Made by a program: the position numbers and the translations under genes. From NCBI GenBank assembly GCA_037379345.1, contig CM074511.1:6200001-6264000 (forward strand): DNA of 64,000 bases, in the 5' to 3' direction. The notes below the pieces were generated by a model that saw only the letters and a list, made by a program, of their open reading frames with translations, was not told the origin of the DNA and made no database searches. Of this stretch, positions 1 to 64,000 are shown piece by piece. Within the stretch, counting starts at the first letter, position 1. Each line of letters begins with the position of its first letter. This DNA comes from Perna viridis (taxonomy: Eukaryota).

Positions 1-109
1 GTGATTCAGGGTCCTTAGAGGCTCTTGTTTTGTTTTGTGTCAGGCAGTGTTAATCCTGTGTTACAGTAATCAGTAATATACTATTGTATGGGAAATTTAT
101 TATTAATAG

Positions 110-256
110 GTGATAGCAGATAGTGAAGAGGTGGATGATAAACCTGCCTTAATCTCTATACCATCAAGATCTCCTCTAAAACCTGCTATAAAGTCACCAG
201 AGAAGAGGAGGGAGAAATCCCCTTCACCTAAACGTGTTCAGTTTGCAGTTAAGAAG
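110..256 (+). CDS. MDC1: MDC1 exon (VIADSEEVDDKP...SPSPKRVQFAVKK), SP-rich
   Basis: AG at 108-109, GTGAG at 257; 147 nt, phase 0/0, open. Confidence 0.8.
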
Positions 257-1021
257 GTGAGCTGTACTTTTATATATTATGTAGAGTGAAGATCAATATC
301 TATCTCTTAGTTAAGGTGAAATAGTGTCATTTAAGCTAGAATTTCATTCATGTAAACATAATCATAGCCCACTTCAAATAAAGAGGGTATCCGGTATTCA
401 ATTTGAACAGGCATTTTAAAACGAAAGATGGGATAAACCAGGTTTTATAGCGAACTAAACCTCCTTCTGCCATAACAGTTAATTATTTCCGGTATATTTT
501 AACACAAATGGGCAGCATAAAATTGCCACCATTGAAAATCAGTAAAATCAGTAGTCAAAACAGAACAGAAGATATGAACAATAAAAAAGTTAAAAAACAA
601 AAAAAAACAAAACAAAACAAAATACAATAAAATTGATGTAATTCCAAGCCACAAGTTTTGAAATAAGTCTTGAACTTAGTAGGGAAAGTTTAAATTGAAG
701 AATCAAAATTTAAGGTCATCTAAAAAGTCCCTAGATTTTTTTTGGATCCACATATAATTCATGCGAGTAAACAGTTTCACAGTATTTTTGTCTTTCTTTC
801 ATTGTGAACAAAATCTTGGTGAGTCGTACAGACAGTTCTTTTGTTGAACAAGTAGATGATCTTTATGTTTAGAACAGAAGTGTATAGAATAATGCTGAGC
901 ATATGTGCATTAAGTGTGAATACAGCACTAAAATGAAGGTTAAGAAATTATTTGCCATGAAATAGTAAATTTAAAAGCCAGATTTTTTTGAGCAACTTTA
1001 TGGATATGTCTTCTATTACAG

Positions 1022-3061
1022 ACTCCTTCATCTTCCACCACTGGTAGTGAAGGTAGTGACATAACTGAATCGAAAAGTCCAACTACTGACAAAATAAAGG
1101 AGGCACTCGTCAAAAAGGTCAACAGCAGAAGAAAAGAGGAAGCCAAAGAAGATGAAGCTGATAAGCAACAGCGAGCAATACCTCGGGGTAGGCTGCGAAA
1201 AAAAGTCGAAGTACCTGCTAAGGATGTGAGTGGGGACACTGATAAACCAATTAAAGGTAGGGGTAGGAAGATAGCTACTATAAAATCTGGAAAAGAACAA
1301 GAGCATGACAAAGAGGATAAAGATGTCGTAAAAGTGGATCCTGAAACTAGTGTTACACAAGATAGGCAATTAACAGTTTCAGAAAAAGTAGAAAAAAAGT
1401 CAACCAGAGGTTCTTGTTCTGGTGAAGAAAAGATGGAAGACATTGATACTATCAAAGTTACAAAAGGTAGAAAATCACATGTCACTGATACAATTAAATC
1501 AGATCAACTCCCAACTAGGGGTAGGAGAGCTGTATCTACAGGAAAAGAACAATCTCTGGCTACTAGGCAAACATTAGATCAGGCTAATGAGTCTGTTAAT
1601 TTGATAAATACTGATGATATAGAAACTGTTAAAGAGGAAGAAAAACCTTCTCGTAAAGGAAGGTCAAGAGCATCAACTTTAGCCAAACCAGGGACTTCTG
1701 CTAGCAGCATTAAAGAGAGCCCGCAAGAAAGTGACATCGGTGGAGATGCAGAATCCAATATTAAGACTAGCGAAAATAAAACTTCTATTAGTTTAACTAA
1801 AACTGAAGGGAAAGTGACAATATCCTTTGACAATCGTAGATCAGAATCTGCTGATATTAAAAAGACTGTTGGAAGGAGGGATAGAGGTGCTAACATGACT
1901 GCTGAGGAGGACACTAAAGTAGAGTTAAAAACTAACAGTGATACAAAAACTGTAACAAGGCAAACTAGAAGGGGCAGAAGCTCTGATCAGAGTAATTCTG
2001 AAAGTAATGTTGAAGATCAAAATGAAGGTGAAAGTAAAACTGAACCCAAGCAGGGTGGAAGAAGGCAGTCATCTGGTATACCTAGTAGAGAATCTGGTGA
2101 ATCAGAAAAAGATTTCAAAAATGCAAAAACTGTTGGCAGAAAGGGTAAGCATATTGTGAAAGATGAAACAGAAAATAAAAGTAATAAGGCAGGAACAAGA
2201 AGGAGAGGAAGAAGTTCAGGTTTAGTTAAACAAGATAACAAAGATGATGAATCTGAAAGATTTAAACCAACTGGGAGGCGTGGACTATCAGCTGTTGTTG
2301 ATGACAGTTCCACAGTTGATGACAATAAGTCTGTGAGAAGACAAGGACGACTTTCTAAAGTAGGACAAAATAAAACTGAAGAATCTGATAGTGAAAATAG
2401 TCAGGATAGTGATGCAGGCAGTGTTAGGGGTAAAGGTAAAGGTCAAAGGTCATCTCCTCAGCCTCCGAATAGAATAGAATCTAATCCAGGCACAAGTCGT
2501 CGTGGTAGGATGTCTGTACAACCCATTTGTGACAATAAAGCCAATGAGGTCATGCCACCTCCTAAGGCTGTGGGAAAACGTGGTCAAAAACTTGCAGATA
2601 CTCAGTCAGATAAATCTACCTCTGATTCTCAGAGAATTTCTAGGCAATCTAAACAACTTCAACTTACAAACAGTGTAAAGAAGGAAGAAAAAAGTTTCAA
2701 TTTGGATGATTCTGGTCAACGAGGAAGATCTAGCTCAAGAACTAAAGACTATATAGAAACGATTAATAATGGTGACAGTAAACCTCGGAAAAGAAAACGT
2801 GATTCATCAGAAGGTTCTTCAGATAAACTTAGTAATCAGTCATCTACATCGAAACGGGCAAAAAATGAAAAAACAGACAATATGCCTGATTCAAGTGTTA
2901 ACAAGAAAGCACGAAGTAGAGCTAGTATTGTGGAAGAGATTTATGATTCAGAAGATAAGGACAAATATAATAATAAAAGTAGAACAAAGAAGGAAAATAA
3001 TAATGAGGATTCTGCAGCAGCAAAAACTGGTTCAAGGAAGAGAGGCAGGGCAAGTGATGAG
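1022..3061 (+). CDS. MDC1: MDC1 large disordered Ser/Lys/Arg-rich exon (680 codons)
   Basis: ttacAG at 1020-1021, GTAATA at 3062; 2040 nt open, in frame with ORF 1226..3073. Confidence 0.9.
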
Positions 3062-3294
3062 GTAATATTCTGATAGATATTGTAGCTTCCTATAAAATGA
3101 AGAGAAAAAAATCTTGGTGAAATTACTACATGGTATTTTGTTGTTTACTAGTACTACACTGAAGAATTATATAATAGTCACCAGGTAACAACTATATAAT
3201 AGTCTATTGTTAATCAGATAAACAGTTTACCATCAATTTTTTTTTGTCTTTAAATCCCTGAACTATAGAACTTTTGACAAACCTCAAAAATAGA

Positions 3295-3487
3295 TATTGT
3301 GACGGTACTATTGTTCTTGGGGTACCAGTTTTTGTGGTTTTCTTGGGTAGACCAAACCATGAAATTTTGTTTTCTATGGAATCCCATTGATGTGTATACT
3401 CAAAACCACAAATTCAAGAATCCATACTTGTGTTTCTTCTGTAATCCATGAAAATTGGTATCCATAAATTAAAGTACTTTCACAGTA
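3295..3487. mobile_element. Decayed Tc1/mariner-type MITE
   Basis: TAttgtg...cacagTA ends with inner inverted gtaccagtttttgtgg / ccatgaaaattggtat. Confidence 0.55.
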
Positions 3488-4793
3488 CATGAGAGTACAG
3501 TGATAGTGTCAAAAAACTTTTTTTTTCTTTTTTTTTGTGTCTGCCTTTCGAGAACATGTTTAAAGAAATCTATTGGTTTATCAACTTTGCACTTTAAAGC
3601 TGGCAAGTCAAGCAACAATAAGGATACTGTTCATAATCAAATTTCTGTGAATAGTAAGATTTTTCTTCGTACTGTCTATTAATGAAACTGATAAAAAAGA
3701 ACACTGTATATACCATATTTTGGTGTTTATAGTGTGCATTTATGTATTGTGCACAGTACAATTTTGAAGGTCTAAACTTGTAAAAAAAGAGGTTTTTAGA
3801 CTTAGGTTGCAGTAAAATTTTGTAAGACAAAAAAAATTGATATTTTGCACTTGATCGGTCAATTTATTTACCTTGATGCTGTATTTCCTATGAAAATATG
3901 AAGAAAAGAAACTTATATTCACACTAAAATATCATGTAAACATCAGTAGCTACAAAAATTGGATAATTTTAATTTCGAAGCATGATAAATTTGACACAGG
4001 ATGTATGAAACGGCTTATAAAAAGAAGTTGGAAAATCGGACATTTCCGGTTTTGGTTGTAACTCAAATTTAACAATTTTTCATTTAAAAACATACTTTTA
4101 AGAAAGAAAATTGTAAGAAACTATTAAAATAAGTATCAGAATAATCATTTTCAGCTGTAAAAGGATAAGGAGGATTTGACAAAAAAAGGACTTTACTTTT
4201 AGGTTTGTGGTTGTTTTATATATAAGAAGGAAATATTGTACAACCTTTGTTTGAAACATGTTATTAAGTCATTTGAACATGATTTGAAGGAAATATCACT
4301 AAAAATTTAATACTTAAAGATGTATTTGATGATTACCAGTAGATAAAATTTCTTTCAGTAAAATTTCACTTCCGGTTTGTTTGTTTACATTACGCAATGT
4401 CTTTTCATGTACCAAAATCTTTTAATTTCGTGGCCAATTCTTATGTATTAATGTATAATACACACCCTCATGTTTTGGAAATAATTTCTATGTAAAAATA
4501 TGCACATAGTACACACCAAAATACTGTACCATATATTGCATTCTAATATATAATTAAAATGTCAGATAGTGGTTTTAGAAATAACAAAAATCTTGATTGT
4601 TACTTTTATTGTCACATTATCTGCTGATTGCTTGAAAAACAGACACATTCTCATAACTGTTCATTTTTGGGACAGTTCATGTGAGAGGTTTCTTTTATCG
4701 CCACTGTCTTCTGTGGAAGAGATTTTGTATAAAAGCATATTTTTTATGTAAAAATTAAATTATATATTTTTTTTTTCACAGAAAATAAAATAA

Positions 4794-5193
4794 TTATACC
4801 CCACACAACAAAGTTGCGGGGGAATGTTTTTGACCCGTTCTTCCGTCAGTTCATCATCAGTTTTCCAGACTTTTTTTTTAAACGCTTGCAGATTATGACA
4901 TGATTTTTGGTATATAAGTTCACCATGATAAGTTACAGGTCAAGTGTATGTTTTCTTCCGCTACAATGATGTTTACTTTGAATTAACTAAAACTCAAAGA
5001 AATCACAGTCTAGAGTTTGAAACTACCGTTCTGAGCAACTGAATTTAGTTAATAAAGGTTTAAAGCCTAAAAAACACTCATATTCCTTTTTTTATTGGGG
5101 TCCTTCTACATGTATTTCTCTTAGAAACAAATTTACTAGAGTATCCAACATTTGGACGCGTGGGGTATGTGAGCGCGCTCATTAAGATTCTTT
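4794..5193 (+). mobile_element. Helentron/DINE-1-like non-autonomous element
   Basis: 5' ttataccccacacaac..gttgcggggg hairpin; 3' subterminal gcgtggggtat followed by the gagcgcgctc palindrome. Confidence 0.55.
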
Positions 5194-5386
5194 AATTTTA
5201 ACCAAAATTCTCCCACAAATCGTACATTTTTATGAGGGAGATTAAAAATTTGTCATTGATTTTGTGGGATTCTCCCCATTGATTGGTAGGGTTTAGGTGT
5301 GGGATTCTCCCCATTGATTGGTAGGTTTAGGTGTGACATTCTGTCTTGCTGTATTTGTAAAGATAATTGATTTTGCTAATCCTTAG

Positions 5387-5548
5387 GAAAGTAAAGAAAG
5401 CCCAATTAAGAAAGTCAAGGAAGATGTTTCTACACCAAAGAGAACTAGTATTGTAGGAGTCAGCTCTCCATCATTAAGGAGGAAATCATTAGACCCGGCC
5501 AAACCAAAGGTCATCTTTACAGGGGTCATTGATGAGCATAGCCAGAAG
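5387..5548 (+). CDS. MDC1: MDC1 exon, start of BRCT1 (...AKPKVIFTGVIDEHSQK)
   Basis: AG/GT bounded, 162 nt, phase 0/0; contains the phosphate-binding FTG. Confidence 0.92.
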
Positions 5549-6372
5549 GTATTCTTGTAATATTCTTCAGATATTTTTACTGAGTTTATTCTATTTTGCT
5601 TTTAATCTTTCAGACATTATTACCTTGTACCTTCTGAATAATAGAGAATTGCATTATTTTTTTAATTCATTTGCCTCTGTAAGAAGTACTTTAAACAAAT
5701 AGCAATACATGTACACTAATGTTAAAGGTTAAAATGATTTATGCATGAACTTCACATTTATAAACCAGTTAAAAGGAAATCAATTGAAATCTTTTTTTTT
5801 TTTTTTTAAATCAGTCTTATTGTCAGTCCTAAAGTTTTTGATACAATGAAGCAGTGGAGTAGTTTTAATTATGAAACAAAACTAATATTACCTGCTTTCC
5901 CATTATTTTTTCTTGAAGAGGCTTTTTAAAAGAAATTTTTTATAAGTGCTCTTATGATAGTCTTAACATTAAATACTACTTGCGAGTTCAACTATAATGT
6001 TCCACTAAATCAGTGATTTATGGAATAAGGTGCTGAATGTTGTATGATCATTTTTATTGTCCAGGTTTTGACACACATTAAGAAAAAGATGATAAAACTC
6101 AAAAAATATATTTCATTTAATAAACAAAATAAACAGTCTCATTGAGGTAATTTGCTGGAATAAAATGTTATGAATGCACTGTACTTAGATCTCTGCTGAT
6201 AACCTTGGTTTAATTGTAACAAGGTCAGCATTCATGTCTGTCACTGATTTATCTATATCTTTTTTTTATAGAATTGGTCAAAATTTGACAATTCAAGTAA
6301 TACTCCACATCCACTCATACTGTAGGTAAAAAATACAGTAACTATTCTAACTTATGCATTATATATCTCTAG

Positions 6373-6441
6373 GTAATTAAAGAGCTTGGAGGTGAAATAG
6401 CCAGTTCTGTAACAGAGTGTACACATCTTGTTACTGATAAG
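6373..6441 (+). CDS. MDC1: MDC1 BRCT1 exon (VIKELGGEIASSVTECTHLVTDK)
   Basis: AG/GTAAG, 69 nt; LGG and THLV BRCT motifs. Confidence 0.93.
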
Positions 6442-6484
6442 GTAAGAATTATTATATCAATGGTGAAATTGGAGTACCTTCATA

Positions 6485-6925
6485 TTTTTATATGACCACT
6501 GAAAATTTGCTGTCATATTATGGTATCATAGTCATCATCATTATCATCCATAGGTATTTCATATCCAAAGAATAACTTTATTAGTGTATAGATCTGTTTT
6601 AAATTGAACTGCAAGATGCCAAACCACTAGAGGAACGCTGGGATTAATTCTTAGAGTTGTAACATGAACCATTCAGAATAAACGGGCCAGGAACAAGCAT
6701 TTTACTGATGTCTGGACAATTACTTGAGTAATAACAATTGGTTAAACTGGAATGATTTTGAAGGTTGTGACTTAGGAATTAGGAGCCCAAAAGGGGCCAG
6801 TGCAATGCTGAGCAAGTTCTGTTCTTTGCCTAATTAAAAATCAGAGCTGTATCAAGCTTGAATGGTGTGTATCATCTGTCATGGTTGACCTCTAGTTGTA
6901 TCAAGCTGCATACTGAGTTTCATTA
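6485..6925 (+). mobile_element. Decayed Helentron-like repeat
   Basis: T-run start tttttatatgacc, tcatca microsatellite, end gttgtatcaagctgc; recognised from layout only. Confidence 0.35.
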
Positions 6926-7124
6926 CAAATAGTAAAATACGTATATTTATTTTTTTCAATAACTGAATCATTGATTTGCTAGTAAGATAATTGTTATTGC
7001 TGTCCAGTTTGTAAATAAAATGAATTTAAAATGATCATTAACATTCCTTTTGATTGGAGGTAATTTCTAAGATGTGTATTGTTTCTATGCAGTGGCAATA
7101 CGAGTTTCTATTCCTGAATTTCAG

Positions 7125-7224
7125 ATAAGGAGAACAGTCAAGTTTTTATGTTGTCTTGCGAGAGGTATACCAATTGTGACCTTACAGTGGATAGAAAGCT
7201 GTAAACAGTCAGCCATGTTTGTAG
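7125..7224 (+). CDS. MDC1: MDC1 BRCT1 exon (IRRTVKFLCCLARGIPIVTLQWIESCKQSAMFV)
   Basis: AG/GT, 100 nt, phase 0/1; RRTVKF is the gamma-H2AX-binding signature. Confidence 0.95.
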
Positions 7225-7453
7225 GTAGGTCTTAGTTGATATTTATTTGTTTAGCACATTAGATATACGGAGATATCAGCTGGTGCTAATCAACACTAGT
7301 TATCACTAGAAGCTTTTTCAAAATGCTTTGTAAAAGTCATTTCAGTAAATTAATTATAAAAATGGATAGCATGTAGGAAAGTAAACAGAATTGCAACCTG
7401 TCAGAGTTAATTTTTGTTTTAATAACACATTTTAATGGTATGTTTATTTATAG

Positions 7454-7609
7454 ACTGTAATAAGTTTCCAGTTAAGGATTCTGTGACAGAAAAGCAGTAT
7501 AAATTTTCTTTATTGAGATCATTAGAGAAAGCCAAGGAATCGAGTTTATTACAAGGCTACAAGATACATGTGACCAAGTCGGTCAAACCAGAACCTAGTC
7601 AGATGGCAG
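7454..7609 (+). CDS. MDC1: MDC1 BRCT linker/BRCT2 exon (DCNKFPVKD...KPEPSQMA)
   Basis: AG/GT, 156 nt, phase 1/1; overlaps ORF 7435..7629. Confidence 0.92.
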
Positions 7610-8153
7610 GTATAACAATAGTATTATAGTCAGGGTTGTGTCAAGTTATGATGTATGTATATGTCAACAGGCAAGCTATTCTGACTCTGTGGAGCCATTA
7701 TATAGTAGTCATTTATTAACCAACTTACTACAATATGTATAGAAATGTCCATCCTTTATGAACCGAAAATTTCGATAACTGGTCATTACGAAACCGGAAA
7801 TTCCTTTAGCCGGTTAGGAAATCACAGCCATGCATTATGAATTTCAAAACAGGGCATCAATACTGGGCCATTATGAACTAAATCAAAATGGCTTACACTT
7901 TTTAAAATAAGTGACAACTTTAATTAAGAGTGACCTAATAATTCAATTATAGATGAGGATATTTAAAGTTGCTGAAAGATGGTACTGGGACTAAATATAT
8001 TGAATTATTATGTATGTTTAATCTTGAGCTTTAAAGTTACAATTGGGGGAGGGGGGTGATTATTGGAAAAGGCAGCAAAAATGAAATATCGAAGCAGGAG
8101 CACATACTTTTCTATACAGAAATGCTGAAGAAAAAAGGCGACTTTCATGTTTA

Positions 8154-8309
8154 AGTATCAATGCATGGCCTTTTCCATATTAGCCATGTAACATGCCCTT
8201 GGTATTAATAATGGCCTTCGGCATTGCCTCGGTCCATTACAGTCATCCTTGGCCATTATTTATACCTCGGCATGTTACAGGGCCATGGAAAAGGCCATAC
8301 ATTAATACT
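8154..8309. mobile_element. Palindromic MITE (about 155 bp)
   Basis: agtatcaatgcatggccttttccat..gtaacatgcc / ggcatgttac..atggaaaaggccatacattaatact long inverted arms. Confidence 0.75.
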
Positions 8310-8968
8310 ATATTATCATTGCAGAAAATTTTGTTTAGTAGAATAGAATGGTAAGATGTCGGACATCATTAAAATAAATATTTTTACCCAATGCAAAGAA
8401 GTTACAGAGGGTATAGCATTTTTGATTAGTTTGTTACAGCTTAAATTTTTGTTCAGTTTCTGACTAACTTAGAGGAAGTGATGGAAGCAGTAAAAGCTGA
8501 GGATTGATTTTCATAGAAATCCTTTGAGAAAGGCCAGTTGTTTTTTTTGGATATGCTACAACCTGGGTTAAAGTTTCTTTGTTGTTTTATGACTGATTCA
8601 AATACGGGACTCTCATTGACCAAACAGTACTTACCTAAAACATCAAAAATGTCTAGCTGCCGAGTACCATTAGGGAAGGTGATTGATATTTTAGAACATC
8701 ACAAAATTTAATATTTCAGCAAGATTTTTTTTCAGGAAAATTTCCACAAACATGAAATATTTGACCTTCTAAATATAACATCACCCAGAGAAAAAAAAAT
8801 TCCACTCATAAAGTAATCCAAAAATTAGATTTAAGCTATATTGCATGTATAGAATCTTCATCCTTCAAATTTATTTGAAGGGTTGTTATCCATAGAGTTT
8901 GATTAGAATTGATCACTTTCTGGTGATGAGTGTGGTGTGTGAAATTGCTCACTAAAATTCTGTCATTA

Positions 8969-9898
8969 CCATATTTTCCGGACTATAAGTCGAATTGCCT
9001 AAACTTTACCAAAATCGACAAAAAAAAACATAGATAAGTCGAGGGTCAGACGTGTGCATTTATATTGTACGTGTCAGCAGAGATCCGAGTTGAGCGGTTT
9101 GTTTTCAGCAGCATATTATTCCAGCGATGTTACTAAGTATAAGATTTCGGAATTAAATGTGTTTTTGTTAAAGTGTACTTTGTCCGCGAGTTCATTTATT
9201 TTAATTGAATGGCGTGTCAATTGCCATGACGCCATAGATCATCAGGAATACGAAATCGTAAACATGTCAAACATGGGCAGCCATGTGTGAAAAAAGCAGG
9301 AAATTCGTTTGATGAATTGGTCATAATAAAGAGCGGTAATTAGTAAACAATATAACCTGGTACTAAGAAATACAATTAAAAGTAATTGTTACCTGCAAAT
9401 TTGGTTGCAATTAGCAATTTAGATAACACCTTAATTGAATTATAATTTGAGCCATGTGCGAATGTGTTACGACATACTGTAAATGGGTATAAATTTGCAA
9501 ATTAAAGGACCAATAACTCCAAAACACTCGATAATGTTTTTCGAGCTAAAAAACAGTTTTGTTAACATGTCTTCTAGAGTTTATTTATATATTTTTACGG
9601 TTTCAAAGTCCCAGACTTTCTATTAATGTAATCATATTCATTTATAAAGGATAGTGGCAATGATCAATATTGTACAAATTCAGGCGCAGGTTTCACTGTT
9701 TGAGTGATGGCTTTTGTTGATTGCAGTTTACCAAAAATTTTGAATTAAAGCAATCAAAAGTGAACTAAACGAATCTAAATGAAAAGCATTGTCGATGAAC
9801 ATTTTTCTTTAAAAATCCTTAGATAAGTCGAAGTGGACAACAAGTCAAGGCTGACACTTTGCTGAAAAAAATATCGACTTATTGTCTGGAAAATACGG
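8969..9898. mobile_element. Non-autonomous Tc1/mariner (pogo-like) DNA transposon
   Basis: TA TSDs at 8967-8968 and 9899-9900; TIRs ccatattttccggactataagtcga / tcgacttattgtctggaaaatacgg. Confidence 0.85.
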
Positions 9899-10014
9899 TA
9901 CTTGTGTCAAAATGCCTTCAAAACATATCTCTTCATTTATCTGTGTCAAAGTTTACACAACAGAACTAAATTTGAATTAAAGTGAGTTAATGCAGTTCTC
10001 TCATATATTTTCAG

Positions 10015-10040
10015 AGATAATAAGTTGTGCAGGTGGTGAG
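10015..10040 (+). CDS. MDC1: MDC1 26-nt micro-exon (EIISCAGGE)
   Basis: tttcAG / GTAGGT; phase 1/0 bridges its neighbours exactly; matches the MDC1 EIISCCGG motif. Confidence 0.9.
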
Positions 10041-11434
10041 GTAGGTAAATAAATTATTTAGTGCTCCTTGATTGAACTTAGTAGAAGCTAACAACTCAAA
10101 TATAAGTTAAAGATATAGATGTTTAACCATGATTTTGGAAAAAGTTTTGGTATCAGTTACAGTAAAAACTCATGACATAATTAGATCGGTAAAAGGGTAG
10201 AGTCTATGTGACAGTCAAATATCACAAAAATATCAAAACTACATTGAACCCCCAAAAAATTTTGTATTGATCGATTGATTGTTGTTTTTTAATGCTGTTT
10301 CGGCGACTAGGGTCATATCACCGCAATAGCAAATTTTTTGTACAGGTGCTACAAAATTATAGTATTTGATTACATGTACATGCTAATATTTTGATTAGTC
10401 TAGTCAACTCAGGTGCATAAAGATGGTTGTCTTATGCAAAATATTCCGATTTGTTAATTTCTTACCATAATTTGAATGAAGTAAAAGGGTATTCATGCAA
10501 GTTTCAAAAAGATATTTTATTCATAAGATGCTTATGACAGCATCTTTTTTTTTTTTTATAGTAAAATTTTAATTCAAATTAGAGATAGTTGAAACAATCA
10601 TTTTATGGACTAAAATTTTGCATATAAGGAGTAATTGACAACTTTAACATTCACCATTTATGTTTAATCTGATTGAAACAGTTTTATACTAGACAAAGAA
10701 AGGATATCGGGTTTGGAGGCTGCAAGAATAGTATTAGTAATGTGGGAATACGTTTCCAAATATGAAATATCTGAAATTCTTCTATGGTATATGTATCATT
10801 TAAAAATTCTTTGTAGTAATGGAATAAAGTTGTTTTTCCCTTGGCTCCCAATGACACCCAATCTTATGCCTGTTGACCTTGATATAATTTCAGAATTTTT
10901 TCAGTATGGAAGTGAATGTGAAAGCTGTCTATTCACTAAATTATCTACTTCTTCATCCCTTTCAAAGTGCTATACAAATAGATTGACTTCCTTGACCTTA
11001 CATTATTGATGGGGTGCAGAGGTGTCACTAAGGAACATTTGCCCATAGATTTCTTGTTTTATTTTATTAGTCTGTGTTTGTAGAATGATATGAAATATTA
11101 TACCAATTTGTCTAAAGCTGTTAGTCGACATGTTTTATTTCAAACACCTATTTGATAATATGATCATGAACCAGTTTTAATCTCGGTAATATGACATTAA
11201 TGATTCTGATTAAAATCTTGTACCTGCTTACAGAAATTACAACAGTTTATATTCAGTTTTCTCTTATCTTTGAAGTTAAGTACTGGTACATGATTTGAAT
11301 GTAATTCAATATTGTGGTTGAAGATCTCTTGGAAAGCAGAACAAAAAAATAGAATGTAAAGATAACTAATTGAATTGAAACAGTTCAAAGAAAGTAGTAT
11401 AATTGAACCTCTCCTTATAGTCACATTTGATGAA

Positions 11435-12085
11435 CTTGTCCTTATAGTCACCTTTGAGGAACGGCCATTTTAAAACTTGTCCTTAAAGTCAACTTTGAGG
11501 AACGGCCATTTTAAAACCTGTCCCTATAGTCACCTTTGAGGAATGGCCATTTTAAAACTTGTCCTTAAAGTCACCTTTGTGGAACGGTTACTTTAAAACC
11601 TGTCCCTATAGTCACCTTTGAGGAATGGCCATTTTAAAACTTGTCCTTAAAGTCACCTTTGTGGAACGGTTACTTTAAAACTGTCCCTATAGTCACCTTT
11701 GAGGAATGGCCATTTTAAAACTTGTCCTTAAAGTCACCCTTGTGGAACGGTTACTTTAAAACCTGTCCCTATAGTCACCTTTGTGTAACGGCCATTTTAA
11801 AACTTGTCCTTAAAGTCACCCTTGTGGAACAGTTACTTTAAAACCTGTTCCTATAGTCACCTTTGTGGAACAGCCATTTTAAAACTTGTCCTTAAAGTCA
11901 CCTTTGAGGAACGGCCAATTTAAAACCTGTCTTATAGTCACCTTTGTGAAATGGTTACTTTCAAACCTGTCCCTATAGTCACCTTTGTGGATTGGCCATT
12001 TTAAAACTTGTCCTTAAAGTCACCTTTGAGGAACGGCCATTTTAAAACTTGTCCTTATAGTCACCTTTGATAAATGACCACTTTC
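11435..12085. repeat. About 41-bp minisatellite, about 16 copies, alternating A/B units
   Basis: Unit cttgtccttaaagtcacctttgaggaacggccattttaaaa; starts at 11435 and 11476. Confidence 0.95.
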
Positions 12086-12761
12086 AAACACACATAATTG
12101 ATTTCCCTACTTATTTTAACACCATTCAACAGTCACTTCTTGTTGGATGGGGACAGTGGTCACCCATTGATCTTGCTAATAAAATACACATGTACAGTTC
12201 AGGGAATTGTCAAAAGGTGTAAAACTCTCCTCACTGATAGGTAATAAATGATTAGATATAGTTCAGTTGTTTGAGTCGCTGCCAGGTTGGAAAATATTGA
12301 CTCTTGTCAAAAGGCAGGATAACATTACAATTGCTCTTTTGTTAAACAAAATACATGTCTATGAAAGAAAATGAAATTGACAAAATAGACACATGCATGC
12401 TTGAAGTCTACTGGCCTAGTTTTGTTATGGAAGCAGTTCTTGTCTTATTTCAATAAGAAGTAAATGGCCTTAATAAAGTCAATAGATTAATGAGAGAATA
12501 CATTATTATGGCTCATTTTAAAGTTCAGAAAGATTGTATCACAAATCACTGTTAAGAGTACATAAATAAACTAGAAAAGGTGGAATTGACCTGAAGAGTA
12601 CATAAGTAGACTATTCATGAAATGCTGTAGTATCTTATTTCCTACATTTATACCTTTCAATATTTGACAACCATACCAAGGAAAGTGGGAGTTGTCTGTG
12701 CATAAAATTTTATAATATCATAGTATTCAGGAATTGAAGTGCACATTATTTTCTTTTTCAG

Positions 12762-12922
12762 TATTTGACCACCATGCCAAGGAAAGGGGGAAATAATACT
12801 GTGATAATATCCTGTCCTGAGGATGATTCAGTCTGTAAGACAGCTATGAAAGCTGGTATACCAGTCGTTACTTCAGAATTTATCCTGACAGGGATACTCA
12901 AACAAGAAGTCAGCATTAATTC
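12762..12922 (+). CDS. MDC1: MDC1 BRCT2 exon (YLTTMPRK...EFILTGILKQEVSINS)
   Basis: tttttcAG acceptor; ends at the U12 donor ATATCCTTT; phase 0/2. Confidence 0.9.
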
Positions 12923-14194
12923 ATATCCTTTATTTTAAATTTGCCTTACGGTGACTAGTTCTTGAGTATATGTATAAAAAAAGTCTAATGGTCCATTATC
13001 TTTAAATGATTATTTTCATGCCCTGTTTTTAGGCATCAGGGACATTAAGTTTTACTGGTGTTCATACCTGTGTATGTCTGTTCCATAGTTATTTGTCAAA
13101 AAAAAATAATTCAGCAAACCTTAACAAGTCTGCACCTTAATGGTTTGTATGATGTGCAAACTTTTTTGCTCAGTCACACTTCCTATTTGTCAGACATGGA
13201 TTCAAATAGGTGTGGGTCTTAGGTCTTGGACTCTCACTCAGAACATTATAAACTATGGTTAATTTTGTTGTTTATGAATATGGGGACCTTCTATCTATTA
13301 AACACCTCTTATTTTCTTTTTTTTTTTTTTGTGGGTATGGTGTCCATCTGTCCTTTTTTTTGCAGAGAGTGCTCATTTCTTTGCTATTACTCCCTCTCCA
13401 CCGCTGAATGGAATTTAATGAAATTTTCACAGAATCATGATATTCCCATTGTGCACTTTCTATTTAAGAATTTGAGTCAAATTATTCTGGAAGTTAAAAG
13501 ATATATGTTATTGTTTGTGGGAGTAGGGGTATCAATTAAGTTAGCATTGCTCTCTATTTTTTCTCATTATGGTACATCTCAACTTTGAGTTGTTGTTTTT
13601 TTTTTTAATTGAATGATATAAAACTTGAATATGTCATTTTTATGATTCCAAAAACCAAAATGCAGTGTTGTGGCATTATTAACACAAGTTCCTGTTTATA
13701 GTCTATCTCTCAGCTGTAAAGGTCTCCTTTTAAAATATTCACAGAAAGTGACACAGATAAACATTTTGATAAACATGGTCTTGGTCCTTCAGAACTTAAC
13801 ATTAAGCTGTATGATGGACCTTTGGTTTCTCTCAAGTGGACACCTTTCATTCCAAATTTTAAAAAGTTAATGAACCATCCACTCTCAACAGCATGTTTGA
13901 TCCCATGCTGGAACAGTCTTGTTGATTTTTATGGTTCCTCAATTTTTCTTCAAGGAAATCTTAATGGAAATGATTTGAAATTTTATTTTAAAATTTTAAG
14001 GTAATTTTTTTTTAAATAGGTAATTTGTATTCTGTGTAAACTCTCAAAGAATGCAGCTGTAGCAGACAGTGAGATTAAAGTTAGGCAGTATTGAATGAGG
14101 TTTAATATTGGTGCCAGGTTTTCTATTCATCAGTCTGTGTTGTTACGTCTTGGTAGTAGTTTGATATATATAGTTAGTCCTTAACTTACATTAC
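12923..14194 (+). other. U12-type (minor spliceosome) AT-AC intron
   Basis: 5' ATATCCTTT at 12923; branch site TCCTTAAC at 14178-14185; TAC acceptor ending at 14194, 10 nt after the branch A; splicing keeps the frame. Confidence 0.88.
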
Positions 14195-14252
14195 ATACGC
14201 ATTACACCCAGACAGCCTTAATACATTGACCAGTGGAAGGAGGAGAAGATGA
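14195..14252 (+). CDS. MDC1: MDC1 terminal coding exon ((S)YALHPDSLNTLTSGRRRR*)
   Basis: In frame after the AT-AC intron; TGA at 14250-14252. Confidence 0.8.
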
Positions 14253-14697
14253 TACCTAGTTTTAGCCTTGTTTTAATAGTGTTATTATTAATTGACATGT
14301 TTAGTCGTATTGTTTCCTGCACTACATAGATCATTTTGGAGGTGGCCAATGTGTCAAATCCTCCAATCAAAATTGGAAATCACCCATAAGAATGTGAGTG
14401 GTAAAAAAAATTGAAGTTAAATTTGTCATGAGCAGTATGAGTTGGTATTTTGTTTACTGATAATTTGTCCTTAAGCCATTATATGGAGCGACATTAACTC
14501 GTACTTCCACAAATCAACCAATAATTCTATGTGTATATCGTGCTTACTTTCATGGCTCTGTGTTAAATCTAGACTTTCTCAAAGAAACAGTGTCTTTTTC
14601 CAAAGAATTATGTGCAGAACATTGGAATTAAACTGAAAGGAATTTAATTTTCCAAAGAAGTTTTGGGAAATAATATTTTAATGTTTATTGTTTAGAC

Positions 14698-15327
14698 TAG
14701 GGATGACAACAAAACTCTCAAGTACTTACTCATAAGGTGAAGTACTAAGAAACAAATTATGTGTTGAAATACTTGTTTGTGTTTTGAATATCTTGATGCA
14801 TTTCATCAAGTTCCCTGTATTATACTAATTAATATCAATTAACGACATACAAACAGTTAGTAAAGGTGTTTGTAGACGGACACTTACATGGATCATTAAC
14901 TGGTAGGCGACAAACTTGTGTTTGATTGTTAATCAATGTGATTGATATATAATGAACATTCATCATTTGCTAATTAATGATGAAATGTAGTTTTGTACAC
15001 ATAATTAGTCCTATATTTTGTTTACTTTGAGGAAAAGCAAAATGTTGACTTTTAGGAAAAGCAAGTCTATTCTCATTAACTTTTCAATGATTTTTTTTAC
15101 ATGTCTCTCATTTGGTACATAAACACAAAAATATAATAATAGCTACTTTGAAAGGTTATTTGTTGGAAAGATGGTTAGTATATTTATAATTCAACTCGGG
15201 AGTATTGAAGGTTGTAAGAAAAATACTGCTTTCCAACAAAAAATCTGATACTTTTTACCAAATCATGAAGTTCTATCCAAGTACTCAAGTATTCTAGTAT
15301 AAAATTTCATATCTTTTGCCATCCCTA
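14698..15327. mobile_element. Non-autonomous hAT element just downstream of the MDC1 stop
   Basis: TIRs TAGGGATGACAA / TTGCCATCCCTA; 8-bp TSD gtttagac / gttaagac (7 of 8 match). Confidence 0.85.
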
Positions 15328-18300
15328 GTTAAGACCTAACATAAGAGAAATAATTTTTAATATTACTTAGTGACTAAATTACATAATAGTACATCAATCA
15401 TATCTAAATACTTTTCAATTCATATAATTGGCCTGTTAGATATTGTGATACATCTGTTTATAAAAAAATATAGATCATTAACAGCAGCCTTCAAAGTAGT
15501 CACGACATATAAAGTTTTATATGCAAAGAATGTTTGATCCTTTTTTTACATACATGTACCACACGTTTTAAATGTCTGTTCATGATGTATCTGTATTTAT
15601 TATCTCCACTCAGTAGATTATATTCTGTCTTGTGATAATGTTTCACCTTCCTGAGGTTGGGGTTTTAGGGGTACTTTTGTTATTTTCACTTAGATAGGGC
15701 ATTAGTTAGGCATTGATTAAATTATACAAAAAGAGGCAGCAAGGAAGTACAACCACCTCATCCAAGTTACTTGTTGCTTTTTAGTGTAAAAAATGTACGA
15801 ATTCAAAAGAGAAAGTGAATGTTAGATGTAATTTTATGTCACATATGCTTGTCAAACGACAGTAGAATTCTACTTACATTTTTATTATTCATCCAGTTTG
15901 TGATTGATAACTTGTATTTAGAATACACTAACATTGATGGTAACCCCCATTTTATGATTATTTGACCTGCATTTTTAATACTGTTTGCTGTAGAAAGCAT
16001 TTAATATAATACAAGAGGTATGATAAATTATTGTTTTACTGGGAGATTTTAACCCAGGGTCAATATTTCGTGTGACTATATGGCACTGGTCAATATGAAA
16101 GTTAACTATGTTTTAATTTAGAGCATTATCTTTTATAGGTAATTTTCACCAACTTCATTTGTACATGTGGCAGTGACTATGGTTGTATTTCTAGTTATTC
16201 TTTGTGCATAAATTTTATCTCATTCACTTTTTTGTATGTTTTCGTTGATTATTTTAAAATTATTATATTTTAATCGATCATTTTTTTTCCGAACATGAAA
16301 AGATTATTTCTGACTTTATTAAGTTGTAATTGAAGTAAGACATAACATTTGTGGTGTCAAAGTTACATGACCTTTGTGGTGTCAAAGTTACATGACCTTT
16401 GATAGAAGTACATTATAAGTAGATTTATAATACTGTGTTAAAAATGTAAATGTTTCAAGTGAATGGATTTTTAAAAATTTTTGCCATTGAAGAACATGTA
16501 GTATTATTTTTGAAATTCATAATAGAGCTTTGAAGCAGTTTAATTTTTAATAAACTTACAAGGAAGAGGAATATTTTTGTCAACTTAAGCAAAAATTACA
16601 CTGACAATTTTTATCTTAAAGCTGCCTTCATTTTATATACTTCCTTGACACTTATGGTGTTTGTTTCAACAAACTTTTTCAGTAAGAATCTTTGAAAATA
16701 TACAAAATATAGACAAATATGTACCTACAAAAATGTAATAGAAATAATATTTTTAAATATAGAAAAATCAAAATTTTGAAACCAATAAACAAAGCTTAAA
16801 ATAATGGAAAGCATAGTGTTATGATAAATGACTGTATATTTTACTGTGTTCTTTGAAGTATTAAATATTGCTGACTAGTGACAGTTTTTCTCCAGTCACA
16901 TGTCAAGATTTAATACATGAATGTTTAAAAAAAAAACAGCTTTTTAACATAATTTATCAGCTCTCAACTATTACTCATATTCATATCATACTCATTTTAA
17001 TTGACAGTGAAAATAAAATGTTCACTTTTGATGCTTCTTTTAGTTACTCCTATTTGCCATTATTTGCTTTTAACAAAAAAACTTTTGATCTCTTACTTAT
17101 GTCACCAGCTTCTCATATACATGAAATAAAATTTTATTATGTAAAACCATTAGTTTTATTACTTTAGTGGTACCATTGTTCTTTAACAGAAGAAATTTAA
17201 AAAAATGATACTGTGTACCCAATCTACCAAATTTATGTTAAGATTGATACCTATAACCTGAATAGAACAAAAACATGTCAAATTCAGGAGCATCAGTAAT
17301 CTGTATTAGTTTCTCTTCTTTTTATACCTGTATAAATGTCTTGGGGTGGAAAAGAGATGAAGATTTTAGTAGGTAAAACGGTCTTAAATTTTGATCACAA
17401 GGTCACACTTCACACTCTACGATAAACACACAAGAACTGACACAACCACAAAAAGATACTCTATTCAGTACTGCAGAGACTTTAGAAAATGTCAGTTTGA
17501 TTCGCCATAGTTCATAGAAGTAGCTATTTTGAAATGTTTCATTTTCTCCTGCTACGTTTGAAGAATTCAAGTGTAAATTGAACATTGACACTCAAATCTA
17601 CAGATGATAAGCTTTTTATTGTGAATTTTTCGTTGTGTCATGATTAGAATTGTTTTAGTTAAAAATGGTAAGATTGTTTTTTCTTGTTGGAATAAGTAGA
17701 GTCTGACTTGGTCCTATTGATAATTATGAAGGGTATTATTTATCTCGATTTAATTAAAGAATCTGTATGTTCGTTAAATGTACATAGTGTTAAAAAGAAA
17801 AATAAATCTCGAGTAAAATTGCTTACTATTCACTGCACAAGTAGGTGAATATGTATTACTTCGCTTGGATTGCCTCCCGTTGTGAATATGTTTTACTTCG
17901 CTTGGATTGTCTCCCGTTGTGCAGTACAGAAGAGAAGTTTTGCAACTTTTCTCGTTCTTTTTTGTGATACATTTGTATATAATACATGACTTTGTACATC
18001 ATTTAAAAAAAAAAAAAAAACAGCGCTACGATATGCGACAATTTTTACCCATCTGCTCGTTATCCGTTTTGTCGTAGGGTCTTGTCGCTACTAATATTCT
18101 ACTAACTTTGGTGAATGGCTATATAGTAGTAACAAAGCATTGCTTGGATTGCATTTCATGAAATAAGTCGAGGGAAACTTTTTAGGAGTTTGATTTGAGC
18201 TTGACACATGGGTAGCACCTCCATATTTTGACCTATTCACTTTAAAGTTCGTTGAATGAAGTTAAGATGGGATTGATTTTCACAGTCAAAAGGGATTGAT

Positions 18301-18599
18301 CTGCTGATATTGAAAACCCATTGTTGGTCATTTATAGGAAGATGTATTTTCCATTCCCTTTTCTCCTCTTAGAAACCTTTTTAGTGGGTTCTCTTTTCTG
18401 GTGCGGTATAGGGAATCGGCATAGAATGCAGGGGATCGCTTCTCCTTTAACTTTTCTAGTAAACCATCTAAGTTTATATAGTGATTGCTTACTGACCAAT
18501 GCGCGGCCTGTATACATGTATACATGTACATTAAGCATCAACAAATAAACTTATTGAAATAGAAAAAAACTGTGCAAAGAGCAGTAGTAGTAAACATTT

Positions 18600-19060
18600 G
18601 TGGTTAAAAACCTATGAACAAGAGATAAAGAATAATCGAATGAAGGAGGAGAGAACAACATTTAAAAGCTGTGCCTGTTGGAATAGCAACAAGTTGATGT
18701 GTGATCTTATACATTATTACAAGGGAGCATGGCAGAAACACTACTAGTGTTGTGGTAGTTATTACAGGCGTACCTAGCAGCCCTCCTCTCAACCATATCT
18801 ATCTTCGAAATAGAGACTAGGGTATGAGGATCCCAAATTGAGGAGGAATACTCGAATTTGGGGCATACAAAGCTTGGCATGGATTGACTTTTGGTGTACT
18901 GGTTGCTTATCTACAAGTTCCTTTTGAGGAATCCGAGTGATTTATTACCTTTTGAATTGATGTCATCGGCAGTGTGATTGTCCCATTTAAAGTTAGATTG
19001 TAGAGTGACATCTAGGTACATTATAGTTAACTGATGTGACAACTTTTAGAGTGTGGTTAT
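18600..19060 (-). mobile_element. Decayed LINE ORF2 C-terminal fragment (CR1/L2-like)
   Basis: Minus strand reads YLDVTLQSNFKW..LGFLKRNL*..EYSSSIWDPH..IDMVERRAARYACNNYHNTSSVSAML with stops and frameshifts. Confidence 0.8.
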
Positions 19061-20229
19061 GGAGAATATAATCGTGTTGGATGGATTTTCGTTTACTGGA
19101 GAGAAAAAAAACTGCATTTATCAAGATGGAAGATCATTAGCCAGTCTTGTTCCCATTTTGCTACTACATCAAGATCACTTTGTACTTACTAACACGCTTG
19201 CTAACTTAGGTTCTTGTAATTTAAGACAAAGTATCTGCAAAACTAAAAGGGTTTTAATTTGGTGAGAAAAAAAAACTATCAAATTCACTTAATTAACGAT
19301 ATCTGCATTTTATGGCACATTCTTCAATAAAAAAATAGTGAAGAAGTTTGTATGTTACCAATACAGATCCTATCGGTGTCAGGTACTTCAAGCAGATACC
19401 ATCAGTACTTGACAAGTTACATACAGTTATTATAATCGGCTACAGCTATGATCCAGTAACTAAATGACACTTTTTGTGTGAAACTAGGACAAAGTTTGGG
19501 TTATCTGACGTTATTTAGATAGTGATAATTGTACAATCTACCCTGATGTAATCCACTCGTCTGTGGTCCGGTAGACACTTTTATACGACTGCATCTGATT
19601 ACCGTACACAAGAAATAATACAAATTAAATTGCCCTATATCGCCTTCTGCCTGCTGATTGATACACAGTCTTATCATATGTAGAACAATCGTAAGTCGAG
19701 TATACCCTCCACTTTAAGTACTGACCCCTGGCCTAGATTGTGTTTGTTTTTCAATTATTAATTGCCTTTTTAGGCCCGAAGAATAGAAAGATTTAAACTT
19801 TAAAACATCAAAGGATTAGTTTTGTGAAGGGCTAATCAGGGCAGATAATGCTCTCGGTGAGGCAGAAGAATATGTCAATAAAGTTTGGTCCAGTTTATGA
19901 ATTGACGTATCGGCTTTTCTGTTGTTTTCGTTTCAAATGCCTCTTGGGATGGCAGAATCCGGGTTCAAATGGGATATTTTAATGGATCAATTAACCTTGA
20001 TTCGAACGAAGTCAGGTGCCTTCACTGTCTCCACACCGTCTACGACAAGTACTCTACACCTTTATGAAAGGTGAATATTTCGATTTTCTTACGTATACAC
20101 TGTCAAATGCGTTGATGTTTTCTTCTTTCCCATTTTATTTCCTGCTCTGTCTATAAGTAGGGACTTATTACTACACTCTGATATAAACTCTCTGCTATAA
20201 CACATAACTTCTCACCATCTGTCACTGTA

Positions 20230-20880
20230 CAATCTTTCTACATTTGATTTCTCATGACAACTCAGCATGTTATGTCTGTCCGGTAGCTGAATGTTGCCTA
20301 TGGCTACTGTACGCGTTTTTCTCTTGCTTTTTTAAAACTGACAAACGAACATGTTATTTTTTCTCCCCTTCTGTCGCTCTATTCTGTTCATGACAACAAA
20401 ACTCTTTTCTCTATTTTCTGTCCGTCTCTTTGTTCTGTACTGTGTTTTCTTGCATTTTTAAAATATATATTCTGCCAAAGACAACAAAGCATGACATTCC
20501 TCTCTCCTTTGATCTCTCTTTTTTCGTCTATGTTAACAGTACACGTGCTTTCTCTCTGTTTCGCTCTGTTCTATCTATGACAACTGAACATGTGGTTTCT
20601 CTCATTTCGACCCTCTATTGTTTGCTTCACGCATTGCATATGTCGTTTCTCAACTTTTGTCCTGTATTCTGTCACCTGAACATATTGTTCGCTTAATTCT
20701 TCTGTCGCTTTATTCTCTTCTGAACAATTACCGAACAGCTTCCTCTTTTTCGTCGCTCGGTGTTGCCTTTGACAACCGCACATCTGCTTCCTATTTTTCG
20801 TCGCTCGATTTTGACAATTAACGTGTGCTTTCTCCTTTTTCTTACCATTTCTTATGACAGAGGAAGATATGCACCTCACC
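20230..20880. repeat. Highly diverged pyrimidine-rich tandem array (about 50-60 bp period)
   Basis: Recurrent ctgtcgct..tgacaac..acatgt..tttctc modules. Confidence 0.55.
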
Positions 20881-21759
20881 CTGTCTACTGTATAACATGA
20901 ATGAAAAAGTTTTCAGACCCAAAGTGAGAAATACCCTTACGTTATCTCATAGCTGATGGGGCTATGTAGACCCAGTTCATTCTAATATTTTTCACAATGA
21001 ATCAATACTCAACCACCCCTACAGACATGTATCGATTAAGTTTGCCTTTTGTTATACATACATTTTCACCTCTCTCTGTAAATGTTGGACACATGACTAA
21101 AATATATCTTTATGATCATTCTACTAAAACAATATCGTTGGTTATGATTTATGTTATGGTTTACTTGGAGCTATACATCGGAGAAAATCTTGATAAACTT
21201 GTCCCACCACTTGTAGAAGGAAGACATCTTTAGTGGGTGTTTATAACACGGTTAACAGAAACTCGTCATTTTGTGATGTGCATTCATAACCGTGAATACT
21301 CCTACAAAGTAATAAAAAGATAGGCATTTATAAAACTCGGTTTTGGGTGTTTGTAGCAGTGAACAAATATGACTAGATATGATGTACGGTTATAATGCCC
21401 AAAATCTGTAATAGGCGTTCGTATGTGTGAACTCTGAATTACTCTCGGCCTACATGTACCTTGTTCATACAAATAGGACAAAGCTTTTTTCGAATTAAAA
21501 AAATAGATTTTCTTTTTCGGTAGGAAGACACAAGAACCACTAAAATGTTCGAAGATTGTTTACCCCGGGCAAAATACTGCCTAAGATAATATCTGTTGCA
21601 ATGAAGGCTCGTTATGTCACTGTCCTGCTGAAAACCGTCTTTATCTTAGCACACCACTGGATTCAACTTAGCACACATCTGAATTTATATATATCTATAA
21701 AGTCGTTTATTGCAGGTAAAACTTCCATATTTTGATTAAGAAGTAGTTGATTGGTTGAT

Positions 21760-23030
21760 TAGTACTAAGTAACAGTATCAGTTATCTTAGAAAAAAAACT
21801 GATTTGTTCATGCTTTATTTTGTTCAATAACAAAATGAAACTCGTCATCAATTTTATTATGTTTAGTGGATAATCTATTTTCTCTTGGGATATTCTTATA
21901 ACGACCAGTTTCAATTGACAGTGGATGGTCCTGAGTTGTTTAATTTCAAAACTCAATTCAATTCAAAAAGGGATTCTTCTATTTTAAACTCTGTTTTAGT
22001 TTCTGTTTCTATTAAGAAATAGTTTTGAACTATCAGTGAGAGGTGGTAATTTATCGAAAAAGTTTGATTTTTATTTGTCCTGTTAGACCTTTTTTAATTC
22101 AATTTTTATTGGAAGTTTAAAATTTTTAAGAGACTTATCAAAATTACTGAAATTTGCTACATCTAAATCAGATTAAAAATATTTGAGGGAAAGCTAAACT
22201 AAGTATATAAACCTTAGTTATCAAAGGGTTTGTTTAGTAGAAAAGCCTCGTCCAATAATGGATCAATTCCATTTTAGTCAATAAAACAACTGAGTTTTAA
22301 TAAAGGTGGCTAAAGAAAGTCTACCAAGTTCCAATTTTGCTGCTATAATACCTACAGTTCTTTAATCCAAAGATTGACTTGCAGTATCTTTTATGGACAA
22401 TTCCGAAACTACATTTATCTTCCAAAGATGAAATATCACAAAGATATGTTGCTCTGCACGGTTAATGAGTTTTGAAATATTAAAAGAATTTTTCATAAAC
22501 CATATTTCATAGTTATATAATATATTTATCATAATTAACATTTCAAATAATTTTAATGAAAAAGTTAACTCAGCTGTACAGTGTAAGATAAGATTACCTT
22601 AGTGTTGCTACTTGTCATACGGACTTTAACTTTTTTGACTATTGCCTAGAGTTTTATTGTTTTGTGTTTCTAATTTTCTGTCCCGGTTTTCTTTGTACAT
22701 CTCCGAATCGTGCAAATATAAAGAAAATGGTGCTTAATCGACTAATGTACGATTCCAACAAACTCAAACTTTTTTAATCCTTTATATGGAACCAATACTG
22801 ATTAAGAGTCATAGGTTAAGAAGATATTCCCAACCGGCTATATCTGTATGGAGTTGTACTATGTTGTTCTCATCAGGGAGTTTGTGAAGTATTGTAAATT
22901 AAACCATTTTAATCATTATGGCTACTTCAATTATATGAGGTAACAGCCAATTACATACAATTTTTACTTTGTAGGAAGAAGTTGTGTCACACTAAGGCAT
23001 ATTTTTAATCTGAGTTCACCCATCATTCTT
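21760..23030 (-). mobile_element. Decayed CR1/L2-like LINE ORF2 3' fragment (upper boundary approximate)
   Basis: Minus strand HPLSIETGRYKNIPRENRL...DDEFHFVI near 21830-21930, typical of the LINE C-terminal zinc-knuckle region. Confidence 0.6.
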
Positions 23031-23050
23031 AGCAATCTTAAGTTACTTCA

Positions 23051-24260
23051 AGAGAATTCAAAGGAAACAAGATCTTAGCGGAAATCAAAAGAATGCAATC
23101 CAGGGACAAAGACAAGACAGGGAAAACAGACGCGCACAACAAAGAGCTAAAATAACCAAAAATAATACGTACAAAGCAACAAAAGTAAATGAACAACTCG
23201 GACTCCACTAAAAACTGAGCACGGACCAGGTGCATCAGTATAGTAAGCGTCCTCTGCTTTTCTAGAAACATCAGGCGAGTTGCTCATAAAAATTAAAGTC
23301 CGGGTTAGACGAAAGAGGAAAGGAAAAGTATGACACGTTAAATCGGTTTTCATGGTGCAGATAGATACACCGTAACGCACAACGAGTATAAAATTTCTGT
23401 AATGATAACTCCAATCTTGTGGTAATATAACTTTGTTTCAGATGGTCTAGAGGTACAAAAAGTCTGCGTAATTACAAGCTCTGACATAACGTATGAGTTG
23501 TGAAACGAAAACCCCATACACAGGTGCTGAAGGAATGTTGTCACAGATGAAAGGAAAGTTGACAACACGGAATGAAAAGTCGTCGTTTGTCGTGTAGTAT
23601 GGTCAATAGTTTTCCTTCACCACGGATCTCTAAGTGTAGGTCAAGATAGAGGCTGACTTCAGAGTGTCTGTCGAGTATTCTGCATCTCAAGTTGTTTTGG
23701 GTAGATGTGATGAATAAAATCCCCGAAACTAGGATTGTTTAACGGTAATACATCTATATAACAGAAACTGAGATCAAAGGATCTGGCTACACGATGGTTC
23801 TTCTTTTGGATCAGATCAGCTAGTAAGTCAGCCTAATAAGTATGAAGGAATAGGTCAACAAGTAAAGGAGCACAATTTGTTTCCATTTGATGAAAAACGG
23901 GTCCACCACACTGGACAAATATGTTGTCTATAAAAAATACAGCATTTTGAAAACATATTTTTCGGGTATATTTGGATTTAGAACTGTTTTTCACTAAGAG
24001 TGAGGAGTCTCTACCAAGTACTATATAAAGGTATCTAGTGTAAGTTTATTTCAGTAACAACGATGTATAATGTGTTTGAGTCGGGATTTTAACTGAGTAT
24101 AGGGAATAGAAATATTAAGAGTTGAAAATCATAGGTTTTAATGCTATTGTATTCTGATAATTAGCATGAATTGAGGGTTTCCAGAAAATCTTTGAATTTT
24201 TCAGGACCCACATTGAATTATTCCCACTAGGGTTGTAACAAGTGTCCCGGTAAGACTGGA
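23051..24260 (-). mobile_element. Penelope-like retroelement fragment (RT plus 3' region), decayed
   Basis: Remnants of TYDFS..IP.TQLKSRL, FLIDNIFV and DDFSFRVVNFPFICDNIPSAP..SQLIRYVRAC; the 3' region aligns with 49232-49935. Confidence 0.8.
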
Positions 24261-24354
24261 GGCCCATGAAAGTTAGCTTGTTTATTACAGTTTCTGTAGA
24301 CAGTTCATGTTGTTTTATGCAACTTTTCTTTCATTAAAAAAATGTCAATTTATA

Positions 24355-25670
24355 TACAAGTTCTGGATAATACACCTTTCATTCAAATGTACTGTGAGTT
24401 CTGGATACACCATTCATTCAGAATTATTTCAAGTTCTGCATACACCTTTCATTTAGATGTGTTGTAAGTTCTGAATACACCTGTCATTCAGATGTACTGT
24501 AAGTTATGAATACACCTGTCATTTAGATGTACTGTGTGTTCTGGATACACCTTTCATTCAGATGTATTGTAAGTTCTGAATACACCTTTCATTCAGATGT
24601 ATTGTAATTTCTGGATACACCTTTCATGCAGATGTACTGTATGTTCTGGATACACCTGTCATTCAGATGTACTGTATGTTCTGGATACACCTTTTATTCA
24701 GATGTGTTGTAAGTTTTGGATACACCTGTCATTCAGATGTACTGTATGTTCTGAATACACCTTTCATTCAGATATGTTGTAAGTTCTGAATACACATGTC
24801 ATTCAGATGTACTGTATGTTCTGGATACACCTTTTATTCAGATGTGTTGTAAGTTCTGGATACACCTGTCATTCAGATGTACTGTATGTTCTGAATACAC
24901 CTTTTGTTCAGATGTACTGTATGTTCTGAATACACCTTTCAATCAGATGTATTGTGAGTTCTGAATACACCTGTCATTCAGATGTACTGTATGTTCTGAA
25001 TACACCTTTTATTCGGATGTACTGTATGTTCTGAATACACCTTTCAATCAGATGTATTGTGAGTTCTGAATACACCTGTCATTCAGATGTACTGTATGGT
25101 CTGAATACACCTTTCATTCAGATGTACTGTATGGTCTGAATACATCTTTCATTCAGATGTGTTGTAGGTTCTGAATACACCATTCATTCAGATGTACTGT
25201 ATGTTCTGGATACACCTTTCATTCAGATGTATTGTAAGTTCTGGATACACCTTTCATTCAGATGTACTATGTTTTGGACACACCTGTCATTCAGATGTAC
25301 TGTATGTTCTGGATACACCTGTCATTCAGATGTACTGTATGTTCTGAATACACCTTTTATTCAGATGTGTTGCAAGTTCTGGATACACCTGTCATTCAGA
25401 TGTACTGTATGTTCTGAATACACCTTTCATTCAGATGTACTGTATGTTCTGAATACACCTTTCATTCAGATGTACTGTATGTTCTGAATACACCTTTCAT
25501 TCAGATGTATTGTAAGTTCTGAATACACCTGTCATTCAGATGTACTGTATGGTCTGAATACACCTTTCATTCAGATGTCCTGTATGGTCTGAATACACCT
25601 TTCATTCAGATGTATTGTAAGTTCTGAATACACCATTCATTCAGATGTGCTGTACGTTCTGAATACACCA
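24355..25670. repeat. 35-bp minisatellite, about 37 copies
   Basis: Unit ttctgaatacacctttcattcagatgtactgtatg; period 35 (24541 to 24576). Confidence 0.97.
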
Positions 25671-25760
25671 TTATTTTGCTGAGTGCACTGCTTTACGGTT
25701 TATGTATTCAAAGGATGAACTTAGGAAAAACAAACAAAAATACAAATCAAGTTTCATTAT

Positions 25761-25766
25761 TTTATT
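25761..25766 (-). promoter_or_regulatory. Candidate polyadenylation signal of the p85-like gene (about 2-kb 3' UTR)
   Basis: AATAAA on the minus strand followed by a GT/T-rich downstream tract (gatttgtatttttgtttgttttt). Confidence 0.45.
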
Positions 25767-27793
25767 ATTTTGTAGGATTTTATGTGACTTGCATGAGCAA
25801 TTCTATACATGATAATTATGGGCATGCCAACAATACAACAAGGAGAAATCAGTGAAAATAACTGAGGTCAAGGGTCAAGAACAGTGCCAAGCTGAAAAGC
25901 TAAGGTCAAAGTTACTTCAGAATGGAATGTCAAACTATGAACTGCCATTCGTAAACCCATCACATTACAGCAATGAAAATATTCCCACAACTGACAGAAA
26001 AAAAGTATGTAGAAATAATTTAAAGGTCATGGAATCAGAGAAAAGAAAAAAAAAAATAGCAGCATTGTGAATTGACAAATGGACATCAAAAGACCCTAAA
26101 ATTATTCTGAACATAGATGATTTAATATTTTATTCAACTAAAAATGCATAAAAAATTTGTTTTGTCCTCAACTTGAAAACATGATGCTTACCAACATGAC
26201 ATTAACTGTACTGGCTGTACAGGGGGTAAAATTGTGCAAAAGTTGAAACCCCCTTAACCCAGATTGATATAGATAATATATCAGCAGTTAAACGAGACAT
26301 CAATGTATTGGATCTAAAATCACTACAACAACACATCATGATCGGTCCTACTTCCTACAGATAATGAAAAGTTATGAATATTTCTTGGCACAGTATGAAA
26401 TCTGACCCCTTTAAATAGAAAATTTATCCCTCTTAAAGTGTGCAAGGAGAAAAAGGGGGTTGTAAGTTTGATCAGTGCCCTCCTGTTTCAAGTGAAACAT
26501 GCCCTATAACCTGCCGCTACAATTTAGCACCAATGAAATGAATCATTGATCACAAACATGATTACGATGAGTCAATCATAAAAAACTTTCATACAAATGA
26601 TCAGCATTTTACACTATAAGGCATCATGTTTAAAACACTACTCTCATCACATTTATAAAAAAATATTTGATTTCATATGATAGCCATTCATCAATGAGGT
26701 ATCTCCTATTATCATCTAACAAAACAAAATATTATTGATAATTTAGAGAAAAGAATGGAAGGCAATTTGTTTCATACTTTAAAAATATGCCAGAAACATT
26801 TCTGAACAGACCAAACCATTTGATACTTGTATACAACTGGTCCCAATAACTATTATGCTTATAACCTTAAAACAATGTATCACAATTCTTGTCAATAGAC
26901 CACATTCGTATGTAAGTTTAACAAATAAACAACTTGTAAGTTATGGTGAAGCACTTGTATAATTAGCCAGGTTTTAGGATTTACTATTTATAACAACTGT
27001 AAGCAATATCTTGCACTATTGATGCCCAATTACCCATTTATAAAAATCCCATCAAAATGTAATTTAGTAGAAAGCAGAAGAAAATCACAATATATCAGCT
27101 ATTATAAATCAATGAAATTCATCATCTATGTAAAAATCTTGATATAAAAATAATTTGAACATGAGAAAGAATACAGTATCAATCCATCAAATGTATCACC
27201 ATTTAAGTAGATATTAATATATTCAAAAATAAGCTTTCTATCAACGTGTAAGGAAATGAACTTTTTACAGTTGTTTGTGAGAACATGTTTTAAGTAATGT
27301 GATACATATGGTAGATTTCATGACATTTCAATAACACAGTACAATAAGACAATATTGCAGCCTCAGATTTCGCCCTTTTGGTTTATAACTAACTCCTTAG
27401 GAGACAAACAAGTAAATCACAGAGTACAGCATCATGTCTATAGAGGTTTATAACCTCCCATTATTCCATACCTTACAAAGGGTTTTAACCCTGATGTTAA
27501 TTGGTTAGCACTAAACAGTGGCACTGCTGCCAAGTCACATGCACTCAGTTGTGGCTAGAAAGTCAAACCACATGCACTAGGTAGTGGCTATAGAGCCAAG
27601 TTCATTAACTTGGTAATGGCTACACTGACACAACAGATAGTCAACCCAGACTGCAACCAAGCTCATCTTTTGCATGGAATCAACATTATGAAAGACTTTT
27701 CTAGTGGGTAGAGTTTTGTAAATAGTTTGTCCATGCTCCAGTCCTTGGTATATAAAAATACTGTTATTTCATTGGTCTATATGGATCACATGA

Positions 27794-28034
27794 TCAATTC
27801 TGATTCATTTGTAAATAATTGACATTATCGCCAATTTGCTGTCCAGCAGCATTGCACTCTTTGTGCACAGGATGTAACAATCTAACATCTAAATTAGCAT
27901 TATGTTCCCTTAGAGACTCTCTGCTATAATGTTCCACTAAAAGATTGATGTCATTAAATGAACAGTGTTGAGATGTGAAGCCATACTTATTATTGTCTTT
28001 ATAGATTAAACAATGTCCAACTGAACCTTGAAAT
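27794..28034 (-). CDS. PIK3R1: p85-like terminal exon: cSH2 C-part plus tail ending DNVNYLQMNQN*
   Basis: tttcAG acceptor; GHCLIYK..YGF..LVEHYSRESLREHN.NLDVRLLHPV; TGA at 27796-27794. Confidence 0.92.
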
Positions 28035-28498
28035 CTGAAAAAGATGAAAAAAATTAATATGATTATTTGAATGTTTTCCAGTTTTTACAAAATTTTTAAA
28101 TATGCAATGCGTATTTTGGATGAATGCAGGCTTTGATGTATCTTATCTGAATGACCTAGATAATTCTGATTCATAATGTTTATCTTAACATTATGACCTA
28201 TTTATCCAAAATCCAATGGTTTGCTCTACATTTTATGATATGATATCAAGTTAGACTCGAGTGATTTCTCATCATCACATGACACATGGGACTACTTATC
28301 AAATCATATATTTAACCTAGAAATCGTGAAATGTTAGGTACTGATTAAGTTCAGCTCCTGCATTTAAAAGTACATTGGTTTTAAAGATATTTGACCTGGA
28401 CACAGGTAACTCTATCTTATCAAGTAAAACAAGGATTTCTTTGACCAAAACCAACAAGTTAAAATCATAACTAAGTAAAACAAATAGTTTTTACTTAC

Positions 28499-28639
28499 AC
28501 AATGGACAGCACATTTTTATTGGCATCATCTTTTTTCGGTCGGATTAAGAATGTACCATCTCTCTGGTTTACTAATAGTCTTTCTGCCTCTGGACGATCA
28601 CAGTCTACAAACCAATCTTTCTCTTCATGTTTCTGTTTA
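28499..28639 (-). CDS. PIK3R1: p85-like cSH2 N-part (HEEKDWFVDCDRPEAERLLVNQRDGTFLIRPKKDDANKNVLSIV)
   Basis: AG/GTAAGT, 141 nt, phase 2/2. Confidence 0.92.
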
Positions 28640-29252
28640 CTGTAAAACAAAAAAACAATTGTGTCATTTGTTTAGAACTAAATATCTGTAACAAATACTA
28701 AAAATCTTATGAAAAGTGAGGTCGGCCATATTTTACAAAAATATTTTCCATAAAAATCCCTCTAGCTTATTTATCAATCCTATCAAAAGGAAATAACACA
28801 TAATTAGCTATCATGCCATCCTGATCTATTTATGGTGATAAAAAATGGGTGAAATATAGACTTTAAAAAATATGTCACATGCTTTACAACTCTTGAACAG
28901 CATATTTTAGATTCAAAACTTATGTAGCAGTTTGTAATTAAACAGGTGAAGCATAAACCAACATGAAGACACTTAACAGGTATGTATGTATCATTGCCCC
29001 AAGGCATTTACATACATGGAAGCATTCACCGTGGCAACCATTACTTGTTGACATATCTATGTCGCATACATTATAGAAAACAAATGTATGATGGTGGTCT
29101 CCAACGACTATTCACATAATTATACATTTATAAGTATTTTATGCAGAATGTGTTCGCATTAGAGAAATAAAGACACAGTGGACAGCATTCAAACAAAGTG
29201 GTTAATTCTCTACAGCCAATAGCATCACAGATAGACTTGTTTTATAACTTAC

Positions 29253-29489
29253 CTTTCACTTTCTAAAATTTTTTCAATTAATTCTGCAGGATAATTTTGG
29301 TCTTGTAAAAACTTCTTAATTTGATCTCTTTGTTTATTTAATCTTTTGATTTCTGGTCGTAGAGCATTCATGTCACTAATCAGAGACCGGTTCTTTTGTG
29401 TCTTTTCAGCAATATCATTTTCTAGCTGTTCTTTGCTACGTGTTATACTATCCAACCTCCCCTTCAACAAATCATAATTCTCTTTCAAT
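29253..29489 (-). CDS. PIK3R1: p85-like iSH2 coiled coil, helix 2
   Basis: AG/GTAAG, 237 nt; NYDLLKGRL..MNALRPEIKRLNKQRDQ. Confidence 0.93.
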
Positions 29490-30645
29490 CTGAAATTACA
29501 AAAACATTCATTGTTATTTCATCTGACTTTGAGAGCCATATGACAAGTTAGTTTATTTTTCATTTCAATTAGGGTTGTAAAAACACACTGACTTTGTTTC
29601 AATTCCTACATGTACTCAGATGACAGAAGTTAAACAACTTTATATCCTTAATCAATAGTTATGTTACTTAGCAACCAGATAATATAGTCATTTATGTCAT
29701 AATTTATCTTACTCTTTCTGCCATTTCACTAAACACTTTTTATGGGTGGTAATTTATCAATCAAATAAAATTAATTCAAAAGTGGGTTAATTTCAGGTAT
29801 AAAGTTGGTCACCGAATTTTTACAGCTTTCTAATCAACATGAATTAAAGTCTAATACAGATTGGATTTGTAATAACTTTCACTTTTATCATATGTTCTGT
29901 AAGAACTGTTATTATGTTACTCCATAATCTAATCAAGGATTATCTAGGATTTATAATCCCTAATCTATGAGGCATTGGCAATTACAGGTTATGAGGACAT
30001 TATTGGAGACCTTGGATACCATGGAAACCAATTAATTTTGTCATATTACTTTCATTACATTGTATGTGTATTGAGTAGGTGGATAGATTCACATAATGCC
30101 AAGTATAGCATAAAAAACACATAAACATTAGACAAACAATGATAAATAATGAGTTTTCTGTTGACCATACTGGGTCACTATTGTCATAATTACACTGCTG
30201 AACTATTCTATCAATGTCTAGGAAAGGGACATGTTATATTTAGGTCACCATAAACATGTCTCTTAACACCATTAATGTCATGAATTGCAAGTCTGAACCA
30301 ATGGTTGGTTGTAGACCTATCATCATTCATTGATTGGCCTACAATACTGTTGTCTTATTATAATTAAACATATTTTATATGTATAAGTCTGAAGCCACTA
30401 CATAAAAATAGCTAATGTTAGTACGATTTCCTTATGCAAACCTACTGGTTACATGACTTGTGGTAAAAATAACTCATAAAAAAAGAATAATAAAAAAACG
30501 ATATAAAATAAGACCAAATCAACTGAACAGGGCATTTCCTAAACAAAACATTAAATGATTCACTAACAAAAAAATATACAACAGCTTATTCAATTTTCAG
30601 AAATTTCCCCCTAAATTCTCAAATTTAAGATGTGGAGTTTCTCAC

Positions 30646-30775
30646 AGACTTGCTACAAGTCTCTCTGTAATATATATTTTATTTGATTAAATATCATTAC
30701 TATCAAATATTCATTCACTATCAAACTGCCGTAATCAAATAAAATATAAATTACAGAGAGACTTGTAGCAAGTCT
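30646..30775. mobile_element. Small hairpin/MITE with 44-bp inverted arms
   Basis: 30646-30689 is the reverse complement of 30732-30775 (one mismatch); gtttctcacaga is repeated on both sides. Confidence 0.8.
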
Positions 30776-30809
30776 ATGTTTCTCACAGATTATAGTATCA
30801 TGTCTGTAC

Positions 30810-31042
30810 CTTTGTAAATCTCTGACTGAAGCATCAGCATGGTGTCGCTTATGTAATTCCAGCTGCTCTTCAAATACTTTCACTGTTTCTTTAAATGCAT
30901 CCAAAGCCTGATGTTTGAGCTGAAGTTCTTGGTTAAGTTTAGAATGATCCTCATAGTGTCGATCATATTCATTCATCTTTTTGAGGTAGTCATTATGAAC
31001 TTGTTGTAGTGTTTGTACCTCCTGAGATACATCTGTATATAC
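30810..31042 (-). CDS. PIK3R1: p85-like iSH2 coiled coil, helix 1
   Basis: AG/GT, 233 nt, phase 0/2; QELQLKHQALDAFKETVKVFEEQ. Confidence 0.93.
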
Positions 31043-31777
31043 CTGTAAGAATTAGGCTATTGATTAATAGACCAGAATAAATTTTTTCCAAGCATTAGCT
31101 TTCTATTTCCCTAAGGGAGCTTAAAGTGTACCACAGTAATTATACTTGAAACCCAAATCTGGGAAGTTTTGTAAAATACTTATACATCAAATCTGACACT
31201 TAGGTGTATAATGAACTCATAAGTATCAAATTCTAACCATAGCTAATAACAGAAGGTCAAATTGAACAATAGAGAAATCTGTCTACTGTAATATCTGTTA
31301 GTAAAATTGTCAGATTGGGACCAAGGAAGTCAATTTTAAAAATATAGGAATAGACCTCAGTAATACATTTCTTACCAGTGGCTAATTCCCAATGAAATGC
31401 ATCACAAAATGTTCAATTACTTTAACGTAAACAAGTTTAATGTTAGTTCTACCAGATACCATTTATCAAAACAGACTAAGATGTACAGATAAACTTTGTG
31501 GTCTCATTTGATGAATATGTAGCTAATACCTCCCTTAATGGGTAAATATTAATGTAGTTCCTTGTAGGTACTTGTACTGATACCTAAAATACATATCAAG
31601 TGCTACTATGGGAATCCACAGAAAAACATGATTAACAAAGTAAAACATGCTCCTGAATATTACATTTCTTTCCAAATGTTGTCTATAAAATCTTCCATGA
31701 AATCATCAATAAATGTTAGAAGAAAATGCATGAAAACCCAGAGTTATTTCCCTCTAATGCATTAAGTTAATACTTAC

Positions 31778-32249
31778 AGGATTGACATCTCTAGAGACCT
31801 TGTGAAGCAGTTTGATATTCAATGTCTTGTTATATATTGCTAAAGAATTGTGTTTATAATGTTCAATTAGTTCCACCACAGAATCAAAGTTGAGAGGTTC
31901 CACAAATCCATATTTCCCATCTTTGTGATAAATCTTGATTAATTTATTTGTGCCACCTTTTCTTAAAGTCAGTGTGTAGTCTCCGGGTGAGGTGGCATCA
32001 CGAACTAAGAATGTTCCATCAGCTTTATCCCGTAAATGTTCGTTCACTTCCTCACGTGAAATGTTTCCCCAGTACCAGTCAGCATCTCGTAATTGTTCTT
32101 CGGGAGTGATCATACCTGTTTCATAATTGTTAGGATGAGTTCTTGGAGGAATGGGTGGTGCTAATGGGGGTGTTGTCTCACCCCAATTTCCATTTTTTAA
32201 CATTTCTTCAATAATGTCTATGTGTAGTTTTGTATTATCCACGATTTCA
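31778..32249 (-). CDS. PIK3R1: p85-like exon: end of BH, Pro-rich PPIPPR, nSH2
   Basis: AG/GTAAGT, 472 nt; inside ORF 31754..32278; GTFLVRDA. Confidence 0.96.
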
Positions 32250-34227
32250 CTGCAAAAGAAAACAACATGGAGATACATAAACCAGGAAGATTTAACCTTA
32301 CAAGAAAATCAATAACACACACTTACCCATGCATAGTGAGATGTGTATTTTTACCTTAACATTATCAGCTGAATTAAATCTCATACAAGTACTACACATA
32401 GGTCTATAATGTTTTAATGTTCAATCTTGTAATTTCAGTTAAGATTTAGTACAATATCAATGTTGTATCTTAAAGAGGTCCCCTAAGGGAAAGAAGAATT
32501 AACATATTATGTACATATCATAAGCCATAAATATTGTGTATGATACGTTATGTATTTAGAACATAAATACGTGTAAATGTTATAATAAACTGTCTCTGAT
32601 AATATTCAAATGCACAATTAAATAAACATTCAGCATGTTTCTAGACTTTATAGACAATGCACTATAGAAAATTTCCTAAACAATCAGGAAATAAAGTAAT
32701 CCATAATGATATTTGTGTTCTATTTACCCTGAGATACCTATAGACAAACTTTCATAAGGTGCAGGAAAAATAAATTACAAATATACACACACAATGTAGA
32801 AAGCCCTAATATATCCATGATATAATTACCAATTTACAACAGTACAAAACAGGAAGAAATTACTATGTTGAATAAATATTTTCCTGCTTAAGTTTTTAAA
32901 CAGCTTATAGGTCAAAGATAGCCTGATATGTTAGTGAAGTGTTATTGATTTCAGTTGAATGTTCTCTTTCCTATTGATTCTGAACATGCTATACTCGCAT
33001 GATACAATGATGATAAAATACTGGCCAACTTAAATATCTTAATGCAGCTAAATAAAAAAGAGTTAAAAAGTTATGTTTGTTGTCGTATAGAATCTCTGGT
33101 ACTAGCTGGGTAGATAATGAATGTAGATTAATATATAAAAAAAAGAAATACAATGATACAAGTATGATAAAATGATCATTGCAAATGTGAGAGCTATCCA
33201 CAGGGTTTTAATTTCATCTCTAAAAATATATCTGACACTTATATAAAAAGAATGCAATTTCTTTATCAATAAAATTAATAGTAATTTCAAAATAGTAACT
33301 TTTCAAAGTACACAGTTTCATTAAGTCACATGATTTATAAATATATAATTAGAAAGTTAACAAAAATGTAAAGGATTTTTTCATGATAACTTTTCTATTT
33401 CCTGCAAGACATGAAAAGTGTGTGTAAAAGCATTTTTTTAATAAATAAGCCAAATTGAATAACTTCTACATTAAGTAGGCTGTGATTATATTAAGTAGAT
33501 CAGATATACTTTAGGAAAAGTACACGTACACATGTATGAAAGCTATACAAGTCTATTACATAATACAGATATCATAAAATATTAAGGTTGCCATAACCAT
33601 TTCACATAACTTACACTTATCATATTCAGGTTTAGTGCCATAAAACTTAATTAAATTACTTTTTCAAAAGTCCTCCTAGAATTGTAACTATCACTGTATT
33701 TCTGTACTTGTAGTTAACTTGTCTCATTTTTAAAAAAGATGGTTTAAAATGATGAGATGTCAAGTTTTCATACTTCACTGAGATTTAAATTAAATTTACT
33801 TCTAATACCACCAAAACACAACCTACTCAAAGAGTTGAAGACAGATTTTTTCTTAATTTGTCTAATTCAGTTGCCACAGAAACTGGATCAATCAAGTAGC
33901 TGACATTTTACTTTATTCAAATCTATTGAAATGTCACAATCAAACATGATTTAACACCTACACTGCTAACACAGAAGCTGTTGTATTAGTTCAAAACATA
34001 ACCAAATTTTCACCCACAATAAAACTAAGCTAATATTGTTTGACATCAGATGACCACATTAAATAAGTCAAAATGATATGTATGTATTGCCTCCACTAAG
34101 GAAAGATGTGACTTGGGGCAGAAAGAGCTGTACAAACACTTTCTCAGTCTCTTAATTCAACCAAATCTTGACCTATGTAACTGAATCATCCATAATGTCA
34201 ACTAGTATCAAGTTATAAGAAACTTAC

Positions 34228-34426
34228 ATGATTTTCTCCCATGGAGGTCTTAGCAGTATATGACAGAAAACATGTGACAGTTTATCTAAGCCATCAGATG
34301 TCCCAGACTCATGCTGTATTCTCCATAGTCTTATGAAATGTCCCATCAGGAAATGAAGTGTTGATTTGTGTGGCTGGGGTAACTGGGTTGTGAGATCAAT
34401 TAAGTTCTTAGAAGCCTCTGGACTCT
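34228..34426 (-). CDS. PIK3R1: p85-like RhoGAP exon (KSPEASKNL...LPQPHKSTLHFLMGHFIRL...LSHVFCHILLRPPWEKI)
   Basis: AG/GTAAG, 199 nt, phase 1/2. Confidence 0.9.
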
Positions 34427-34626
34427 CTGTAATTATATTGTAATACTAATTAAATGACACTTCTATGACAATTGCCAGTTTTTTTGTTTAATCAACTTCT
34501 TGCATCAGTAATATGAAAATTAAGTAGCAATAGTTCAACACAGTTTTCATTATTTTTTCTCATGCATCTATTTTTATCAAATAATGGCTTGAAATAAAAC
34601 TGAAATACTCAGACTAATTGACTTAC

Positions 34627-34761
34627 TGGCAGCTGTGATAAAGCTGTCGTACAGTTCTACTGGAACTACTGGATTAGGTAGTTCTCTCAGGTATTTCTTC
34701 AATACTCCTGCTACACAGTGAACATTGAACTGGGACAGGTTCACTTGAGAGGGGTCCGTAG
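34627..34761 (-). CDS. PIK3R1: p85-like RhoGAP exon (ATDPSQVNL...VAGVLKKYLRELPNPVVP...FITAA)
   Basis: AG/GTAAGT, 135 nt; LK.YLRELP.P RhoGAP motif. Confidence 0.93.
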
Positions 34762-36759
34762 CTACAAAATCAATGGACAAGTTTATCAAAGGGGACTCAT
34801 TCAATTACCCTATTAATAGGCATTTAATAATAGTCATTGTTTATGTTCTTTCTAAGCATCACCCCAATAGTAAATGTTAACTCGTCTATTTCAACATTGA
34901 ATTAACTTTTTCAGATTGTTTCAATTTCAAGAACATTATACTAAAAGCTTGCAACAAAAACACATGCACACTTGACAGGCCAGAATTAATTATGTCATGT
35001 ATTTCGTGTTGATACAATAAATAACACATGACAGTAACAAAGGTAAACTATATACACTGACTGACAGTTGTCAAGCTTTATTTGTAAAATTGAGTTATCT
35101 CCCTTACTGCAAGCTACACTGTGACCCAGTAAGCATTTCTTAGGACTCGTGACTTCAATTGAAAATTTAAGAAATAATACTAGACACCACAAATTTAAAC
35201 CAGACTAAAAATGAAAAATTTTCCATGAATATTATTCAATAAATAGTATTTTAATATTGCTATAAATGAAAATGATGTGAACTCTTCATCACAAGCTAAA
35301 TCAATTTGTACATATTAGAAACAGATGTGAGAAACTGATTACAAAAGTCTCGTGCATCTTAATACTGACTTCCTTATTCCTTAATTTTTTATCAGTATTT
35401 GGATTATAAAAAAATGTTTTATCCTCCCACAAACACAACTACAGTATCGATTCTAACTTAAAATAACCAGTGAAAGTGAACCTGAGGGAATTGTTAACTT
35501 AGAAAGTAAGTCTAGAAAATGTTCACATCTTTGGACCAGAAATTAAAAAATGACCTGAGGTAAAGGGGTTAGATGTGTCTGATTTTTTTCCTGATATTTC
35601 AGGATAATGACAAGAGAATGCCTTCAAGACTCTCTAAATAGCTCTTAATATCAATCATACCTTCAATGGAGTAAAAAAAATGGTTTGTCTTCAGAGAAAG
35701 ACGTCAGTAAGTGTAGCTATATATGGCCTCATTAAGAAAATCTGATTATTCTGCCGACAGGAGAAAGTTCTCCAAAGGAGAACTAATTATATTAGCTTTC
35801 TATAAACCAATGACCTACTTATGATTTATCTGATATGGACCAAGAAACCTTTAACATACATTCCACTTAAACTTAATTAATAATTTTTTATTCTCTATCT
35901 TCAAATAATCTGAATTTCACTGTACAGACAAGATTATTATTAAGCTAACAGCATTAACATTGCATTCCCCTTACAATCAGTATATTATATTGAGAACAGA
36001 TAAATCTGGCATAGACTTGACTGGCTCCATTAAATCTTATTTCAATAAAAAGACGTATAACACATCTATTCCTTCCATGCAGACATATTCAGCGTCTTCA
36101 AGTATTATTGAATCAGTATATTGGTAAGGAGTGAATCATCTGTAAGATATTTTCAGTTCGGCCTAAATTTATGTCAGACATACACTAAATGACTCCATTA
36201 TTGATCACAATCAACCTAATATAACAAAATACTATGATATTTAATATTCTAATAGGCTAGTAGGATCAGCTGCACCATTTCTATTGAAAACCGCAGCAAT
36301 ACAAAAATAGAATTAAGCCATTACATAGGTGGTTTATACCTTTATATAACAGTTACTGGGCTGGAATATTGAATAATTTAACAAGTCTATTTTCCTACCG
36401 TGTTATGGCACACTGCTCATATTTTAAGACAGATGGAATTTTGTTTTCTACCAGTTTTATGGGAGGTTAATGACACATGCAACTTATTTTTAGACATAGT
36501 CAATTTCATTTCTGGACTTAATGGACCATTTATTCTATCTGAAGTACTTTGTACCATGTTTTTTAATAGACCGAAACTTCTTTTTAAATCCTATATATTA
36601 TAATAGACCAGTGGTATTAAAGGTACCATACAGACCAAAGCTGATTTATGAACTTTCAGTAACACAGTGTAAACCATATCTAAAGCTATACATCAAACAC
36701 AGAAGCAACATTCTAACTATAGCTGACCCTAGTAAAGCTGAATCTCATAAAGATCTTAC

Positions 36760-36837
36760 CCATATTGAGTTGGACTTTGATAGAGTTTACTTCTTCTGAC
36801 TTGGCATACATTCGATACACACTCAGTGCTTCAGTTT
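36760..36837 (-). CDS. PIK3R1: p85-like RhoGAP exon (QTEALSVYRMYAKSEEVNSIKVQLNM)
   Basis: AG/GTAAG, 78 nt, phase 1/1; VYR is the arginine-finger position. Confidence 0.85.
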
Positions 36838-37262
36838 CTGCAATGGAAGAAACATTGACGTAAGACCTTGCACTTTAATTAACAGAGTACTTTTATCTAT
36901 TTCAGGACTGTTCTATATAGGTTACAGATCAGTCAAGATCATGATCTGTAATGTATGTACAATGCTACCATAAAGAGCCTCAGAAAGTGACATATACACA
37001 AGGCATACATATCTCTGTGTGAAATAAAATTTCTAATTCACCTATGCATATTTTTCTTCAGGACAGGAAATGTGATTTTTTGTCGATATCTTTTCCATCA
37101 TTAGCTAACAAAGCCTGGAGGTTGTACAAATGATCTTTCTAGGTAACAATACACCACCAACAAAACTACAGGGTTATGCAATCCCATGGAAACCTTTAAT
37201 ATTTAATCCACATGACAGCTGAGAGATATTATAACTAGGTCAAACTGAAAGCAGTAACTTAC

Positions 37263-37373
37263 GATGATTTTCACACCATTTCTCAATCTCCTCAGTACAC
37301 TTTGAAATCACCCAAGGAGTTTCTGTATTATGTTTGCCAATTTCCTCTGAGAGATCCTCACCAAATACAGAAT
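37263..37373 (-). CDS. PIK3R1: p85-like exon, RhoGAP/BH start (SVFGEDLSEE...PWVISKCTEEIEKW)
   Basis: AG/GTAAG, 111 nt; VFG.DL...P.VI.KC.EEIE motif. Confidence 0.9.
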
Positions 37374-37827
37374 CTATAAAATTTAAAAGTACCTGTCACT
37401 TCTGTTCAAATTTCTCTAATTTCAGTAATTAACATAAGTTGATAAATTGATTTTGGCATACATTAGGTGTATAGCACAATGGCTCCTTTCATAAAGGGAA
37501 ACATGCAAGTCAATCATGATATTACCGTGAACTTTGGTCTTTTCATAATTTTTAAAGGCGCAAGAAAATAAGTTAATAGAATACATCAATGAATGAAAAC
37601 CCACAAAATTCAGATCAAGTACAGTTTTTAGTCGTTTTTCTTAACGTTGTGTTCTATTTACAGCCTTCCTTATGTTTACTGGTGATTTCTTAGATTAATG
37701 AGTTTTCCACTAAAAAAAAAAAAAATTCTGCTCTTTTTAAACTGATTTTTACTTTTGTGATGTAGATTTAATAAGAACATTAAATTTGGATTTTTTAAAA
37801 AATGATAGAGGAAGATTATCAACTTAC

Positions 37828-37926
37828 TTATAGTAAAACTAGGTCGTCTCAACCTTTCTAATTTTGGCACACTGCATTCTGATTGTCTTGATGCTGAACA
37901 ATATCGGTGACAACACATACCACACT
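37828..37926 (-). CDS. PIK3R1: p85-like exon, C1 domain C-part (ECGMCCHRYCSASRQSECSVPKLERLRRPSFTI)
   Basis: AG/GTAAGT, phase 1/1; C-x4-H-x2-C-x7-C completes the C1 domain. Confidence 0.9.
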
Positions 37927-38679
37927 CTGTAATGTAAATCTTGCTTTGAATTCATATTCATATCATACTAGTATGCAAACATTTCTTAAAATCAGGTTAA
38001 AGTTCATTTTCTACACACACAAAAATCTTGGCTCTTAACATCTTTTCTGGCATTGAACTCCCAAAATAATCCAAACCTAATTAATCAAAGATGAATATAT
38101 GATAAAACTACATCAAAGATACTTTGATTTCTCTGAAAAGATGAGAAGGCCCCAACAACCTGCCAAAACTAATATAAAACTTCATAATGGAGTTCTTATT
38201 GGAAGTTATTTTTGGTTTCATGTCTGGTGTAAGTCAAAAGCAATGAACAAAATGAAATCTGATCCAGTCTTACTTTTCCTAATTGCTGCTTCAAGTTACC
38301 TTTCAGCACTAACCTACACAGCAGGTTCTTTATCAGAGCAGCCAAATAATGAATTGGTAAGTGGTAACACACTTTGACCCACTAATAGTGGAATCCATGT
38401 CAATTATATCAAAATGGCAGAATATGACCTACTTGTGTCATTTCACAATGGGAAAACCAAAAGTCTTCAGAATACTAAAAGATCAGGGATGGTTTGCTAT
38501 GGATTTGTTACTAAAGGTTGGAATGGAAAAACCAAGAAGGGAAGAATTCATACTGATTTGCATTTATAGCTTTACAACATTAAATATTAACCTCTTTAGG
38601 AACACCCATATTAATGAAGAAAAAAATCGTGAACTGACCACACCATAAAATCAGTAAAATGATTCAACATTCTAATTAC

Positions 38680-38796
38680 CTCTACATTGCAATCCTTGGC
38701 TAATTAATCCATAGAGGAATTTGTCACAAAGATGACACCGCTGCATAGAGGGAAAGCTGTATTCAGAAAATCTGTGTTCTGATGCTGCACCATCTG
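38680..38796 (-). CDS. PIK3R1: p85-like exon, C1 domain N-part (HRFSEYSFPSMQRCHLCDKFLYGLISQGLQCR)
   Basis: TAGCAG tandem acceptor, GT donor; H-x12-C-x2-C-x13-C spacing. Confidence 0.9.
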
Positions 38797-40167
38797 CTAG
38801 AAGACAAAATATTCTCTTATTATTTGGTTAGGTATATATAGCTGCAGAAATACTTCCTTTTTATACACTATTACATAAGAAATGTTTTTATTCCAAAGAT
38901 TCCTGAACCTATTTATTTAGTGCAACTAAGTAAGATACAAAGCAGGGTAGGAAACTCGCTCAAATTTTAGCCAGTCCTGAAATCAATTTTTCAATACATT
39001 TACTATATGGCTATATGTATTTTGCTAAAATTAGCCAGCCCTGCCAAAAAATAGCCAGTCTCGGGCTGGCGGGCAGGCTACTATTTCTAACACTGTCCAA
39101 AAAAAAAAAACTATTCTGCTATAATGAAGGATACTAATACTAATTCTAAAGTTTATAAAAAGAGTAGTCACGAAATAGGTGTATACATGTCGGAAAATTA
39201 ACATTGCTTTTTGTATGGTTAATATATTTGGAACTGATAAACAGAAATATCATCTCAAAAATTATAATGAATAATGAAAAATTGATGTGAAGAATAAAAA
39301 GTGAATTTATAGAACATGTTGCTACTATAGAGTAGAACACCCAGAAATAAGATGAACTTTGACATATGTATGCTATGATTTATGAGACAAAAGTTTCCCT
39401 CTTTTATTTATTTATGATAAATTTTCTTTAGCATAGAAATGTGATGAATGGTAATAATTCATTTCATACAAGTAGTTGTTTCATCACATTTTTTCCCATT
39501 CCTAAATTCAAAATTTAGTTTTTATCAATTTATAAACCTATCCTTTTCATCAGAATTACTTGTAAATAGTCGTAACAGTAGGATATAGAATTTGAAACAT
39601 TTTGTTTTCTACATGAAATGTGCCGCAAGCAAATTTTGTCCGATTAAATATTTGAGCAGGAAAGACAAAAAACTTGTAATGTTACGAGGCTCATATGGGA
39701 AGACTTAAACAAACTAATTTGAAGTTCAATCTGGAAAAGTATTGCGTAATAGTAAAATCAACTTTTTATTATCTTTTCAGAAGATATCTCAACCAGACAT
39801 CATTGAACGAAAACTCTTCAACAAAGAGTTTCATAAATTAGAAAAAACTTGCTTAGAAAGAATGCTGGCTACAGCTATCATGCAATGTGCCTTCAACATT
39901 CACTCAATACATATTTTGGCATTCTCCATAAAATGTTTAAGAGTTTAAAAGTTCATAATGATAATGTTTGGAGTGATAATTTTTCATCTCCCATTTTCTC
40001 ATCTGAATGTGCATTCACCTGACAAAGAAAGAAACTTTATTCTACTGATTTTAAAAAAGATAAAAATAATTACTTTGAAAAAAAAAAGAGATTTATTTCT
40101 TAATTCAAATTTAGGATAATTTTTTTCTTGACATATCTTAATTTTAATAAATTTGGGTAAAACTTAC

Positions 40168-40219
40168 CTTCCATTTCAATGATCTGTCCAGAAACAGGTA
40201 AAGAAGTAGCATAAGGTCG
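40168..40219 (-). CDS. PIK3R1: p85-like linker exon (RPYATSLPVSGQIIEME)
   Basis: ttttattcgcAG / GTAAGT; phase 0/1 as required between the SAM and C1 exons. Confidence 0.75.
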
Positions 40220-42763
40220 CTGCGAATAAAAGTCACACAAATTAGAACCTACATTTTGACAACCACATGTTTGTATGGAAGAAGAAAATTCGTACATTTT
40301 CGTTAAATCCCATGAACACACTGTCACTGAATTGAACATCAAACAAATCTGTTAGTTCTATAAAAATATCCACTGGCGACATAAAATGTAGAAGTTATTC
40401 CACAAATGAAAATTATTTTAAAATTTTAAATCCAGTTAAAAAATCCTTTTTTTCCCATTCAACAAGTTGATAGTGATGTCATAACTCCAATAAAATATAT
40501 ATTCCAATATTTCTAATTATTTAAATCTGCATTGCACAAGTTATTGGAAAACCTAATGGACACTGCACCACTGTTAGAGACACTTCTTACTGGTATGACT
40601 GCCTCTACTGTAGTGTGTTAGATTTGTTCCAGTGAACACACATTTAGGTCAGGTCAATCAGTCAACCAACCAAACACTTAATACTTAACCTAGAAAATAG
40701 CTTGGCACACTGCCAACTATAGAACACCATTATAAACTGACAGTAGATTTTACCTGTACAGTGGCCACTATGGCCTAGAAACATTGTATTGGACATTTTA
40801 TATTGGTAAATTTACTTATAATCTTACACATGTATAGATTTTCTGTGTAGCTGGTGAGAAAATCTGGGTCAATGAGATAAAAGAAGAATATAGTGTATTT
40901 ATAGATGTTTATTGTAATAGGTTAACAGGAGGGTGGGCTTTCATGTTAAAGATCAAGTTCTACCACATATTGGTTCTGTGGTAATATGATTAATGTCTTA
41001 ATGCTATATGGTATAGAAAAGGGGGAGGTAGACCAGGTTTATAAGACAGTGACAGTTTTGTACAAATATACTCACTTTTTTTTAAAAACATTTTTATTGA
41101 AAATAAATTATCACAAATGTTAAAATTTTCTTTAAGCAAATCAAACAAAATTGGAAAAAAATGAAATAGGTCAAGAGATATGAGAGAATATAGTAAGTGT
41201 GAGGTGAACAAGCAATTTTAGATCACCTCCCAGATTGAAGGGAGAGATCTGAATCTACTAAATATTACAAAGGAAAATAACCTAAGGTGACGTAAAAGTA
41301 TCCTAGATCAATCCAATTTAATTCATAAGTCTGTCTTATGTCAAGAAAAAATCGTGATTTCTCAGGGCTAATGCACTGGACTTTTTGGACTCTCCTATAT
41401 AGATAAATCTTCATAAGAAAAAAAGACTAAAAGTTTGGAACAATGTGAATTACTCAAATATTTAAATAATGTCTAAAAGGAATTAAGGTAAGTAAACTTT
41501 TTGCTTTAATTTAAAAACAAAATGAATAAACCATGTACACTTTAGGCAACTTAGCTGTACACATGTGGTTAAGTTGCATGTAAATTTTCCCCTGACTTTG
41601 TACTTTTAGATTGAGACAAGAAGAATCGGTCAAAATTAGCCGAGGGACATAACAACCTGCCAGAACAACCAAAATAGTCTGATAAAATAAAAGGAATAAT
41701 TGGTAAGAGGTTAATAATACAATAATTTAATATAATTTCCATACATAATGCCTCAGATTTAACTTTAAACACTGTCATAATATGACAACGTATACGAATG
41801 GCGCCTACGAAATCATCAATCTGAATACAATAGACTTGTAATTAACAAAATTGTCAATCAGGTAAGGGAAATAACCACACAATTTAAGCCCATTTCCCTG
41901 TATCTAATGGGACCACAATTTCAGTCCATTTCCCTGGTCCTTCAATTGCTTAAACAGATAATAGATATCCATAAACATATATAGATGAATGTCTATCAGG
42001 GACTTATGTAATTCCAACATCATTATTTTTTTCTCTGATCCTAGTTTAAACAAAAGGCCATCTAAAAATAAACATTTCATTTAAAAATGGGTAACTTTTT
42101 TTTCTAATGAAAGCAGACAATAACTGAATCAAATTGATAGGTTTGATGATGTGCCAGGGAATACACAATAATCTAGAACCAGACAGCTGATGTAACCCAA
42201 TGATGGCATAAAAAGTTCACTGTAAGCAGTAATATATTCAACATCATCCAATCTTTAATTGCAATATTGACAGGGTTTTGAATTCTTTATAACAAAAGAA
42301 TTGGGTCTGATCCAGAATGTAACACTTTTCATACCTTAGTGATATTTTGAAACTTTCTGAATAAAAACTTCATGACATGAATTTAATATTGAATTCCATC
42401 AATAGATTTTATAAAACCTCATGATGGGATGTTTAATGATATTTTTTTTATACAAATGGTTATCAGGAGACATCTTGCAGTAAAGGAATAATAAATTTGG
42501 CAGTCCACCTTCCAAATCATGCAATAATTCTTTTTCACGGGAATGTTTGGAGCCCACTTGGGGGTAAAACAGTCTTTAGGTACATAATTAGATGTAGGCC
42601 ATAAAGTTTCAGGTCACTAGTTCTTTAACAAGTCTTATAGGTAGTTTATTTTCATTTTCAATGTTCAAGGTTGTATAAACACACACTAAACTCTTACACT
42701 GTGTAGAAACAGGCACTCTCAAAACCCTTATAACTGAAAGAGGAAATGAATAATGGTATTAAT

Positions 42764-42994
42764 TCATACCATTGTTAGAAAAAAACTATTGGTACATACA
42801 ATGTTTGGACCAGAATAACTAATGGTACATACCCTGTTTGGCCCAGAATAACTATTGGTACATACCATTGTTGGACCAGAAGAACTAATAGTACATACCA
42901 TGTTTAGACCCAAATGACTAATGGTACATACCATGTTTTGGCCAGAATAACTAATAGTATATACCATGTGGACCTGCATAATATTGGTACATAC
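42764..42994 (-). repeat. 33-bp tandem repeat containing copies of the exon's 5' splice site
   Basis: Unit GTATGTACCATTAGTTATTCTGGNCCAAACATG, 7 units, starting exactly at the donor. Confidence 0.9.
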
Positions 42995-43075
42995 CAGGGT
43001 TGGATCTCTTCCACAAAGTTCATCTATACACACCATCAACGACATCTTGTGGAAATCATCTTTTATACCAAGTTC
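42995..43075 (-). CDS. PIK3R1: p85-like exon, SAM domain C-part (ELGIKDDFHKMSLMVCIDELCGRDPTL)
   Basis: poly-T cAG acceptor, GTATGT donor, 81 nt; L.ELGI....H...L...I..L SAM helix 4-5. Confidence 0.85.
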
Positions 43076-46000
43076 CTGAAAAAAAAATTCAGAACATTCA
43101 GTAGAATAAACTAAATTATGCTGAAAACATCAATTTTATTAAGTCCTTTAAATATTAAGTTCCAAAAGGAAAAACAATATGGCTATTTTAAGAAATTTGA
43201 AATCTTGGGGCTCAGGGAAAGAACTCAGTAGATAAAACCTAATCAATATGAGTGAGATCAATTTTCAGAGCTTAAAAGGAGATACAAAATTGTCAAATGT
43301 ATAAGGCACTGCAATCCCATTAGACTTCTCTGTTTTATTAAAGCCATTGATAATAAAGCTGACAATGTATTAAATCTAGTCCAATGACAAATCAAGGGAT
43401 CTGCATTTATGATGATGGAATAATTTTTTAAACAGTTAATGTGAATATTATTTCAATCAAATAGGTATGAAATTATTTTCTTACTTAGTCCTTGTATAAG
43501 GTGACATCTGTTGCTCAGAACTGTACTTTAACATTTCATATATTTATAATTAATGTTTCTAGGGTGACTATGTTCAAGTTGATACTAACATACAAAATTT
43601 ATTTTGATCAGAAGTAGGTCTAAACCAATGCATTTGGTCTTTTGTATCTAAGAATACTGTGGACCAATTTTATCACAAAATAATTACCGGTAATTTCATG
43701 TGAGATTCATAAATAGAAAGTACCACATAGAGTAAGGTCTTTTAAGACAGAAATGAAGATCTGCTTGAAAGAATCACATATGTATGTAAAATGAACAGCT
43801 AAAATACTGGCAATATTAAAGAACCTTAAAGACACATATACACATTTGCATTCTTTTGAAAAACTTCATTCCCTACACACAAATAAAAAGTGGTCCCTCT
43901 TTACCTATTTCTATAAAATCAATTCCGTCCAAGTTTTTATGCTTCTAGTTAGCCATCAAAGTTTGAATGAAATCCATCAAAAAAAACATGGGCTATCCAG
44001 GCAATAATTTTGAACTAAATCACCCTCCCAGTCCCCCCCCCCCCCACACACACACAAAAAAAAGCAGTCTCCTTGCCTTGACCGATTTCTGTGAAAATCA
44101 ATCCCATCGAAGATTTTATTGCTACTAATCATTCATCAAAGTTTGAAGAAAATCATTAAAAAAATTCAGGAGCTATTCTTCATATATATATATAGGGATA
44201 CCTGTCTAAACTGACCACGTTTAGAATATAAAATTGGTTCACATTAGGCAGGTGTCCTGTTTACCAAGGTTCAAAATACATTTAAACTGATATGAAAGGA
44301 TTTTAAAAGTGTCTGGTTTAGACAGGTGTTTTTCCAGGGTTTGGTTAAGTAAGATTTCACAAATAAACATACAATATAATTCAAATTTCAATTTTTCCAT
44401 GGTAGACTTTTCTACTTTTATTTAATAGTAACTTTTGGACAAAAGGGCTGTCAGATACATTGATTATTGCTATATAAGATGGTAGTTAGTATTTAATCTA
44501 TTATTACCCAATAGTAAAGTAATTCTATAAAGTCGGAAGACTGACATATGATTTAAACCATTGTGTACGTGACTAACCACATCAAAAGACTACAAATGCC
44601 AAACTTTATAGTCTCTGCAACAATATTAAATTAGCATGGTTTTCCTATTTTTACATACAGGACATCAACCAGGACAAATCACTACTTCTTTTTAGGATGA
44701 ATTTGATGAGAGTAACCAATCCCACTTCTAAATTAACTTGAAACACACAATGTAAAACAACTCTAAAATAAGCCATCAATGGATATTTGACCTATAAAAC
44801 CAAGAATAAAGAAACAGTCACATAGCAAGTCATGTTTACAAAACAAACACACACAGTGTGAGGGTTAAGAAAAAAAAACATCAAACTAGAAACTTCAAAT
44901 CTTTTTTTCTCCTCTTTCATGAACATTTGAATACAATAACTGTAATTTTATTTATCATCACATAATTTTCCCATTCTGTCATTTTTGGAAATTCAACAAT
45001 TTATCTGACTGAAAAAAATCTTGTCATGTGCAATATCTGACAACATAATTCTAGGTATGGAGCGGATAACTAATAGCTAGGGCCAATTTGGTAATTCTTC
45101 CAACAAAGTACAACCATGACACAATACATCTGTTACATAAAGGCAGTGAATTCATGGCTACATTACATATAGGTTAAAACATGCAGCCAGATATAATACA
45201 CCTGTCATTGGCGGTAGTCACCACATGACCAATGTTGAGTTCTTAATGTAATGCACTAATAACCAAAATGTACGTGGTTTAAAAAGGGAAGAAATGTCCA
45301 TTATTTTCGTCCTATTGGTGAAAAGGAGGAACCCAATAGCAGTGGTTAATTATATTTTTTATCATATCATTTTAACAAGCACTTTATTCTTTTGACTTCA
45401 TTTCATGTGCTGTCAACTTTTAACTTTTTTTCTTGTGTCTATCAGCATAAAATAGTCATTTACCACCTTTAAAGAAGTACAAACCACATGCAGCCTTCCC
45501 TACAATTAGATGAGGATTGGTTTCATTTTTTACCCAATGAGGTCAAAGGTATGATACACTACACTTGGATCAGTTCATATATAAAGTGCAGAGGGGAAGA
45601 GTACTTGCTTTTGTCATTTTCAACTTTTTTCATTAGTACATAATCTACTATTTTTGTGTGATATTTTTTTTACTTTAATATACTTATCATAACCTTTAGT
45701 CAGTATCCTTATCCTAAAGCCCATGTTTTTTAAGGTTTATTTTGTCCCTCGATGGAAATTTTTAAAAGAATAGGTCTCATTTTCCCAGTTAACATGTAAT
45801 TAATCATATCATAATGAAGTGTTTGAGGAGACACTAAAATGAGAATTAATCTACATAAAATCCAGTCTATACCTACTCTGGTTTCCTTAAAGTTCATGAT
45901 CTTAATCTGATACCCTAAAAAGTCAGAAAAATTTAGCAATCAAAACTTCAAAGGACTGTAATAACATGACCTATATTATTCAATATTGACACCCATTATG

Positions 46001-49000
46001 CCATAATTCTTTTACCAATAGATCAAAGTGAAATACAAACTTTGATAAGTTTCACACTACAGCTTTTAATTGGTTTAATTGTCCTTCCTTTGTTAAATCT
46101 TGGCTTTAAACAGGTAGATACAAATGCATGAAAAAAATATATATATACTGTACCTAGAAACTAGAATGACACCATAGAATTATCATGCCATACAGGGTTG
46201 GTAAGTTATAGACAAGGTGTAAAAATAGACCAATCCCACTAAATATATACCCATTGTTCATGGTGTATCAGTAACAGGGTGAGGGTTAGATGTCAACACA
46301 ATCAAATGTACTGGCATAATAGGATTTGTTAAATCAGCTTTAAAAGAACAAACAGATTTTTATCCATGTGTCTTTTCAGTTAGTTCAAGCAGATATATAT
46401 CCATTGTTTTTTATTAATTAAGTTAATCAGAAAAGACATAAAGTGAACTGTGTCACACAGTACGTATTATTGGGTGGTATTCAGCACAGTAGAAATGCCT
46501 TCTAGGTTTTAACAAGAACAGTTATGATCAGATTTAAGTTCTACTAAGTTAAGGGGAGGAAACAAATGAAAAAAAGAATCAGATGATCATATCTGTGTTA
46601 GTATATTCCTGAAATGTTTTCTTGTGACTTTCTGTACAGTAAATATTATATTGAACCACAAACACATAAAGTAATGATACAATAACCAACAAGATTTAGA
46701 TGCATTACAATTAACTGATAATTTTCCATTGTGTTATAAAATAAAAAACAAAATCCAAAAAGCATAAAACATTTCATATGAAGAAGTCAGACTTTTGCCA
46801 TTACTTCTCTGGACAAGGGTTTTTATAATTTTAGCAGCAAAATTTTCAGGGTAATACTTTCACTCGATATTTTGAAACAACAAGATGAAAAATTGAACTT
46901 GACACATGTAGTGTCCTCATCTTATCTAGTTCACTGTCTGCATGCTCAAGTCTGCAAGATAATTTTCAGCTCATTTTCATTGTCCTAAAAGAATACATGC
47001 TTAAGAACAAATTTTTACAGTCTCATATTTCAAAAGAAAACAGTCCTTTGTCAGTGATTTTTCACACAATGGAGATCTTAACTAAACTAATTTGCAAGGC
47101 AATGCATTTGAATGCACAATATGCATGTCAAAGCAGGTTTCAAATGGATCTTTACAAAATGTGACATCCATGGCAGATACGAAAGACATTTTACAGCTTA
47201 TGACGTGATTCATCTCCAAGTGATTGTAGACACTAGAATTTATGGCAAAAACGCAGTCATCCTTAAATTATTTCAAATCCATCTTCTTATTCTCTGTCCC
47301 TACATATACACAGATATTCTGTATTATATCACTATAGAAAACAAATATTGTATAAAATTACATATATATATACTCTGAAATCACTGTTGGATCAATTTAA
47401 GTGTTATCCAAAAATATATAGAAAGCAAAAATAAAATCACCTTTTTCCAGAGGACTTCACATTATAAATTTAGTCTCTTGTATAATGTATCAAACAGATA
47501 CTGTTCATGCATCAAATTTTGCAGATTTTGTCAAGTGAACATTTTCCATATCAAAAGTTTGTACACTGTAAAAACTAATGTATACAATAATTTCCAAGTA
47601 TGCAAATGTTCTAACAATGAGAAGTTTTTCTTTTGTCTTGACAATAAATACATTCAAAAGATCTTCAACTTAAAATAGTCTTATTAATATGAAATATTTT
47701 CAACAACAAAAAAAATTGAAACATCGCCAGTTACTCACTTGTGCCTCTCCCATTACTCATCAAGGGAAAAAAAAAAATGACTTCCAAAAATTGAACATAG
47801 GGCCTTTATATCAAGGGAAAGTTTCCACCCATTTTTTCTTTTGTTTCTTTTAATTCATGTTCTATTTAAAGCCTTGACCCATCTTTGACATTCTCTACAA
47901 ACCGAACCATTTTTCGAATTTAATTACTTTTTTATTCAATTTCTAATATTTTTTTCATATGGGCTATTTAATTACAAGTTATAGACAGGAGTGATAAATA
48001 TTTCCCATAAAATAGTTAATAGTACTTTATTGAAAATCATTCGGTCATAGGGTTAATTATATTTAATATGCCAAAAATGTTGATCAAGTTATCAATGGTT
48101 AGCATACTTCTACAGTACTTATTAAAGCATGGACTTATAAAAGATAAAAGTTATCGACCAACCCACATAACACAAAAAATAACTTGAATGAAGAAATGAT
48201 GACCGCTGACTAAAACCCATGACAGCACTTCTTTGTATTAAGTCCTTCAATTATCTTTTTTTTCCTTTGGCATGAGTTCATCTATTGGCCATCAGGTCAA
48301 CTGTATTTCAAGGCTTTTTTTTTTTTTTTTTTAAATTATTCCATAGATTATCTTTTTATCAATCAATAATTATGAATGTAAAAGCTGAACAAAGACAAAG
48401 ACATTGTGGGCAGGGTAGGAGGATCACTATGGAAACAGCCGTCTGCCTGTTGTCAATCATGACCTCAAACACAAGCCAAAGGTGTACTAGCTTTTTTAGA
48501 AACCTGAAACATGAAAGAGAAGAATGTAATTAAAAATAGAAAATTACAACATGTTGTAGCCCAGCTGAGGTCAGGATTAGTTCACAGAACTATTGCCATA
48601 TATTACTTGAACACTGTCAGTAAATCTTTAAAATAGTCCATTATATAGGCGCTAGGGCAAGGAAGGAGGCAGTTATCCTTCATGGTTATATATTTAATTA
48701 GACCATTAACAGGACCCATACTTAGAAAGGCAGTAACCACTATTAGTGTATTTCCAATTATCACTAAATAAATGTCATTTTTTATGCCAAAAAGTGAAAA
48801 GAAAATTGGAAGTTTTTCAAGGCTACTGACAAACATGATTTATGTAAAAAAAAATATATTGATATTTTCTTAGTTGTTTGACTGCTTATTGAAAATTGTA
48901 CTAATTCAGCAAAACTTGATGAATCCTAATTAAATAAAGACAAAAGGCATGATCATATAATTAGTCAATAAAGCTCTGTGTAACTTAGATTTTGAAATTG

Positions 49001-49231
49001 AAGGAGAAAATCAAATTCACTATTAAGATAAGGCTCAGTGCAAATAGTTCATGTAAAAAGCATAACACAGAAAAAGCTTGTAGCTTAAGGAACAAGTTGT
49101 TAACAGATATTACACATTTGTTTATAACACAAAATAAATTGAGAAGGATAGTTGGCAGAACTTCACCAGTGATAGAGAGACATGAAAAGATCATTGAAGG
49201 GAGTTTACTTCTTTCAAAACCTTTCTTGATA

Positions 49232-49935
49232 TATCACATCTACCCAAAAGAACTTGAGATAAAGGATGCTACAGACACTGTGAAGTCAGCCTCATATCTT
49301 GACCTACACTTAGAAATTGATAGTAAAGGAAAACTATTGACCAAACTTTACGACAAACGTGATGACTTTTCATTCAGAATTGTCAACTTTCCTTTCATCT
49401 GTGGCAACATCCCTTCGGCTCCTGCGTATGGAGTGTTCATATCACAACTCATACATTATGCCAGAGCTTGCTGAAACTACGCAGACTTTTTGTATCGCGC
49501 TAGAACTCTAACAAATAGGCTTCTGGAACAGGGTTATGTTGCTACAAGATTGAAGTCATCACTACAGAAGTTTTATGGTTGTCATCATGAACTCGTGGAT
49601 TGTTATGGTGTATCCATCAGCACCATGAAAACTGATTTATTCAACGGGTCATAGTTTTCCTTTCCTCGTTTGTCTACCCCAGGCTTGACTTTTTATGAGC
49701 AATTCGGCGGGTGTTTCTAGAAAAGCAGAGGACGCTTACCCTAGCGGTGCACCTGGTCCATGCTCCCAGTTTTAAGTGGAGTCCGAGTTGCTCATTTACT
49801 TTTGTTACTTTGTATGTATGATTTTAGTTACTTTATGTTCTTTGTTGTGTGTGTCTGTTTTCCATGTCTGGTCTTTGTCCCTGGATTACATTCTTTTGAT
49901 TACCGCTATAACCTTGGTTCCTTTGATTACTCTTT
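49232..49935 (+). mobile_element. 5'-truncated Penelope-like retroelement (RT C-terminal part plus 3' region)
   Basis: IYPKELEIKDATDTVKSASYLDLHLEID..LYDKRDDFSFRIVNFPFICGNIPSAPAYGVFISQLIHYARAC*NYADFLYRA..LQKFYG..TAG at 49652-49654. Confidence 0.85.
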
Positions 49936-52900
49936 GACCATGTGAGTAAATGTGGGTATCTCTTTTCAAAGCCTTTTTATACTAAAGTGTATATGTTAGT
50001 GGCATTCCCCTTTATGGCAGAAAATGCCTTACACAACAAGCATTTTTGGGTTTTTGATCCTTCAGGATCAAAATATCTTATGTTATCGGTCCTTCACTGG
50101 AACTTTCCTACTATTTCTGAACACTACAAAAATATATAGTCCAGATGTAATTCCTTTTGTATCATTTAATACCACTTGTTATAACAAGAAAATATGTTTC
50201 TTGCAATTTATCAGCTCAATAATATTGTATTATTTATGCAAATAAAATTGAGATCGGGTCTTCATATCAACTCAAGATTTGAGGAACTCCTTTTTGGCCT
50301 TGAAAGATATTTAGTGATAAATTTACATTTAGGGAATTTATTTGTTGCAGTAATATGTCTGGAATGATAAAATGTGTATAATATGATCATTTTAACACAC
50401 TTAAAAATTCAAATTATCCATCCTATTTTTAATATTTTACCATTAATAAACATGAAGTGAAGAGAAGTGATTTTAACCATGCAAAATTGGCAGGAAAATT
50501 CAAATTGATTATAGTGTCTAGTTTTTGAAAATCTTGTGTTATGGAAATTATTTTCTTAAGCTGACATTGGTTTTATTTAAGTATAATTGTTATGTATGGA
50601 TTGGTTTTATTTAAGTATAATTGTTATGTAGGATAAAATACTCTGTTAATAAAGCTTTTGAATGTAAATGCACAATTAAACTTTTTAAAAAAATTTAAAA
50701 AAAGGGAAAAAGGTGAAATCGAACAAAATATGTATATGTGTGTGAAGTTGGGTCAGTAATATAAATTGACTTTCAATTTATACATATTAAAAAGGACAGT
50801 TATTAATAGTATTTAAAATTCAATTTATGATCACAGTTTTATTTAACATCATATAATCTTTGAAATTTTGTTCATGCTACAATTTTCACAAGAATCAAAA
50901 CCTCCAGTGCTATCTGTACTTTGATTTAGAATTATGTAGCCAGTTTCATTTTCAAAATATATATCATCAAGTAACTTGAATAATTCAAGCCCTTTCCCTC
51001 TCAGATTTTCTCCACCTGAAGGGCTTGAATGCGCTATGTTCATTGGACGCGTCAGCCCAATACAGATTGCATTGACCAAATGGTGATGCAGAAGCCGGGA
51101 TTCTGTGCATAATGAATTTCCATTAAAAATACAAACAACGAAAATAAACGTCGAAAGTGATCTACTGGACATTGAAGACAAATATAATGGAGCTATCATA
51201 GATCGGCAGAATTACACGGCAGAATTACACGACTGATATTCTTTGGGTTAATGATCAAGGAGCATATATTATTTGACAAAGTACATTAGACCTCCATGGA
51301 CATATCATAACTTAGAAACAGAAAATAAAGAGGGATTCTTCCAATATGATAAATTTGTATAAAAAATGGTAAGATCCCTCATTGTTTTTTTGTTTGTGTT
51401 ATCACTCCATATAAAGACAGATACTGATTTACTATAGCATTAAATGACAGGCATATAAATGTCATGGCATACTGATGGTAGATACCCAGACAAAATAGTT
51501 AGCAAATATTTATAAATAGCAAAATTACTTATTCTAAAAGATCCTTTCTTCAGTAATTTTGTTTAAAAAACATGAAGGAAATTTGTTATATAAAAAAAAG
51601 CCAAACAACAAACAAGAAAAATAAACTGTGATTCTAATTTATCGGACAAGAATATGAAAGCATGTAATGTTAAAGAGTTCTTTAAGTACGTTAAGTTTTT
51701 CTTTGTACATTGACTTCTCCCGGTATTTAACAACACTCATTTCTATTACAAAATCTAAAACATTGAACTATGTATTTTTAATTGAAATTTAAAAAAAAAA
51801 AGGAAAACTCATCTGCCAAAAAAATTAGTCTCTAACAACCTTCAATCAAGAAGAACTGAATAAAATTTCAGAAAATCTTAACAAAGTTCCAACTTTTGTT
51901 ACAGCATTATTATCACATTTTCAAAATGAAACATGGATGGGTGTTTAAGCTTGCATTTCAACACTTGAATTACAGTAGTGAACAAGGAAAAACTGGTAAT
52001 TAACAGAAGGATATAGGTCCTTAGATATAGTCTTAACAACAGGAAACTGACTAAAGGTGGAAATTTAGATGTAGAATTAAGTTAGATACAAATTATATGT
52101 ATTTCTATAATGCCATGGACCGTAATGACTGGTTTGAATGATATATCTACTTTTTTTCTTCCCAGTTGGTCTTGTCTAAAACTCTTAGTTAAAATTAGCT
52201 GTAGCTTGTACATGTATGTTTTTATGTAATGATCTCATGTGTAGCTGACATAACCCTGTTTTTATTTTTTTCCTAAGCAATATAAGGGAAATCAAGGGAT
52301 TTGACCTGTAATAAAAATAAAGAACAAACCAAGAAAAATGACAAGTAAAATAGTCCCAACACATAACAATGTACATGAAATAACCGAACTAAGAAATACA
52401 ACCCAGACTGTATGGGATCCGAGGGTAGGATAAGTACTCTCTGAGTTTCTTGAAACACCTACCATCATAAAAGGTATCTTAAAACTTGAAGTTATGAATA
52501 ATAATTGAATAAGATTTTGTCAATTTCCAAATATAGCAGTGATACAAGCTTTGTGTCTCAGCTGCTTTATATCTTTATCAACACAATGCTGAGACTAGAA
52601 CATAACTCATTTACAATTCCAAGAGTTTATGTTAGTCTTAAGATATATAAAGAATATAATTGTAAATCTGTAGAAATTTTCAAGGATACTATATGCTACA
52701 GGAATGTAAAGTTACTCCTTTCCTACGAAGAGTAAGATATACATAGGTTGCCAGTTTCAGTACATGAATCTGCATTTTTTATGTAAAATCACAATCAAGT
52801 AAGACACAATAAAACCATTCTATTATAATATTTCAAACTATAAAACATTTAATTCAGTTACCTCATACCTAGTTGGTGCCACACACATATCTTAGAAGGT

Positions 52901-55900
52901 GATGTTGGCTTACATTCCTGGCTCTACATCAAAATCTTACCAGAAAATACCAATAACAACATTTAACTGGTAGGGTACTATTATGTAATATAAGTATGTT
53001 CTATTAAGCTTCTCCTGACAGAGGAACTTGCTAATCATATTCATCATATGCATGCCATATTATGATAGGTACCACGGAAGATGACAAGTAGTCCATAGGA
53101 TAAGAAATAGAAGGACACGGAGTAATGTCTTTTCAATTTGTTTGTGAAAACCTTAGCAGTAAGTGTCCAAGAAGAATACTGCCATGGCGGCCGAGGACAC
53201 GCAAAGCTCTTGGCTGGTATGTTTTAACCACAGAAGCCAAGTTACTCACAATTCCAGGCGGGTTCAAAATAAAGAGAATTGTCACTAATCTACTGTTAGG
53301 CAAGTTACACTTATCTCCAAAAACACATCCCTTAACCACATAAAATAAATCCAATCTTACATTCAGTCTGCCACCATATAGCCCTGAACATCAAGTTTGA
53401 TCTGCCAAATATGTCAAGTCTCAATCCTTTATTTGGCTGGCTATCCCAATCTATTCCACTACAATCTTCAATCCCCCCCCCAAAAAAAAAAACAAAAAAC
53501 TGAAAATTAAAGCCCTTATATATTTTCAACACCAATACACCAATTTTACTATTTAAATTATCATATCTTATATAACTGACCTAAATTAAGCACCAATGCA
53601 ACACCAACTTAGCACCAATTTCCAATAAATCAAAAACTTTGACAACTACTTAAAACAACATCCTACATGAGTAACATGATACTGTACTTCATCACCTTTC
53701 CTATAGTAAACCACTTAAAATCATAATAAAGATAAACTTCTGGATATAAGACTAATGGTACAATGACTTAATCAAAATATACTTATCAAGACATGCAACT
53801 AATTATCATGAAAATATACACCTCTACAATACATTCAGTCAAAACTATGCACTACTTACCAGAAAAAAAAAAAACTAACCAATCCTTGTACCACACCATG
53901 ATGATAGTTTCTCATCCTATTATGTTAGGCACAAGTTGGTCACCTAGATAAAACTTCCCACTGCTAATTTGTACTAATTAATAAAACCAGTACAAGCATT
54001 AAGACAACACATGCATTGTTTTTAAGTATTAGTAAGGAGATAAAAGATACAGAATATACAGTTCAATACTAGTTCAACCACATATATAGTTTTACTGAGC
54101 TACCAAAACAGAAAGGCTTTATCAAGACTGACCATTTTTGGTTAGGAATCAATATTTCTCTGAAGAACAGATTTCTAGTAAAGACTGGGTTAACCAATGG
54201 CCTAATTTTGAAAAATAAATTAAATACCATTATTTAAACAATACAAATTGCTCAGCTAAAAAAATCTTGATGACCTTAAATCAATACCCAATCACAGTAA
54301 AGTGAACCAGGATCTTGCTGGAGCGTGAGAAATGTGTAATAAAGTTGGTAAATATATGGCGCAAAAAACTTGATCCCTCATATCCAATACATCTTTGGAA
54401 TGCGCTTTATCACAATTTGAGCAAGGTACAAACTAATCGGTATAAATTAAATTCAATTCATTAAAGGTTCACTGATTGATTGTGAAGGTTATATCATTAA
54501 AACAGCTTGTTGATCCAGAAATATTAAATCTGAACTAACCGACTCCTTTTCCAGAGAAAATGTACCAAATTAACCCAGAAAATCCTCTTCAGAAATCGTG
54601 TCAATATCTCATCCCATTATCATGTTTAGGTACTGGAAATAGAACCAACAGATTCTTTCATTTTGTTTGAATGAATTCCTGCTGATGGAGGAGAGGCTTT
54701 CAAGTATTCTGTCTGAAGAAAATAATTTTTCTTAAATATCTTGAGCTTATTATAGAGCCAATTTGTACTTAGATGTTATTGTCTGAACAAACTACATTGG
54801 ATGAGTGACTTTCTTTGAGAAAAAGAAGCCATATTATGATACTATAAATTCTACCCACATTTTGTCACCTTAAAAGAACACTTCCAACATCGCCTCACCT
54901 TATGTATTTACATTAGCTTTCTCTGTCTTCAGAAAGCATATTAGTACACAAAGTAGGTAAAGCTCTGCTACCATACATGTATATCTTGATCATTTTACAG
55001 CGAGCAGCAATGTTATCTTCAGGGAAAAGAGTTGGTCTGACAACTACCTTATGAAATCATTCAGGTAGTTTAATGGACAATTGACAAAGAGATTTAAAGT
55101 TTCTATCAAACTTAGATTTAAGACAATTCATTAGGTATTGATCATTTAGTCAAGGAAAAGCCAACTTCATTTCCTAAAGTTAACCAGTTAACTTGCTGTA
55201 ACTGACCTTATTAGTATCAATTCAATTTATATTGATCTATTTAATTTTAAATGGTGAAAGTTAGATTCAAACATTCAATTCTTTGTCAACATAAATCTGT
55301 TCACATTCAATCTCACACAGGAATGTCCAAAAGTAAATGGAGTCTCCAGGATTTCAGTAATAAAGCTTTTTCAATAAAAACTGTCATATATAAAGGTGAT
55401 TGTAGTACAATAATTTGTTACTTAAACAAGTATGTTGAAACTTTAAATGCTCTTCATACCTATTCAAAGTGTCTACAATTACATTTAAAGATTCATCATA
55501 TTACAGCAAGAAAAAGCTAAATAGATGAATCTCCCTTGTTCTGAACTAAAACACCTGGACTATGAATTAACACACTGGAGAACAAGTCTGGTAATCATAT
55601 ACAAACTGACTTCTTAACATTTGTCCACCCAGAATTACATGCGTACATGGTGAACGCCTTCAGTTGACAAGTCACATTCTCATGTTTTAACTCATTTTTA
55701 GAACAGGTCTGCAGAGATGGGCAAGAAAGATGAATTTTCAGAACACTATTCTATACACCTCCACATTCAACTGAAAAGCATAATTCACATCAAAGGTTGG
55801 TTCAAAAGTCATAAAGAAGGGGTTCTTTTTAAGTTAGTGGTATATCCTGAAAGGATTGTACCAAAGCAGCCATTAATTATGCCTACAGGACACCTGTTTT

Positions 55901-57486
55901 CTGTAGAACTTCTTCTGTATAAACAGTAGAGATAAATAATGTCTTTCTCTACATTACATAATACCTTCACTGACCTAGAAAGTGACATTTAATTAACAGA
56001 CACACCCTCTAACCTAATTATTGATGAGCAATACACATGACATGGTAATCAATAAGATGTCCATATGATGGCTGTATTAGCTGACCACAGTGACTCACTG
56101 CCTACAAATAAATGATCAATAATACCTCCCATACATAGTGTTATTGATATAATTTACTTATCTGAATTTATATAAACGTAAGTCCTAATGTATCTTTGAT
56201 TATCTGAATAGTGCCATTACAATCTAAGGGAAAACCAATGAAATTTGGAAAGGTTCTCACATGAGTCATTTCTGTATGTCTAGTAGGGCTTCATGATTTC
56301 AGAGTTAGAGAAGATATGTCTAATTTCAGGCTTGAATCCAAGAAAGGTGTGCTGGCATATACCTCTCCCTTAGAAATGGGTAAAAAAATTTGTTTGCATG
56401 AATTAAAAAAATCTACAAATAACTTTCTTGCCTCACTTTGCTTGGCCTTTAATTTTTTTATGTTCCCAAACATGAAAGCTCCCCCAAGGTTCCTACTTCT
56501 GGATGTGAATTTCTGATTCTATTCAAACTATCACAAAATTGATTGATATGACCCCATATGTGGCGAACACACTATATACAATGTCAGAAGTAGTCAGGAG
56601 AAAGACCATTATTAGTAAGAAATGAAAGGCTCTCTAGGAGATAACTGTTATGACAAACTACTTAGAATCAGTACAAATGAACTCTTTGGATTAATATGTT
56701 CACTTCTACTTAAATTTAGAACAAACTTAACCACATGGATGTTCCCTACAGTTACAGGAGTTAGAATGACTAAACTTTTGACCTTATCACTTAGATTGTA
56801 GCTACTAGGACATATACAGTACATACCAACAAAACTAAAAGTTCAAAAACCTAACCAGGTTGTAATCTATACCACTATTATATAACAATGCTAAGAAGGA
56901 CGTTACCCTATGTTATTTTATTTCACTTTACTGTAATCTAGCCCATATTTCCTGCTGTGATGTGAACTCAAACTTTATAAGCCTTTAAACCTACGAACTG
57001 TAAAGGAAGATTACCATTTTTGCTGCAGAAATTTCTCATTAGGCAAAGCTTAAGCTTGGGTAACTAATAAAAATAACATTGTGAAATGATGCATAGTTAA
57101 CATCGATCTGAAGTAATAACTTTACCTTTCAAGTCAGGTAATACGGTCAATGTCCTCATTTGTATGTCCCATCATTGGAAATTCTAGATTAGTTATCCAA
57201 TTATTTTCTCTGCTTTATACATTGCACTGATGCAAAGCGTGCATTGGTTGAATCTTACATAAACTGGGTATAATTGTTTCTACATCATTACAGCAGGATA
57301 GGACACTCCATTTCATTTTGTTTTCAATATTTCCATAATATTGTAGAGGTTTAAAGATGATAAGCAGTCTAGAAATGGTAATTAGAGAATGCTGGACAAT
57401 TTGCTTCTAACATGATATTAAGAATTACATTGTATATCATTATGACAAGCCACTTTGCCTGATGAATTAAGGTAACACTATACTGC

Positions 57487-58481
57487 TTTTTAGCTCACCT
57501 GGCCTATGGCCAGGTGAGCTATTGCCATCACTTGGTGTCCGTCGTCCTCATCGTTAACAATTTTTTCAAACATCTTCTCCTCTGAAACTACTAGATAGAT
57601 TTGCATGAAACTTATCATGATTGTTCCTTAGAGCATCCTACACAAAATAACTGTTTGGATTTTTGATCAGTTAAAAAACATGGCCTCCATTACTAATAAT
57701 AGAACATAGGGGTCAGACAGCAGATTTTTTGCATATATCTCCAAAACCATTAGGGTTAACCAAATTCTGACACAAAAAAAAGCATTCAGCATGATGAGAT
57801 CTATCTGTAGTCAAATTTTCATTTTAATTTGTTGACCCATGTTGGAGTAATTGCCCTTTTTGGACGTTTTTTTGCTATTTTGATGTTATTATATTAAAAA
57901 ATCTTCTTCTCAAAAACTATTGTACAGGAATTCAATGACAAGTTGGTATTTTTGTTTTTAAGGTCTCCTCAACAAAATGACTGTTTGGATTTTTGATCAG
58001 TTAGAAAACATGGCCATCATTACTAAAAATAGAACATAGAGGTCATGCAGAAGTTTTGTGCATATATCTCCAAAATCTTTAGGTTTAGCTAATATCTTTC
58101 AATTGCTGAAATGATAATATTATTATATTATAAGGCCTACAAAAGTCTCCAAGTTGTCAGTCAACTTCATGTAAAAGTTATTGCCTTTGAGAAGAGAAAA
58201 ATGACATATTTTGTTTTTTCAAGGATCAAAGTTGTCAGACAACTCCTTGTAAGAGTTGTTGCCCTTGAAAGGCAAAAAATTTATGTTTTAGCAGTTTTCA
58301 GCCAATATCTTGAAAACTAGAATAGTTAGAATGAAACTTTCAGTTGATGAAATGATCCTTATGATAAGTTCTACCAAAGTCTTCATGGAGTCAGAATTGT
58401 TGGACTCTTGTTAGAGTTATTGCTCTTGAAAGGCAAAAATTTAACCAGGTGAGCGATTTAGGCTCTTGGAAGCCACTTGTT
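57487..58481 (+). mobile_element. Helentron-associated non-autonomous element (HINE/DINE-1-like)
   Basis: tttttAGCTCACCTGGCC tat GGCCAGGTGAGCT 5' hairpin, gtccgtcgtc microsatellite, internal direct repeats, 3' CCAGGTGAGC plus ggctcttggaagcc stem-loop, TT target. Confidence 0.85.
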
Positions 58482-58944
58482 CAAATCAGGACCAGTTATA
58501 TCAGCATTAAAGACACTGAACTTGTTTATTTTGTAAATAAAGCCATAAGTCATTACCAATTCTTATTTTTCCCTTCAGTAAATTAAAAATAATGGCGTCC
58601 AAAATTTGTTTACGGTATAATTTTCAGAAAGGCATAGTTTTTCTGCTTCAACGGTAGAATGGTAGGAAGGTTCCAATTCCGGTAGAATTGAACTACCACC
58701 GGTAGGTTCATATGTATGTATAAATTGTACATTAAAATCTCAAAGCCATTTTCATTTACTCTTTATGAAACTCTTAATAAGAAATCCGTTTGCAGCACAC
58801 ATCTACATTAAATCTGTTTTATATCCTAACATTAAATATGACAATGTGAAGGATTACTATGCTTGTGGTGAAATTTGTTTTAACCTTTTTTGTTGTAATT
58901 ACACTCAATTATTCATTTAGTAAGTAGAGTAAGAAGAAACATCT

Positions 58945-59810
58945 GGACATAACTGGAAGGGAAATGCATCATACTTTGTCCTATCTGGACTTCATTGGAA
59001 GTGAGATACATCATACTTTATCCTGTCCGGACATCAACAAAGGGGAGATACATCATACTTTGTCCTGCCCGGACATCAACAAAGGGGAGATACATCATAC
59101 TTTGTCCTGCCCGGGCATCAATAAAGGGGAGATACATCATACTTTATCCTGTCATAACATAACATCATACTTTGTCCTGCCCATACATCACTGAAGGGGA
59201 GATACATCATACTTTGTCCTGCCCAGACATCAATAAAGGGGAGATAAATCATACTTTGTCCTGCCTGGACATCAACAAAGGGGAGATACATCATACTTTG
59301 TCTTGTCCGGACATCAATAAAGGGGAGATACATCATACTTTGTCCTGCCCTGAAATCATTGAATGGGAGGATACATCATACATTGTACTTTTATCCTGCC
59401 CCGACAAAAATAAAGGGGAGATACATCACACTTTGTCCTGTCATGACATAATTGGAGGAAAGATATATCATACCTCCAGCCAGGACATCACTGAAGGGGA
59501 AATGTATCATACTTTGTCCTGGCCGGACATCACTGAAGGGGAGATTCATCATACTTTGTCCTGTCATACATCATTTGAGGAGAGATACATCATACTTTGC
59601 CCTGTCATGACATAGTTGGAAGGGAGTTACATCATACTTTGCCCTGTCATGACATCATTTGAGGGAAGATACATCATACTTTGCCCTTTCATGACATCAT
59701 CTGAGGGGAGATACATCATACTTTGTCCTGTCATGACACCATTTGAGGGGAGATACAATACACTTTGCCCTGTCCAGACATCATTGAAAGGGAGGTTCAT
59801 CATATAATCC
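58945..59810. repeat. 42-bp minisatellite, about 20 copies
   Basis: Unit ggggagatacatcatactttgtcctgcccggacatcaacaaa; produces the GEIHHTLSCPDINK pseudo-ORFs. Confidence 0.95.
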
Positions 59811-61063
59811 TGTTAAAGTACATTTCTACAAATACACATTTCTAAGGTGTTAAAATATCTTTTATTTGAGATTAGTTTCTCTCTATATATGAAAGTACAG
59901 TTGATGGGTTTTAGATTATTTTAAGACTTCTAAAATTGGTGTTTGGTAACCAGCAAATAAGAAACAATAATGAAGTGATATTTATATGATAATGTTACTA
60001 CAAGTACCATATATAAAGGTATCTTCAACACAAACCTTAATAAAATCTACTACCAACATTGCATTTGGTGTACATAACAAATGTGACTGATTAATAGTAA
60101 CTGAATGTCCATTTATAGGAGATATTCCATGCATTTCAAGAGAAGAGCATGAGTGTTCAAACAACTGAATAGAAACCAGAACAGCAATTCTCAGTCTGCC
60201 ATTACTTGGTCTCTACTTTGTTTCTTAAGACAACTTGAACCAATTAAAACATTGAGACCAAAATAAGGTCATAATAGTATCCTGTCCACTTGGTAATCCT
60301 AGATCTTAAAATATTTCAAAAAAAGGGTGGATAGAATCAATTACAAGTCTACAACTGATATTTAACAAGTTTTTTTGAAGTACTGTTGAGAGTATTGTAG
60401 ATAGTTGACGCCTAAATGTGATTATTTAAAAAAAAAATAAATAAAAATAAAGCTTTGAAAACTTGACAAACCCTGTAGTTCAATACTACCCGATACTTGT
60501 CTGACTACTGAAATTTTTCTATACTGAAACTGTAAAGAAAGGCAAGAAAAGACACTGACCAATGCTGTAGGATGTTGCCGCCATTAAAATTCATTCAACT
60601 GAGTGGAGTAGTGGAGATTGGTATATCATACATTTTATATTCAGAATTGGTAATACTGGTTGTTCTGTTTAAACAATGAGGTATATTGTGATGTATGTTT
60701 GACAATGGAGGAGGATTACTCTCCAACTTCTCTCTATCTTGTTTTTAAAAAAGTTAATACATTCTAAAATGGAAAATTGGGAAACAATGAAAATCCAAGG
60801 GGTTGTTCCTTTCCGTAAAAACAAAGATTTTACCAAAGTCTTATATAATTTCCTTGAAGAATTATTTTTACCAAACAAATGCATCAATAAGTTCCAGGTC
60901 ACTTTTTTGTGTTAATTTCAACATGGATATCACAATACAAAAATTAAACAGCTGCCTTTGATATATCAATGATCTTAATTCAATCTTCTTAAGCTTGCAA
61001 TATTTGTTTACTCCATTCAATACTGCAAAATACTTGTCTAAGGTACATCAAATGTATTGTTAA

Positions 61064-61799
61064 GGCCACAGTTTTTTAACTTGTTGTTTTACGGATCTGC
61101 CGACCTGATTTTTTTAGCTACTAGAAAAAATTAGAACTTCACAGAGTAAAGACAAGTTAAAGATGAAAGGTTATGTAGTCTTTTAGTGTAATTGTTAAAT
61201 GAAAAAAGAAGACAAATGTGAAAAAAAAAAAAAAAAAAATTTTCTCTTCATTTTCATGAAATCTGTCTGTATACTCAATTTTCTGTCCCTGAATTCTTCC
61301 TGTACTTGAAGGTTTTTTTCCATATTGACTTTTCACTAAGCCTTTCTATTACACAACTTGTTTACACCAAAACAATGCTCAATGATAAAGTAAACAATAC
61401 ATGTTTTTTGACCAACCCTGTTTTAAAACTCGAACTTCACTTTCATTTTAATTTAACTTCTACCACCTTTATATCATACTGTGAAGAAGGCTATAATTAC
61501 AATAAAATAGAGGAAATAATATTGCTTAAGTATTGCACACTGAATTTATTGGACACTTGAAAAATTAGAATCAGATTAGTGTTTTGTAAATGATGTGTAG
61601 GTACATACAGTAGATAGAATCTTACTTCCTAACTATGTCAAGTTAGATAATGGAATCTTTCAAAATAAAAAAAAATAAAAATTTAAAATATAAAAAAATA
61701 GATTTGCATTTCTGGTTCCCATTTTAGTTTTTACTTTTTTCCCAATGGACCAAACTGATTCCTTCGATTCAAAAATCAATAAATTAAAAAACTGTGGCC
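61064..61799. mobile_element. Non-autonomous Kolobok-like DNA transposon
   Basis: TTAA TSDs at 61060-61063 and 61800-61803; TIR GGCCACAGTTTTTTAA at both ends (RR...YY termini). Confidence 0.85.
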
Positions 61800-62284
61800 T
61801 TAACAATTGTACAAATACAGGGCCACCTTGGCATTTAATTTATATGTCAAAATCTAGAGTGAAAGAACAAATCATTTCTCAAATTCTATAATTCAAAATT
61901 GTAGTAAATGATTTTAAATTGGGTTATATAAACCTAAAGAGAAATATCTGGCATACAAAACTAAATTCTAGACAAAAACATTATGATGACCTTGCATCAG
62001 GATACTAGCCTTACGTATATTTATCATTTCTTACTTTCTCTAAAAGCATCAGACTAATTAAAAAGTCTAACAAAGCAAAACTAAACTAAACCTTTGCTGC
62101 CAGAACTGACAGGCTTACAACATGATTCTGAAATATCTTTCTAATGATACAATAGAAGTTGACTCAATAATGTGTTACCAACTTTCAACCATTCATTTTA
62201 CAAGTTTCTTGTTCTGACAGAAAACTGAAAAGGTCAAAATTTAGAAAAATATCAACCCATTAACATATTAATGGATGTATTTAC

Positions 62285-62419
62285 CCCTAGTTTTTCAGGA
62301 TCCATTTCTTTAACATGTCTTCCACTAATTTCTTTGTCTTTGAAGATTTGGGCATATCTGTAGAGTCTTACACAAGCCATCCAATCTACTACATTCTCTG
62401 TGCTCCAATTCTCAATTGG
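62285..62419 (-). CDS. PIK3R1: p85-like exon, SAM domain N-part (PIENWSTENVVDWMACVRLYRYAQIFKDKEISGRHVKEMDPEKLG)
   Basis: AG/GTAAAT, 135 nt, phase 0/0; W..E.V..W....L..Y...F....I.G SAM pattern. Confidence 0.85.
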
Positions 62420-64000
62420 CTAAAAATAAGAAAACAGAAACAGTTATTTCTAATTGTATAAATGTCTGTAGAATTTTAAAACTTGTGGAAACTCACTTTT
62501 TCTATGCACAAGAATAGAAAAAAACTTCTTACATTGAAAAATTGAGTTACTTGAAATATTGTTCCCACAACACAAGTTTTTAAAAATAAAATGGTATACT
62601 GAGGCAGCTAGATACAACCAGAAAAATCCAACCATCTTTGAAGTTTGATACTGCTCTAGAATTATGTTCAACACAGCATTTAATTCAGACTAGCATGAAA
62701 GTGGTCAACAAATTTAAAATTCTGAATAAGAATTTATTCATCCAACAGTTAAATATACAGGGTAAATTGGTGTCAACCATCTGTATACTTTGTAAGTGAT
62801 ATTCAATTTTGTTTTGTTTTTGTTTTTAAATAATCTGAATCCAATTCTAAAGGGTTCAAATTCAACTTTTTTTCCGGATGCAGTTGGTATAGTTTCACTT
62901 TTTAGCCTTTGACCTTAAAGATGCTCTTCCATGGAAACACATGTCACCTGATTGGCCAAATACTGATACCTTAGTGGCATTTGAAAAATTGTATGAAAAT
63001 TGAAATTGTGTGTCATGTGTTATTTCCTGTATGAAATGTGGAAAATTGTAATTTTAAAAAAAAAGAAGAAATTTGACTGTGTCGGCCATCTTTTTTTAAG
63101 ACAAAATCGAAATCTTCTTCATGCAGATACACACAATTACACTGGAGTAATGGAATGCTACTAACATTACAAATGATAAATCTCAGAAAGGCTCTAACAC
63201 ACAATCTCTGTCTTCTGCTAAAATATATTTAGGATAGATTGTGATGTTAACCTATAGACTGTATTTACAGAGTACCAGTGGGTCACTGTACAGACAACTG
63301 AGTCATATTGTTGTTATCATTGTTTATAGGGCTTAATCTGTCATGATGTAGGAATCACAATAAAAATAAAACATGTCAAAGAGACAGACTTCCAGGAAGT
63401 TTTTTTCTATGATACAGGACAAATGATAAATATAGTATATATGTAAATCTCAATGTCTCTGACCTAACAGACATTAAACCGATCTTGTAATACCAAACAG
63501 GTTATGTCTGGAAAGGATTGTTTTGTAAGCAAGACAGGCATATTTTAAAAAATGATAGATTTGATGCAATTATAGTCATGCTAACCAAAGGACTTGAATC
63601 AGAACAATTATAACAGTCCTTTAATTACAAAGTTTCAGTTATATATGACCTCAGTGAAACCCGTTCTAACTAAACATTAGACTTCTTCATAGTAATATGA
63701 CTGCAGTGGACCATAGATTCATATATGCTACTGAGACTTCTAAAAAGCTTAAGACCTGAAAAGTGATTGTAAAGAAGATTCAGGATCTTCAAACTTAAAT
63801 AATGAAATCTAACTTAATCCTAAGCCCTCAATTACCCTGGAATGCTTGTGTAGTAAACCTTCATTATGTAGCAGCTTACAATACAAATGAACATAGTCCC
63901 TGTTACAATACAACATATCTCAGACAAACCTACCTCTAATTATAATTTACCATTTATAAACATATAGAACAGTATTGGCTGGAAAGGAGCTTGGAGCAAT

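Follow-up and report, generated by a model that had tools for sequence, protein, structure and literature searches.

The last coding intron of an MDC1-like gene in Perna viridis is a spliced U12-type AT-AC intron, probably homologous to a minor intron of PAXIP1

Introduction

PAXIP1 (PTIP), whose tandem BRCT region is paralogous to that of MDC1, is catalogued as a minor-intron gene with two minor introns in human and mouse (PMC6717393), and supplement 8 of that study places the 3' one at chr7:154944165-154946364 in human and chr5:27742504-27744114 in mouse. Zebrafish paxip1 is listed with two rnpc3-responsive minor introns (PMC11347168). MDC1 gave no hits in the human and mouse minor-intron supplement of PMC6717393, and mdc1 none in the zebrafish supplement of PMC11347168. 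Molluscs are reported to be relatively rich in minor introns (PMC10639083). Judged by title and the start of the abstract, the literature search returned no related work on MDC1 or PAXIP1 with U12-type or minor introns, and the intron described here may already be contained in the online databases behind PMC10639083 and PMC11347168.

The last coding intron of the MDC1-like gene of Perna viridis shares with the animal U12-type AT-AC introns described in these sources (PMC6717393, PMC11347168, PMC10639083) its consensus donor, its AT-AC ends and a spacing of about 10 nt between branch site and acceptor. It is likewise a single minor intron amid GT-AG introns, at a position where GT-AG and AT-AC subtypes are exchanged, but it differs from the catalogued cases in residing in a non-model invertebrate and in splitting the final BRCT motif. 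The sources searched do not list MDC1 among minor-intron genes; the intron is real and likely old.

Results and discussion

Structure of the MDC1 locus

The window, i.e., the whole 64-kb stretch of DNA that was analysed, covers the 3' portion of an MDC1-like gene encoded on the + strand, in which a 2-kb low-complexity exon (1022-3061) is followed by short tandem-BRCT exons; an N-terminal FHA domain would lie upstream of the window. Its C-terminal tandem BRCT region is closest to MDC1 by sequence comparison and matches the Pfam profiles BRCT_2 and RTT107_BRCT_5, and PAXIP1 is a separate locus on C8. The penultimate exon matches BRCT_2 (E 1.3e-11) and compares with Mytilus edulis MDC1 at 72%, a level that points to a mytilid other than Mytilus as the probable source. 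The features of the 3' end are as follows.

5387..10041, + strand: upstream tandem-BRCT exons with GT-AG introns between them; five GT..AG joints in the same RNA-like contigs, among the joints listed
12763..12922, + strand: penultimate MDC1 exon, most of the second half of BRCT2, ending in phase 2 within a Ser codon
12923..14194, + strand: U12-type AT-AC intron of 1272 nt, last coding intron of MDC1, spliced in RNA-like runs
12923..12931, + strand: U12 5' splice site ATATCCTTT, reading Y-P-L in frame; predicted to pair with the genome's own U11 and U6atac
12936..12938, + strand: in-frame TAA, reached on intron retention; covered by 0 RNA contigs
13118..13135, + strand: second candidate branch site and acceptor, unused
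14178..14185, + strand: U12 branch-site motif TCCTTAAC, with a predicted U12 duplex
14192..14194, + strand: 3' splice site TAC, from the RNA joint
14195..14252, + strand: coding part of the last exon (final Tyr-x-Leu of BRCT2, linker, RRRR and stop), from translation, RNA contigs and alignment to human MDC1 structures
14253..17140, + strand: likely 3' UTR of about 2.9 kb with AATAAA at 17125, a weak hint from contig-length arithmetic

Translation of the last exon yields an 18-residue peptide ending in GRRRR, with TGA at 14250-14252. If the RNA-like contigs are colinear with the genome beyond 16500, to which they were placed, 6 of 7 contig ends would fall near 17104-17137, adjoining the AATAAA, although assembled contigs cannot show transcript ends. 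A micro-exon of 26-27 nt at 10015-10041 is present in all RNA contigs shown.

Splice signals and splicing of the terminal intron

All motifs named in an earlier, sequence-only reading of this DNA were found in place. The donor fits RTATCCTTT and TCCTTAAC lies close to the acceptor, both sites being exact matches to the U12-type consensus; the last base of the acceptor TAC is 9 nt past the TCCTTAAC motif and 10 nt past the A at 14184. The second candidate consists of ACCTTAAC at 13118-13125 and AC at 13134-13135, and the read-through ending Y-P-L-F before the TAA was confirmed. Within the 64 kb, however, three donor 9-mers occur vs. 1.49 expected (21 of 100 shuffles reach three), and two branch-plus-acceptor matches vs. 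0.65 expected (19 of 100 shuffles reach two), such that neither enrichment is significant. Further ATATCCTT matches occur at 1820, 29642, 52014 and 10707; the one at 1820 was rejected as lying within a coding exon and the one at 52014 as preceded by no open frame. Each motif alone thus falls within chance for the window and the first database match ends in Y-P-F, as would be expected if the gene simply ended in Y-P-L-F-stop and the downstream sites were accidental.

The RNA joint, rather than the motifs alone, leads us to accept the intron as real. Twenty-four runs are listed as assembled contigs only and none is on record as RNA; we examined eight, whose assignment as RNA-like or DNA-like is a guess and whose tissue and condition are not recorded. 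The joint from 12921 to 14194, which skips 1272 nt with 4 nt of ambiguity, was found in seven of seven RNA-like runs from seven studies; it can be placed in five equivalent ways, of which 12922^14195 alone yields canonical ends (AT..AC). X1, X2 and X8, from three studies, each contain a contig of 6.7-8.6 kb that passes through five GT..AG joints and then makes the 1272-nt skip, among the joints listed. In X10, X14, X18 and X19 (four further studies) the same joint is the sole one in the table. The spliced contigs have depths of 11.7-29 and, where shown, each also holds upstream exons; the penultimate exon appears in the seven runs as a piece at 12760-12921, with a joint ambiguity of 2-4 nt. 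In the DNA-like run X15 (0 of 1) the joint is absent, as are the upstream GT..AG joints among those listed. The exon pattern has one match only in this genome, which makes a retrocopy unlikely.

The last MDC1 intron is therefore a real, spliced U12-type AT-AC intron, and the spliced product proposed from the sequence is the one that is made. An accidental origin of the sites is refuted by the exact joint in all RNA-like runs, its absence from the DNA-like run and the single genomic locus without sign of a retrocopy, and we assign it practically no probability. The weaker second acceptor, present in the sequence, proved to be unused: no joint was found at 13134-13135, nor at the +4 position 14198, in the full tables of X10, X14, X18 and X19, and depth is zero at 13092-13165 in four runs.

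The genome encodes matches to the minor-spliceosomal RNAs (two each for U12, U11 and U6atac, one for U4atac), all above the Rfam cut-off. Nucleotides 15-25 of U12 are predicted to form a duplex of 10 pairs with one bulge at the branch site (-9.1 kcal/mol), compared with scattered pairing at the second candidate (-5.7), and pairing with the donor is predicted at -5.2 for U11 and -7.5 for U6atac; U11 is also predicted to pair with the branch region through a shared TCCTT. From minor-spliceosome biology, U11/U12 would recognise the donor and the branch site, U6atac would then take over the donor, and ligation would provide the Tyr-x-Leu that finishes BRCT2, together with the tail and 3' UTR. With good confidence we view the last MDC1 intron as one that is spliced and belongs to the U12-type AT-AC class; it is likely of early-animal ancestry, and its removal likely gives the normal basic-tailed protein.

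Retention of the intron

The sequence-only reading had further proposed that the intron could toggle the C-terminus of MDC1. In this scenario, low minor-spliceosome activity would leave a retained mRNA that is exported and escapes junction-dependent NMD, giving a folded, tail-less MDC1 with altered import or chromatin binding. U6atac-dependent control of minor introns has been published (PMC3728624), and the mouse Paxip1 3' minor intron appears in the retention table of PMC6717393 for 6 of 11 tissues; however, the Paxip1 values there are all exactly 1, including those in the cryptic-site categories, and may represent a mapping shift. In human nuclei, unspliced U12 transcripts are targets of the exosome (PMC4066798), and most mouse minor introns are recorded without retention (PMC6717393).

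In the seven RNA-like runs no contig crosses the donor at 12922/12923 and no transcript contig ends within the intron, although contigs lose rare variants, and low or stress-induced retention could thus go unseen. X10, X14, X18 and X19 (four of four) show zero depth over 12944-13387 and 13980-14127, and bin 12780-13153 contains the exon share alone in X1, X2 and X8 (three of three; 5.5, 11 and 10, i.e., 142/374 of 14.5, 28.9 and 26.4). In the former four runs, the pieces that fall in the intron are a short repeat close to 13404 and a single contig of 252 nt at depth 2.1 (X18, where the spliced contig has depth 25), and X1 holds one 355-nt intronic contig of depth 4; upstream GT-AG introns hold comparable small contigs at depths of 2.6 and 3.3. 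The intron contains no AATAAA and two ATTAAA only. The spliced form dominates in the sampled assemblies and, judging from contigs only, we lean toward near-complete splicing. Slow splicing would likely affect the amount of MDC1 mRNA, via nuclear retention and exosome decay, rather than give a second protein. This resembles the U6atac switches of Younis 2013 (PMC3728624), in that one minor intron could limit the output of a stress-response gene; that model alters mRNA amount, whereas a productive tail-less MDC1 isoform is a proposal only.

Protein endings across MDC1 homologues

Endings were compared in 121 homologues (the best 120 of 507 plus one cluster member). A basic tail is found in 102 of them, ranging from corals to reptiles, and appears to be the conserved default ending of MDC1. 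Eleven sequences lack the tail and have Y-P-F/L at the junction as their ending; they come from bivalves, gastropods, a nemertean and a holothurian. Seven have neither ending (six sea-urchin sequences and one chiton model), one misses the anchor, and the tail and Y-P-F/L never occur together within this set. Because Y-P-F/L is the spelling of a phase-2 RTATCCTTT donor, these endings represent donor footprints. Of 116 further representatives, which were new among the best 150 of 2507 rows, 73 were tailed, 5 had Y-P-F/L, 35 had neither ending and 3 had no anchor. Among the five with Y-P-F/L are Lymnaea, an Asterias-like sequence and two with cnidarian best named matches (71% and 63% to Stylophora). 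Another of the five, the model of Argonauta hians (P0186), reads through the donor yet reaches a basic tail, probably because the annotator picked a cryptic GT donor. Read-through footprints hence span bivalves, gastropods, a cephalopod, a nemertean, echinoderms and cnidarian-like sequences.

Y-P-L/F endings in databases likely mark gene models that miss the intron, in line with the earlier suggestion that annotators overlook the last exon. Read-through and spliced models coexist in close pairs from M. edulis (P0001/P0121), a holothurian (P0057/P0151-2) and an asteroid (P0173/P0106), the M. edulis read-through model being in GenBank and the spliced one in RefSeq. Recognition of the intron corrects a recurring annotation error, as the MDC1 models of at least 12 invertebrates lack the last exon and the basic tail. 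Four of four M. californianus RefSeq isoforms (P0002, P0122-P0124) end in donor read-through, unlike the models of M. edulis, M. trossulus and M. coruscus, which may be due to retention, to a defective acceptor or to a modelling error. The RefSeq models of Tubulanus and Gigantopelta also end in read-through, and such RefSeq models could stem from transcripts that truly retain the intron. In cluster P0177, two Logan-only members end in Y-P-L on contigs of 1450-1472 nt that may be DNA or RNA.

Several observations on these endings speak against a regulated switch. Both endings occur together in none of six multi-isoform RefSeq sets. The read-through tails vary from 0 to >40 residues and diverge even inside a 90% cluster, and the peptide following Y-P-F/L shows no conservation among the homologues. 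In-frame stops are not significantly closer in the read-through frame (median 8 vs. 13 and 11 codons; Wilcoxon p 0.17 for 27 donors, which are not independent).

A tail-less protein as such is plausible, since natural examples exist in sea urchins (P0040, P0041, P0043, P0047, P0051, P0056) and among mammal-like sequences (P0265, P0269, P0276), a distribution that suggests separate losses of the tail. The tail has a bipartite look in oysters and scallops and is a single Arg cluster here, and it may act as an import signal. The nuclear import consensus is K-[KR]-x-[KR], and four other such motifs are present in the large upstream MDC1 exon, which also counts against the switch. The literature on MDC1 localisation signals that we found makes no mention of a C-terminal tail; the tail is conserved on most non-mammalian MDC1 examined, and no paper on its function was found. 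With no donor-crossing contig and no transcript contig ending inside the intron among the seven RNA-like runs, an unused second acceptor, an unconserved peptide and four other K-[KR]-x-[KR] motifs upstream, the toggle is unsupported, and we regard it as unlikely. If it were true, the minor spliceosome would be tied at the protein level to the DNA-damage response, for which there is no support here.

The BRCT2 fold at the junction

The oyster BRCT pair aligns ungapped to the human MDC1 structures 2etx, 2azm, 2ado and 3k05 (E about 1e-52), and the alignment runs through the terminal aromatic-x-Leu. The junction is located just ahead of this motif, which closes BRCT2 in human MDC1 and has a nearly invariant Leu. 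The human chains lack the basic tail, whereas most non-mammalian MDC1 examined continue into it. In AlphaFold models of two stand-in proteins, a spliced holothurian and a read-through Lymnaea sequence, the residue following the Tyr takes part in a terminal beta-bridge in both, and the tail of the spliced stand-in has a pLDDT of 57-63. According to these models, the last exon would complete the fold and add a flexible tail. The donor-encoded Y-P-F/L is predicted to substitute for the missing end of BRCT2, the Pro of the read-through stand-in being placed in the terminal bridge that the spliced form also has, which speaks in favor of the switch. The earlier claim that both endings leave the BRCT pair largely intact accordingly holds as a prediction, from AlphaFold of stand-in proteins, that each completes the second BRCT.

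The donor in other MDC1-like loci

A search pattern that did not itself contain the donor yielded 102 metagenome loci, comprising 47 MDC1-like and 11 PAXIP1-like loci; the other 44 were dropped as chance or bacterial matches based on HMM score and inspection. RTATCCT lies exactly 17 nt past the pattern in 32 of the 47 MDC1-like loci, the same codon as here, compared with three hits in total at all remaining offsets up to 150 nt. At the level of distinct MDC1-like sequences the donor is present in 23 of 30 (22 of GT and 1 of AT subtype), and at the level of clusters in 4 of 11, one of which holds 18 of the 23 distinct donor sequences. The seven clusters without the donor include L026, the tail of which resembles, by eye, those of many fish-like representatives.

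Whole introns with a branch site and a basic last exon were found in two of the 20 donor loci with at least 400 nt downstream. L027 carries an AT-AC intron of 1441 nt with the same branch-to-acceptor spacing as in Perna viridis, and L017 a GT-AG intron of 252 nt. Scanning the 18 other donor loci gave no complete intron with last exon, and the large GT-subtype cluster no convincing last exon within 3 kb. L050 passed the last-exon rule and was rejected for its weak branch site. L048 contains the MDC1 exon end and U12 donor in tandem, 74 nt apart, as a duplication or an assembly artefact.

The intron might be kept under selection as a dosage rheostat, with slow U12 splicing tying the MDC1 level to minor-spliceosome activity. 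Such a role has been proposed for other DNA-repair genes, and it fits the anatomy of our preferred reading, to which it adds adaptive regulation. However, the donor is missing from 7 of 11 MDC1-like clusters and from this genome's PAXIP1, 467 mouse minor introns are tabulated without retention in any of 11 tissues (PMC6717393), and largely neutral evolution of minor introns has been argued (PMC10639083). We consider a selected rheostat possible but rather doubtful.

Relation to the PAXIP1 minor intron

In this genome, the PAXIP1 3' exons lie at C8:11599133-11602750 (L117, L120, L122) and were located by family and protein searches, two pattern searches having missed the gene. In the PAXIP1 exon L120 the frame stays open up to the stop codon, and the site of the MDC1 intron holds no donor; a search for PAXIP1 homologues returned three close relatives only. 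Among the 11 PAXIP1-like metagenome loci, ten lack the donor, and the exon of L071 (527-600) carries ATATCCTTT, an AT-AC-type U12 donor, at the MDC1-equivalent offset on a contig that stops before the acceptor.

Supplement 1 of PMC6717393 lists for mouse Paxip1 a 5' splice site with the exon end ATC followed by ATATCCTTT. This fits a Glu-Ser/Tyr reading at the aligned end of the human PAXIP1 chain 3sqd, which corresponds to the MDC1 junction. The fit draws on three nucleotides of flanking exon and on the alignment to 3sqd, and the table gives one 5' splice site per gene. Quite likely the listed site belongs to the 3' intron. The two introns would then resemble each other in interrupting paralogous tandem BRCT regions at the same codon and phase, and differ in that PAXIP1 continues for about 4 residues after the intron, whereas the last exon of MDC1 carries the basic tail. 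Vertebrates have the minor intron in PAXIP1, while this genome has it in MDC1 and not in PAXIP1.

On the sequence comparison, the MDC1 intron is probably homologous to the vertebrate PAXIP1 3' minor intron. The simplest reading would be one intron in the common ancestor of MDC1 and PAXIP1, kept in one gene and reciprocally lost from the other depending on the lineage; parallel gain is a possible alternative. A probable minor intron common to two old paralogues and reciprocally retained provides a marker for dating the MDC1/PAXIP1 duplication, and the pair offers material for studying minor-intron loss and AT-AC/GT-AG conversion. A bolder combination of these ideas holds that the intron predates the split and acts as a fail-safe. 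It would sit three residues short of where the gamma-H2AX-reading BRCT fold ends, and its donor would spell a working Tyr-x-Leu; at low minor-spliceosome activity, invertebrate MDC1 would then be folded and tail-less like that of mammals rather than broken, vertebrates having kept the PAXIP1 copy and lost the MDC1 copy. This we deem improbable.

Other features of the window

Tandem arrays occupy 11433-12070, 24369-25669, 42784-43004 and 58959-59804 (units of 41/82, 35, 33 and 42 bp, respectively), the first within the intron that precedes the penultimate MDC1 exon. High-copy repeats, with depth >2000 in the DNA-like run, lie within MDC1 introns at about 13400-13440 and 7500-10500. Open frames at 48989-49471 (+ strand) and 23350-24045 (- strand) are related and decayed and look by eye like retroelement remnants; the frame at 48989-49471 had no good Pfam match. 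The convergent neighbour of MDC1 at 27797-34804 on the - strand, probably continuing to about 43000, is PI3K regulatory subunit p85-like, with two SH2 exons as well as inter-SH2 and RhoGAP matches.

Follow-up and report, generated by a model that had tools for sequence, protein, structure and literature searches.

The class IA PI3K regulatory subunit (PIK3R/p85) of Perna viridis ends in a Y-L-Q-M motif, carried on a short tail behind the cSH2 domain, which is real, expressed and strongly conserved. The SH2 domains of p85 bind pY-x-x-M, and the tail follows this ligand pattern, with a Tyr and a Met at +3. An earlier note, made from the DNA sequence alone, had proposed that the tail, once phosphorylated, could bind nSH2 or cSH2 in cis or in trans and thereby either release p110 from inhibition or compete with receptors; as a whole, this interpretation is partly supported by the results described below.

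The p85 gene of Perna viridis and its last exon

The gene occupies the minus strand of the analysed window, a 64-kb stretch of P. viridis DNA, from beyond position 62437 to 27794, and tblastn matches together with RNA joints show that its spliced product comprises SAM, C1, RhoGAP, nSH2, iSH2 and cSH2 domains. The nSH2-iSH2 (PF16454)-cSH2 core resides in one spliced ORF, as documented by Pfam hits, RNA joints and an open 440-aa frame. The closest relative is the PIK3R of Mytilus, with a match of 73% over the last exon and 88% identity over 362 columns of the SH2-iSH2-SH2 core (clade support of 100). The following features, all on the minus strand, were delineated:

27000..28034 (minus): last exon, with the second half of cSH2, the tail, the stop and the 3' UTR (RNA joint, depth)
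27794..27865 (minus): C-terminal tail past cSH2, 23 codons and the stop, predicted to be disordered (reading frame; pLDDT of the Mytilus orthologue)
27806..27817 (minus): Y-L-Q-M motif, 16 residues past cSH2 and 3 ahead of the C-terminus (frame; mollusc conservation)
28499..28639 (minus): exon for the first half of cSH2 with both arginines of the pY pocket (FLIRPK, with Lys at the position of p85alpha Ser651; RNA joints, alignment)
29253..29489 (minus): exon for the second helix of iSH2 (RNA joints, Pfam)
30810..31042 (minus): exon for the first helix of iSH2 (RNA joints, iSH2 family match)
31778..32249 (minus): exon for a proline-rich segment and the entire nSH2 (RNA joints, Pfam, alignment)
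34228..38793 (minus): six C1 and RhoGAP exons, 34228-34426, 34627-34761, 36760-36837, 37263-37373, 37828-37926 and 38680-38793 (RNA joints, tblastn)
40168..40339 (minus): internal exon that, in extended form, likely opens the coding sequence of a short isoform (joint 40168-38793; P0009 and P0002 in tblastn)
42995..62437 (minus): two exons of the long isoform that encode the SAM domain, at 42995-43075 and about 62285-62437 (tblastn only)

The cSH2 domain ends with LLHPV at position 27866 and is followed, in the same frame, by 23 residues and a TGA stop (27796-27794), so that the tail announced as about 24 aa long is indeed present but slightly shorter. YLQM extends from the first base of its Tyr codon at 27817 to the last base of its Met codon at 27806, exactly where the motif had been placed in the minus-strand frame. 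Human p85alpha, by comparison, ends 6 residues beyond the equivalent PV and has no YxxM there, in agreement with the earlier statement that vertebrate p85alpha stops shortly past cSH2 without such a motif.

The last exon starts at 28034, with a canonical acceptor upstream, and encodes the second half of cSH2 and the tail. The joint from 28499 to 28034 is present in 28 and 52 raw reads, respectively, of two RNA-seq runs, in which no other RNA joint falls inside this exon and the depth is unbroken across the stop into the 3' UTR; the latter reaches at least position 27000, the edge of the stretch covered by the RNA mapping. Because of this joint and the unbroken depth past the stop, the tail belongs to the mRNA, whose lack of it had been named as grounds for abandoning the idea. 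An artefact of exon calling and an alternative last exon were also considered and are ruled out by the same joints and depth.

The upstream extension of exon 40168-40339 encodes an N-terminus that matches Mytilus P0009 (90%) and P0002. A short isoform starting from this exon and devoid of SH3, the first C1 and SAM is likely, as judged from these matches. In both runs, RNA covers this exon much more deeply than the SAM exon 42995-43075. Within the 64-kb window, tblastn detected no exons for SH3 and the first C1, and these would lie beyond it. A search for the iSH2 family in the genome, in which 24 candidates were scored, yielded at least two matches, both in this p85 gene. This number is a lower bound, and if iSH2 is confined to this gene, each class IA holoenzyme of the species would likely bear the tail. 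The conserved iSH2 and nSH2 suggest that P. viridis p85 binds and inhibits p110.

The remainder of the window contains several features outside the p85 exons. A 693-codon open frame on the plus strand (992-3070) is rich in Lys, Glu, Ser and Thr and has no Pfam match. Two intronic repeats stand out by very high read depth: a short high-copy one at 30620-30800 (in run X15) and another at 48725-50046, covered on both strands with many mismatches, which includes a 161-codon frame (48989-49471) that by eye resembles a retroelement fragment and has no Pfam match. Tandem repeat arrays, recognized by repeated peptides in the six-frame translation, are located at 25140-25484, 42767-43000 and 58928-59612.

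Conservation of the tail motif across animals

Taken alone, the YLQM of a single tail is weak evidence and could be due to chance, given that the probability of encountering YxxM in one 23-residue tail is 1.7% under background composition and 4.0% upon shuffling of the P. viridis tail. We therefore turn to the homologues, 120 in number, for which counts by lineage were limited to the rows with a named invertebrate source, leaving out unnamed and vertebrate rows. Of the 25 named mollusc clusters, 24 carry YxxM in the tail, the expectation after shuffling each tail being 1.56; the 24 include all bivalves (9/9), 13 of the 14 gastropods and both Octopus clusters (2/2), the single exception being Physella, with Leu at +3. 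Among the five other named lophotrochozoans, four (Capitella, Owenia, Lingula and Lineus) carry the motif and Tubulanus does not, and it is found in 0/18 arthropods and 0/5 invertebrate deuterostomes. In a quick maximum likelihood tree of 59 chosen rows, which included unnamed sequences and was built from an alignment without the tails, YxxM marks 31 of the 32 rows of the mollusc clade, where the rows, like the clusters above, are kin and hence signify persistence, not 25 independent events or independent origins. In the same tree, it occurs in 5/14 other lophotrochozoan rows and in 0/13 arthropod and deuterostome rows. Second, more diverged p85 copies of neogastropods (P0047 and P0056; Babylonia and Nucella) retain the motif as well. 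The alignments thus indicate mollusc-wide conservation far beyond chance, and the earlier suggestion that the Tyr and the Met at +3 should recur in related species is borne out.

A residue-level view of the 31 named lophotrochozoan tails, including that of P. viridis, shows which parts of the tail are maintained. The Tyr is fixed (31/31) and Met at +3, 92% identical, is present in 29/31, with Leu and Pro once each, the two tails without YxxM having been anchored by hand on their Tyr. Leu at +1 is found in 22/31, Val, Ile or Leu at -1 in 23/31 and at least one Asp or Glu within -4 to -1 in 25/31 of the tails, and the motif is mostly located 3 residues from the C-terminus. By contrast, pairwise identity at positions -6 to -1 amounts to just 7-21% within molluscs, and the linker between cSH2 and the Tyr is not alignable and varies from 7 to 17 residues (16 in P. 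viridis; 7-8 in 10/31). A fixed Tyr and a nearly fixed Met+3 amid scrambled flanks and linkers are as expected for a short linear motif under selection. That the tail is neutral sequence with a fortuitous motif, as the 2-4% probability for a single tail and its loss in several annelid-like rows might suggest, appears extremely improbable: persistence in bivalves, gastropods and cephalopods while flanks and linker length were scrambled refutes this explanation for molluscs.

The same positions bear on whether the motif might act without phosphorylation, as a YxxPhi sorting signal recognized by clathrin adaptor mu subunits. YxxM falls within YxxPhi, the motif is close to the C-terminus on a disordered tail and Physella has Leu at +3. 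However, a sorting signal would be expected to exchange Met freely for Leu, Ile, Phe or Val, whereas +3 is Met in all but two of the tails, one of these having Pro, and the acidic residues ahead of the Tyr are in keeping with a kinase site. The near-strict Met+3 points to the signature of p85 SH2 ligands rather than to a loose YxxPhi, and we regard a sorting role as very unlikely.

A wider set of 145 new representatives of 50% clusters, in which molluscs were folded into clusters already counted, included 86 sequences with iSH2 and a complete cSH2, of which one (P0195) has a tail YxxM. The matches gained in a search seeded with the Lingula sequence were mainly crustacean, and none of the C-termini listed has the motif. 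Absence from 9/14 of the non-mollusc lophotrochozoan rows and from Physella implies that the motif is dispensable in some lines. In 12 of the 18 arthropod rows, the tail has a Tyr with a hydrophobic or small residue at +1 but no Met at +3, and the tail Tyr may accordingly be older than Met+3, given that arthropod tails keep the Tyr alone. Other readers are therefore conceivable, such that the phosphorylated tail docks another SH2 protein, for instance of the Shc, Csk or phosphatase type, with p85 serving as a scaffold. Some SH2 domains other than those of p85 accept Met at +3. Nevertheless, we consider such docking rather unlikely, because Met+3 is nearly fixed in lophotrochozoans and because the best-known reader of YxxM is tethered on the same polypeptide, where its local concentration is high.

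Tails of other kinds were seen along the way. Arthropod p85 tails (P0059, P0064, P0066, P0069, P0085, P0088, P0089 and others) often have Tyr-Val or Tyr-Ile without Met+3, and those of Limulus (P0059) and Stegodyphus (P0066) contain Y-x-N, which we take to be a Grb2-type motif. In teleost p55gamma (29 rows; P0075, P0093, P0103-P0134), Y-[A/T]-Q-M follows straight after the PV of cSH2, with no linker, and the mammalian p55gamma row P0081 has His at this site. p55gamma reportedly also has an N-terminal YxxM.

Candidate readers of the tail

The tail is predicted to be disordered: when the Mytilus orthologue is modelled by AlphaFold2 from a 70-row alignment (mean pLDDT of 88.7), residues 927-944 form a coil with pLDDT below 50, and such disorder would leave the tail open to kinases. 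Docking of the unphosphorylated tail onto an SH2 fold was discarded on the basis of the low pLDDT (<50) in the same model, which has no bearing on the phosphorylated state. No report of phosphorylation of a mollusc p85 tail was found in the literature and oyster phosphosite data searched: the readable part of the oyster phosphosite supplements of PMC13280272, restricted to regulated sites, contains no p85 tail phosphopeptide, and p85 is not mentioned in the accessible portion of PMC11543851.

The one certain YxxM reader of the chain, judging from its residues, is nSH2. In P. viridis, this domain has 74% identity to its counterpart in vertebrate p85alpha and retains the equivalents of R340, R358, T369, K379-L380-I381-K382, F392, Y416, N417 and L420, with Thr in place of S361; R340, R358, T369, K379-K382, F392, Y416, N417 and L420 are kept in all 26 aligned lophotrochozoan rows (P. 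viridis included). We take these residues to form the phosphate (pY) and Met+3 pockets. The cSH2 domain, only 40% identical to that of p85alpha, retains the equivalents of R631, R649, C670, L703 and H706. In all aligned mollusc rows, it carries FLIRP[K/R] where p85alpha has FLVRES(S), often along with an acidic BC loop. In P. viridis, Y685 is replaced by His and Y688 by Phe; pteriomorph bivalves have lost the AEPY segment with Tyr685, presumably the cSH2 contact that inhibits p110beta and p110delta, and Tyr is found at the position of Tyr688 in just 1/31 lophotrochozoan rows. The notion that the tail YxxM substitutes for the lost Tyr688 was dropped as not specific, chelicerates being devoid of both.

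Given its position directly behind cSH2, the phosphorylated tail might instead fold into its own cSH2, thereby blocking receptors or freeing p110beta- or p110delta-type subunits from cSH2. Leu at +1 would suit the preference of cSH2, the two arginines and the Cys670, Leu703 and His706 equivalents are in place, and the mollusc-wide FLIRP[K/R] could be an adaptation to a fixed ligand. A precedent is offered by PLC-gamma1 (PMC3532599), whose pY783 is captured by its own cSH2, an interaction in cis that relieves autoinhibition and weakens the hold on the receptor. However, low identity to p85alpha makes binding by the mollusc cSH2 less certain, and the linkers of 7-8 residues are likely too short for a tail that has to reach around the domain, making such folding doubtful as a general rule. 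The termini of SH2 domains are near each other, on the face opposite the peptide groove. Furthermore, as given in bioRxiv 10.1101/791277, nSH2 of both p85 isoforms binds the Tyr607 phosphopeptide of p85beta at low nM and that of p85alpha at low uM, whereas cSH2 binds neither, and the YxxM phosphopeptide of p85beta is bound by neither cSH2. That p85beta's own phospho-YxxM is read by nSH2 and not by cSH2 supports nSH2 as the reader of the mollusc tail, and we consider capture by the adjacent cSH2 quite unlikely.

Complex prediction for Mytilus nSH2 against cSH2 with the tail gave a score of 0.35, compared to 0.01 for the best control, with the Tyr unphosphorylated and no contacts given. The runs agreed in at least 80% of contacts, with partner pLDDT of 76-79, but the score is barely over a mark which 51/78 solved complexes and 2/108 mismatched microbial pairs reach and which is not calibrated for peptides or disordered chains. 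In a calibration on eukaryotes, 39/65 solved pairs without a like complex and 2/126 unrelated pairs reach the mark. Scores of 0.60 or under comprise only 5/78 solved complexes and all 4 passing mismatches. The score may reflect memory of solved SH2-YxxM complexes or an interface without the tail, and the prediction is thus weak support for binding of the tail by nSH2.

With these considerations in mind, we put at about even the chances that the phosphorylated tail would be a ligand of p85 nSH2 in one geometry or another. In the route that we infer, a tyrosine kinase would likely phosphorylate the tail Tyr, after which the tail would likely bind nSH2, probably that of the same molecule; nSH2, once occupied, would be lifted off p110, de-inhibiting the latter, and the tail would compete with receptor and IRS sites for nSH2. 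Being tethered, it would outcompete free ligands. The enzyme could thus be primed at the receptor, have its hold on the receptor loosened and still be de-inhibited after leaving, as in the case of PLC-gamma1. The choice of nSH2 over cSH2 and of cis over trans, as well as the outcome, are part of the same chain of reasoning.

Binding in cis is a tentative possibility. The nSH2 and cSH2 domains share one end of the iSH2 rod, and, by residue counts only, the 16 free tail residues plus a few ahead of cSH2 would likely reach nSH2 in P. viridis. The lengths of the iSH2-cSH2 linker and of the tail linker show no compensation (Spearman -0.02, n = 36), which counts against a tight cis tether, as this might have produced it. 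In trans, which we deem somewhat unlikely, the phosphorylated tail would recruit a second holoenzyme or dimerize free p85.

Precedents and meaning for PI3K control

The nSH2-iSH2-cSH2 core and RhoGAP domain are common to P. viridis p85, PIK3R1/2/3 and invertebrate p85/p60, and the invertebrate proteins additionally share C1 and SAM; what sets P. viridis p85 apart from the family is the extra C-terminal YxxM tail, missing from arthropod, invertebrate deuterostome and p85alpha tails. Mollusc class IA subunits with C1 and SAM domains are described in the evolutionary survey PMC4617754, the accessible main text of which contains no occurrence of 'YXXM'. A full-text literature search, with limited coverage of subscription journals, retrieved no description of a C-terminal YxxM in mollusc p85.

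The assertion that no PI3K adaptor had been described with a ligand of its own was, nevertheless, too strong. In p85beta, the Tyr607 site is YSLM (chain 2y3a_B; YSMM in sturgeon), so that this protein, like mollusc p85, is a class IA adaptor with its own Tyr-x-x-Met ligand, described in bioRxiv 10.1101/791277. The same preprint reports that ACK phosphorylates Tyr607 of p85 and proposes dimers in trans that go along with lower PIP3, a cis arrangement being judged sterically unlikely or clashing. This precedent, acting in trans with lower rather than higher PIP3, counts against the reading of cis activation. Tyr607 of p85beta and p85alpha is located in the iSH2-cSH2 linker, unlike the mollusc motif at a free C-terminus behind cSH2. 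None of the aligned lophotrochozoan rows has YxxM in this linker, which in P. viridis is 13 residues shorter than in p85alpha and is devoid of the Tyr607 equivalent and its segment.

The second precedent concerns a cis mechanism. According to reviews (PMC9578963 and PMC10839044), PI3K may be activated when phosphorylated Tyr688 of p85alpha contacts nSH2 within the same molecule, and the former source also states that pYxxM in nSH2 breaks the inhibitory contact of nSH2 with the p110alpha helical domain. As proposed for the mollusc tail, a phosphorylation near the C-terminus would engage nSH2 in cis and relieve the inhibition of p110. By contrast, Tyr688 lies within the folded cSH2 and is not part of a YxxM. 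The intramolecular model for pTyr688 reportedly goes back to Cuevas 2001. As for the tail latch of the Src type, which is inhibitory, this analogy is less apt than PLC-gamma1, an activating cis latch with a Tyr motif just behind its tandem-SH2 unit, although the latter has the motif pYVEA in an internal linker and cSH2 as the target, whereas the mollusc motif is at a free C-terminus, with both target and effect proposed. The own-ligand principle hence has vertebrate precedent, and its free C-terminal, mollusc-wide form is apparently new.

Activation of PI3K is taught as requiring an outside pYxxM, provided by a receptor or IRS. Molluscs and their lophotrochozoan relatives might instead have possessed, already before bivalves, gastropods and cephalopods diverged, a class IA PI3K with a built-in activating phosphopeptide missing from vertebrate and arthropod tails, be it as a cis latch on nSH2 that yields a self-sustained state independent of receptors or, in trans, as a chain reaction with each p85 recruiting another; we advance this as a tentative proposal that may well prove wrong. 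A phylum-wide adaptor with a canonical motif on a free tail nonetheless provides a natural test of p85 self-latching, an idea that is contested in the case of vertebrate pY688 and has been demonstrated in trans with p85beta pY607. If the proposal is true, PI3K could switch itself on away from the receptor, and the tail would represent a predicted lineage-specific control point of insulin and growth signalling, both in farmed bivalves and in mollusc models of neurobiology.
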